The notes under the pieces: generated by a model | Told to the model about the DNA's origin: nothing | What the model saw: only the letters and a program-made list of their open reading frames with translations | The model's database searches: none | Shown: positions 1-64,000 of the stretch, in pieces | Position numbering within the stretch: the first letter of the stretch is position 1 | Layout of the letters: each line of letters begins with the position of its first letter | Assembly: GCA_030704615.1 (NCBI GenBank) | Contig: CM060731.1 | Location: 79,980,001 to 80,044,000, forward strand | Source of the DNA: Takakia lepidozioides | Taxonomy: Eukaryota > Plantae > Bryophyta | DNA length: 64,000 nt | Direction of reading: 5' to 3' | Position numbers and translations under genes: made by a program

Positions 1-292
1 AACTACCACTTACTTTTAATTTCTCAATGCGAAATTGAAACTCTCACTCCCGAAACTACCACTTAATTTTAATTTCTCAATGCGAAATTGTCTCCCACCC
101 CCCTCATATGGGCGAAGTGCCATGACCAAGGCCATATTCTTCTAAATTTTGACCATGCAAGTAACGCAGTCACTTTTTCACTCCCAGGTTCTCAATAAAA
201 AAGGAATGGCTTCTTTCGTTTGAATCCATCCTTCCTCGCTCTCAATCCCCAAACTACTACTTAATTTTAATTTCTCAATGCAAAATTGAAAG
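1..292. repeat. Three dispersed/tandem copies of a ~38-bp AT-rich unit
   Basis: aactacc/tacttaattttaatttctcaatgc(g/a)aaattg at ~1, ~54 and ~252. Confidence 0.7.
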
Positions 293-1540
293 ATAGATCA
301 GATATTTATCGTTTTGGTGCAACTGCACCCTATAAATGCACCATGCCTCAAAACAAGTAACTCCTATGACCACGGTTTAGAAACATACAACCCCCATGAC
401 CGTGGGTTGTGCTGACGTGAGCATGCTCACGATATGCTCACAGGATACCAACCCCCCGCACAATGTTGGCGAGACAAAGATGAGCCACCAATAGTGGCCT
501 AAGCTAAGAGACAATGAAATACTAGTAGCTTCGGGCTTGCATTTCGCATGCTCGTAAATCAACTAAATTTCCTATTGCGGAAGAACATACAATGGCGCTA
601 GTTGACCTCATTCTCTTCACCATCAACAACAAAAAAGAGAAATGGGCACTATGAAAGCTCACCGCACGGAGGGGGGGCATCGTTCCAGGTAACTCAAGAT
701 TCAGAATTCCTTGTGCACAGGGAACCTCCATTTCCTGGCCAGGAACTATCAAAGCCTTTGAATAATTTGATTCTCGATTTTTCGGCGCATCTACAAACAG
801 CTGTATAAAGAGCCTGCCAAGACTTACAGCTAGCTTCAAACATAAATAAGAGTGAACCGTCTAATACAACAGCACTCTCAAACTTGGCATTTTTCCTTCA
901 AATACTAAACCACATCTAAGTTTTCAAAGATAACACATGTACCATCAACATTACCCAAACTAGGCCATAGTATTCCCGAGTGATAGATTAACAAATGAAT
1001 AGCATTGCCGGTACTGCGCAGTACTAATCTCTAGTGTGCATAAAAAGAATCAGTTAGATGTCAGGATCTTTATGCCAAATGACAATTAAGTTGGTAACCG
1101 CGTTCAATAGGTTTTGTTTCTTGCAAACTGCAAAGATCACATACCATAGCAACAAGATTGTCACCACATACAGAAGGCCGCCACCGGAATGATCCTATTA
1201 ACTATTTTCCAAAAGAGGGCACTTAGCTTCGCTGCTCTATCATTTCTCCATATTCTAGCCCATATCACTCAGCCCATATCACTTTTAAGACCGAAGGGGC
1301 AGAAGATATATGTGATGCCCATTTCAAACTATACCACTTCAAATCCATCAAGTTTATGGGGACTAGAAGAGGGCATCTCATCTTATAAACTGTGCAAGCC
1401 AAAAATAGGTCATGGTCTTTCGACATCCATATCCATTCACATGGATCAAATTGCACTAGAACAATATGGGCATTAAAGATCAACCAACATAGGTTGTCCT
1501 TATAATACTGGAAAACATTGAAGGGTGTTCTCCGGCACAT

Positions 1541-2098
1541 GGCATCATAGATGCCTTGGGAATGGCTACCCAATATAATACTAGCTTCAACCAGATTGTG
1601 ATGAGACTTTTCAAAGGCACTTGAACGTCATTAAAGGTCAATATTGCTATTCAAATATTGTACAGTGTAATTGCAGGGGGAAAAGAACATTCAATGGCAG
1701 AAGTGTTGTCCAGTTGAACTTTGGACCAACAACAAGGCATGTTCAAGTTAACTATGAAGAACAACGTTGCTGCAGCAATGGCTCCACCTTTTGACCTAAA
1801 TCCATTGACAAGGCTTTGGCGGATTGTTACCGCATCTAAGGTGTTGGTTCACATCTTTCCATAATATACTAAAATTACTGAGATTGCAATGGTGCAGGTT
1901 GTTGGCAGTGTGGAGGACGAAAGGTGCTTTAACACTTTGGGTTTTGTCATGTCAAAATTACACAACATGCTTACCACCCATTTGCCTCTTGTTGTGCACA
2001 TGTTTGCTCAAAGTTTTTACACGTTGGAAAATGATCCATATGATGAGGCAATTCAGCAATGGAGAGCTACCCGGGCTCGCTACACATTTTACACTTAG
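1541..2098 (+). pseudogene. hAT-superfamily transposase C-terminal (dimerization domain) remnant
   Basis: Translation through stops: ...QQQGMFKLTMKNN..PPFDLNPLTRLW...EIAMVQVVGSVEDERCFNTLGFVMSKLHNMLTTHLPLVVHMFAQ, with the hAT dimerization S..ERxF motif. Possible 3' end ...TGGACGCTG at ~2539 preceded by repeated GCCAC motifs. Confidence 0.7.
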
Positions 2099-4706
2099 AG
2101 GTGTTGGACTCCAAAGGTTATGGCAACTTCAAGGCACCATTTAAAGTGTGCAAATGTAGACATGGCTTATTATGGTTCAATGTGCTTGAACTAGTTCAAT
2201 CCCCCGGCAACTCTATCTTTGTGTTTGGGTCAGTCCATATGCGAATAGGATTTGTTTGTTCATGTCTGTTTTTCTTCCAAGTTTTATTTAGATCAGAAAG
2301 CCCTCTTTTAAGGGTCTAGGGTGCCACACATTAGTAGCTTTGTAACTGAAAATCGCCATCCAAACCACCTCCAAATCACAACTAACCCTTGTTAATCGCC
2401 ACATTATTTCACCACCTCAACAAAACTTGTAGCCACCAAATGCTCCAGAACAAACCATGCGCCATATTTACATATGCAAATTTTACCTATAGCCACCAGA
2501 ATAAATGAGCTTGTACATGATTTCGCCACATGGACGCTGGTTAGATCAGACAGATAGACTCGCCAACTACTTTACAAAATCAAAAAAAAAAAAAAAAAAC
2601 ACTGATGGGGATTCAACTGTAGAGCATGCGCGTGCAGACAGGCATTCATTGCCATTGGTGATACTGCCAAACCGCCGCCATAGCTGAGTAATGAGAGGGT
2701 TACAGTGACGATGATATTGGAGATATGCATGTAATTTTTGGGAATTTCTAGCATAGTCCCATCCTCATCAGCATAAATGACTCAGAAGCAATCAGTGACC
2801 AAAATTCCCAAAAAAAAATTTGTTTTTTTGTTTTTCTTGGGCGTACTCAAGCACCACGCTTCCCCATGACGATACATAAATGGAGAAAAAAAAATGCCTA
2901 GGTTTGGCGAAATTAAAGTTATTTTTTCCTTACTAGAGAATTTGTTCTGGGTCCCTCTTTGCGACTTAAACACTCATAAGGTAGTCTTTTGCTCTACTTA
3001 GCAGACCATGTGTTGGATGCTAATACATTTTCTAGAGATATTATACAATATTCTATGTCGTGAGGTTAGGGATGATGACAATATGGAAAATGAGACCAAT
3101 ATGGGATTAGTGTCTCATTAGGATTATAATATGCCAAGGTGGCTGTAGCATGTGATAGGAAAACTTGAATACAATTTGGGAAGTATTGCCCGCTGGTTGT
3201 TATGATTATGATTTTTATATATATGAACTTGATTGCTTGCAATGAGCCCGACAAGAGGTGTGTTATTTGGAGTGTTCATCTTGAGATATATCTTGGATAT
3301 GTTGATGTGACGGAAGTTTGTATGTAGATTGGAAGGTGATCATGATCAAATTTCAGATCCTCCCTAGGTATGTTAGACTTTAGTGAAGCACAATTTTACT
3401 CAACATGCATTTAAACATTTAAACCTATTGATCTTTGCATACTCTACAATTGTGTAGCTCCACAAATAACTTGGCTTTATCGACTAGCCAGTGGAGTTTT
3501 CCAGTTTCCCATTTCTTCTTCCTTTCAAACGAGATATATAAACCTCTCAATGGGCCTCCATGAAGATAATCGCATCAAGGACATGGATCTTTTTTGAAAA
3601 TACCTACATGCAAGTAGTTTTACGATTATTTTCATGAAGGTAGTTGCAAAAACAAACTTGACTATCGTCAGTGAGGTACTTCACAAACCCATAGCAAATA
3701 TGAATTAAAACCCACAACCTCATGTATTCCAATAGAATGCTTTGACCAATTGACTATATAATATCAAGTCTTCTTATTAAGTTAAGATCTTTTAGAAACC
3801 AGGAACCTATAACCTTCTGGTCAAGTCATAGTTAGATTTGAACTTCTTCTTTGGTACAGATCCCTACAAATCATCCTCTTCCTCACTATCATGTATATCA
3901 GAAGACACCACCACAGTTCCATGTGCACTTTCAGGATAGTTGAAGAACTAAGCAGAAGCCACCTCTGTCATTGCAAACCTTACTCCAGAACCCAGAAGTT
4001 CAGTGAACTCCATAACCAATTTGCTCAAGTTATAAGCTTGGCGCTCTTGGGATTCACAGCCTCTGCCATGCAGAATCCACCTTGCAGAATCCAAACATCA
4101 AGCCACAAAACACACAGTACTTAAAGGAAAGAGGGGCATAGAGGGTGAATGCGGTGTACTTTGCGTGCCGCCCCCGTCACTTTTCTTTCATCGCGCCGCC
4201 ACTCCTCCTCCGCAATAGCAAAGCAGCATATAAGCCAACACACCCGCATTCAAGCAGCCCCCTCCAAACGTATGTCCAACACTCTAATTTCTGGTGACAA
4301 GACTCAGCACCTCGCCATTGAAGGAGATGACACCATTTCCTCGGGCAACGCAGCGCTCTGGCGATGGCCAGCCCCTCCACCCCGCTCTGCCTTGTGATCG
4401 GACGATCGAGGTAGGTGCACATGGCGAATCTGGCTGAACCCCGACGCGATGGGGCGCCATGCCTTGGATTTCTGATTTAGGGCATCATCCCCCCCACCCC
4501 CCGATTTCCATGCGAAAACGATGGGTTCTCTGGTGCTTTCTGGCACTAGCTGGCCGCCAGGGCCCCGCCCCGTTTCGTTTCGTTTTGTTTTACCCCTGGA
4601 AATTATAAAGGGGTGTCACGGGCCCTTGGATTTTGGTGCTTTAAGGTTTTTTTTCGCCTAAAAAGAAGGGGCTTCTGCCAACCCCCGATAGTCATGGTTT
4701 TACCTA

Positions 4707-5777
4707 CACTACAAGAGATCCTGGTTTTTTTTTACAACAAAGGTAGTTCACACCTGGCTTTTCTTACACACAATTTTACACCTCTGTAAAATTTCGATGG
4801 TGTAGAATGAGCCAGTGTAAGAAAAGCCATTTCGTGTAGACTAGTCTACACCAAACTTACACCTTCTGTGGTCAACGGTTGTTGACCGAGAATGTGTCCA
4901 ATAGTGTACAAGGCTTATCTCACACCGGTGTGAGAATGAGCCATATAGTGTAAGTTAATCCACACAATGGGGTGGAACTATATGATGTGACATGCTGACT
5001 ATACATGGTGTGAGACAGGTTACTGGGCTTATTTTACACTAGTGTAAATTATGCCACATTGGTAGTACACGTCCATTAAGGAACTAAGAGGTGACATGCT
5101 GACTAGACATGGTGTGAGAAAGGTTACTGGGCTTATTTTACACTAGTGTGGATTATGCCACATTGGTAGGGCAAAGTTTGTTATATTTTACAATGAAACC
5201 ACTATGTTGTGTATGTATGTGTAATAGGTGTGTTGGTTAATGTATAATGACTTAGTGATGTTATAATCATGAGGTTTTAGGTTCAAGTGTGTATTGTCTA
5301 GTAATGTGTAGGATGTTGTGCGGTCAACCGTTGACCTCGGATGGGGCGGCATCAACGGTCAACGCATATTTCAAATTTTAAATTTTTGAACCGCCAAAAT
5401 TTGAATTTTTAAAATTTTGAATTTTTGAACAGCCAAAATTTAAAATTTAAATTTTGAATTTGAATTTTGAATTTTGAATTCGCCACATTGTCAAGCAAGG
5501 TGTAAGATAAGCCATCAAAAAATCCAGTTGAAACGGATGTAAGAAAAACAAGTCAAAACGGGTGTAAAAAAAGCCAATAAAAAAAACCAGACAGGCCGGG
5601 CGCCACGTCAAGGTGTAGATGGGTGTAAGTTGGCTTTTTCGACACCACTGGCTTTTTCTACAGGGTGGCGGAATCAACACGGTTTACCTTACACCCAGGA
5701 GGTGTGAGCAGGTGGTTTTTTTTTACACCTGCAGGTGTAAAAAAAAGATGTAAGAAAAACCAGTTTCTCTTGTAGTG
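4707..5777. mobile_element. Non-autonomous CACTA (En/Spm) element, 1071 bp
   Basis: TIRs CACTACAAGAGATCCTGGTTTTT vs reverse complement CACTACAAGAGAAACTGGTTTTT; perfect 3-bp TSD CTA (4704-4706, 5778-5780); subterminal TACACC/GGTGTA motifs; ~80-bp internal direct repeat (~4987 and ~5090); no ORF. Confidence 0.92.
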
Positions 5778-7198
5778 CTACTTTGACCATGACTTCCCCA
5801 TATTGATACACCAAACATGTCTGCGATCATTCATATATGAGTACTGTAATTCAAATTGCCTCAACTCATTTTATCTTTAATATCAAACTTTTAGTCACAG
5901 TATCATCACAGTTACGTGTTTAAGTATCTTTTGGAGTTTTCTGCATTTTTACCACACCCCTGACCAACCTTTGAGTTGTAGGAAGATGCAGGATTCGTTG
6001 TTGGAGATGAGTTCATATCGGCGGCAGTAAATGGATTGAGAGTTGTAAAGCTAATGACAACATTAAGAGTAACAACCCGACACATTGCTGCTAATTAGAG
6101 CTGTATGTTCATGACAAAGTCTATCAGTTGTGCACATGACAATTGATAAGTACAATAATATATAAATGAAATAACTACGCAAAAAGTGAGCCACCCTAGC
6201 ATGTTTTGATACAATTCACTTAAAAAGATATGGAATAATATTTGATGTACACTATTATAATTTAGTTGAATCCAAATGGTACGCGTGTATTGTGTGCTAA
6301 TTTCATAGCACACATGTGAACTTCAAAGATTGCAAAGACGGTTGGTTTTGCTAACTGCAAAGATTATAATAAGATAATTGACCATCACTAGCGTACATGG
6401 ACATCACCTTATTAGACCATGCAACATAGTTCATAATTGGGAGACTGCCGACTATCTACAGCAGGATCTACTACAACTTGCTCGTCATCTGTTATAGTTT
6501 TCAATCCTCCTCACCTGCGTGACATTAGAACTATAAGAGATGATGTGATGATGTCTATAGACCAGATCTATTGCACATGCAGCAGGGGTTTGAGAACATT
6601 GAAGAAGAGTGGGCTTGAACACATAGCCAACATCACATGCTATCTCACCCCATCCTGCTGCATCACATGCATGCGGCTCATTACCACATGTATTTGTCCC
6701 ACAAAATATGTCCATGTTCAACCTAAAAGTGCTCAACATTTTAATGTATAGCCAAAATCTTCTCTCTTTTCAATTTATAAATCGGACGTGACGTGGGCGA
6801 TTTGTACCGAATTTATTTTGGCATTTATTCCAACAAAAATTTAGTCGACATCATCGATATCCCTAATTCACACGAATCACCATACGGGTTCCACCTTGCA
6901 CGTGCATTAGCTCATTGTCTCTAAATTTCTTTGACATTGTTAGCACCTACCATCTTGAGGGCCCCATCTTGGCATGCATGACCACACTATAGGTTAGCTA
7001 GGCTTAGGACTCGGTGTAACTAAAAATCATCATAGTATAATTATTGAAAAATAAAATAACACACCAAATGAAGTTGTGATATAATGTTGTGTGGTGCATA
7101 TTAAATTTCTTTTGGACTAATGAAGACCTCTAGAAGACTATTATTGAAACAAATGTAACTTATAGTACCACTTCACTTTGAAGGAAGTAGAAGAAGTA

Positions 7199-8113
7199 TG
7201 ACGCCTCCCGAAGGGAGCGTAACTTATGGTGTCTCTTCACCACAAGGGCTACTGCCTTCCAGCCCACTTTGAAGGACTATTACTGTACGTTTGTAAAGTT
7301 GTGGGCAACTACTAACATCTGCATTAAGTAATCAGTTCACTCACTTCCCCACTTTTTATAGCTGGATTGGCCATACTAGGTGACATCCAACATACACCTC
7401 TGTGATTTGAACCCACGACCAATTGTAAGGCGGCCTTATGTCATGTCATGTGTTGGATGCTAAAAAAAACCTCTATATAACAATTACAAAGTCAGAAATT
7501 ATGGTCTTTTAAATAACACATGAGAATATACTAGGGTAGCCTGTGCCGTTGGCCCAAGTGTCAATGTGCCATCTAAGCCCAAGTGCAATCTAAGCCCAAG
7601 TGCAATCTCCTATGTCGAGGCCCAAGTGTCAATGTGCCATCTAAGCCCAAGTGCAATCTCCTATGTCGAGGCCCAAGTGCGACCTCTAGGGTAGCCTCTG
7701 CCAGTGGCCCAAGGGTCCAATGTCATATAAGTCCAAATGCATTTTTTTTCTACGGAGCCTACGACCAGATTTGAACCGGAGACCTTTCTTTTATATGTCT
7801 CCGCTCGAGGCTCCAACCATTGACCCAGGAATTCCCACTTTGCAATTTTTCGTGAATTTCCAGCAACCCAAAGTACTTGAAATTCCACATCTCCCACACC
7901 GCATGTCCAACAATCGTGAGACCAAGCCTGTGCACCCCTCCTCGTCGAGGGCTTTTCAATGGGATTAAGTACCAGGGCTGGGGCCTCGCGGTTGGGGACA
8001 TCTCAAATCTACAAAACAAAACAAAACAAACGTCTCGCTTCATATATTGATGACACCTCCGAAGGAAGCGTAAATTATGGTGTCTCTTGACCCCGAAGGA
8101 CTACTGCCGTCCG
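7199..8113. repeat. Pair of ~63-bp direct repeats (7199-7262, 8051-8113)
   Basis: tgac(g/a)cctcc(c)gaagg(g/a)agcgtaa(c/a)ttatggtgtctctt...ctactgcc(t/g)tcc occurs twice, each followed downstream by a reversed B-box-like ttgaaccca. Confidence 0.6.
7531..8050 (-). mobile_element. Non-autonomous Helitron (520 bp)
   Basis: Minus strand starts A|TC at 8050 and ends CTAG|T at 7531; imperfect hairpin CTTGGGCC-AAC-GGCACAGG shortly before the CTAG; (GTTTT)n near the 5' end; related copy at 31.7-32.75 kb. Confidence 0.75.
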
Positions 8114-8618
8114 GTAGAAAGGTGGACAGCTTTGTGACACCAATCGGTGGATTGAACCCACAACCACTTCCGAGGTAGTATATGCCCATTGCCACTTGCT
8201 ACAACTTGGTTGTCTAAGATAACACACATTATTATTTTTAACTATCTTCAAAAAAATACTTGAGTTAACTACATTATAGAAAATACTATTTTATAGAGGT
8301 ATTTATTTGGATAACAATCAATACTTACCATTATAGATGTAATTTAGCGAATATGGGAAAATCTTTAAAATGAATGGCCATGAAAATATCTCTTCTTACA
8401 ACTTGTTCTTTGAGTAATTTCAGATTTTTTATCTTGTGTGGCATGATAATAATTAATTGAGTATCTTTACCCTGAGTTTCATATGCCAACAAATGTCTAT
8501 AGGAATGATATCCAATATAATTTTGCCATTGATAGTAATGTTTGAAGAAAAATAATATCAATAAATACATTCTCTCATAGAACCATGATGAACTTGATAC
8601 ATTAAATGCTTTCGAGCT

Positions 8619-8919
8619 TGTCAAGTTATTTTACCACTAGTGTGAAGTTAGCTAGGAAATAGCTAGCTTTTATATATTGACATTTGGGATTGACTCAAGT
8701 GTCAATCCAGGGGCCAATACATGTTTGGGCACCTGACGTTGTTATCTTCATGGCAGATCGCGGTGGGCTCATCTTTCTCGAGTTGAGCCTCACCGCGTCT
8801 AGCTATGGCGTTGTAGTGTGGATTGCACTTGGCTCGACTTAATATATGAGTGATGTTTTCACGTGCAAGTGTGTGAGTTTGAGAGAGCTTGTATGCTTGT
8901 ATTATTCCTTTCCTTATCA
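8619..8919 (+). repeat. 5' LTR of the DNMT-carrying Ty3/gypsy element (~301 bp)
   Basis: TG...CA ends; closely matched in two blocks at 31069-31259 and 31522-31617; TATA-like tttatata ~8669; internal hairpins at ~8676-8707 and ~8760-8796. Confidence 0.7.
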
Positions 8920-9814
8920 CTCGAGAAAGATGAGCTCGAGTCTGTGAGTGCCGTAGCACTTGTGTTTTCAGATCATGAGAAACGGTTCATCCTAGAGTGC
9001 AGAGATCCATGCATGAGTCTATCCAAAGCGGATAGAGTGCAAATACGAACAAGTTGCAGGTTTGCAATGGATAGAGAGGCGGGTAGCCTATGTTGAAGAA
9101 CGGCGTTGCATAGCTCAACGCTACGGCCAACCAAGTTTGGGCTTCTAGTGTGAAGCGGAGGAAATGATGGCCACGAGTAGGCGCGAACTGGTGGTCGTCT
9201 TCTTCAGCTGCAGGCCGAGTTAAGGAGCTGCAGAAATGTGGGCTGCGCATGAGAACTTAGCATGTGGCAGGTTGGAGATGACATGATCAGCTCCATGTAT
9301 TTCTGCCCGAAACTAGTTGTTGCGGGTAGATGAGGAGCAGCCGAAAGGTGGAGCTGCGAGGGGATGCATCGCAGCTTGTTGGGAGCTTCACCTCTAAGCT
9401 CATGAAGAGGTATGAGTGAAGAGAGAGGGCTGGTCCATCTTGTGTGCAAATCAGTGCACATGTGAAGCATGTGTTTGAGTTGGAAGTTTCAATCTGAAAC
9501 TGTAGCACAAGGGCTCTTGGAGTGGCAAGAGCGGGGCTGGAAGGGCAGCAACGAGGCGCCCTAGAGTCAAGGGAATGTGTAGTAGAACTGCAGGTACACC
9601 AAGGTTGTAAATGTGTGTATTTTCAGATTTGTTTTTGTAAGCTTCATGGAGAAAATGGAGCTTGTTGGGCAGCATATGGCTTGCTTGTTGAGTTGGGGGC
9701 GCTTCTAGTGGATCGTGAGAGCTCAGGAGTGCAGGGCAATGGAGCTGATGGCTCCGTAGAAGCCATAGCTCGTTGGCAGCAGGTGCAGGAGCAAACCCCA
9801 GCTGGGGAAGAGCT

Positions 9815-9892
9815 CGGGAATGCATGGGAACTCGTGGGAACGCCCGGGAACGCATGAGAACTCGTTGGGAGTTCCAGGGAACGCAGGGAATA
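9815..9892. repeat. Short GGGAAC-based ~10-bp tandem array in copy-1 5' UTR
   Basis: gggaatgcat gggaactcgt gggaacgccc gggaacgcat gagaactcgt... Confidence 0.6.
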
Positions 9893-12734
9893 GTGGTCGT
9901 GATGGGCCGTTGGGGCGGTATCACGAGATACCACGAGCCTAGGTCATGACTATTGACCGTGACCGTTGACCGTGACTGTTGGAAGTCGTGGTGCGGACAC
10001 AACGGGTGGGCACGGTGACCAGATCGTGGGAATGGCGGGCCATGAAGGCTCGTGGGAGTGGTACCACAGGATATCACGAGGCAGCCCGTGGCCAACGAGT
10101 GCTTAGGGCGGGCCGTGAGGAGTCGTGGCGGTTGGAGCCATGGAAGGCCGCGAACAGGAAGAGTGAAAAAAAAAAATTAAAAAAAAAAACTTTTTTCACT
10201 CGTTTCGTGGGACCTTGATGGGAGGCTGGGCTCTGAAGAACAACGGTTTTGAGCTAGCTGATCTGGCAGAAAAGTCGGAATTGCCTCCCTGTTGCGTTTT
10301 AACAAAGGGGATTACTTCCCTGCAGGTAATCTTTTCGGGTTTTCAGCCCAATTCTTAACTATGGGGAAGACCAGCCTGCAGGTAATTCCTTTGGACATAA
10401 TGTTGTTGGGGCCTATATGTACCTCTGTTTGCTCCATTTTTGAACCTTCAGTGAACGGTGTGGTTTCCTGAGGTGGTTCCATTATGAGGAATGACTGGTG
10501 GACAAGAGGAGGCACTGGCAGACCCTATGGAGGCTTGCATGGGGCCTTGGAGGCCAAGTTTCATGAGCTCGTGGAGGGCGGTTTTTGGAGTGTCTACAGG
10601 ATGCTCTCATGGTCATGCAAGTGAGAGAAGAGAGGGAAAAAAAATGGTGTTGGGATGAGAGCGTGATGGGGATAGGCATTGCTTTAGTTTCCCTTCCTCG
10701 TAGCTTTCTACCTTCTCTGTAGGCCGAGACGTTTCCCTAGGTGGAGGCAAGAGTCAGTCCGGGTTTGGGCTGGGTTGCAGGAGCGACACTGTGGAGTTGT
10801 TTTTGGTGTGGGGGAGTTGTTGTTTTCATTCTTGTGTTTGGATCCCCTCCACACCTGTATGCTTGATTGTGCATCATGCTAGTTTTGTGTGGGCGCTTGA
10901 TTTTATGGGTGGTTGACTCGGGCTTGATCGCCGATCCAACCCTAGAGCATGCTGTCGATGGTGAGGCTGGGTTGCTGACCAGTCAGACCATCTTTGTTTC
11001 TCATGTGGTGAGGTTGGAGGTGATGACCAGCCAACCATAGGAGTGCCTGCGGTGGATGCAGGTGCAGGTGCAGGCTATGTTAGGAACCTAGTATTCCAAA
11101 CCATAAGCCGCATCAGGTTCTCTACCCGGTTACCTTGTGGAGAGGGGGTTAGAGACGGTTGAGTGTCAGTTTGTCAACACGGAGGTGCCACTAGTTGCTG
11201 GAGAAAGTGCCGGTACGAGTACTAGTAATACTAGCGGGTATACGAGACGAGGTGTGCGGTTTAGGCCACCTTCACCTCCTGTGTCTTCTACGGAAGGTTT
11301 TGATTCGAATTGTGAATCAGGAGGACTCACACCGGCGGTGCAAGTTGTTTCCTTGCCATTGTTGTGGGACACAATGGAGGAGATGTATGGAGCCACCAAG
11401 GGGCCAAGTAGGTACTCTGGGGCGGTGGGCACCATTGAGTTGGATGATTTTAGCCAAAAGTTTGATAATTGTTGGGACTTGCAGCAAATGGGCAATCCAC
11501 AACTGTTTACGCCTTTCATGGCATGGAAGGGGCTGATTCAGCACCTTGAGGGACCGCCCATGGATGACTACCATGAGTTTAGGCGGGGGCACGATGTTGA
11601 GATCGAGGAGTGGAGGATGTACTGGTCATCCGACTACGTCTCCATCACTAGAGGCATTATAGGCACAAGGGCAGCAGCCACACCGGCAGCTGCACCAGTA
11701 GCAGTAGCTACAACAGCAGCTTCCACGAGCAGTAGTGGGACTAGTGGTATAGCAACTACGACGTCCACCCAAGCTACTGCTGCACCAGCACCAGTGGCGG
11801 TGCCTGCCTTCAACCCTGTTGTGGAGTTCTTCGAAGAGTTATGAGGGAACTACCAAGGGGTGAGGACAGAGAAGTTGCGGAGCTTGCAATAGTTCCAATG
11901 GAAGCCGACCGAGAGCTTGAGGGAGGCTTTCACTCGCATGAGGCGCTTGATAAATGTAACCCAAGGGATTACGGAGGCTCAGGCAGTCCAGTTCTGGTAC
12001 GGGATATTGGACAAGGAGCTGAGGAGAAGGGTGCGGGATGCAACTCTCCTACAAGCGGCCCATCCCACCTTAGCAAATGTGTTTTTGCTGGCAGAGCGGA
12101 TAGAGCTCAACATGGTGGAGGCACGAGTGGTCATGGTGGGATTTGCTAAAGAGGCACCACGGAGTAGTGGTGCTCCTAGCCAGCCACTACCTCAACGTGC
12201 TCAAGGCATCAAGGGGGCTCAGGTGAAGCCCAGGGAAGGACAGAGAGGACCTCAGATGTAGGGGTCTCTCCCTTCATTTGCAAGCCAACAACGGACGGAT
12301 GTGGTGTGCTAGACATGTGGAGGACCCCATGCCAAGAAGGATTGCCCAGAGGGCAATGGTTTGGCACAGGCACAGCTTGCACAGTTGCAGTGTGGGCATT
12401 GTGGCAAGTACGGCCATGGAGAGGCCCAGTGCTATGGTTTGCATCCTGAGTTGCGCCCAGGCCAGTTCCAAGGGAACAATGGTGGCCAGGGGCGAGGTGG
12501 AGTAGCCCAGAGAGGACGAGGTGGCCAGGCACGAGGTGCAGGCCAAGGTCAAGCTCAACATGGCCAAGGATGTTGAGGTCAGGGTGGTGACCAAGACATG
12601 GCCAACCGGCTTCAGCAGCTAGAGCAGAGGCTCGCTACCATGGCCACAACTTAGGTGGTACCGGCTCCAAGGCCGGATGGTCCACCTCCTGCTCATGAGG
12701 GAAGAGATATAGGAGGCATGGGATTCATGTGCGG

Positions 12735-12885
12735 GGCAACACTACCACTACTACTATAGGTAGGGCACCACTACCACTAGTGAGGGGTGCCACTACCACT
12801 ACCACTGTGGGTAGGGCACCACTACCACTAGTGTCGGGCAGCACTACCACTACCACTATGTGCGGGGCAGGACTACCACTAGTGC
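12735..12885. repeat. CTACCACTA-rich local expansion in copy-1 gag-pol, absent from copy 2
   Basis: Repeated gcac(c)actaccacta(g/c) units; copy 2 has a single gcactaccactagtg at ~18468. Confidence 0.7.
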
Positions 12886-15794
12886 AAGTGGAGTCAGCTG
12901 GCAGTGACTCGAGGAGCAGCACGAGTTCCTGAGCCACGGGGTGCGGAGGTGGAGTTGGATCCACAGCGTGGGGATGCAAGCTGTCAGGCCAGGCTTCCTC
13001 AGTCATTCACATTGGCGGAGACAGTGTCAACGCCGTCCATGACACCTAGTTCTTGCCCGACTGTTACCGAGGCAGAGGTTACTATGCCATTGGGGAGAGC
13101 TACACGGGCAGCACCACTACCTAGTGTTGCCAAGGCTACGGCAGCTAGTGTACTACTAGGGGCGGCCACAGCTGTGTGCCAGGCTCCATTGTTCTCGGCT
13201 ACCATGATTGTGACGCCGGGGGTAAGACCAGCTGAGGTGTTCAGGCTAGCAGCTACACTCTGTGAGAGTGGGGAGGTTACTTCATCTTCTGCGGAGATAG
13301 TGGGAGGTGTAGTGCTAGAGGGATCCTCGGATTTGAGGGTCAAGACTGCCATGGCGGCGCCATGACAAGCTCCAATTGCCAGGTTGTTAGAGCTGCCAGC
13401 TAGGCCAGCCATTGAGCGCGCCATGGTGACACCTGGAGTTGTCATGTTAGACAACCAGGATGACATTTTCTATTTGAGTGGACCGGCAGGCAAGTGGTAC
13501 TGGCCACTGCGGGTCTTGTTGGACTCGGGAGCTCAGCCATTGATGCTGGGTAGAGCTGGTATTGCAGGCTTGAGCCTCACGGAGGCGGATATGGAGCCGT
13601 GCCCTTTCCAAATACAAACATCTCTGGGAGGATCATAGCAGGCTCGGGGCATGACACGGCGTGAGCTGGCTATCAGACTACAGCCGGATCATCCGATAGA
13701 TGGCTCAATGATGAGAGCCAAGGCCATTGTGACAGACGCGGTCTCGTACGATGTCCTTGTTGGTGGGGCAGTGTTGTACCCCATGGGCTTCACCCTGGAT
13801 TTTTTGGATGATTCAACTTCCTATATGCCTAGATGATAGTCAGGGGAGGGCCGGCGTATGCAGCTCCCTGTGACGTCCATGGGAGGAGTTGCGGTTGCCC
13901 AGCGAGGCAAGATGCCAACACTGGTAACATTCACAGCTGCAGTGACTTGGCCTGGAGAGTTGTTGGATGGCAACACTCATTCACAGGATGTGTCACCTCC
14001 GGGAGAGCAGGATGACATGTATGGTATGGCAGAGTTGCCTGCCATGGTTGCTCACACTCCATTGTGGGGCTCAAGCAAGGATTTGCAGCGGGTTGCTGAT
14101 CGACAAGTGCAACAAGCCTGGGTAGAGGCTTTTGTACCGTCAAGAGAGGAGGACGGTGCGGGGATTGCGCCAGGTCCACCTCAGTTGTCTCCATTGGACA
14201 CCACACCAATCGTGTGGCAGTGTTCGGATGAAGGCATTTGCCTTCTGGATTTGTTTGGCCGGATCAGCACCGGATTGGCTGCTATTCTACAGGCAGGTGT
14301 ACGAGTTCGGCGTTACTTGTATGTGGAGAAGGATGAGACTGCACGACATGTCTCCCTACACCATGTTACTCACGTATCTGCGAGTGCCAGATACGAGTTA
14401 GTTGTAGCACTTGTGGTTTTTGCTTGAGAATGAGAGAAACCAAGTTGTTATGCAAGGAGCACCGTGGAGCTCTTGGTTGTTAGAAGCGGAGGCGATGTGG
14501 GTTACGAGGTGGTAGACCTCGGCATTCGATCTGCAGCTTCAGAGATGAAAGCACCATGCTGCAGGTAATTCCAAAGCACCTTGATGGTTTCAGATTGTGT
14601 ACATGCATGAGCAAGCACGATTGGGAAGAGGACCAGTCAAGAGCAGGTTATAGTGGCTTTGGTGGCAAAGCTGAGAACTGGACTTGGGAATGCGAGCTTT
14701 CATTGTGTGAAGGATTGCAAGACCAAGCGAAAAGGCTGATTTGGCTTGGGGCAAATCAGTGCACTTTGTGGAGTATGTTGAGAGTGGGTTTCAATCTCGA
14801 GCTTCATTGAGAGGCTCTTGTCATGGCAAGAGCAGGGCTGGAACATGAGCTAAGAGGTGCGGCAAGGCCATGGAATGTGCACCTAGGGTTTCAGAGCTTG
14901 GAAGAAGAGCTCTTGCACCACAAGAGGAGTGTCTTGTGGCTGGAAATGTAAGCCTTAAGGTTTCAGGAGCTTGGCAAAGGTTGTGGAGTGCTTAGTCTTG
15001 TCTTAGAGAGCATCAATGAGCCAAGGAGCCAAGATAGGGGCTGATAACCTCTTGTGTGAAGAGGTTGCATGTGTGGAGCATATATTCAGCTCATTGAAGC
15101 TTCCATCTTCAAGCTTGGAGGGCAAGCAAGGAAGATGGAAGGGGCTGGTTTCCCTGTAGGGATGTGTTGGAGCATGCTTCCAGCCCGCTGAAGCTTGTAT
15201 TTTCAGGTTGGTGGGTGCAAGAAAGGAAGCAAAAGGGGGAAATTCTCTTGTGGTGAGAGGGGGGCATGTGTGGAGCATGCCTTCAGTCCATTGGGCTTTT
15301 GTTTTCAAGCTTTAGAGAACTAGAAGAGAAGGTAAGGGGCTGATATGCTCTTATGTGACAGTCTGACACTTGTAGAGCGTGTTCTTAGTTGGGGTTTCAA
15401 CCTCAAACCTAGATAGAGCATGGCTCTTGAAGTGGCAGATGTAGGGGGCTGGAATAGGCTCTAAAACAGATGCTATGGCCAAGGAAAACGCTTGAATGAG
15501 TGCTCACAAGGGCTGGAAACCAGCAAGGCTTGGTTGTTTGCCATTGAGTTTAGTGGCGTGTTTGGGGAATCTAAGTGAGAAAGAAGGCTTGGTTTGTGAC
15601 AACCATCTTCCTCATGGCTTAGGGCTACTATTGGTGGTGTGTGGGAGCCAAAAGAGCAAGAATATCTTGCTGATTTCTTCACAGCCGCCATAGCTCGGTG
15701 CAAAGAAGCCTAGAGTCCAAGAGACACAAACCCTAGCTTGGCGTGGCTAAACCCCTTGGAGAAATGGCTAAACTGCCATGAGTGGCCATGGATG

Positions 15795-16200
15795 GGGCTG
15801 TGACGGGCTGTGACGGGCTGTGACAGGCTGTGCCCTGTGGCATGTGGGGCTGTGAGGGGCTGTAACAAGCTGTGCCCTATGGCCTGTGGGGCTGTGACGG
15901 GCTGTGCCCTGTGCCCTGTGACCCCTGTGACCTGTGTAGGGCTGTGACAGGTTGTGATGGGCTGTGAGGGGCTGTGGCCTGTGGCCTGTGGGGCTGTGAC
16001 GGGCTGTGACAGGCTATGACAGGCTGTGGCCTTTGGGGCTGTGACCCCTCTGACCTATGTAGGGCTGTGACGGGCTGTGACAGACTGCGGCCTGTGGGGT
16101 TGTGACCCTGTGACCTGTGTAGGGCTGTGACAGGCTGTGGCCTGTGTGGGGCTGTGACGGCTGTGACCAGTGAGCTGTGTGGGCCTGTGCTGGTCTGTGG
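15795..16200. repeat. GGGCTGTGAC decamer-based tandem array in copy-2 5' UTR
   Basis: Many imperfect gggctgtgac / cctgtg units. Confidence 0.9.
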
Positions 16201-16869
16201 TGGCCCGTGTTGACCTGTGGACGGCCTGTGCTGACTCGTGGAGGCACTGGTGGACTGCCTAAGGACTGACGTGTGGTCTTGAAGGCCGAATTTTGAAGCT
16301 CGTGGAGGGCGGTTTGAGGAGTATCTTCATGATATTCCCATGGTCATACAAGTGAGAGAAGAGAGGAGAGGAAGAGTGTTGGGATGAGGGCATGTTGGGG
16401 TTAGGCATTGCTTTAGCTTCTCTTCCTCGTAGTTTCCACCCTCTCATTAGGCCAAGACCTTTCCGTAGGTGGAGGCAAGAGTCAGTCCGGGTTTGGGCTG
16501 GGTTGTCCTTGCAGGAGCAACACCGTGGAGTTGTTTTTGGTGTGGGGGAGTTGTCGTTCTGATTTCTTGTGTTTGGATCCTCTCCATACCTGCATGCTTG
16601 ACTGTGCGCCATGCTAGTTTTGTGTGGGCGCTTGTTTTTATAGGTGATTGGTCCGGATTTGATCACCGGCCAGTCCTAAAGCATGCTGTCGATGGTGAGG
16701 CTGGGGTGATGACCAGCCAGACCATCATTGTTTCTCCTGTGGTGAGGTTGGAGGTGATGACCAGCCAACCATAGGAGTGCTTGCGGTGGATGCAGGTACA
16801 GGTGTAGGCTATGTTATGAACTTAGTATTCCAAACCATAAGCCGCAACAGGTTCTCTACCCGGTTACCT

Positions 16870-18588
16870 TGTGGAGAGGGGGTTAGGGACATGTTCATGA
16901 CCGGTTGAATGACAGTTTGTCAACACGGAGGTGCCACTAGTTGCTGGGGACAGTGCCGGTTTGAGTACTAGCGATACTAGTGGGTACACAAGACGAGGTG
17001 TGCGGTTTAGGCCACCTTCACCTCCTGTGTCTTCTACGGAAGGTTCTGATTCGGATTGTGAATCAGGATGACTCATACCGGCGGTGCAAGTGTTTTCCTT
17101 GTCATTGTTGTGGGACACAATGGATGAGATGTATGGAGCTACCAAGGGGCCACGAAGGTACTCTGGGGTGGTGAGCACCATCGAATTGGATGATTTTATC
17201 CAAGAGTTTGATAGTTGGTGTGATTTGCAGCAAATGCGCAATCCACAACTATTTACGTCTTTCATGGCATGGAAGGGGCTGTTTCAGCACCTTGAGGGGC
17301 CGCCTATGGATGATTACCATGAGTCCAGGTGGGGGCATGAGGTTGAGATCGAGGAGTGGAGGATGTACTGGTCACCCGACTATGTCTCCATCACTAGGGG
17401 CACTAGAGCCACGAGGGCAGTGGCTACACCTGCCGCTGCACCGGCAGCAGTGGGACTAGTGGGACTGGTGGTACAGTAGCTACGATGTCCACCTAAGCCA
17501 CTACTGCACCAGCACTAGTACCCGTGTCTGCCTTCAACCCTGTTGTGGAGTTCTTCGAAGAGTTGAGAGGGAACTACCAAGGGGTGAGGACAGAGAAGTT
17601 GCGGAGCTTGCAATAGTTCCAATGGAAGCCGACCGAGAGCTTGAGGGAGGCTTTCACTCGTATGAGATGCTTGATAAATGTAACCCAAAAGGGTTACGGA
17701 AGCTCAGGCAGTCCAATTCTGGTATGGGATATTGGACAAAGAGCTGAGGAGAAGGGTGCGGGATGCAACTCTCCCTACAAGCGGTCCAAACCCACCTTAG
17801 CAAATGTGTTTTTGCTGGCAGAGCGGATAGAGCTCAACATGGTGGAGGAACGAGTGGTCATGGTGGGATTTGCTAAGGAGACACCACAGGATAGTGGTGC
17901 TCCTAGCCAATCACTACCTCAACGTGCTCAAGGCAACAAGGGGGCTCAGGTGAAGCTCAGAGAAGGCCAGAGAGGACCTCAGATGTAGGGGTCTCTCCCT
18001 TCATTTGCTGGCCAACAACGGGCGGATGTGGTGTGCTAGACATGTGGAGGACCCTATGCTAAGAAGGATTGCACAGAGGGAGGCAAAGGGCCGGCACATG
18101 CACAGCCTGCACAGTTGCAGTGTGGGCATTGTGGCAAGCACGGGCATAGAGAGGCCCAGTGTTATGGTTTGCATCCTGAGTTGCGCCCAGGCCAGTTCCA
18201 AGGGAACAATGGTGGCCGGGGGCGAGGTGGAGCAGCCCAGAGAGGACGAGGTGGCCAGGCACAAGGTGCAGGCCAAGGGCAAGCTCAATATGGCCAAGGA
18301 CGCGGAGGTCAGGGTGTTGACCAAGGCATGGCCAAACAGCTTCAGCAGCTAGAGCAGTTGCTCGCTGCCATGGCTACAGCTCAGGTGGTACCGGCTCGAA
18401 GGCCGGATGGTCCACCTCCTGCTCCTGAGAGAGGAGATATGGAAGGCATGGGATTCATGAACGGAGCAGCACTACCACTAGTGCAGGTGGAGTCTGCTGC
18501 AGCCATGACTCGAGGAGCAGCACGAGTTCCTGAGCCACGAGGTGCAGATGTGGAGTTGGAGGCAAGCCGTCGGGCTAGGCTTCCTTAA
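16870..18588 (+). pseudogene. Retrotransposon gag (copy 2) with CCHC zinc knuckle
   Basis: ELDDFIQEFDSWCDLQQM..., ESLREAFTRM..., CGHCGKHGHREAQC followed by a GRG-rich stretch; stops and frameshifts. Confidence 0.8.
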
Positions 18589-19794
18589 TCATTCACATTG
18601 GCGGAGACAGTGTCGACGCCATCCATGGCACCTAGTTCTCATCCGACTGTTACCGAGACGGAGGTTATTATGCCATTGGGGAGAGCTACACGGGTAGCAC
18701 CACTACCTAGTGTTGCCAAGGCTACGGCAGCTAGTGTGCTGCTAGGAGCGGCCACATCTGTGTGCCAGGCTCCATTGTTCTCGGCTACCATGATTGCGAC
18801 ACCCGGGGTAAAACCAATTGAGGTGTTCAGGCTGGCAGCTACACTTTGTAAGAGTGGGGAGGTTACTTCATCTTTTGCGGAGATAGTGGGAGGTGTAGTG
18901 TCGGAGGGATCCTCGGATTTGAGGGTCAAGACTGCCACGGCGGGGCCATGGCAAGCTGCAGCTGCCAGGTTGATGGAGCTGCCAGCTAGGCCAGCCATTG
19001 AGCGTGCCATGGTTACACCTGGAGTTGTTAGACAACCAGGATGACATTTCTGTTTGAGTGGACCGGCAGGCAAGAGGTAGGCCACTGCGGTCTTGTTGGA
19101 CTCGGGAGCTCAGCCATTGATGCTGGGCAGAGCTGCTATTGCAGGCTTGGGCCTCACGGAGGCGGATATGGAGCCTTGTCATTTCCAGATATAGACGAGC
19201 AGGCTCGGCGCATGACACGGCGTGAGTTGGCTATCAGACTACGGCCGGATCACCCTACAGTTGGCTCAGTGATGCCAGCCAAGGCCATTGTGACAGACGC
19301 GGTCTCATACGATGTCCTTGTTGGTGGGGCAGTGTTGTACCCCATGAGCTTCACCCTAGATTTTTGGGAGGAGTCAGCTTCCTATAGGCCTGCATGGCAG
19401 TCAGGGGAGGGCCGGCGTGTGCAGCTCCCTGTGACGTTCATAGGAGGAGTTTGCGGTTGCCCAGCGAGGCAAGATGCCGACACTAGCAGCATTCACAGCG
19501 GCAGTGAGTTGGCCTGGAGAGTTGCTTGAGGGCAACGCTCATTCAGAGGATGTGCCACCTCCGAGACAGGATGACATATATGGTATGGCGGAGTTGCCTA
19601 CCATGGTTGCTCAGACTCCATTGTGGGGCACGAGCAAGGATTTGCAGCGAGATGCTGATCGACGGGTGCAACAAGCCTGGGTGGAGGCTTTTGTACCGTC
19701 AAGAGAGGAGGAGAGTGCGGGGATTGCACCAGGACCACCTCAGTTGTCTCCATTGGATACCACACCTATTGTGTGGCAGTCTCCGGATGAAGGC

Positions 19795-20760
19795 ATTTGT
19801 CTTCTTGACTTGTTTGGCGGGATCAGCACCGGATGGGCTGCTGTGTTACAGGCAGGTGTACGAGTTCGGCGTTACCTGTATGTGGAGAGGGATGAGACTG
19901 CAGGACGCGTTTCACTTCGCCATGTTGCTCAGTTGGTGCAGCGGTACCCTGAGTTGTTGCCGATGTCTGCAGTTCGTGGATATCAATAGGCCTTGCCAAC
20001 AGACATTTCATTGCTGGGGACGAAGGATTTGGAGCGGGTTGGCTCCATTGATCTAGTAGTGGTAGGTTGGCCCTGCCAAGGGCATTCATCAGCCGGGCAT
20101 GGCAATGGATTGCGAGACTCGAGGTCAGGTCTGTTTTGGGTGATAATGCGGGTTTTGCGCCACTTGCAGCTTCATCAAGCTGTATCTCCAGCAAACATCT
20201 TGGAGAATGTGCCGCTGATGGGCGATTCTCGGGCCAGGGTGATGGCCAGTGTGCATCAAGTCCGGTCGTGGCTTGGGTCAGCAGTGTTGCTAGATGCAGC
20301 TACAATGGGGTCACGGACTCATCGTCCACGCCTATGGTGGACTAAGTTGATGCCACCCGCACTACTCAAGCGTGCATTTGATGGGGTGCAGCGGCCAGCA
20401 CATCTCACAGTGGATAGCATTCTGGACATAGGGAGGCAGTCTCAGCGTGTGAGACACGATGACCGTTCGCATTTGGCAGTGGTCAACAAGGTGGGTCAAC
20501 CACGAGCAGCATTACCTACATTGCTCAGCTTCCCAGGATCGCATGCTTTCCGGGATAGTGGACCTGGCCTCCTGTGGGGTGCTCAATTGCAGCAGTTAGT
20601 GGAGCCTAATGCTGACGAGCGTGAGCGGGCAATGCGTTTTACCACTGGTACCACGGCGGTGTCGTCTCTTTCTGAGGCATTACGTTGTCAGGTGTTGGGG
20701 CAAGCAATGGATCTCAATTGCTTGACCTGGATTATCAGCTTGGCTATGGCTGAGCAACGC
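19795..20760 (+). pseudogene. C5 cytosine DNA methyltransferase domain (DNMT3/DRM-like) embedded in pol between protease and RT
   Basis: Motif I LLDLFGGISTG (19795-19833), II YVERD, III TDI, IV IDLVVVGWPCQ (catalytic PC 20071-20076), V GLRDSRSGLF, VI ILENV (20203-20211), VII LLDA, VIII HRPRLWW, IX ERERAMRF, X LGQAMD; one in-frame TAG at 19987-19989. Confidence 0.93.
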
Positions 20761-21169
20761 AGAGTGCGGAGTACACTTCCCTCGATGGTCTCTCTGCCTA
20801 CCGAGACGGTACAGGCAGTGAGTGGGGGCGAGCATGTGAGGTCCACGGGGTGCAGGCATCCATGGCACACGTGGGAGGTGCTCGAGGTTTAGAGGGAGTT
20901 GGCAGCCAAGGTGGCGGTGATAGATGAGGTTGGGGATTTTTCTCGGGTGGAGGAAGTCCTTGAGGATGAGATGATGGGGCAGGATGAGGCCTTGTCACTG
21001 ACTGAGCAGGTAGGGAGTACTGCTCAAGAGGTTGCAACATAGCAACCACTGGACGCGTCCTCTACCTCTAAGCCCACTGGACTTAAGGTTGCAGTTACGG
21101 AGGGAAATTGGGAGCCTGACGTTGGACCCATTGTCACCGGAGGAGAGAGATGACGTATACGGCGGTTCC

Positions 21170-21960
21170 TGAGGGCTTACAGGAATTGCTTTGCCTTCAA
21201 TTTGAAGGACTTGGGAGCACTGAAGGGTCAAGAGATCCGTATTGAGTTGGCCACTGACACGCCAATCTTTCGGAGACCCTATAGATACAGTGACATGGAG
21301 AGGTCTTTGATTCAGATGAGGACTCAAGATCTCTGGGAGGCAGGTTTGGTGGAGCTCTCTAGTGGAGAGTATGCTTCAGCCACAGTGATGCCAGCCAAGA
21401 AGGATGTCTATGGCAATTGGATGGAGAGACGTATGTGCGGTGATTACCGGCCTGTAAATTGTCAGACCAAGTCCGATAAGTATGCCATGCCAACACCAGA
21501 GGAGATCTTTGATGCCATCGGGCATGCTAAGGTCTTTAGCACTTTGGATTTACGATCCGGATATCACCAGTTGCCAATCAAGGGGCGGACAAGCAGAAGA
21601 CGACATTATGGGGGATCAATGAGCACGGCAAGGATTGCCTATATCAGTGGCAGTTCTTACCATTTGGGCTTAAGAATGCTCCTGCAGAGTTTCAGAGAGT
21701 CATGGATAGGATTCTAGCAGGGGTGGACTTTGCTCGGTGCTACATAGATGACATCATCATTTTTAGTGTTACGGTGGAGGAGCATGAGAGACACCTTCAG
21801 GTGGTATTGGAGCGTTTGAGAGGGTACGGATTGAAGTTGCATCCGGGGAAGTGTAAGTTTTTCCACAACCAGATTGAGTATCTGGGTCACATGATATATC
21901 CTGGAGGATTGGGGGCAGCAGACTAAGGTAGAGGCCATTGCACAAATTCCACGCCCCACG
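21170..21960 (+). pseudogene. Ty3/gypsy reverse transcriptase (frameshifted)
   Basis: PIFRRPYRYS, RRMCGDYRPVN, FSTLDLRSGYHQ, PFGLKNAPAEFQRVM, CYIDDIIIFS, GKCKFF..IEYLGH. Confidence 0.95.
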
Positions 21961-23040
21961 GATGTGAGCCGAGTTCGAGCTTTCATGGGGTTGGCAAACT
22001 ATTATAGACGGTTTGTCAAGGGATTTAGTATCATTGCAAAGGCTCTAACCAAGCTGACCAAGGTGGATCAGGAGTGGCAGTGGGAAGATGAGCAGGAACG
22101 AGCTTTTCAAGAGCACAAGACGAGGTTGACCTCGGTGCCTATCCTGAGACGACCTATCAGGGGGCGTCCCTTTCAGCTGCATACGGATTGGAGCATGCTG
22201 GGGCTTGGAGCGGTGCTCACACAGGTGGATAATGAGGGAAGAGAGTTCGTAGTGGCTTATGCTAGCCGCTCGAACAACGCTGCAGAGGCTGCATATGCAT
22301 TCCTGGATCGAGTGCTTAGCCGATTCGGTGCTCCAGCTGAGGTACTCACGGACCAAGTGAGAGAGTTCTTGGGGGAGTTTTAGGCTTTGTGTGATAAAGC
22401 CTTGATAGACCACCGTACCACTTCTCGGGATCATCCTGAGGCCGATGGCTTGGCAGAGAGAGTGGTTCAGATAGTGAAGAGGGGTTTGCGCAAGTATGGC
22501 TTGCAAAATGGACACTTAGGAGATTGGGATCTTTAGGTACCTTGGTTAGCCATGGGCTACAGGTTCAGCAAACAAGCATCACTTGCCTCCTTCTCACCAT
22601 ATTTCCTTCTCTTTGGCCGAGAGCCTGATTTGTCTGCATCTATTCGCAGGGAGGCTGCAGTAGTCCTCAACCTTGATGATCCGGATGTGTGGACACAAGC
22701 ATGTGCCCAGCGGGCAGAGTTGTTCAAGAGAATCATGACTATGGCTTTTGAGAATCTTGCTATTGCCCAACACCGAGACACATTGAGGTATGTCACTATA
22801 CGTGGAGGGGGATATCGGCCAGGTGTTTGGCGTTTCCACCCTGGGGACTATGTGTATCTGCAGCAGACAGCCCTACGACCTTGAATGTCACAGCATGACG
22901 TGTAATTCTAAGGGTCAGGGAGGTGTTGCCTTCAGGAGTGTTGATTCTGGAGGGTCGAGATGGCATGGTATGGAAGGACCATGTGTGTAATTGTGCGCCA
23001 TGTCACCTTCCACATGTGGATGAGATGATAGATCCCAAAC
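21961..23040 (+). pseudogene. RT connection / RNase H N-half fused by deletion to integrase core and C-terminus
   Basis: VRAFMGLANYYRRFV, FQLHTDWSMLGLGAVLTQ, AYASRSNNAAE then directly AYAFLDRVLSRFGAPAEVLTDQ...HPEADGLAER, SPYFLLFGREP, FHPGDYV. Confidence 0.9.
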
Positions 23041-23067
23041 TTGGCAGTGGTACCTGCAGGATTGCGT

Positions 23068-23211
23068 TGCATGCTATGTGCGCATACTCGTGGTGCCATC
23101 ACTATGCTGGTGTGTGATCGATGCTCAAGAGGTTGGCACATAGGATGCTTGACACCACCTCTTGAGAGGGTTCCTGATGGAGATTGGTTATGTCTATACT
23201 GCTTGGGATAG
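23068..23211 (+). CDS. PHD zinc finger at the integrase C-terminus (not in the ORF track)
   Basis: Frame from 23041: LAVVPAGLR-CMLC-AHTRGAITMLV-CDRC-SRGW-H-IG-C-LTPPLERVPDGDWL-CLYC-LG*; C4-H-C3 pattern with the PHD P.G.W.C..C motif. Confidence 0.93.
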   Translation, partial: CMLCAHTRGAITMLVCDRCSRGWHIGCLTPPLERVPDGDWLCLYCLG

Positions 23212-24311
23212 TGACAGTGGATATGACTAGTGGCAGCTCACAAGACATGGGAGGCCAAGCTCATAGGAGTCAATACCCAAGATCTCAAGCTCAAGTTCAC
23301 AGGTTGCAAGACGACGACTAACGATGGGGCAACTCTTGTACCCGACCTCTTGATCTATCGAGTTTGAGTGTAGTAGGGACAGTGGTGGAGGCACTACAAC
23401 ACACCCTATGTAATTTCGACGATTTAGTTTGACGCTGGCGTTGACTGTTGTCACTTTCGACTGTTCCAACCATTTTGCAGTCAGAATTTATATTAAAATA
23501 TTCGAGGTGCTAGACAACCGCGAAAAATTTGACTGTAGTGAGAGATTTTGACTACCTAAAATGAGCTGACTGAAACAACCATGTGTAATCACAATATATA
23601 AATTATATATAGCAATATATACGTGGATAATAAGAAGTAAAAACATTTAACTATTTTTTCACTGACCCAACACATTAATAGTAAACTAATCGTGTGTTGG
23701 TTAAGGTTAGTGAAACAAAGCAACTGAATTATCTGAACAAATGATAAACAAACGCCTTGCTGGCAGCTGTTGGATGAACGTATGAAATATAATTTGTGTG
23801 CACTGGATGAACGTATGAATGAACGATAAAGCAAACGCCTTGCTGGCAACTATTGGATGAACGGAAAATTAAATGGATGGATGGATAGATTGATGGAAAA
23901 CCCAAAATCCATCCATCTACGATACATTCATCCAAATAATTCAAAATGGATTTAGGGTTGCGGGATTGCGTTCAGCGACTTGATCGTTTTGCTGTGTTTG
24001 CGTGGGAGGATCTGCAGGATATGCAATAGCTTGGGTGGACAACCGCAATGGCAAGGTGTGGCTTTTCTTAATGTACGATGTGAAGAGTTTGTCCATCCTG
24101 CAAATGTGGGGCTCTCTTAGTACCATGATTTGGTATTCTTCCCGATGTTTACAAGGTTCTTGGGAGAGTCGGCTTGGTCTTAGCAGGCCGTGTTTCAATC
24201 TCCGCCCGCTCAGCTGCATCGTGGTGTTCTCGCATACCAATCCTCTCGCAGACCAATCCGACATTACCTGACTACAGACACAAGCAGCACACACAAGAGG
24301 TGGTCAGTCAA

Positions 24312-24423
24312 ATCCTCGATGGGTCAAAGCTCTTACATGAAGGCAGCTGCTGCATTGCACGAGACTGACCCGTTGAAGAAACCTAAGCAGGATCGTTATG
24401 CGCTGCGTACTTCCCACAATGGC
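24312..24423 (+). pseudogene. PAL: Captured phenylalanine ammonia-lyase fragment
   Basis: [33 protein letters not shown] matches the conserved PAL block ILDGSSY...[19 protein letters not shown]. Confidence 0.88.
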
Positions 24424-24618
24424 GGGTCCGCAGGTACACCTCTTATGTGGTTCACAAATATATTTGTTTACATCAAATGCCAGGGACTCTCAGTAGATTC
24501 TCCTCGTGAAGAAAGCTGCGAGAATTGGGGTAATTTCGGGTGGTTAGAGAAGAAGGAGTTGTGAAGGAGAATTTGTATGGGTCTAGTAACGGATGGCCGG
24601 AGATGCTGCAATGTGTAG

Positions 24619-24757
24619 GATGGCGGGGAGGTTTTTTTCAGGATTAAGACCACAGCCACACTTGGAAAGCTGATGCATGCATACTGCGACCGTCGGTCAC
24701 TTGATCGCCTTCCTTTTCGATGGCAGACGCCTTCGCGCTGAGCAGACCCCTGCCGAG
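24619..24757 (+). pseudogene. SUMO: Captured SUMO internal exon (frameshifted by a small deletion)
   Basis: tag|[47 protein letters not shown]|gt, flanked by AG and GT. Confidence 0.92.
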
Positions 24758-24934
24758 GTTATTCTCGCTCCTTTTTCTTCTGTGTTCTTCCAAAGCTGAC
24801 AGGATTCTCATTGAGCTGCTAAAAGTGGTATATGTGTAAGCTTATTATGTAGGGCAGTATTTGAAATGTCTGGTCTTGCCAAAAGTGGCTGTTAGGGCTG
24901 CTGTTTGGATTGGACCTGTGATGGGTATGTGATG

Positions 24935-25810
24935 GCAGATTACCTATGATTCCCTGTGGAAGGATAGGTACAAGAAACCTGCATGGGTAGATGGTCAACT
25001 GGAAGCCGCAGCAGCAGCGGCACAACAGATAACATAGATTAGGAGAAGCTCGTTGGTGGATCTATGGTGGTTTTGGAGTGATTTTGACATGTTACTGTAG
25101 GTAGGGTTAGGGCGTCAGTGTCAGCTGCTTCAGCTGCTAGCTGCAGCAAGGCAAGGATGTGTGCATGATTTGTGCAGAGGTCTGGATAGCTGAAGGAGCA
25201 GGGATAGAGTGTGGGTCCAGATTCATCCAAGAGGGCCGAATTTCAAGCTCCAGATTACCTATGATTCCCTGTGGAAGGATAGCTACAAAACCTGCATGGG
25301 TAGATGGTGAACTGGAAGCCACAGCACCAGCGGCTCAATTGATAAAATCAGGCACTGCTAATGAAGGTACCTTCTTCAACAGATTTCACCCTGTTTTTCC
25401 CTCTTATCAGAATTGGCCCTGTGTTGAATTCTGATACTTTTCTGACCCCAGGCAATGGCGGGACAATCGAGGCAAAAAGGTGAATGCTTGTTGGATTACA
25501 AAGAGTAGCAGATGCAATTGACCATAGGAACTAGTGTGATAAGTTGAGTTAGGTGTTTCCTAGAACAAATCTAGGCTGTCATTGTCAGGTGCTAGCAGCA
25601 AGGCAAGGATGCAGTATGCATGATTTGTGCAGAGGCATGGATAGCTGAAGGAGCAGGGATAGAGTGTGGGTCCAGGTTCATCCAAGAGGGCTGGACTTCA
25701 AGCTCCAGATTACCTATGATTCCATGTGGATCAATAGCTACAAGAAACCTGCATGGGTAGATGGTCAAGTAAAGGTAGCAGCTGCAGCGGCACAGTTGAT
25801 AAAATCAAGC
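24935..25810. repeat. Triplicated ~100-200 bp segments inside the Pack-CACTA
   Basis: cagattacctatgattcc..gtgga..tacaa..aacctgcatgggtagatggt at ~24935, ~25250, ~25706; upstream block duplicated at ~25140 and ~25595. Confidence 0.8.
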
Positions 25811-25869
25811 ACCTCAACCATGACCACAGCTTCTGAAAGAGGATCAAGAGAGGGAGTCCACAATGCCTC

Positions 25870-28470
25870 TTCTGCTGGGCATGTGAAGATGCTTTGTGAG
25901 GCAGGCAGACTGACAGAGGCTCTACAACTTTAAACTAACAAGGCATTTCAGCAGATTCAGATATGTCTTCTGTCTCTTGCTTAAGTGCATCAAGATGAAA
26001 GGTCTGGAAGCTGGAAACAGGTGCACACTCACATTATCCAAAGTGATTAACGCCAAATGTTTTTCTACTCAACACCCTTGTCAACATGTATGTTAAGTGT
26101 GGGAGCATCATGGATGCTCACCAGGTTTTCCACAGAATGCCTCGACCATCTTTGATCACGTGGAATATAATGTTGGCAGGATTTACCAAGCATGGGTGTG
26201 GTAGGAATGCTTTGGAGACCTATGAGCAAATGTTGCACATCACGTTCGTTTGTGTTTGCAATTCGTGTGCAAGCCTGGGAGCCCTGGAAAAGGGGAAAGA
26301 GGTCCATGATGACATCGTGAAAGCTGGAATTGTACCAGATGTCATTCTGAACACTGCCCTGGTCGACATGTATGCCAAATGTAAGTGCATTAAGGATGCA
26401 AAGGCAGTTTTCAACACTATGGCTGAACGAGATGTGGTGTCGTGGCACGCGATGCTTGCAGGGTATGCATAGCAGGGACGTGGGATGGTGGCTTGGAGAC
26501 CTATGATCAATGATGGGGGAAGGGGTGAAGCCCGACCACATCACGTTTGTGCGGTGTGCAAGCCTGGCAGCTCTGGAAAAGGGGAAAGAGGATGCGAAGG
26601 CGCTATGGCTGAACAAGATGGTGGTGTCGTGGCACGCAAGGGGGGATTGTGGCTTTGGAGACCTGTGATCAAATGATGTGGGAAGGGGTGAAGCCCAACC
26701 ACATCACGTTTGTGTGCATTTGCAATGCATGTGCAAAGAGGTGCATGGTTGCATCGCGAAAGCTGGAATTGTACCAGATGTCATTCTGAACAATACCCTC
26801 GTGGACATGTATGCCAATTGTGGGAGCATTGAGGATGCCGAGGGGTGTCAACAATATGGCTGAACAAGATGTGGTGTCATGGAACGCCATGCTTGCAGGA
26901 TATGCACAGCAGGGGCGCGGGATGGAGGCTGTGGAGACCTACGAGCAAATGATGGAGGAAGGGGTGAAGCCCAACCACATAAAGTTTCTGTGCGTCTGCA
27001 GTGCGTGTGCAAGCCTGGCAGCCCTGGAAAAGGGCAAAGAGGTCCATGGTCGCATCGTCACAGCTGAAAATGTACCAGATGTGATTCTGAACAATAATCT
27101 GTGGACATGTATGCCAAATGTGGAGGGAGTGTTCAACAATATGGCTGAACGAAATTGGTGTCATGGAACGCCATGCTTGCAGGATATGCACAGCGGGGCA
27201 CGGGATGGAGGCCTTGGAGACCTATGAGCAAATGATGGGGGAAGGGGTGAAGCGCAACAACATCACGTTTGTGTGCGTTTGCAATGCTTGTGCAAGCCTG
27301 ACAGCCCTGGAAAAGGGCAAAGAGGTCCATGGTTGCATCGTCAAAGCTGGAATTGTACCAGATGTGATTCTGAACAACACCCTCGGGGACATACATGTCA
27401 AATGTGGGCATTGAGGACGTGAAGGGAGTGTTCAACAATATGGCTGAACGAGATTTGGTGTCATGGAACGCCATGCTTGCAGGGTATGCACTACAGGGGG
27501 GGGGATGGAGGCCTTGGAGACCTATGAGCAAATGATGGTGGAAGGGGTGAAGCGCAACCACATCGCGTTTGTGTGCGTTTGCAGTGCGTGTGCAAGCCTG
27601 GCAGCCCTGGAAAAGGGCAAAGAGGTGCATGGTTGCATCGCCAAAGCTAGAATTGTACCAGATGTGATTATGAACAATACCCTCGTGGACATGTATGCCA
27701 AATGTGGGTGCATTGAGGATGCGTAGGGAGTGTTCGACAATATGGCTGAACGAAATGTGGTGTCGTGGAACGCGATGATCGCAGGATATGCCCAGCATGG
27801 TCATAGGGAGGTCCTGCAACTATTTGAAGGAAATGCAAAAGAATGGCTTGAAGCCGGACAGTCTCACCTTTATATGTGTTCTCTCTGCATGCAGCCACAC
27901 TGGCCTACTGAATGAAGGAAATCAAGATCATGGTGTCACTCCGACAGTAAAGCACTTTGGCTGTATGGTGGACCTTCTTGGACGTGCGGACAACTGGATG
28001 AGGCAGTGGATGATTAATAAGATGCCAATCAATCCAGATCTTGTGGTGTGGAAGGCCGTGCTTGGTGCCTGCAGAATCCATGGCAATGTGGAGATGGCTG
28101 AACGTGCGGCAACATCTATCCTCAAATGGGATGAACAGGATGCCGTGACTTATGTGTTGGTATCAAACATGTATGCTGCAGCTGAGGTGGGATGATACTG
28201 CAAAGGTGAGAATGATGAAGGTCAGAGGGGTTAGAAAGCAGCCAGGTCGCTGCTGCATTGGGGTTGGCAACAGGGTGCACACCTGCTGTAGATGACAAGT
28301 TGCATCCCAATTAAGGAAATCCATGCTGAGCTGAGAAGATTGTCTGGGCAGATGAAAGGAGGCGGGGTATGTGTCTGATACGCGCTTTGTATTGCATGAT
28401 GTGGGGGAGGAAAAGGAATTTTCTCTTTGCCACCACAGTGAGAGGCTGGCCATTGGTTTTGGGCTGATCA
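25870..28470 (+). pseudogene. PLS-class PPR gene with E and truncated DYW domain, heavily frameshifted
   Basis: Repeated P/L/S motifs (DVVSWNAMLAGYAQQG; [27 protein letters not shown]; PDVILNNTLVDMYAKCG); L2/S2/E ([50 protein letters not shown]); DYW start [27 protein letters not shown], then broken. Confidence 0.92.
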
Positions 28471-29790
28471 GGTTTGTGTGCGGTTGCAGTGCGTGTGCAA
28501 GCCTGGCAGCCCTGGAAAAGGGCAAAGAGGCCCATGGCAACATTGTCAGAGCTGATGTGGTGTCGTAGAACTCGATGCTTGCAGGGTATGCACAGCAGGG
28601 GCACTGGATGGAGGCTTTGGCTCCAGATGTTGTGCTTGACACACTATGTAAACCCACTATGTAAGACCAGGGAGTATTTGAGCAGCTCAGTCTCAACCCT
28701 TTCCTAGTGCCAACAAATGATGTGGATTCACGCCAAAAAGGTCTGGAAGCTGGAAAGCAGGTACACACTCACAAGCATCGCAGGGTATGCAGAGCAGGGC
28801 GTGGGATGGTGGATTTGGAGACCTATGATCAAATGATGGGGGAAGGGGTGAAGCCCCAACCACATCACGTTTTTGTGTGATTGCAATGCTTATGCAAGCC
28901 TGGCAGCCCTGGAAAAGGTCAAAGAGGTCTATGTTGACATTGTCAAAGCTGGAATTGTACCAGATGTCATTCTGAACTCTGCCCTGGTGGACATGTATGC
29001 CCAATGTGGGTGCATTGAGGATGCAAAGCAAGGAACTTATGTGTACTCTGTTTATATATTGGGTTGGCAGGGAGGCTTTGGAGATTTTGAATGGGTGATG
29101 CTTGCAGGGTATGCACAGCAGGGACATGGTATGGAGGCTTTGGAGATGGGGGAAGGGGTGAAGCCCAACCACATCACGTTGCAGCATACTGGTACTTCAC
29201 AGCCATGGCGGCTCTCTCAGCCCCTCCATTTTTTTTTCTTTTGGTTTTTTTGGCGCTGGGAGAGAGCAGCAGCTCTGCTGTCTCCTTCCCCTTGCTTATG
29301 CCGATCGTTAAAGGGGAAATTGTCATTCTGAACTCTGCCTTGGTGGACATGTATGCCAAATATGGGTGCAGCAAGCCTGATGTGAAGGGAGAGTTTGACA
29401 ATATGGCTGAACGAGTTGTGGTATTTTGGAGTGCCATGATTGCAAGGTATGTGCAGCATGGGTATGGGATTAAGGCTTTGGAAACATAAGAGCAAATGAT
29501 GTGGGAAGGGATGAAGCCAGACCAGGCCGTCATGTTCATTTGTTTTTGTAATATGCATATGCGAGCCTAGCAGCCCTGGGAAGAGGCAAAGAGGTTTATG
29601 GTGACATTATCCAAGCTGGAATTGTACCAGATGTCATTCTGAACATTCCCCTGGTGTACATCTACGTCAAATGTGAGCCTGGCAGCCATCAAAAGGGCAC
29701 AAAGGTCCATGATGACATCGTCAAAGCTGGAGTTGTCACTCTAAACACTGCCTTGGTGGATATGTATTTCAAGGCAACCCTGGAAGTGGA
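28470..29790 (+). pseudogene. Additional scrambled PPR motif fragments
   Basis: Further [12 protein letters not shown] / KAGIVPDVILNSALVDMYA / MLAGYAQQG pieces interleaved with unrelated sequence. Confidence 0.8.
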
Positions 29791-30793
29791 TGTCACTTTG
29801 GGTGACAAGGTAGCTGGCACCACCATTCTCTGGAACTACCTGAATTCATTCTCAAAATGATTTATAATGTTCTCTTGACATGTCCACGATAGTGCTGGAC
29901 CTAGTTGCACAGCAGATTATCCTTACTCAATGACTTCAGTTGGGCAGTGATCTATGGATATGGCAACATGGCCCTCATGTTGGTCATTTGTAGAATGTGG
30001 CCAAAACTTGTTTTGCAAATCACTCTTGATATAAAACCAGTTTTGAGCCATCCAAATGTTTTTGGTTCCGACCTGTATTTGTATTCTATGTTTTGTTGTA
30101 TTTAATATATTTTCAATGCAGTGCAGCGAATCAAAAAATTTAAATACAATATCCACTAATTCACATACGTACAGATATAAACCAAAAGTAAATGAAAAAA
30201 ACGAAATAACAAAAAAAACAAAAAAAAAAACCAAATATTAAATAAAAAGCCTCCCAATTCATATATATTATATTATATTTATATGTATATATGTATATAC
30301 ACCTCCAGAGTGAAACATATTTACTAAAATGTGTCCTCTTTTACTGCTTCACAGTAGAATATTACAATATACAAAGTCAAGCAAACTCACTATCACTGAT
30401 TTACAGTCAAACCGTATACTAAACATCATGGAACATAGTCAATATGTTCCACTTCAGTTAAACCACTTTATTAAACGTCATCCATCCACGTCACTCTGCC
30501 CTTAAGCCACTCACTATACGTCATGCATCCACCTTATAATTCAGTTAAACCACTTTACTACACGTCATAGCCACGTCGCATCCACGTCATATTGTGCTGC
30601 CTACACGTCACCCCTAGGTTTTACTGTCACATTTCACTGTCAGAACCTGGTATCTGGATTCGACTGCTTGACTGAAACGACTTGACATTTGTCACGCATG
30701 TTCGACTATGGAGGCTGGGAGTAAAAATGTCGCAAATGACTAAAAAATGAGTCAAATACAAAGTCGAAAAGTCCAGCTTGTATTGTAGTGAGG

Positions 30794-31521
30794 ACTAGTG
30801 GCTAGCACTAGTGACTAGCAACCTAGTGATGGACTAATGGCTGCACTAGTGGCAGACTAGTGGTTGGACTAGTGGCTGCACTAGTGGTGGCTAGTGGCAG
30901 CCTAGTGATGGACTAGTGGTTGCACTAGTGGTGACTAGTGGTTGTCTAGTGACAGCCTAGTGGTGCACTAGTGGTGCACTAGTGATAGACTAGTATTTGG
31001 TGTGCACATGTGTTGTGTGATTCTGGACAGCGATGTAGTTGTGTAGCGATATGTATGTGCACAACAGCTATCAAGTTATTTTACCACTAATGTGAAGTTA
31101 GTTAAGAAATAACTAGTTTTTATATATTGACATTTGGGATTGACCCAAGTGTCAATCCAGGGACCAATACATGTTTGGGCACCTGACGTTGTTATCTTCA
31201 CGGCAGATCGCGGTGGGTTCATCTTTCTCGAGTTGAGCCTCACCGCCTCTAGCTATGGCAGCTTGTCGTGCGCATACATATCGCTACACTCCAGAATCAC
31301 ACAACACATGTGCACACCAAACACTAGTCTATCACTAGTCCACCACTAGTGCACCACTAGTGCACCACTAGGCTGCCACTAGACAACCACTAGTCACCAC
31401 TAGTGCAATCACTAGTCCATCACTAGGCTGTCCATCATTAGGCTGCCACTAGCCACAACTAGTGCAGCCACTAGTCCAACCACTAGTCTTCCACAGTGCA
31501 GCCACTAGTCCACCACTAGTC
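30794..31521. repeat. Long inverted repeat (arms 30794-31069 and 31260-31521) of ACTAGTGG-rich sequence around a ~190-bp LTR segment
   Basis: Right arm reverse complement ...actagtgatagactagtgtttggtgtgcacatgtgttgtgtgattctgga..gtgtagcgatatgtatg aligns with the left arm; third partial copy at 31620-31706. Confidence 0.9.
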
Positions 31522-31617
31522 TGCACTTGGCTCGACTTAATATATGAGTGATGTTTTCATGTGCAAGTGTGTGAGTTTGAGAAAGGTTGTATGCTTGTAT
31601 TATTTATTTCCTTATCA
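31069..31617 (+). repeat. 3' LTR, split by a ~260-bp inverted insertion
   Basis: 31071-31259 matches 8621-8809; 31522-31617 matches ~8825-8919, ending ccttatCA. Confidence 0.72.
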
Positions 31618-31734
31618 TTGTGATGGACTAGTGGCTGCACTAATGGTGGCTAGTGGCAGCCTAGTGATTGGACTAGTGGCTGCACTAGTGGTGGCTAGTG
31701 GTGTCACTTAAAAAATAATGGAAAAAAAATAATG

Positions 31735-32753
31735 GGGCCTTGACATGGGAGATGTACTTAGATACATAAGAGATTATAGTTGCTTAGATGACATTGGGAC
31801 ACTTGGGCCTCTACGTGGAAAATGTACTTGGATACATGAATAGGAGAGTGTACTTGGGCTTAGATGGGCCTCGACATAAGAAACGCATTGGGAAATTGCA
31901 CTTGGTCTTAGATTTAAGTTCTTCACACATGGGCCAAAGGTATAGGTTGCCCTAGAGGTCGCACTTGGGTCTCGACATATGAGACGTACTAGGATACATA
32001 GAAGATCTTACACTTGGGGTTAGATAACACTAGACACTTGGGCCAATGGCACAGGCTACCCTAGAGGTTGCATTTGGGCCTCAACATAGGAGACACACTT
32101 GGATACATAGGGGATTGTGCACTTGGACTTAGATGACGCTGGAGACTTGGTCCAACGGCAGATGCTAGTTTTGTTTTGTTTTGTATCGTTGAGATGTCCC
32201 AAACCGCGGGCCCAGCCTTGGTGTTTGGTACCATTGGAAAGCCCTCAATGAAGAGGGGTGCACCGGCTTGGTCTCATGATTTTTGGACATGTGGTGTTGG
32301 AGATATGGAATTTCAAATACTTTTGGTCGTTGAAATTTGCGAAAAATAGCAAAGTGGGCATTCTTAGGACATGATTGGAGCCTCGACATGAGATATATCT
32401 ATAATGGTTTGGATATATTACTACTCAATAAATTCCGGATTTTTTTTTTTTTGTTTTTTTCAATATATGATTGTATATAGAGAAATATTAATATAAACTT
32501 CTAACTCTTTCACCAAATTCCAATCTCTATATCTCATTACATTGTTGCTCATTTTGTTCATGTTTACAATATTCTTTAAACATTAGTTCATTCATGTACC
32601 ACATATTCTTTGTAACTATACATCCAACTTCATTTTAGTATATCGATTTCAATTCTTCACACATGGGCCTCGACATAGGAGACTCATTGGATACATAGGG
32701 GATTGCACTTAGATGACACTGGAAACTTGGGCCAACGACACAAGCTACCCTAG
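31735..32753 (+). mobile_element. Helitron remnant(s) of the 7531-8050 family with several 3' termini
   Basis: 32168-32392 is the reverse-complement homolog of ~7800-8030; hairpin+CTAG motifs at ~31955, ~32064, ~32168 and 32750-32753 (CTAG|T). Confidence 0.7.
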
Positions 32754-33236
32754 TACCGTCTATTGAATGCGTATCCAAATCCATAATTTCAATATTCAAA
32801 ATTTACTATCATAGAGAAGGGTTGAGCCAACTAACAAACACGATCTCAAAACTACTAAATAAATTATATATATGTATATAGGTGTATGCACCCCCAAACT
32901 GTGTAAAAAATAATGTCAATGAAAGAGGAGTTGACATGTAGAAGCTATCCGAATACATGTGGTGATTGCATGTGGGCCCCACATAATGAGTGCATGGTGT
33001 AGCTTAAGATTGTAGTGACGTGCTCTAGGTGGTTCTTATAGATTATGTGTAAAGACGGAAGAGTTGGTTGGCGGCATAGTTGGCGCTAGACTCTAGTGGC
33101 ATTAAAGAGATGGGCTATATAGAAGAGAGAGGTTGAGGGATGCAATGAAGAGAGAGGGTTGCAACAACATGTAAGGATGACAAAGTAAAGGGAGGGTGAC
33201 TGGGCTCTATATGTATGTTTTCATGCGCCAATACCT

Positions 33237-33500
33237 GTAAGAGGGGGCCTCCAACAAAGAGAGACTAAGGACCACTTTCTATGTAGACTCGTTTTCCGTG
33301 CTGCTGATATGACGTAGAAGGAGCATGGATCTACACAGGTATTTTCATGTGCATGCACACCCATGCAATAGTAACAGTAAGAGGGGGCCTCCAGCAAAGA
33401 GAGAGACTAAGGGCCACTTTCCATGTAGACTCGTTTCATGTAGAAAGAGCATAGGTCGTCTGCACAAGTACTTTTATATGCATGCACTCCCGTGCAATAA
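33237..33500. repeat. Tandem duplication, ~140-bp period
   Basis: gtaagagggggcctcca(a/g)caaa..gagactaagg(a/g)ccacttt..atgtagactcgttt at ~33237 and ~33377. Confidence 0.75.
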
Positions 33501-33642
33501 TAACCGGGTCTCGTGCAGCACAACCCTTACCTCAATGTAGGACGTTGGCTGGCCGGTCCCGTTCTCTCATTATATTGACTTGCCCTAGGAGGTCAATGAC
33601 ATCAATTCCACTTACTGAAGAGGTCACCCATTTCTCATTTAA

Positions 33643-36341
33643 CCCTTAAATGCCCGCGACCCTTTTTTGGCCTTCCTGGAAAAAGTGACCCCCTGGCCGG
33701 AAAAGGGCCGTAATTTGCTCATTTTTTACCTTTTTGAAAAACTGACCGGACAATCTGTTGCTACCTACCCGCTGTCCAGCCTGTCCCATTTGTGGGTCAA
33801 TTGGTGCAGATCTGAGAATTCCTCACCATTGAATGTGGGCCCCGATTTTTGGACATGTGAGAAAAAAAAAGTCATTTTTGATATTTTACAATTTTGGACA
33901 ACGGTTTCATAGCAGAATTGTCTGTGATAGGGACATTCTCATCTACACGACCTTCTGCATCGAATAAAAGACTAATTAGGCCAATTTGGCTAAGCACAAC
34001 GTCCACAGTACCTGCTCAAAGAAGGGGGGGCTGAAATTCTCACATGTGAACTTTTCACACAGGGGATTGTAAAGAGCTGGAATCTGATTCTCATAAACTT
34101 GTGCATCCCCACAATTCAGAAATGGCCGCAAGCAGCCTTGCATGGGTGGGATTTGAACCCATCAAACTGCCCCTTTGGTAGCCCACACATACACATGGAG
34201 GGAGAAGCTCCCCCCATGAGTGCACCCCTGCTTGGAGAGGAGACTAATTCTAAGTCGTCCCGTCATCGGGCCCCGCCAAGCTGCTCATGGCGTGGAGTTT
34301 GGCGTGGATTTGCGTCTCGGTATAGGAGACCGGCGGAAGAACGTCCACCGGGGTCACGCTAAATCCAACGCTAAGTTGGGCTGGCCAGTCTGTGGATGCC
34401 ATGTGGTGGCTCTAGGTTGCGCCACACTTGCTATTCCTATCCTCACTTGATTCATCGCGTCTGCTGCTGCTTGTGTGTGTACAAAATCGGTGAAATTATC
34501 TGTATACATTAAAACCAGATTTGAAATTGAAAGCAAGAGCGCGCATTCTTCGATACATTTGCGAGACGTGCACGCACCAGACTTGCTCCCGAGTGCTTGG
34601 GCATGCACATGCACGCTTGGCGGAGATTTGGCAAGGTATGCCAAATATGTAAAATATGGTGTACCCCTGACCTTGGCGTAGGTCCCTCCTGCTAAAAATA
34701 TAGCGTTGGCAAGATACGGTGGGTCACGATCCGGGAAACGGCCTGGCAAAATGGCGTTGGAAATGGCATAGCGTACCTGTGTTGGGGGTGTTCTAAAGAC
34801 AACACCGCGTGGATACTAAGAATTATCTAACCATTCAGAACCTAGGTATTGAACACTAATCATAGGCTCTTTCCAATAAAGCACATTGTAGGTCGTAGTA
34901 GCTCCTCCAACGGCGCAAAATTGGAGTTGCACCTGAACACATAGTTCTGCTGTAACACAAATTAGATCACATTCACCACAATGCAATGGGTCCATGGTCA
35001 GCTGTCATGTGCATTGGCCTTCAAGCCATCTACTATGTTAGCATTGGCTCTCCATAAACGATAGCAGGGGCTAGCACGCCTGAGGAACATGAACACCATA
35101 TCCATATTGCCACCAACACTGGTTCATAACAGTAAGTGCACATGTCCTCTGCACCTCCATGACTTCAAAGCGGTGACAGGAAACACGTACCAGCACTAGG
35201 TAGCCTCTTATTGTTGCTCGTAACTACTATCGACTACTTGTAATGCACAAGCGATCCCGCAACACCACGGCTCTCTGCACAACAAACGTCAACCTATACA
35301 TAATACACACACAGGAAACCAAACGCGCGAAGCCAGAAGAACATAAGCAAACTGCGGGAAAACTAAGTGCACAGCAACGCAAGTGGCCGCCACCGACCCC
35401 TTCTGGATGAATGTAGGAATGACTGGACCAAAACGACAGATGTTGCATTCTATGGATAACGGAAGTCCATGACCAAGTTTAAAGTTGACGATATTTCCCC
35501 AAATAATTCAAATGATGATAGACAATGGTATATTCACCATTTTTAGTAAAGGGTCTTACCCCAAACATCAAAGATAATTTTTACTATAAATTTTAGTCTT
35601 TAATTTGAATAAGATTTGATATATCAAAAATTAGAATTTACATTGTCTATATACAACCAAGCCATTGTAGATTATTTTTTTGTATCCTTTGTAGAAAAAT
35701 ATGACACTCAAAATCAAAATTAGAGTACAGCATGGACTTGACAAAATAAACCACATTTTTGGGACATACATTAGTCCATATGAGCCAAATGGAGAGGGAT
35801 TTTGCCACCTCAAATCCATATCTATGATGTGGACCAAAATGGCCACCTTATGTCCAAATTTCAAGGGAATTGACCAATGGCACATATGACTTCTTGAATC
35901 CATTGTAATTCCATTCATTATGGAAACAAGTCCACTATATGGTCTTCAAAAGTCCATAACTTTGTCATTTTTTATCGGATTCATGATTGGAGAGTTGCTA
36001 TTGGGTGGTATTGAAGCTAGGAATCCAATGACATATATATATTTACTGGTTTTAATGAGTTAAATCAAAAAAATTGATGACCATCAATTGCAGTCATCTA
36101 AGCCGGTAACGTCCATTTTGGTTTAGTCATTCCTACATTCACCCTTCTCACTCAAACTGAGATTTCTCACCCTAAATCTGGAATTAGGATAATCGGTCCC
36201 GGATCTAGGCCCTACATTTGGAGCCCGTCTCCAGGGTATTTAAAAATTAAAAAAATTAAAAAAATCAAGTAAAATCTGCAATTTGGACAGCCGTCGATGT
36301 GACGGTGAAAGCCCAAAATGGGCCCATAGGGCATTTAAGGG
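33643..36341. mobile_element. piggyBac-like non-autonomous TIR element (2.7 kb)
   Basis: Perfect 13-bp TIR CCCTTAAATGCCC / GGGCATTTAAGGG; flanked by TTAA (33639-33642) and ATAA (36342-36345); no transposase seen. Confidence 0.7.
35405..36144. mobile_element. Nested 740-bp TIR element with 4-bp TSD (Sola2-like by end structure)
   Basis: TIR GG(A/G)TGAATGTAGGAATGACT..ACCAAAA; TSD TTCT (35401-35404, 36145-36148). Confidence 0.8.
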
Positions 36342-38464
36342 ATAAACTCCACGCCACATTCTATAGATGGTTTTCTACGAGGTCAGCCGGTGCACATAGC
36401 AAAACGGGTTGATATCAGGATGCACATTGGAGGGCTATCCAAAGAGTCAATGGATAGAATCTTTGGTCAACCCCATTTTGTATGATGTCAGTGAATAGCG
36501 AATGGGAAAGGGTTCATATGGAAAGTGGCCCTAAAGATTAAGTATTGTAACAGCATTGAAGGGGGGCTCGCGACGCTCGATAACCCCAAGGTCCAAAGTT
36601 TGCGACAAAAGTGTCGAGGCCCGATTTGTGATGGAAAACCGTCGCAAGTGGTTGTCTTGCGAAAGCTTTACATTGTAGCAGTTTACAATGAAGAGGACAT
36701 GTCAAAGAAGGACGATTATATCCAATTTGTCTAGTGGTCCTTTCTAGATGTAATATAGGACCTATTAGAAAAATATAAAGGTTTAAATGTATTGTGTAAG
36801 TACATATACAAACACACACACACATGTCAGATCTTATACTAATAACACAAGTTACATTGATGGGCTCTTTATACCTAAATTTTCATTATGTGATACTTGC
36901 ATATGTATGTGATTGTCAATTTTTTGCTTGTTTAATTCATATCAACATTATATAGTTGTACATCAATTTTTAGTAGGATCCAAATGAATATGCCATATGA
37001 TCATATACGCGATATATAATTCCAACACAGTTTTAACCAGTGTTGTTGTTCCGGTATTGGATTTTGCTCACATGCGAAAGATTGATATCACAATTTTACA
37101 AAGTTGTGCTACTAGTTCAATCGTTGTCCATAGAGTTGAAATAACCCATTCTCCAGTATTTTGTTTTTCCCATATTTGCATTATTAAAAATCTACCCTAA
37201 CCACAAATCTATACCAGTCCCTAAACCCAAAATGCACATACATTTTTGTAGTAACATAGGTAGCCGCCCCATTACATCTCTGGTAGGGGCTAGGCCACTT
37301 GCCATAATTCATATTAGTGGGGTGGGTCTTTGATACCCATGTTTAGAACCAGATTTATCCTCGCCGTACCTTAATTAACATGGGTACCAGAACTTATAAC
37401 ATAAAATATAAAAGGATGAAGCTGGTTATGATGTGAGTGTTAGATCCCTGCATTTTGAAGTGAGAAAGAGAGTGAGTACTCAGTTTTTTTCCGCTCACGT
37501 AGTGTATTATAAAGGTAGCGTTATGTTTTATTTTGATTCTTTGAATAGCGGTAATTTATTTATGCTTCTAAGAAATTTGTCTTGCGATTCTTGTTACTCC
37601 ACCTATTTTCCAGTAGTTTTCATAGCATCATCGACTTAATTTAATATTACAGTGTCTCTCAGGGTTTTTCCTCTTTTCTAATTGCCATTCAGTGCAGATT
37701 TATCGTGTTCATTGGGTGCAAGAAAATTTCAAAAGTAGGGTTTGGTGTGGTGGATGAGTCAGTTCATTTTCAAAATGAATTACAAGGCTTCTATCGCATT
37801 GATTTAAAATAGATAAAAAAACATAAATACATATATAAATAGCACCCTAAACTGAAGGCGTTAGATAACATTGACTGGAAGCGAACACATTGGGTGGCGC
37901 TATAGAAATAATTGGCATCAATGATAATTTTCTTTCTTGGATTATGATCATTCTTTCTTCTATTTAGGTCATTGTGAACAAAGGTGTAATTTATTCTTAA
38001 CGTCAAGTCTCACTTTAAATTTTACATTGCATAGTTTAATACCATAGTGATACGTAAGCTCTCAGGTCAGCTCTGGCGGTCCCAAATTCCAAATTTTAAA
38101 AATATTATATCATAAATTTAGGACTGCAAGATCTGATGGAACTCTCCATTTTCTGTTATATGGGGCCGCTAGCTTGAGACAGTTCTTATTTTTGTTTTTT
38201 TTTTGGACAAATTCGGGGTAGCCAAAGCTAGCCGTTTCAAACTTTTTATTTATTTTTCCGATATACAATCGGGACCGCCACAGCTCGCGGTCGTGACTTA
38301 TTTAAAATTATTTATATATGAAAAAACAAAACTGGATATGATTGAGACCTCCAGAGGTGGCGATCCCGATTTTCATTTTCATTTTTTCAATAAAATTCAG
38401 ACCGCCAGATCTTGCAGTTGGCGGTCCAGATTTCAGCCATAAGAACGAGTTAAAAAATATTAAA

Positions 38465-38695
38465 AGCAAATCGGTGAAGTAGAAATTGTTTTTTTTTAAT
38501 TGAACCACCAATTGCCCTGTTAGCCTTCCTACGCCCAACATGTTTTTGCAAGCTGTCCCACTTCGCCTTCACCCTCTGCCTCTGTGCATATAGTACATTT
38601 GACAGTGTGAAGGATGTCATCGTTGTCAAAACACATGTTAGCCCAAGGCAATTTTGCTGCGCAAGTATCTTCAAACTTCCGAGCTTTATCTTAAC
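38465..38695 (-). pseudogene. Transposase N-terminal zinc-finger remnant (probably hAT family)
   Basis: RKFEDTCAAKLPWA...VKCTIC...KWDSLQKHVGRRKA across a frameshift; adjacent GACCGCCA/TGGCGGTC repeated motifs at 38060-38430. Confidence 0.5.
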
Positions 38696-40429
38696 TATGC
38701 TGGTTGTTGTTGTTCGTATGAGGTGTACTGGGCAGATCTACAGGTAAGATCGTTAAATCACTTAAACAAATTACATCATCACGAAGTTGTTCTATTTCAC
38801 TTATGTGAATTGAAGGTCTACAAGATGATGTTGAGGCCAAATGACCAGATGTTTTAGAATTTTTACGGATAGAAATAACGAAACTTGTATGTTTGGGATA
38901 GTTGAGGAGACATTGTGATAGCAAGCAAGATAATACAAACACCACATTCAGCTCTCAGACCTAATCAAATACACAACTTGCACACACATGACCTGAACTT
39001 TGATTCTCTTATAAACTCTTGCTACACTAGTGTAGAACAAAAAAAATCATGGGAAAGAGGGGCTGCGCATAACTTCGGTGTACTCTTGCCCTTAGCACTA
39101 AATTAGAATTGTATGGGACACCGCTTCCACTCGACCTCCATAACTAGCCAAGATCGCAGCCCAGATTGCAACCATGAAGATCTTTCATAGCATAACTACC
39201 TACATTGTAACCCTAAACATATCGCAGATCGCAGTCCAGGAAGATCCTCCATAACGTAATTACATACATCCGTAACCCTAAACAGATCGCAGCCCAGGAA
39301 CATCGGCCTCCATAACATATTTATATACACTTGTAACCCAAAACTACCACCATCACCATGGCGAAAAGCTGTTATGCAATCTGGAATGGAAGTGGCGAGA
39401 GGGACCCAAGTTGAGAGCTTGGCGAAACCAAGGGCTGTGATGCGGCCGCATAACGATAATGAATGGTCAGGATGTGGCCCCTTGACGATAGGACATGGAC
39501 CCACGTATGGTTACGGTGGCGAATCGGTGGGCCCTTGATGGTGTGATCAGGCATAAGATATTGACGCTTTATGGCGAATTTTGGGCATTTTGACCCGCCT
39601 AATTCTTTTGTACAGTACCGTAGAGTCCTTCGATGTCCGGCGCATTGCTGCCGAATATTTAATTATTTCAGAGAAAGTAGGTCCGACACCTAAATTTAGA
39701 TTTTTACAATTTTTGAACAAGTTGGTTGGAAAGTTTTGGAACTTTATGATAATACTCGTATCTATTTCTCATATTTCGGCTAGGTAGTGGTAATTAAGTA
39801 AGATTCCAACATTAACCTTTCCCATCAAAATTATGAATGTAATGAAATCACCTGCAAGTAGTTAAGTAATTCGGCGGTGATAGCTGCTTGACTTTAGAGC
39901 TAAAACATGCTTCCAACAAATATCGCGGCGTAGTAATATTGCTACACGGTGGAGGTCTGCGTGTTTGCTGCGATGGCTAAGTGGCAGCCCGTCTCTTCTC
40001 TCTTTTCTCTTCTCTCGTCTCTCTTCTTTAGTACAGTGGATGGTGGATTTCGAGATATTAATTCTGAAGAAATTTAGGAACCATAGTCCTCTTTGCTATT
40101 GTACTTGCAAGAATTGCTTTACATAGATGGTTAAGATTACCGGCAAAATGCACATGTCCATTAAAGTTGAAAAAAAGCTTTGGTCTAGATTTTGCTGGGA
40201 TAAAGAAAAGAATGAAGTGTCACTGTTTTAGAAGTTCAGATGGCTTCCAAACTGGATGTGTAGGTTTAAATTAGTTGATTAGCATGATAATTTTTGGAAG
40301 TCTACCGATTACGGTATTGTCTCTGTTGCTACAAATCAAAATGTCAGACAAGCAAACATTGATCAGCTCATCTTTTTCTAAAATAGGCCGGAAATAATAT
40401 GCAATGAAACAACATCATTCAGCGAGTAG

Positions 40430-41500
40430 GGCCTTGCATTATCTTAGAGTTTATCACAAGAATCCAGGGCAGACAAATAGTCCTTATGATAAGCTTACTC
40501 GTGGGTCCTTGTATGAATAGTTCACAACTACATGAGAACTAAAGCCCAAGTTCCAGTTTGCTATTGATAGATGTACTGCATAAGTCCAAAAAGAGACCCA
40601 TTTTCAAGCCTTAGATAAGCATCCAGATTTAATAAATGAGTTGACTACTTTACTCAAAGGAATGAGAACAACATGACATATATTATTTGCTCATATTGTG
40701 CAACCCATCATTCGTGGTTTTTTAGATGTTCGAGCTCCAGATCTACTTGTGGACAATGGAACAAAGGGTGGCTTCAAAGTTACACTGAGGTGGACAAGGC
40801 TTTTCCTTAGATCCTACTTGAACTGAACCTATCGACGCAGTACTTCTAGTGCAGACAAATTACCAAAGGACTGGCAACAGCAAGGAACAAAAATTGCACA
40901 GCGACTGGCCTACTTGGTAAAGATATACAACATCCCAACATCTCTTGTGGTGGATTCTGACTAGACATGAATCCATCTAGTACCAACATGTGGTGAGCGC
41001 ACTTGAGAGACTAAAGGAGCTAGAATGGTTCATGTATTTGGCCAAGATGACAAAAGACAAATTACAGTAGTTGTATCATCATCTGCCAACGGGATTTTGT
41101 TGCCACTACAACTCATCTTTCAAGGAACCACTGACCGGACTCTACCACCCTGGAATGACGGACGTAAACAATGTGTAGCAGCAGGTTTTTATCTCACCTA
41201 CACCGACAACCATTGGTCATCACTAGAGACATGCATTCAGTTTGTAGATCGTGTCCTTCTACCTTACAGATAAGAACAACTTGGGATCTTGGGTCTACCA
41301 AATACTCAAAAGCTATTGTGGTTCATAGATTGCTGGTCCGTCCACAAAAGTGAGGAGTTCTTGTCTTTGATGAAGTCAGAATACCCACAAATCTTGCTGA
41401 TTTTCATCCCTGCGAACTGTACTGCTAAGCTTCAACCTACAGATGATTCTACAAAAGCCATTCAAAACTGCTTTCAGGGCGCAGTACAACAACGGGTCAA
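40430..41500 (+). pseudogene. pogo/Tigger-like (DDE_1) transposase remnant
   Basis: KLPKDWQQQG...YNIPTSLVVDSD*T...DDKRQITVVVSSSANGILLPLQLIFQG...NHWS...IDCWSVH...FIPANCTAKLQPTD; many stops. Confidence 0.85.
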
Positions 41501-41842
41501 GTTTAAGCATAAAAAATCAGGTTTTGGATAAAGTTACTCCTATGACATCCCAAAGTACACACACAATCTAACACCTAAACATGTCACAAACAACAATGCA
41601 CAAGGTCACTTAGGGATTCGACTTAGGAATGTTGGGGTGATTGCGATGAGCCCAAATCCCAACTCTCAAATCACAGGGCAGGCGTTGCGCCCACAACATT
41701 GCCCTAATTCTATCATGTGTGACAGACGGCTTGAACTAAAGTCACAAACCGTACCATGGCTTGGAAAAAATCCAAGAATGCCCCACACAATGGCCGTGCC
41801 ACATGCTGGCACGTGTAAATAAAGATGGGTACCTTAAACCTG

Positions 41843-42491
41843 CATAAATATTGATGGGTAGCAGTTTCTACCACTTTTTAGGTACCTTTTACTAGGCCTA
41901 AAAGGAGCGTTCAAATCACATGCTACCTATAAATATTTACGCAATGGCTCGGTCTGGGTACACGGTTTGCTGCAAGTTCATTTTTTTTGGCTTTTACCTT
42001 ATGCTACGTAAAGAACCCACACTAATACTCTGCTTGAAAACACAAAGAAAGAAAACCATCAGTGCTTTACGCCCATGGAATGACATCCGTGTTCAAGTTC
42101 TCTACAATGGATGCAACTTGTGGTGGATAGCCATTGAACAATATGCAACAACGAAAAGGTGCTATGTATACATTATGCATAGGACATTATGCATAGGAAC
42201 AGCAGCAGGTTGCGTCTACGTCTAAGTTGCGTTTGTGCGTTTGTTTCCACTGCCGCTCATGTGGTAGCCAGCAGCAGGTTACGTCTGTCTGCGTCTAAGT
42301 TGCATTTGTTTCCACTGCCGCTCATGTGGTAGCGCCCTTACATTATTCCTATTATCTTCCAATATTTATAGGTGGCAGTTTCTGGTTGCCCCCAAGCGAT
42401 AAAAAGGGGACGTGATTTGAATGCTCTTTTATGCCTACTAGTAAGGTACCTAAAAAGCGCCAGAAACTGCTACCTATCAAATATTTCCGTG
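41843..42491. mobile_element. MITE with ~80-bp imperfect TIRs
   Basis: aaatattgatgggtagcagtttct..tttttaggtacctt..ttcaaatcac inverted at ~42410-42490; internal ~65-bp direct repeat at 42200-42335; exact ends and TSD unresolved. Confidence 0.7.
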
Positions 42492-43311
42492 ATTGGCAGT
42501 GCCACATTTCTCACAACTGTCATCAATTCTGATTCTTTCCTTCCAATATAATGCCAACAACAGTGACGCATCAACACTCAGTCATGTAGCCTAATTGTCT
42601 TTGGCAATGCAAGTTTTTCGGGAATGTCCTTTGCAAGCACCAAGTAGTAAACACTCCCAAAAAGTACAGATTCATCCACTGCTATGCAATACCAGAAGAA
42701 TGCTGTAGGCTCAGCCACTTAAACCAGATTAGATCTGAAAATAAAACAGATGTATGAATAAGTGAGTACAAATTTCTGCCCATGTGAAGATATTAACATG
42801 CAACTTCAAGAATGATATGCTGCAAAGGTGCTTAGTCCATGACAACTTACTAACTACTTACAAATGCCTTACACTTACCTTGTGCTCTATTTGCCTATTC
42901 GAGGTCAGTGTGTGTACTCCCGTGCCCCAGACCAGCCCACCAACCAGACCTGAAAGAGTGAAACTGACTAATTTCCAAATGCCGGCATAACCCCTGCAAA
43001 ACAAGTTCAAATCACTAAAGTTAGTGCTAACTGAAGAGCCACCCTACGTTCAGATCTCATCTGATGCAACATGAGTTTGAGTGGTGCATGATGGTATGCT
43101 CATACTATAAACAGCAAGAAAATAAGGAGCAGAAGAGAGCACCAAATCTCACCTCAGGACGCCATGGGATTAGTCTAACTAACCCCGCATGGGATCATTT
43201 GGCAGTGTTATCTCTTCAAAGTGCCAAAGGAACCCAAGCTTACTATGGCACATGCTGTATCCCTTTCTTCCTCTGACCAGTCAACGACTATTCTTTTCGC
43301 TGCAGATAGTC

Positions 43312-44830
43312 TTTAGTGGCGAGGGCCACGCCGACCTTTGCTTCCCCCCCCAATTTCACCATCCCATACACATAGCCCAAAGAAGAGGGAGATCCAAATC
43401 AGGGCAGCCATGAAAATCTGTGTTGACATTTTCATGCGGTAAAATATGCCCCTCCATTCTGCAATGACCCCACAGACACCTCATGCATATCAGTTATCTG
43501 CAAAGAGATGCCAGCACTACACCACTTAATTGTTTGACTTCTGCTTCCAGTTTTAAGAGCAAGGCACTCCTCATACTTCACTGATGAATGTCTCAGTGCC
43601 GAAGTTCACCATCTACAAATTTCTCATTATTCTACCTGCTGTTTCATGCCAACCCTCCTCTCTGTGAGAACTGGCAATTGAAGGACGATCAGAAGTTTGA
43701 AAAGCGAAGGGAGCGCAAAAGGGCTATAAAATCTAACTTGAAAGCCACCACACAAAATGTAGTTCCTAAAATTTCCAAAAGCTTGGTTTGGCCTTTTCAA
43801 AAGGAAATGTTTTGTTGCCAGTGGATACACGAATTGAGCAGAAAACATAAAAAACTTGCCCTAGGAGGGGAGTTGATAAAGGAGACAAATTTGACAATCT
43901 AACTGGGTGAATCCTTGACAAGAGATTCTGTGGAGCCACTGACATATGTGGTATGCCAGCAAATTTAGAGACCATGAATTGCAGGTGGTATGATTGCTTG
44001 TGCATATTTATCCCAGAGATGGAAAATTTCAGCTCCTACTTTTTCTGCAAACATATTATCCTGAATTTGTAACGCTACACAGCCCATATGAGATTTGTCA
44101 AGCAAACATAGCCCCAGAAATTTGTTACAGGAAAGTTCAGTCCCAGCCCCACGAGGATAGCTCTCTGCATCCAGACTGCAATCACCTAGGGAAGCTAATC
44201 ACTCTGTTGCTGATGAGTTGAGATGAAATAATCCTTTCTGTCTTCTAAATCCTCCGCCATATGTAAGGGACTGTTGTAAGATTGCTAGATTCAATGTCAC
44301 AGACCTGAAATCAACATCCACATCGACGATGGGAAAGTTTTCTGTAAAGTCAGTGCCGTCCCGGAAACCCTCTTCCATGCAAGCAGAACATCTCTCTGGG
44401 TAGAAAAAGAGAGAGAGAGAGGGAGAATACCAGGCTTGTGTGAATCCGAGTCTGCTGGTTCCTTCTGCTCGCCGTTGTCTCCTTTCTCAGCATATCTGGT
44501 CACAGAGCGTGCGCCTCCAAACCCTAGGTTTCTTCCAATCTGATCTTGATTACAAAATGGCCTTGCAGCAGGAATAGAACAGGTAGCTTTCTTACACCCA
44601 GGGAGTCCTAAAGGTTTGCAAGGGATCCTGTCACTGTATGCACATAATCTTTGGTGATTTCCACTTATAGCATAAGCCTGCCGCGGCGTGCAACTAGTTC
44701 GGTTAAAAACAAACAATCGGGGGTGAACTAAATTTGACGTTACACATGCACAGCAAAAGGCTTTGTAATTTGATGGTGGTATTTGCTTCCATATGTCACA
44801 GAGGGATTTCGCGGCAGATAACATACTCAC
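43312..44830 (-). CDS. Probable small intron-containing gene of unknown function (transit-peptide-like N-terminus, hydrophobic C-terminus)
   Basis: ORF 44830-44430 with S/R/C-rich N-terminus ending at a GT donor; candidate last exon ag|..MKMSTQIFMAALIWISLLLWAMCMDG..RGPRH*; middle exons not resolved. Confidence 0.35.
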
Positions 44831-46408
44831 TGTGCGCCCCCCACCTTCTGTCTTGTTCAGTGATTATTCGAAGCTTTATGTGAGATCCTTGAAGGCACTC
44901 TTGAGACGAGCTATGTAGAATCTCTCCCCCTAAAAGTCTAGCCGTCACCAGACTCAAACACTTTCTCTGTACATTGCCAGCCAATCTCCACGATCTTAAT
45001 TACATCATTCTACCATCGTAATGTGAACATGACAAGGGAATTCTAACCAAACAGGAATGTTTCGGATTCCCGCAATCTTCACTTCGATCACCTTCTACAT
45101 TTAGGAACTGAGATGGGTGATCCTCTCTCCACCAAATCCTAACAAAAATCCCTTTGCCTCTTGAAATTGAGCTGCGTGATCCTTCCTTTACCGGAATTCC
45201 GAAACCCGCCCACTAAATCTTAACAGTAATCCCTTCGCTTGCTGCTTCACTTTTCCGAATCGGAGGAGGCAATCAAACCTGACGTGGCTGATACTGAGCC
45301 ATTCGATTCTTCCAATAACCCGCGCACACTCGCAGGGCAAATACTACATCTTGGCACACGTGTGACGTGAAGACTAGTCGTTGTGTGCGTCCTCCTGCTG
45401 AGCGATTCTGTTTCTGCTCTGTGAAGGGGCAGCGATGGATGTGGAATGGCCGGTGGGTGTGTTTCATTTGTGGGTCATTTGTGTTGGTGACTTTGCGAGC
45501 GGAATTCCTGATGGAAAGGACATTTTGAACGAAATATCTGGTTGGAAATTGGAATTCACTGCCAGCTGAGAGTCTATGAGTCCATCCCGGGTGTTGGAGG
45601 GAAATTCTGCTTCTCGAATACAACGCTGGCGTCAATGACAATCCAAGGGACTGTTTGCGCATTCGATTTGATTACACGGATGGGCAATGCTAATGAGGAG
45701 ATGGGTAACTCTGCTGATATGAAAATGAAGTTGAGGAATTCAACCTTGAAATTGCTTCTCCCTATACAAGTAGTGGAATACAACATGGATCAATGTCGCT
45801 TATGAGAAGCACATCTGGAGATTAGTCTCTTTCTGCCCAAGGAAATGTCGACGTCGATTCAACTCTACAGTCGTATGGGAAGTTTCGAGCTCTCAACTTT
45901 CTATGGATGATGATTAAGGTCAGGATTGATTTTCTCTCTGCACGCTTGGGCTCGGGTTTGGTTGGGTTTTCTGTAGGCTTTAAGGACAGCCGTACGCTTT
46001 CACTGAAGTACAAGGCCTAGATACAACTCCTGTGGATTAACAGATAATGTCTAGTTGCGTTTTCATGGTACACAAAATCTTCTATTGTTGTTCTTTTATT
46101 TACAATTGCGAGCTTGCAATTCATGCAAGTGGCCAGAGAGCTTGTGCTTGTCTCCGTTCTTCTATTCCGTGTTGCGAGATGAAATAATAAGAAACTTTTG
46201 CGGCTGGTTGACTACCTAGGGTTAACTTAACGTGAGCTACGTTTGCAACGAAACACTGACCAATAACTTACCTGTTTTATTGAAGGACCTTTTAATCTTT
46301 TCCAAACCTTGCACTACATTTCTAACGCACATGTCCCAGAATGTTCCTCATCCTGTGAACCGTGTTCAGGTCATATCACCGCTGTACAGGGATCCAGTCT
46401 TATTCACA

Positions 46409-49400
46409 CTATTTCTTCTTGTTAGCTGGCTTTTTGGCCCCCCCCTTCTTCTCGTCAGGGTCTTCTTCCACAGGCTTCGGAGGCTTGCCAAAATGCTGCA
46501 ACAGGTATTCCTCCTTATTGTAAGCTTAGGAACGTCCAAAATCTTACCTGTTTGGATTTGTACACCTGACCTCTGTGTTGGATTATAATGTACTAGTGAG
46601 GTTCACCTTTTATAATGAGGAAAGTCCAGTATTATCATCATCTAGTTGAAGCCACCACCAAATTGTTTGCTCACCTCTGATACAATTTTCCTGTTGTCCT
46701 TGAGGACATGCACACAATGTCAATGAAGGAGTTCTGTAGAGTCAAGTAGGAGCAAAGTTCTAAACCTTAGCTTGATCTGGAAATCATAATACAAATATGG
46801 TGTGGAGTTTTTATTTCATTTATACAGGTGTAGAGCATAGAGTACAAGAGCAGTGGCAGTTGACATACTCGGACAATGGTGTGAAGTGCAGTTTCAATGG
46901 GCTTGAATTTGAATAAATGGTTCACCAGCTCCTCTGGCACCAGTGGAACCCTTTTCACCTGGAAGTTGCATGTCTGGCTGAGAAAGAAAAAAATGAAATG
47001 GTACTTTATAACGTCCGCGGAAAACTCAAAGAGCTTATGGGACAAAATGGGAAAAACATGAGAGAGGAAACAAAACCAGAGCCAAAAAGCCAAAAAAAGA
47101 AATGAAATGGTGCTTTATAATCTGCGGGAAGCTCATAGAGCTTATGGGAATGAAAGAATGAAACTTCATCACGTCGGAGGAAAGTTCAAAGAGCTTACGG
47201 GATAAGAGAAAGCAAGATACAAGAAATGAAATGAAGTGAAATGGTACTTTATAAGAAGAGAGAGATTGAAAAGTCCAAGGTCTTCATGGGAAAGAAAGAG
47301 AGAGAGAAAGAAACTGTATAATGTCCATAGTACAAAGTAGAATTACAAAACAAAACTGAGAAAGAACACATCAAAGGACCCCAACTCTCACTTGGAGACA
47401 GAGTGCCTCATCCAGGTAGACTGCAAAGCACTTGAAGCTGCAGGACTCTGCCAGGGACGGGAAGCCTCTACAAAGAGAGAGCATTACCCCTGATCCGATA
47501 GTATGTGTTGCAGGGAAAATGAAATGATCCTGTGTTTATACTGGGCAGACCCTAGCCTCACGAGGTGTGCTAATCTGTAGTTTGTGAGAACCGACTGGAA
47601 AGGTAACCTAAGCCCTCCCAGTATGGGAGGACTGACCAGATAGGGAGGGGGGCATAATGTTGTGGTGAGGAAGGCATCTCTGTGGAATTGGTGTTTGGCT
47701 GATATCTGGTGTTCTCGTCTCTATGCTTGTTGCAAGGGAAAGACAGAAACAGAGAGAATGTACTCATAAGACGTTGTTTTCCGTAGCCTTGTGGCCATTG
47801 ACCCCGCACCCAGTTTGAGCGGAACACAGAAACATAGAATGTACTCATAAGACCTTGTTTGCCGTAGCCTTGTGGCCGTTGACTCCGCGCTCAGTTTGAG
47901 CGAAACACAAAGGGACAGAACCTACCTTTGTCAGGGGCTGATGCCGGTAGTAAGACTTACCTTGGAATAAACAATTGATCTGGGTTTTCCAGATATCCTC
48001 TAGAAATCCCTTCACACAAGCATCAGTCTGCTATGTGTGGTTTGCCCAATAACTAGGCCCCAAAAGGGCCTGGGCTTTTGGCTCAGCCTCGAGTCTTTCG
48101 AAGTTGGTAAACAGAGGTTCAGGCGCAATTCCCTTGATGGATTTGAAGAGGGCGTCTATCTGATAGACCCAGGACAATGAATCAGAAAATGAATATTGGG
48201 CAACCTAGACAGAGAGAGAGATTGTACTCATAAGACGTTGTTTGCCGTAGCCTTGTGGCCATTGACCCCGCGCCCAGTTTGAGCGGGAACAAAAGGGACA
48301 GAACCTACCTCTGTCAGGGGCTGACGTTGGTAGTAAGACTTACCTCCATATAAAGAATTAATCCGGGTTTTCCAGATATCCTCTAGAAATCCCTTCACAC
48401 AAGCATCAATCTGCTGTGTGTGATTTGCCCAAAAACTAGGCCTCAGGAGGGCCTGGGCTTTTGGCTCAGCCTCGAGACTTTCAAAGTTGGTGAACAGGGG
48501 TACAGGCACAATTCCCTTAATAGATTTGAAGAGAGCGTCTCTTTGGTGAGAGAACCCCGGACAGTGTATCAGAAAATGAATACTGTCTTCAGATTGCCCA
48601 CACAACGGGCAATTGCACTCTCCCTTTCCTCTCTGCTTCTGTTTGCTGTTCAAAGGTAGGCTTCCTGCCCTGAGTTTAAATTTCAGTCTAGTGCTGAGAG
48701 TGGGTAGACCCTTGAGGTCATCCAAGATGTCCTCCCCCATGTCACAGCCTGGAAACAAGTTCAGGGAAGTTATCTGCCTAACTTCATTTTCATCAGACAA
48801 TCTCATGGCAACAGACATGGCTGAGGACACTACAGCCTCTAAGTCAGATTTATCCAGCAGGGTCAAGACTTGCGGATCCAGGTCCAGGTCCTTGAGGATC
48901 TCTTCTACTCTCTTCTGCCAGGACTTAGCCTGTTTGACAGGGCGGTCCTGTTTCCAAGATATAGAGTCGATTAATTTAGGATATCTGGTGTTGGGCATAT
49001 GTTGCAGCTGACCCCACCATCTGACCTTGAATTCATCTTGTCGGGAGCTTAAGGACAGAATGCCAAACTCACCCCGAACAGCCACATTGGCTGTTTTGGA
49101 GCATGCTGACATACACTCCTTAAGCACCCCCACTTGAATGGATTCTAGAGACTTAGCCTGGTTGGAGTTATCAACCCATATAGCAGATCCGTACTCCAAG
49201 GCAGGTCTAATAACGCGACAAAGCATGGTTTTCTTAACCTCAGAGTTGACCCCTCTGCAGTGGAAAAATTTAGTGAGCCCCAGAGCTTTGCCCTTGCCAG
49301 TTTGAACAACTTTCCGGATATGTGCATCCCAATTACAATTGGAGGAGAACTCAACGCCCAGGTAAGTGTAGGAAGGGAGGACCGGGATCTCTTGGCTACC

Positions 49401-52400
49401 CCACTGCCACTTAAGATCACTTCCTCCCTCTCCTCTGTCGTTGAATGCTTCCACTGCACATTTGCTGACATTAGCCTCTAGCCCCCAAAGATCAAAGTAT
49501 CTCTTCGCGCAATCAATCAACTCCTGGAGATTGGTTGGAGTCTCCCCTATGCCTGCGAAGTCATCCGCAAACATAAGGGCTGGTATGGTGGTATCACCCA
49601 CCCTTAACCCAAATCCCTCACTTTCCACATCCTCGAGGAGTTGATTGATGAAAACATTGAAGAGCAGAGGGGAGAGAGTACATCCTTGAGCTACACCTTG
49701 GTCTATGTCAAAGAAGTTGGACTTCTGTCCGTTAACAGTGACACAGCTTTTGGTGTGAGCATACAAGTTGTGGACAACTCTCCACATCTTTCCCTTGATC
49801 CCACAAGACCAGAGGCGGAACCATAGGCCATCTCTCCACACTGTGTCATAAGCCTTTTTGACATCCAGGAAAAAGACATAAGTGGGTTTCCCTTCTTTTT
49901 TCCTTCCCTAGATAATCTGGCTTAGAGTGAAGATATGATCCACACAGCCCCTGTTTCGCCGAAAGCCAGCTTGGCCTTCGTGGAAACAACCTCTAGACTC
50001 CAGATCAACCTCGAGACGAGTACTTATAACTCTGCAGAATGTCTGCCAACAGCATTGAGGAGCGTGATGCCACGGTAGTTCCCCGGTTCTTCTCTGTCAC
50101 CCTTCTTGTATAGATTGACAATGACCCCCTGTCGCCAGCGAAAGGGGATCATTTCAGTCTTCCAGATAAGGTTAAAGAGGAGAACTAGGGCCTCTATCAT
50201 GGATCGCCACCGTGCTTGATAAGCTCGTTGACAATACCATCAGGTCCACCAGCTTTATATCCATTTAAATGTTCAATTGCTTCCACAATCTCAGAAAACT
50301 AATGGGAGCATTATAAGCCATTGAAATATACTCCAGTTCATCAGGGCTGTTTTGAATCATAGGAACAGTTTTTCCAACTGTGTCCCTCCATTCAGCAGAA
50401 GACCCCTCACTGTTAGACCTAGAAGTTCTGCCAAGGATACTGTAGTGAGTTTCAAAGGTTTTGACAATGTCAACCGATGAAGTCACCACTGCACCTTTAG
50501 TAGTCTTCAGCGCTTGTACTTGCTGACCGTTTTTCGGTTTGTACAAACGTTGAAGGGCCAACCAGAATTTCTTGTCATTACCACCATGGTGGTTTGAGTT
50601 TATTTCACTGTATAACTTGTCCCAGTATAATTTCTTCTGAGACCTAACAAGCTGATTGATATCTTTACGGAGCTGGTAGTACCTCGCCCACAATTCTCTG
50701 TTGGTTTCCGAAATTGCAGCACTCTTTATAGAGGGCTCGTCTCTCAGCTATCTTGAGTTTAATCTCATTGGTCCACCAATTAACTGCTCTACCGCAGACA
50801 ATTAGTTTCCTCCAATGATCTTGTCAGCCACGGAGGAAACGAAACTCTCCCAAGAGTCCACTGCTCTTTCGACTTCATTTCTTGCGTTAACAGAGCGTGA
50901 CTGAAGTTCTTGGAGCGATTGGACAAAATGAGGGAGCCTCTTGCAAGGCCTGGACGTACTCAGCCTTGACCTCCTCATTGTGGAATTTTCTATGCGCCAC
51001 TTCCGAATCGCACGTTTCACAGATCTCTTGGTGTGGGAAAACACCTTTGATCTCAGTCCAAACCAGGAAGTGGTTAGAGGTACCAATATCAGTTCTGTCG
51101 ATCAACACATTGGCACACTGGGGAACAAAATTTTGTCCATTATGATATAGTCCACAATGGAACGTTCCCCAGTTTGGGGTTTCTCACGAGTCCACTGCAC
51201 TTGGTCACCTCTTGTCCTGTTATTCAAGGTCAAAAGCTGAAGCTCTTCTAGACAGTTAATTAACCGTCTGCCATTAGAATTCAGCTCGTCCTCACCAAAA
51301 GGTCCAATGACATCGTCCTGATGGATCCCTTTGCCCACCCGGGCATTGAAGTCCCCCAATAGTACCACCTGACCTTTGGAACGAAGCACAGTCCAGCTTT
51401 ACATCTTCGAAGGCCTTGTCTGCGTCAGCACTAAGGGTCGCCTCTGTGGGCATGTAAACACAACCAACAAAGAGGTCCTTTGTACTCATGCTGCCCTTCA
51501 AATTCAGTGTTAGCCAGATACTATGCTCGTACCTCAAACCCTTGTTGATAATTTCACAAATGTCAAACAAGAAATCACGGACAAAGAATCCGACCCCTTT
51601 TTGACCCCTTTTTGACCGCGTTTGGCAGAGGCTGCCTTGAGAGTACACATCCTACCTGCCCATTTATAACCAATGACATCTCCAACCAGTTTATCCGACG
51701 TTTCCCATGTTTCTTGCCCAGCACAGATATGAATATCATTAGTCCGAAGAACTTGTCCCACTTCAAGTTGTTTCCTTTGGTTGGTCAACCCTGAGAAGTT
51801 GAAAGTGGCCAGCCGCAAGCCAGCCCTTTGCGTGTGAATTGTTTGTCGTCTAGGTAGCTTGTGATTGCTCCTGGACGGCCAACCGTTCTGCAAAGGGGGG
51901 ACAGTTACCCCATGTATAGATTTTGCTCGTCTTGTGTAAACTTTGAGAATTGGTAAACCATTCAGGGTACCAAATCTTTCAGTTACACGACGCACAGGCT
52001 CTGCACACATAGGGGCAGATTGTCCGTCAGACTGCTTGGGGACAATTACCCCGTGTATAGATTTTGCTCGTCTTGTGTAGACTTTGAGGATTGGTAAACC
52101 ATTTAGAGTACCAAATCCTTCAGTTACACGACGTTCAGGCTCTGCACACTTAGGGACAGATTGTCCATCTGACGGCATGGGGACAATTACCCCGTGTATA
52201 GAATTTGTTCGTCTTGTGTAAACCTTGAGGATTGGTAAACCATTCAGAGTACCAAATCCTTCAGATTCAGGACGTTCAGGTTCCGTACACTTGGGGGCAT
52301 CTTGTCCTTCTGGCTGTTTGGATTCAACCTCATCCAGAGCATCAAACTGATTAGAAACTCTCAAGTTGAGGTTGTTGCCCTTGGTTGTCTTCCTAGAGCG

Positions 52401-53087
52401 CCCCATTGAATCACCAATGTCTAAGACCGCTCTCCAGCCAGTCAAGGGACGAACTTCTTTGAGATTGAATTGATGCGGGACTCTATTAGAAGCACTTTTG
52501 GTCATTGCAACCTTCAACGTACCCCTGTTATCAAGTCTCGAGATGGTACCATTAGCCATGAAATCCAAGCCTAAGCTAGAGCATGTAGTTTTAAAGGACA
52601 CATCGTCCATCCTGGGATTCACCCAAAAACTACACATGAAGCCCTAGATTTGGCATAAGTAACCAATTCCCAGGGATCACCCTGAGGAGTGTTGATGTTG
52701 ATAGGAGCTAAAATTTTTATTGTTTTCGCAGGCCATAAGTTTAAGCACAGGAACCAACCCGAGCCCAAGTGCCGAGTATGCTAGACAGAGCATACGACTG
52801 CCCAATTTGGGCGGAGGGGCTGCCCCCAAGCGGTAGGAGTCCGCTTGTTACCATTCAGAGATCACACTCCAGGGAGTTGCAGGGAATGGCCCGTGTAGGC
52901 ATATTCTAAAGAGGGAAAGGCCCCAAGCTTTCCAACTAAATCCAATGCACTACCTTACCTGAAGCAAAGCGCTTCAGGTCGAAACAAACAAGGACACGAG
53001 GTCACAAGGCCAGCATTTAGTCACAGAGACATTAATGTACTCCCGTTTCAAGTCCACCCGATGTCAATAGGCTTCCTAGAGGACAGG

Positions 53088-53150
<63 letters not shown>

Positions 53151-56100
53151 AACTGCCACAGGAGGTCCCAAGGGCCACAAGACAAACAACAAACCTCAGA
53201 AACTAAAGAGCATATTCTGGGAATTCTTTGTGTGCATTGTTGGGTCTCCTTGTCTGGTATGAAAACCAAGCAGAATGGCAGTCACTACTGGTCAATCCAA
53301 CAAGTAGAACCACAGCAACCAAAGGACAATTCAAAAGCTCTTTGGAGATTTTATGTGCAGGATATGTCTGACTCCATGTTGTTCACCTAATGCCTCAGAA
53401 AGTCACAATCCAAGAGATGCTTTGAATTTTTTTTGCCTTGGCAAGCGTTTTTGACAGAAGAAAACATTACACATGGTTTGTGTTGAGTTACCTTGCGAAC
53501 GCGTTGAGGGGTTAAAACCAATTTACAGATTTCGTCTATTGAGCCAATGCTGTAATCAACAGAGAGGGTAGCGAGTGTCGAGACGTTGAAATGATGATTC
53601 AGTATACACCCATGCCTCTCCAACAGAGCGCGCCAGATCAACATCCGTGCAGCATAGTCTGGATATGGAGTATAAATCCGCTTTGAAAAGAACTTCAGAA
53701 AGTCCTTGGTAAGCTTTGATGGGCCCTTTTTGCCTTGTAAATCCTACCTTCTCCAACTGTGTGAGTATGTAACATCCATGCTATATGGAAGGGGCTTATG
53801 TAAAATACTTTCCTTATCTCAGGAAAATTCAGTCAACACAGGACAACTTAGCACTGTAGGCGATCATAATATAACATATACCATATTAATAACCAAGTCA
53901 CTAATGTTGTCTGCTTGCCTAGCTTTGGCCAACCAAGCTTTGTTTTTAGAGGACAGATCTCTTGTGTTGGCTTTGGTTCTTGATATTACCTGTCCACTGG
54001 GGCCCCTTATACCCAAAAAGTAAAATGGGAATGTTCCTCATTTTATTCCAAACAGACCAAGTGAAGGGGTTTGTCAAGGACAGTTCTGGCTTGTTCTTTG
54101 TTGGGTAAAATACTGTGAGCAGATCGGACGGCCAAAGAACTTGAAAAGTTAGCCTCTCATATTGTCTCATTTGAAGTGTCAAAATCCTTAGTATACTTTC
54201 CTCATGTAATCATTAGTGCCACACCTGAGGGTTGCTGGTGGTGCCCATGAAAAGCACTTGATCACCTGGCTGAACTGCATTCATTTCCTTTATCAATGGT
54301 TTTTTAATGCGGTTCGGTTTATCCTTGAGACCATACGATTTGATTTTCTTCTTATCTGTCACAAACACCTGGATGTCGACAGACAAGCATTTATGAGTCA
54401 ATCAACCCTTTGCTTTTTGGAGGAATTGCCAATAGTATGGAAGGATACAGTCCTATGTTTGTGTTGACAAGTTATAGTTAATTAACATGATTAATGACCT
54501 TTTTACACCTCTCTGGCCCTTTGTAGTCAGTGCCCCCCTTACTCTCTCTTCCATTGGTACCGACAGGAGCAGTGCATGATTCAATATTATGCTTCGTGTA
54601 TGTGAAGTGCAACTCTTACATGAACACTCACTTCCCTGAAGCCATTAGCTGTGTGCACACACCGTGGCAATTAAATAAGTGAAATCTGTACTCTCCTCGA
54701 AGAGGTTTAGCAGCTGGCAGCGGCTGTCATGTAGGTGTGTCATAGCTAATCTTCATAGGGTGGTCAGGAGCTGTGCGCACACACTGTGGCAATTTAAATG
54801 AGTCAAATCTGTACTCTCCAAGAAGAGCTTTAGCAGCTGTCAGCAGGCTGTCCTGTAGGTCTGAAGCTAATCTTCATAGGGTGGTCAGATGTTTAAGGCC
54901 CCAGTATGGTAACTGAAAGGAGTCAATCCGAAGGGGCCAGCCACTGAATGCAGAGGATTACTAGACCTTGAATTCAGGGACAGAGGATACTGTTGGCTAT
55001 CTTGGGAAGTCCTTGAGATCTACAGAGAGACTGATATACTCGTGCTAAAAAATTATAACGGGCCCTTAGCCATTGATCCATGTTGTTGTTCTCTGCTAAA
55101 TCTTGCAATCTTGAACAGGGCATAAGCACTGAGGTGTGTATGAAGTGGGTTTCCCTGCAGTAGTCAAGATTCTGTCAACTATTCTGATCAACCACATATG
55201 GTCCCTGAGGTGGAGGAACCAACTTGCTCAACATCTTTGATGTAAATGACAGAGGGTGCCATAATCTTGGCAATCTTAAAGCACATATGTAGCATCATGG
55301 CTATATTCTTTGGACCTGCATATTTCCCATCAATCACTTCTGCCGAGAGATTTATGAAAGTTGCCCCAGTGGTATGGCATACCGCGTGCGTCTGTATGTC
55401 ATAATCCATGCAACTGTAAGTCGATTGAGTTGCCATTTATGGCATGTAGTTGCTCATTCAGTCAACACTCTCTATAAAGCTTTTGAACTGGCGATGCTAG
55501 CTGGTTGATACTCATTGTTGGCAACTTAGTGGTTCAGACCTATTTGAACTGTCCAGTGGAGTTGGTTAAATGTTAATTGACGTAGTATACATTCTACTAT
55601 AATCCGTAGGGCCACATGCCCATTTGCTGATGACAGAGCCTTCAAGTTCCTCTCAAGCTGTGACAGTAATAGAGATGGGCTGCAACAACTGTTGTTATAC
55701 TACGCTGCAATGACCTATAGATGCCCTAAGTTGGATGATTGCAGGCAAGAAGATTGTAGCGTGTTCTAGTGGGTCCCAAACAGCAGATAGTTAACAGCAG
55801 TGATCATGCCCTATTGTAATTCATGGATGATGTTGTTGAGCTCAGTTGGATGCATTTTTAGCTATTATGGCATCATGGGTGTTACAACCATGCAGGGGTG
55901 GTCAGAGTTGCACGTACCCTGAGTTGCTATTGTACTCTTTGTGAACTTAAAATGATAGTGAATGAGTGAGAGATGGAGAAGCAGATGACCCAAAAGAGAA
56001 ACCAGCATCCAGTTTGGCCCTGAGTTATCTGAAGGTCTGCTACCTTTCAAATCTTCGCCAGGAGAAGGGACATCACTGCCAAAAAGAACTTACCAAAAGG

Positions 56101-59100
56101 GTTTTGCCGGTCTTTTCACCCCCGAACAAGAGCAGAGACTTGACCAAGGGCGCATTCTCATTGACCATCTGTGAGGCAAGTGGGAACACTCCGTACTCTA
56201 TCACCAACCTCTTGACCTGCCAAAATCAAGTGTTCTGGAATGTTAAGCAAACTGGATAGTAAGGAAATTTTCTCCCCTTCTAGAAGCCTGTCTAGGACAC
56301 ATTTGTGCAGGGGTATTTCTCTTTCTGGCATTTCTTTAACATATTCAATGCAGAACTTTCTCAAGTTGCTGGGAATGATATCCAGATGATGGTGAACTCC
56401 CTTTAGCACGTGTGAGGGCACTGACATCAGTATCATCACCGTATGATATAAGTCATATTCTTTTGTCCAAATCTGACATATGAGCAAGTTTAGTCATTGC
56501 CATTACTCGTTGAACAAGGTCTTGGGGAGTTCCACCTCCTACAATTGCAGATCATTTTGCTTGCTATGCTTTCAGTAGGCGCTTGGGCCTGCCGTGCGGA
56601 TCACATCCCCATTGACAGTATCTGTTTAGAAAATAAAACCACTTTCTGCCTGATAATGTGGTCTGTGTAACCTTTCTGACTTCGTATTCGTGAGTGCTAC
56701 TTTTGATAAATGCATGTGAAGAGTGCATACATTTCCTACTGCAAAGTCCCAGCATCCAGCAGCCTCGAAAGTTAAACATTAGTTAGCAATGTGAAGGTCT
56801 AGTTTCTGTCCACTCATTTAACTCCACATATTTAGGAAGGTTTACTTTATGAAGCTCCATAGAATCCTCTGGGAGAGGGGAAATGGCATGAAGATCTGTC
56901 ATTACCTGAGCCATGCTGTTATCCATTTCCCAAAGCTGTATTCTGTCAAAGTTTGTTCCTTGCAACTGATCTTGGGCAACATACTCATGAAATGTTCGAT
57001 GCGGGCAGACCTGCATAATGCCCTCTTTCACAAGTTCCACGTACAAGGATTCTATGGAACGTTTCTCTGTCAAGTCTTTTTTCCTTTTGGGTTTTTTCTT
57101 GGTATGGTCTGGAGGGGGTGGGGGCACCTTAGCTTCAGCCTCCTTCTTGGCCTTGGCTAATGCGACCTTGTCCTTTTTGGCCTACAAACAGATCTCAATT
57201 CCAGAATATCATGACTTTGGACCTTGCCACAGAATGGAAAGGGCATGCAACAGATATCCCTGATCTTATTCCCAGTAACATATGAGATGACCATTTATGC
57301 ATAGCAGACACTTGACAGTTTTGAGTTAAGAGTCTATTTGGTCAATGCCTTTGAACTTAATACTGGAGGGAGTGCATTTAGTCTCATCCTCAAGCTGACA
57401 GTTGATTTGTATTATGGATTATACCTGTTGCTTTTCAGCCTTCAGCTTGGCTTTGAACTCTTTCTCTTTGCCTTCTTTCTTTGCTTGCTTCATGGCAATC
57501 TTAATCGCTTCCTTCTTTTCTTGAGCCAATTTTTTTTTGAGTTGTACAAGGATCTCCCGTGAGCCTAAATCAACGTCCAGCCTCAGCTGTTCAGCAGGTC
57601 AATGCACTTGTATTATGATGGCTGTTGATCTCAAATCCTTGAGAGATGATGTTCAATAGACTAGTATCAGCTTGCATTGACATAATCCTTGACCATTGAA
57701 TGACGATCAGGGCAACATGCGTTGGCTTATCCCAGGATTGAATTAGAAAGCTTAAACCATTTGTAAGAGTGTCCTGACCTCCTCAAAAACCAAGGGGCGC
57801 AATGTACTCTTGAGAAGCTCAGGGTTGTGCTTTTGTCCGTAATTATCGTAGTCATCTTTATCGTACCAAGTATTAATGTAAGTTTGAACTGAGTTTTGGA
57901 CGTGCTGTCCAAAGTAGTTTGGGCACGTGGGGACCTCATCTTCGTCAGCTTCTGGCATCCGGATTCCCTTTTTGGCCTTCTTTTTGCTGCCACAGTCTTT
58001 GACCTCCCCCTTCTTCTTCTTTTCATCTTCAGGCCTCCATAGTTCTGGTGGGGGATCGATAATTTCCTTGCTACCTCCAGCAGCTGCCTTTGGGAAGGGA
58101 GGATAGAAATTTGTGTCTGGGTCTCGGTTCTCGTTCAACCATACATTAATCCTTTCCTACATCACCATTATGTCAGACAAATATTTGTGCCGTTCTTGAC
58201 AAACAACCAGACTGGGTAACTTTGTCACTTTGGGTGACCTGTGAGCTGAGTGGATGCCCCATTTGTTAGACCAATCCACCCATTAACTAAGTCTGCATCT
58301 GTGAATGTTCGGAGTGGTACTTCTGGATGCCATTACATGTTAGCAAAGAGAGATGTCAAGTATATCACACACTTTGGGAAGGTGCAAGTACAATACCTGC
58401 ATGATCTCGCGCATTTCCTGGCCTTCCAGCTCTCTCAGCTTCTGCTTCGTGGCTACCACTTCATCCTTTTCCTCCTGCATGTTGGTTTCTTGGATCTTCC
58501 TTCTCTCAAGATCTGCTTGGAGGATGATTCTGGGATCATTTGGGTTGGTAGGTATGAAATTGTACATGTCTGGAACAAAATGACCACATACTTATTAGGA
58601 CTAATTTTCCTGGGGATAAAATCAGTGACGAGATCGTCGAATCCCAAGCAAAATGGTCATGTTTTTTTCATCTCTCTTGTTTTGGAAAGTAGAGTTTTGC
58701 AAGTAGGAAGTAAGATTTGGATAAAACCAATATCATCCCCCTTCTAACTAATTTTTCAACCATCAAATAGAGTGTAAGTGCCTACGGTCACTATTTCCTA
58801 GCTGCTAGAAAAGTCCTCAACTTTTTGCTCCTGTTCCTAGATACTGTTTGAGGATTGCCCATATACCATTGAGAAGGGGTCGAGAAAGAGGTTAGACAAA
58901 CTTTACAACATACATGTATTAGAGACAGACTTACGAATCAATGTCATCTCGTTTAGAGATGTGGCTGCAGTGGCGAGCCTTCCAAGCATCCCTCGTGCTC
59001 TTAGTGAAAGCTTAGTTAATAGACAAAAACGAAAAAATTATAAAGAAGAAAGTAATTTTACTATCCAAACGTTTGTGTAGAAGTTGTGCAAGGTTCCCCA

Positions 59101-59864
59101 GCTTTGCCTTAAAACTTCTTTTTCCTTACTGAAGTTTTTTCTAATAATTTATTGAATGATTTGATGAGTATAGTGCCTTTACAAAATAATATTAGATCAT
59201 AATTACAATGCTTTGATCAAACACTTATCTTTGACAGATAGGATCAATTTACTTCTCAGTGAATTGTGAGATTCAATGGAGATAAGTGTCTTTTGAGAGG
59301 CTGGTCATGCTTGCAGAGGCTCAACTATGAAGACCATAAATGCTTATCTGCTTAACATCACAAAGTCCAGTGAAGTTGAGCAGCAGTTTAGCCCTGATTC
59401 CCTATGTTGTACTTATTTCTATGTGTTCTTTCCTATAAGCTCTTAGGGGTTCCAGTGGGCAGTAAGAAGTCTGTTTGTTGGTTCCTTATGTTGTACTTCT
59501 CTACGCACAGGCCAGTACTATCGTGTATCAGGTATGCCCATTCTTATTTTGGATTTGAATTTTGCACAAAACTTCTCCCCTTGCCCCTTTCTACTCCATA
59601 GAAAGAATACTCCTTGCCAATTTGGATTCTATGATAGTGAAATGGTCATGGATCCCCCTACACATGCAAAAGAAAACTCTTGGGGGAAGATGCTCTTAAT
59701 TTTGCTGGCTGTAGCGGCATCTTCTCTTTGCCTGATCTGGGATGAAAAGGGATCAAAGGAAGCAGTTCAAAGGATACATGCGCTGTAAAAAGAAGGCAGC
59801 ACTGTCTTTCGTGTGTGTTTTAAGGCCATCATGCTGCTTCTGAAGCTCAATTTCCTGCATAGCC
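46409..59864 (-). CDS. IQCA1: IQ and AAA domain-containing protein (IQCA1 / dynein regulatory complex subunit DRC11), multi-exon, 5' exons not traced
   Basis: GT-AG exons: ~59864-59778 and ~59000-58934 (IQ motif LQRIARGMLGR), ~58569-58396, 58156-57779, 57586-57425, 57181-56906 (KDLTEKRSIESLYVELV), 56216-56094 (Walker A LLLFGGEKTGKT), ~55392-55224 (APSVIYIKDVE), ~54368-54225, 53742-53492 (PYPDYAARMLIW), ~46958-46869, last exon to TAG at 46409. Confidence 0.85.
46985..47295. repeat. Intronic imperfect tandem repeat
   Basis: aaatgaaatggt(a/g)ctttataa...aa(c/g)tcaaagagcttatggga about 4 times; a further copy near 60060. Confidence 0.6.
47741..48205 (-). mobile_element. Two extra 5'-truncated LINE 3' ends in tandem downstream of the long copy
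   Basis: gtactcataagac(g/c)ttgttt(g/t)ccgtagccttgtggcc.ttgac at ~47760, ~47841 and ~48224. Confidence 0.85.
48211..52750 (-). mobile_element. Near-full-length LINE (APE endonuclease + RT + C-terminal CCHC), frameshifted, in an IQCA1 intron
   Basis: LRLATFNFSGL..AGQETW, VVLLGDFNARVG, SIVDYII, SNHFLV (APE); QAGFR..GCVDHIF, GVAQGCTLSPLLFN, LMFADD, YTYLGV (RT); CPLCGQSEDSIHFLIHC; (TC)n tail just after the stop; 5' end uncertain. Confidence 0.93.
51897..52308 (-). repeat. Three in-frame 141-bp (47-aa) repeats N-terminal to the LINE endonuclease
   Basis: PKCxEPERxxxEGFGTLNGLPILKVYTRRxxSIHGVIVP three times. Confidence 0.92.
53093..53145. repeat. (AG)n microsatellite
   Basis: ~26 perfect AG units. 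Confidence 0.98.
54647..54888. repeat. Intronic tandem duplication, ~123-bp period
   Basis: agctgtg(t/c)gcacacac..tggcaatt..aaatctgtactctcc..tttagcagctg..gctaatcttcatagggtggtcag twice. Confidence 0.85.
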
Positions 59865-60199
59865 CTATACACATTACATGTTCAGTTCCTGCGACATCTA
59901 ATATTTGTGTTGCAATCTCCCTTAAGAAAAAAAAATCCTGATCTGACCTCCCAAGCTCAGCACAAAATGAAGGGAAAAAAGACTAGTAAAAGAATATTTA
60001 GGAAGCATGGAACACATCAGAATACTATGAAACCCAAAAGAGTGGATGAAAGAAAGAAGTGGAATGAAGGGTTACTTTATAATGGCTGTGGAAAGCTCAA
60101 AGATTGTTAGACAAGAGAAAGCATGAAACAAACAAAAGAGAGGGGTGGCTCAAAACAACTTTGGTTCAAATTGTTTGGCTAGTCAACACATCAAGCAGA

Positions 60200-61270
60200 T
60201 TTGCACCAAGTATTTGTGATCCTCGTAAAGGCAGATATTTGTGAGAGATTGGGTACCTTGGAACAGAATAGAATCACCCATGGTAGTAGAAAGGACTGAA
60301 AGAAATGTTCCCTGTTGTTTCCATCGCAAGCGGAGCAGGTGGTCCTCACATTGCAGGTTGTCCCACCCACCAGGCTGACTGTGGGAAACCACCCTAAACC
60401 TTCCCAATGCCCTTGGAAAGGAGGGAGATAGAAGTGTAGAGAGGTAATTGGGCCTCAAGATTCTATTGTCACGGAGGACCAAAAATGTGTCGCGATCGAA
60501 CTGCAGTTCTCGTACCATGCATCTACTTTCCACCCCCTCCATAGTTTTGTGGCAAGCAACGGAGAGTTCGTGGGGCTCAAAAACATTGGAGACCCGATCA
60601 TAGCAGGTCTTGAAACCAGCGTTGTTGGGTTTGATAGAGGTTGTGAGGGCCCGGGCTGTCAGCCATTCGGGAGGGAGGGCGTGCAACTTGAAACATTGAA
60701 AGCCCGAAGGTGGCCTCGGTTTGAAGTGGTACACACTCAAATTCAAGATATAGAATAGTGACGATGTTGTACCGCTAGCACCAAGCATTCCTTGGTGAAA
60801 AGACGATTGCAGAGGTTGATTTTTCTCCCACCAGCAAACTGGGACACCGGGGCCCAGAACTCGCAGCCACTTAGGTGATGACCGAGTCCAAGTGCCCACT
60901 TTTTGGGTGCAGGTGTGTTTGTCTGCATGTAGCCTGAAGACGTATGGAGGCAGCCTTGCCGTTTGTCAATCTGTCCATTGCAGTTGATGCCTGAACTATG
61001 GGTGAGTGGATAGGCAAACCCTGGTATGGGTATGATTTCACGACTTCAATCTCTTGCTGCTTGAAGAGGAACCTCCGATCAGCATGGCCAGCATGGCTGG
61101 AAGTTGTTGAGGGACCTGCAACCCATAGTCTTTGGAGAAGTCTTCTAGGATGCGAAAGTGTCAGGATTGTGCCAATAAGACAACGTCATCGGCGTAGAGA
61201 AGTGCTTATTGTGTTGGTCCCCCCCACTCCATTATTCTTCGCAATGTATCCTTCCAAATGTCTATGTAGA
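60200..61270 (-). mobile_element. Degraded 3' part of a different LINE family
   Basis: EIEVVKSYPY.G (RT thumb-like) and RPNYLS...ALGRFRVVSH...GGWD (pre-zinc-finger motif); frameshifted. Confidence 0.55.
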
Positions 61271-61564
61271 TTCCAAATGGGTAGGTGAGAGAGGGAGCCC
61301 TGCTTGACCCAATGTTTCTGTGTATCTCTGCTTAGAGCTCCCCTGCAAACTTATAACGTTCACAGGACAAGGAGGCAGGATACAAGAAAGAAGACGGTGC
61401 CCTTAAAATTACAAATGAACATCGAGAGAGAGCCTCATGAAGAGCATGTCTCTGCTCCTCCTGGTGGTACACCGCCGTCAAGGCTGTCTGATTAGACAAT
61501 AGAAGAAATGAATTCGTCATGTTGTTGAAAGACCCAAAGAACCCAAGGGACACAAGTAGGAGAA

Positions 61565-61645
61565 CAATTTGAGAGAGAAAGTATTCCTAAGACGTTTTCT
61601 GTAGCCTTGTGGCCCGTAGACCCCATGCCCAGTTTGGCCAGAACA
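61565..61645 (-). mobile_element. Very short 3' end of the 48-52 kb LINE family
   Basis: gtattcctaagacgttttctgtagccttgtggcccgtagaccccatgcccagtttg next to gagagagaaa. Confidence 0.7.
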
Positions 61646-62116
61646 AGAGGAAGTGAGGAGAGGGATTAGACAGTTCGTGATCAAAACTGAAAATGATGTC
61701 ACATAGAAACACTTGGAGAGTCATAGCATATCACCATACAGCCTTTACAGGGACCATCACAGACCCTCATAGTTTTTCAGTTCTGAGAATGCAAGTATGA
61801 GGATACAGCTCATACCCAAACTCCATTACATTTGCTTAGAGACTTCTGCTTTATTAGTCAGTAGTCAAAACAGCAAGACACACAACTATACTTATGAGGA
61901 GGTGTGGGTGGGGATTATGTATATTCACCCCATTGGAGCCTACTTGGCAACCAGTGACATAGTCACCTCACCCTAACTACAAGGATGGGAGGGTGCTTAG
62001 TGACTTCATACCTAACAAACACCCAAACTGTCTCAACCCAGATCTGCCTCCTTACCACCCTTTACAAATCCTTACTGGATTAAGTAATCCAAGAGTGGAG
62101 GTAGCCATATTCAAGG

Positions 62117-64000
62117 ATAGAATGTACTCATAAGATGTTGTTTGCCATAGCCTTGTGGCCATTGACCCCATGCCCAGTTCGAGCGGAACACAAAGGGACA
62201 GAAACTACCTTTGTCAGGGGCTGACGCTGCTAGTATGACTTACCTTGGAACAGACAATTGATCCAAGTTTTCCAGATATCCTCTAGAAATCCCTTTACAC
62301 AAGCATCAATCTGCTGTGTGTGATTTGCACAATAACTAGGCCCCAAAAGGGCCTGGGCTGGGCTTGTGGCTCAGCCTCGAGATTTTCAAAGTTGGTAAAC
62401 AGAGGTACAGGCACAAATCCATTGATCGATTTGAAGAGGGTGTCTCTCTCGTGAGAGTACCCAGGACAATGAATCAGAAAATGAATATTGTCGTCAGGTT
62501 GCCCACACAACTGGCATTTGCAATCCCCCTTTCCTCACCGCATCTGTTTGTTGTTCAAAGGTAGGCTTCCCGCCCTGAGTTTAAATTTCAGTCTAGGGCC
62601 GAGAGTGGGTAAACCCTTGAGGTCATCCATGATGTCCTCCCCCATGTCACAGACTGGAAACAAGTTCAGGGAAGTTTTCTGCCTAACTTCATTTTCATCA
62701 GACAATTTCCTGGCAACAGACATAGCTTTGGACACTACAGCCTCCAAGTCAGATTTATCCATCAGGGTCAAGACTTGCGGACTTAGATTCAGATCCTTAA
62801 GAATCTCTTCTACCCTCCTCCGCCAGGACTTAGCCTGTTTGAGAGGGCGATCCTGCTTCCAAGATATAGAGTCGATTAACTTAGGGTATCTGATATTAGT
62901 CATTCGATGCAGCTGGACCCCACCATCTGACCTTGAATTTATCTCGTTGGGAGCTTAAGGGAGGGATGCCAAACTCACCCCGAACAGCCACATTAGCTGT
63001 TTTGGAGCATGCTGACATGCACTCTTAAGCACCCCCACTTGAATGGATTCTAGAGACTTAGCCTGGTTGGAGTTATCAACCCACACTGCAGATGCGTACT
63101 CCAAGGCAGGCCTAATAACGTGGCAAAGCACGGTTTTTTTTTTTCCTCTGCAGTGGAGACCCAACGCTTTGTGCTTGCCAGATTGAACAACTTTTCGAAT
63201 ATGTGCATCCCAATCACAGTTGGAGGAAAAACTCAACGTCAAGATATGTGTAGGAAGGGAGGACAGGAATCTCTTGGCTTCCCCACTGCCACCTCCTCCC
63301 TCCTCTCGGTCATCGAATGCCACCACTGCGCATTTACAGACGTAAGCCTCTAGCCCCCAAAGATCAAAGTATCTCTTCGCCCAATCAATCAACTCCTGAA
63401 GATTGGATGAAGTCTCCCCTATGCCTGCGAAGTCATCCGCAAACATAAGGGCTGGTATGGTGGCATCACCCACCCTTAACCCAAATCCTCACTTTCCACA
63501 TCCTCAAGGAGTTGATCGATGAAAACGTTGACGAGCAAAGGGGAGAGGGTACATCCTTGAGCTACATGTCAAAGAAGTTGGACTTCTGTCCAGTAACAGT
63601 GACACAGCTTTTGGTGTGAGCATACAAGTTATGGACCAGTCTGCACATCTTTCCCTTGATCCCAGATGACCAGAGTCAGAGCCATAGACCATCTCTCCAC
63701 ACTGTGTCATCAGCCTTTTTGACATCCAAGAAAAAGACAAAAGTGGGTTTCCTTCTTTTTTCCTTCCCTGGATCATCTGGCTTAGAGTGAAGATATGATC
63801 CACACAGCCCCTGTTTCTCTGAAAGCTAGCTTGGCCTTCATGAAACCACCTCTAGACTCCAGATCAACCTCGAGACGAGTACTTATAACTCTGCAAAATA
63901 TCTTGCCAACTGCATTGAGATGTGTGATGCCTCTGTAGTTCCCCGGCTCTTCTCTGTCACCTTTCTTGTGTAGATTGAAAATGACCCCCTGTCGCCAGCG
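62117..64000 (-). mobile_element. Second long copy of the same LINE family (RT to 3' end), runs off the window
   Basis: Colinear with 48224-50140 (LMFADD, RLKFKLRAGSLPLN, CGQPDDNIHFLIHC); more indels. Confidence 0.93.

Follow-up and report, generated by a model that had tools for sequence, protein, structure and literature searches.

The closest described system is KnitGypsy-Dnmt3 of Klebsormidium nitens, which was given as Klebsormidium-specific and has its DNMT3-related domain within the Pol ORF (de Mendoza et al., 2018; PMC5890265). In yeast, the Klebsormidium DNMT gave no de novo methylation, a result that its authors call inconclusive, and SymbioDIRS-Dnmt3 was shown to methylate CG (PMC5890265). 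The streptophyte Gypsy-DNMT3 was later named as a distinct, earlier acquisition in a preprint on EpiLTRs/DAM-LTRs (bioRxiv 10.64898/2026.05.21.726589), in the accessible text of which the terms 'bryophyte' and 'land plant' do not occur, and PMC12344493 cites the kind loosely, as 'streptophytes'. In the published view Gypsy-DNMT3 is an acquisition of the Klebsormidium lineage. The first-pass annotation of the present DNA had named de Mendoza et al. (2018) as precedent, and rightly, as the Gypsy-DNMT3 kind was published there for Klebsormidium. In the literature searched no description of a land-plant Gypsy-DNMT3 was found, although figures, Repbase, subscription papers and supplements may include some. 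Marchantia and Sphagnum are absent from the supplement files of PMC5890265 that were searched, and no such element appears in the accessible parts of PMC6453930, PMC11982613, PMC6317226, PMC12885004 or the Marchantia 4mC and chromatin-evolution preprints.

The element in the window

The window (the whole stretch of 64,000 nucleotides of Takakia lepidozioides that was analyzed) contains two copies of one element, which are 88% identical and lie on the + strand, as do all the element features given below. Copy 1 (8619..14372) starts with TGTCA, its likely left terminus, which matches the A side of a detached junction remnant (31069). Its gag (11374..12651) is broken by stops, shows 50% identity to the Marchantia protein P0002 by tblastn and has a zinc-knuckle-like motif at 12391. 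The copy ends inside the methyltransferase (DNMT), of which a motif I-II fragment (14236..14372) was located by motif positions and tblastn with relatives. Copy 2 (14373..23391) is decayed and 3'-truncated. By tblastn with relatives it has a gag with stops and frameshifts (17120..18590) and a frameshifted aspartic protease (19093..19442; LLDSGA at 19093). These are followed by the DNMT (19795..20745) and by a TAG stop with CAA CCA after it (21040..21048), a CARYYA context that alignment with relatives marks as the end of ORF1 and a likely readthrough site. Then come the reverse transcriptase (21106..21914; RVT_1 E 6e-25; YIDD at 21741), with a stop at 21151 and one frameshift, and the RT connection and RNase H (21916..22287; RT_RNaseH_2 E 2e-20), which an internal deletion cuts off at ~22287. 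The integrase has lost its zinc finger and the start of its DDE core; what is left of the core and the C-terminal part (22288..22880) stay below the rve cut-off and were recognized by tblastn to the integrase of P0025 and P0027. The polyprotein ends with a PHD finger (23068..23208; PHD E 2e-4 for this partial piece), which, together with split terminal repeats, goes beyond the first-pass annotation. With its many stops and frameshifts, among them the premature stop at 19987, copy 2 is dead, as that annotation had said.

The order Gag-PR-RT-RH-INT with a DDE integrase was found in the window by tblastn and Pfam and again in L065, an intact relative. It is almost certain that the element is a Ty3/gypsy retrotransposon with a DNMT, in line with the earlier assignment. 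Asp_protease_2 falls just under the Pfam cut-off in L065 and above it in P0022. The DIRS/PAT class of tyrosine-recombinase elements was considered and rejected: by Pfam, L065 has rve, Integrase_H2C2 and a protease and no tyrosine recombinase. A chromodomain was likewise not matched by Pfam in L065 ORF2.

In contigs from four runs, all 30 bins of 16200-23400, DNMT included, were covered in each run; other sequence follows 23391 in all four, and loose ends at 22287 occur in four. In one run, which may derive from the source of the window itself, 69,915 contigs match 16200-23400, with identity from <90% to >99%. This spread shows a large repeat family; contig number and depth give no copy count. 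Across the 5' non-coding part of copy 2 (14373-16239) the likeness to copy 1 is patchy and no more than 60-73%, and at the same place in this part the two copies have differing short tandem arrays (15785-16230 in copy 2, 9880-10150 in copy 1), with GC-rich repeats at a similar place in L065. Upstream of gag a leader motif (GGAGGTGATGACC ... GCAGGTGCAGGT; window 16700-16810, L065:880-960) looks conserved by eye between families only 50% identical in protein, while blastn gave no match for it; it could be a splice or priming signal.

The C5-MTase sequence ICLLDLFGGISTG lies at 19795-19833 of the window. A single frame carries all the named motifs in the canonical order that was first reported: GWPCQ within 20050-20082, ENV at 20203, HRPR at 20320, ERERAM at 20617 and LGQAMD at 20695-20712. 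PF00145, which had been proposed as a check, matches the domain with 44 bits and E 2e-11 (Pfam cut-off 22). Four in-frame stops are found around the domain (19987, 20890, 21040 and 21151). The domain begins at the same place in both copies (14236 and 19795, offset 5559) and in the same register, also as first reported, and in copy 1 it breaks off at 14372, ~46 codons in. We conclude that 19795-20745 is a C5-methyltransferase between the protease and RT of a decayed Ty3/gypsy element.

The resemblance to DNMT3, at first drawn from motif spacing, holds both by sequence and by fold. In a phmmer search of solved structures the top 25 matches are all DNMT3A or DNMT3B (best E 3e-5), with HhaI and DRM2 ranking lower, and the Marchantia homologue, as modelled by AlphaFold (pLDDT 81.5), has DNMT3B/3A as its best Foldseek match (E 4e-17, ~20% identity). 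The domain is intronless and DNMT3-related, without the DRM rearrangement and with key residues kept. Although human DNMT3A/B are its best sequence and fold matches, the element domain differs from host DNMT3, that of moss included (PMC6453930), in being intronless, fused to Gag-protease and multi-copy, and its target-recognition region is longer and poorly modelled (pLDDT below 50, residues 229-259). The window methyltransferase is DNMT3-like. Between copy 1 and copy 2 the transition rates are 0.22 at CG, 0.16 at CHG and 0.09 at CHH; these fit ordinary host methylation and are uninformative on the element's own enzyme.

Relatives, selection and host

A profile search, with matches taken up to E 1e-30, yielded 539 clusters (50% identity). 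Named homologues are found in Marchantia polymorpha (58-74% to the window domain), M. paleacea, Riccia sorocarpa and Calypogeia fissa and in Sphagnum fallax, S. troendelagicum and S. jensenii. More distant homologues occur in Closterium, Mesostigma viride and the chlorophytes Haematococcus and Scenedesmus. Several full-length Gag-PR-DNMT gene models of 1278-1281 residues exist in Marchantia, annotated as hypothetical. Among the 15 listed members of the Marchantia P0002 cluster, four have Mp_Vg ids and so belong to the V sex chromosome; two of these four are full-length ORF1s of 1281 residues.

From 335 confirmed metagenome stretches 80 loci were kept, of which 60 have the window's layout PR-DNMT-RT (type A) and 16 the layout RT-RH-DNMT-INT-PHD (type B), while the remaining 4 are too short to be assigned. 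Retroelement domains adjoin the DNMT in all 76 loci long enough to include neighbouring domains, which bears out the claim that the methyltransferase is element-borne and not a one-off insertion. In type B (Scenedesmus, and Haematococcus by tree; L081, L086, L092, L095, L099-L101; proteins P0025, P0027, P0243 and others) the homologous DNMT sits between RNase H and integrase. The proposal of a streptophyte lineage persisting in embryophytes is too narrow, since chlorophyte relatives carry a homologous DNMT at another position. Many type B elements have a tail of ~210 residues after the PHD finger, for which a low-confidence model (pLDDT 58) gave weak fold matches to SAM-dependent methyltransferases (best E 3e-3) and a PDB sequence search gave no match; the tail could represent an additional methyltransferase-like domain. 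Two type B loci (L093:5141-5143, L095:1397-1399) show one in-frame stop between long ORFs ahead of RT, and its context is not CARYYA.

Across 196 full-length domains the catalytic Cys is kept in 194, the Glu in 196 and the two motif VIII Arg in 193 and 195, counts that are biased because the rows were chosen by profile score. For the DNMT, the four type A pairs between families that could be measured gave dN/dS values of 0.09-0.17, and one type B pair gave 0.04, which shows purifying selection between active-looking families (0.04-0.17). Within the Sphagnum-like family it is ~0.5, reflecting decay of copies, and in pairs that include the window DNMT synonymous sites are saturated (dN 0.22-0.27). 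One could ask whether the domain is kept for binding, or for methylation of RNA (genomic RNA or an RNA:DNA hybrid), and not for duplex DNA. The inactivity of the Klebsormidium homologue in yeast (PMC5890265) speaks for this, as does motif IV, which in many type B proteins reads GWECQ (72/196 rows). We find it improbable, given that the catalytic Cys, the Glu and both Arg are nearly invariant, that DNMT3A/B are the closest proteins by sequence and fold and that the related SymbioDIRS-Dnmt3 enzymes methylate CG (PMC5890265). Methylation of duplex DNA is the reading followed below.

In a quick DNMT tree all 87 element DNMTs stand apart from seven phage methylases, type B and Haematococcus form one group and the window groups with Marchantia, Calypogeia and Sphagnum; in FastTree trees the RT and DNMT topologies are broadly congruent. 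These trees have phage as sole outgroup. Their type B rows are a sample (28 in the quick tree, 17 in FastTree), and the quick tree omits nine near-duplicate Marchantia models. Because neither tree holds host DNMT3 or Klebsormidium sequences, DNMT3 ancestry is argued from the sequence and fold searches.

Phages often carry C5 methyltransferases, and 21 viral loci matched the domain weakly, so an artefact deserves mention: a host gene captured once, a methylase from a phage or bacterium, or a contig from an algal contaminant. None of the viral matches is better than E 1e-11, and they fall in a clade of their own; the same element architecture recurs in chromosome-scale assemblies of Marchantia, Calypogeia, Riccia and Sphagnum. 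This shared architecture, together with the congruent RT and DNMT trees, refutes an artefact, to which we leave a negligible chance. The host itself can be read from the window: 3 kb downstream of the element there is a decayed and partly duplicated PPR array with an E motif and a DYW domain (26047-29800), in which the PPR gene proper (26047..28565, + strand; E_motif 28.3 bits, DYW_deaminase E 2e-8) is not part of the element. A PPR-E-DYW gene marks a land plant with organellar RNA editing, and this pseudogene speaks against the algal-contaminant reading and supports the land-plant host named at first.

Other contents of the window include a fragment at 24600-24760, which by eye resembles a SUMO pseudogene. 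On the - strand there are two 87% identical copies of another retroelement (47740-50140 and 62116-64000) with an RT ORF (RVT_1 E 7e-24). Its RT is far from that of the DNMT family in the tree, and no methyltransferase match was found in those of its ORFs that were scanned.

The stop between methyltransferase and reverse transcriptase

All the full-length Marchantia models end 82 residues past the DNMT, as judged from the protein models, and this pointed to the TAG at 21040 in the window. More widely, ORF1 proteins (Marchantia, the Calypogeia cluster and others) end 80-170 residues past the DNMT. We compared 43 sequences that include both the DNMT end and the RT start, namely 42 loci and the window. 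A stop at the homologous place was found in 42 of them (32 TAG, 10 TAA; the exception is L054), and the next codon is CAR in 40, against 0/12 for scattered decay stops in the same linker. A single Sphagnum-like family accounts, in near-copies, for 37 of the 43 sequences, so the independent families number only six; these form one clade in both the RT (100) and DNMT (98) trees. In the Sphagnum-like family the stop is mostly followed by CAA CCC, which is not CARYYA, with an ATG three codons on. The other families have CAA CCA (window, L030), CAA TCA (L064) or CAG TTA (L065, L066), and L076 has two consecutive stops. Exact CARYYA is kept in four of the six families, with synonymous sites near saturation. 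The intact L065 reads as 1369 open codons (Gag-PR-DNMT), a single TAG CAG TTA and 1047 open codons (RT-RH-INT-PHD). On this comparison the stop at 21040 appears as a conserved feature of the lineage and not as decay. As it is conserved between DNMT and RT, the DNMT ends ORF1 (Gag-PR-DNMT). The earlier wording 'inside pol' is hence only partly right: the domain does lie downstream of the protease and in the RT frame, but it closes ORF1 ahead of the stop.

How then are RT and integrase made? UAG-CAR-YYA is the TMV-type (type I) readthrough motif, for which six bases suffice (PMC3542737), and in TMV readthrough is ~10%, which leaves the upstream product in about tenfold excess (PMC2754532). Readthrough of the conserved stop is the likely route to RT-IN here. 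The reading frame is continuous across the stop in 34/43 sequences, and in eight of the remaining nine the stop is still in the RT frame; such conservation, the CARYYA kept in four of six families and the lack of a conserved Met after the stop (first Met at codons 3, 14, 48, 85 and 117 in the sequences compared) argue against expression by splicing, re-initiation or a separate transcript. That route would find a footing in the CAA CCC ATG of the Sphagnum-like family, in RNA folding after the stop, which gave no consistent, family-wide structure in five sequences (z-scores +1.1, -0.4, -0.6, -1.5 and -2.6), and in Tca2, for which, according to the part of the literature consulted, readthrough of the gag-pol stop was doubted. 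The need of type I readthrough for six bases only (PMC3542737) weakens the argument from folding, and we regard a real stop bypassed by some route other than readthrough as distinctly improbable.

Outside the stop clade the arrangement differs. In 14 type A proteins, Closterium models included, DNMT and RT are in one chain, and in type B the DNMT sits in the RT ORF, so that a high DNMT dosage is not required across the whole lineage.

Split repeats and integration

Complete Sphagnum-like loci (L068, L071 and L088) have their repeats arranged as A-coding-PPT-B-A-B, start with TGTCA and end with ACA. All three of these complete relatives are flanked by 4-bp target duplications (AAGG, CATA and AATC) and have a purine tract before repeat B. 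The arrangement B-A-B is also present in L039, L048 and L079; B without A after it is seen in L026, L036, L046 and L050, and no locus examined has B upstream of the first A. Two complete direct LTRs were thus not found; the ends are atypical, and it is for its proteins that the element is classed as Ty3-type. By eye, no TGG-type tRNA primer-binding site follows A1 in L068, L071 or L088. At the internal B-A border the right end meets the left end across two spacer bases in a near-palindromic CACGACA-nn-TGTCA, a junction present in seven Sphagnum-like loci, L064, L065 and two type B loci.

Of this repeat set the window keeps only the left TGTCA end (8619) and a detached terminal-repeat remnant (30990..31260, + strand) with the B-nn-A junction (31060-31073), which is 95% identical to 8621-8809 and aligns with the junctions of L068 and L065. 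The surrounding region (30790-31710) is rearranged, with inverted arms and a CTAGTG-rich array, and resembles a non-autonomous derivative. A purine run at 23320-23331 was rejected as polypurine tract, because its counterpart in relatives is a motif of the 3' untranslated region that lies ahead of their tract.

From these arrangements we infer that B and A together would make up an ordinary LTR that has its attachment site inside, and that the integrase may open a circular or end-joined cDNA at the CA-nn-TG junction; a one-repeat circle would then yield the A-coding-B form. A simple symmetric circle is disfavoured because B is never seen upstream of the first A. That split repeats occur together with an integrase suggests an unusual way of replicating, and elements of this kind would likely escape LTR-finding programs.

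The PHD finger is full in L065 (Pfam E 3e-10). Its nearest solved structures by sequence are those of CHD4, PHF12, PHF21A, KDM5 and ATXR5, several of which read unmodified H3 tails, and the finger might steer the integrase to chromatin with unmethylated H3K4.

Proposed function and comparison with known systems

A mechanism that would join these features, and that we consider evenly balanced between right and wrong, is of a high-copy Ty3/gypsy family coding for Gag-protease-DNMT, a leaky stop and RT-RNaseH-integrase-PHD, in which the enzyme is packed and methylates the element's own cDNA before integration. Translation would mostly terminate behind the DNMT, with a minority of ribosomes reading through into RT-RNaseH-integrase-PHD, so that the methyltransferase would be made, and packed into particles, at Gag-like levels. 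The protease would release the DNMT, which would methylate the new cDNA in the particle, presumably at CG given its likeness to DNMT3. The PHD-guided integrase would then insert the methylated cDNA via the CA-nn-TG junction, possibly through a circular intermediate. The likely gain is that the element would arrive already marked and quiet, limiting harm to the host.

Another hypothesis is that an active DNMT works in trans or once integration is complete, its target being the new insertion, the flanking sequence or host DNA elsewhere, and not the cDNA in the particle. Synthesis at Gag level would supply free enzyme too, the PHD finger suggests engagement with chromatin, and effects on insertion-site chromatin and on the host methylome were discussed by de Mendoza et al. 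(PMC5890265). The DNMT is fused to Gag, however, in an ORF1 that by Pfam has no reader domain of its own (L065), and the Klebsormidium methylome was described as not unusual (PMC5890265). We therefore hold this hypothesis to be unlikely, if worth keeping in mind, and retain methylation of the cDNA in the particle as the working model. A bolder version is possible but doubtful as a whole: that an ancient integrase-type clade of chlorophytes, charophytes and bryophytes has kept an active DNMT3-like enzyme since before land plants, gained a TMV-type leaky stop in its land-plant branch, integrates pre-methylated through a CA-nn-TG circle opened by the DDE integrase, and supplies Marchantia with de novo methylation from many copies that have gone unrecognised.

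With the occurrence in land plants, the question of why elements keep a methyltransferase can be put to Marchantia, a host with good genetics. Surveys of DNA methyltransferases in bryophytes may be missing a source of de novo methylation that is present in many copies, and the conserved leaky-stop context offers a concrete prediction on the dosage and location of the enzyme.

Compared with known readthrough systems, four of the six families, that of the window among them, carry the same stop context as TMV type I (PMC3542737), with the difference that the stop comes after protease and DNMT, away from a gag-pol border. Readthrough candidates among rice gypsy elements are computational only (PMC3542737/PMC2754532). 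As to the PHD finger, Gypsy-7a_cRei of Chlamydomonas is also a Ty3 polyprotein with a PHD finger for which steering of insertion was proposed, but no methyltransferase is listed among its domains in the part of that preprint consulted (bioRxiv 2022.06.16.496473). The target duplications AAGG, CATA and AATC do not fit the NCGN preference of Phygy (PMC6317226).

Among methyltransferase-bearing elements, EpiLTRs/DAM-LTRs are also Ty3-like and also join a methyltransferase to chromatin-reader modules, but their DNMT is sister to DNMT4 and goes with a chromodomain and DAM (bioRxiv 10.64898/2026.05.21.726589). SymbioDIRS-Dnmt3 likewise has a DNMT3-type domain in a split-repeat retrotransposon (PMC5890265), yet it is a DIRS element with a tyrosine recombinase, whereas the present element has a DDE integrase, a protease and 4-bp target duplications. 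The closest likeness is to KnitGypsy-Dnmt3, which has the same Gypsy domain set, an intronless unrearranged DNMT3-related domain under purifying selection, and DIRS-like repeats (Fig. 4c legend, with DIRS drawn as A-coding-B-A-B in Fig. 1; PMC5890265). The window element probably works like KnitGypsy-Dnmt3 and belongs to the same lineage. The differences are that the present kind is found in liverworts, Sphagnum and the window, with homologues in Closterium, Mesostigma and chlorophytes, and that in its land-plant clade the DNMT is followed by a conserved stop: the KnitGypsy-Dnmt3 domain is described within the Pol ORF, and the window DNMT, downstream of the protease and in the RT frame, is parted from RT by that stop. 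A PHD finger or readthrough is not mentioned in the accessible text on KnitGypsy-Dnmt3 (PMC5890265). The Gypsy-DNMT3 kind and its split repeats are thus known already from Klebsormidium; what appears new, as read from sequence comparison, is the extension to land plants and chlorophytes and, as added features, the conserved leaky-stop signal, with its predicted readthrough, and the end-to-end junction.
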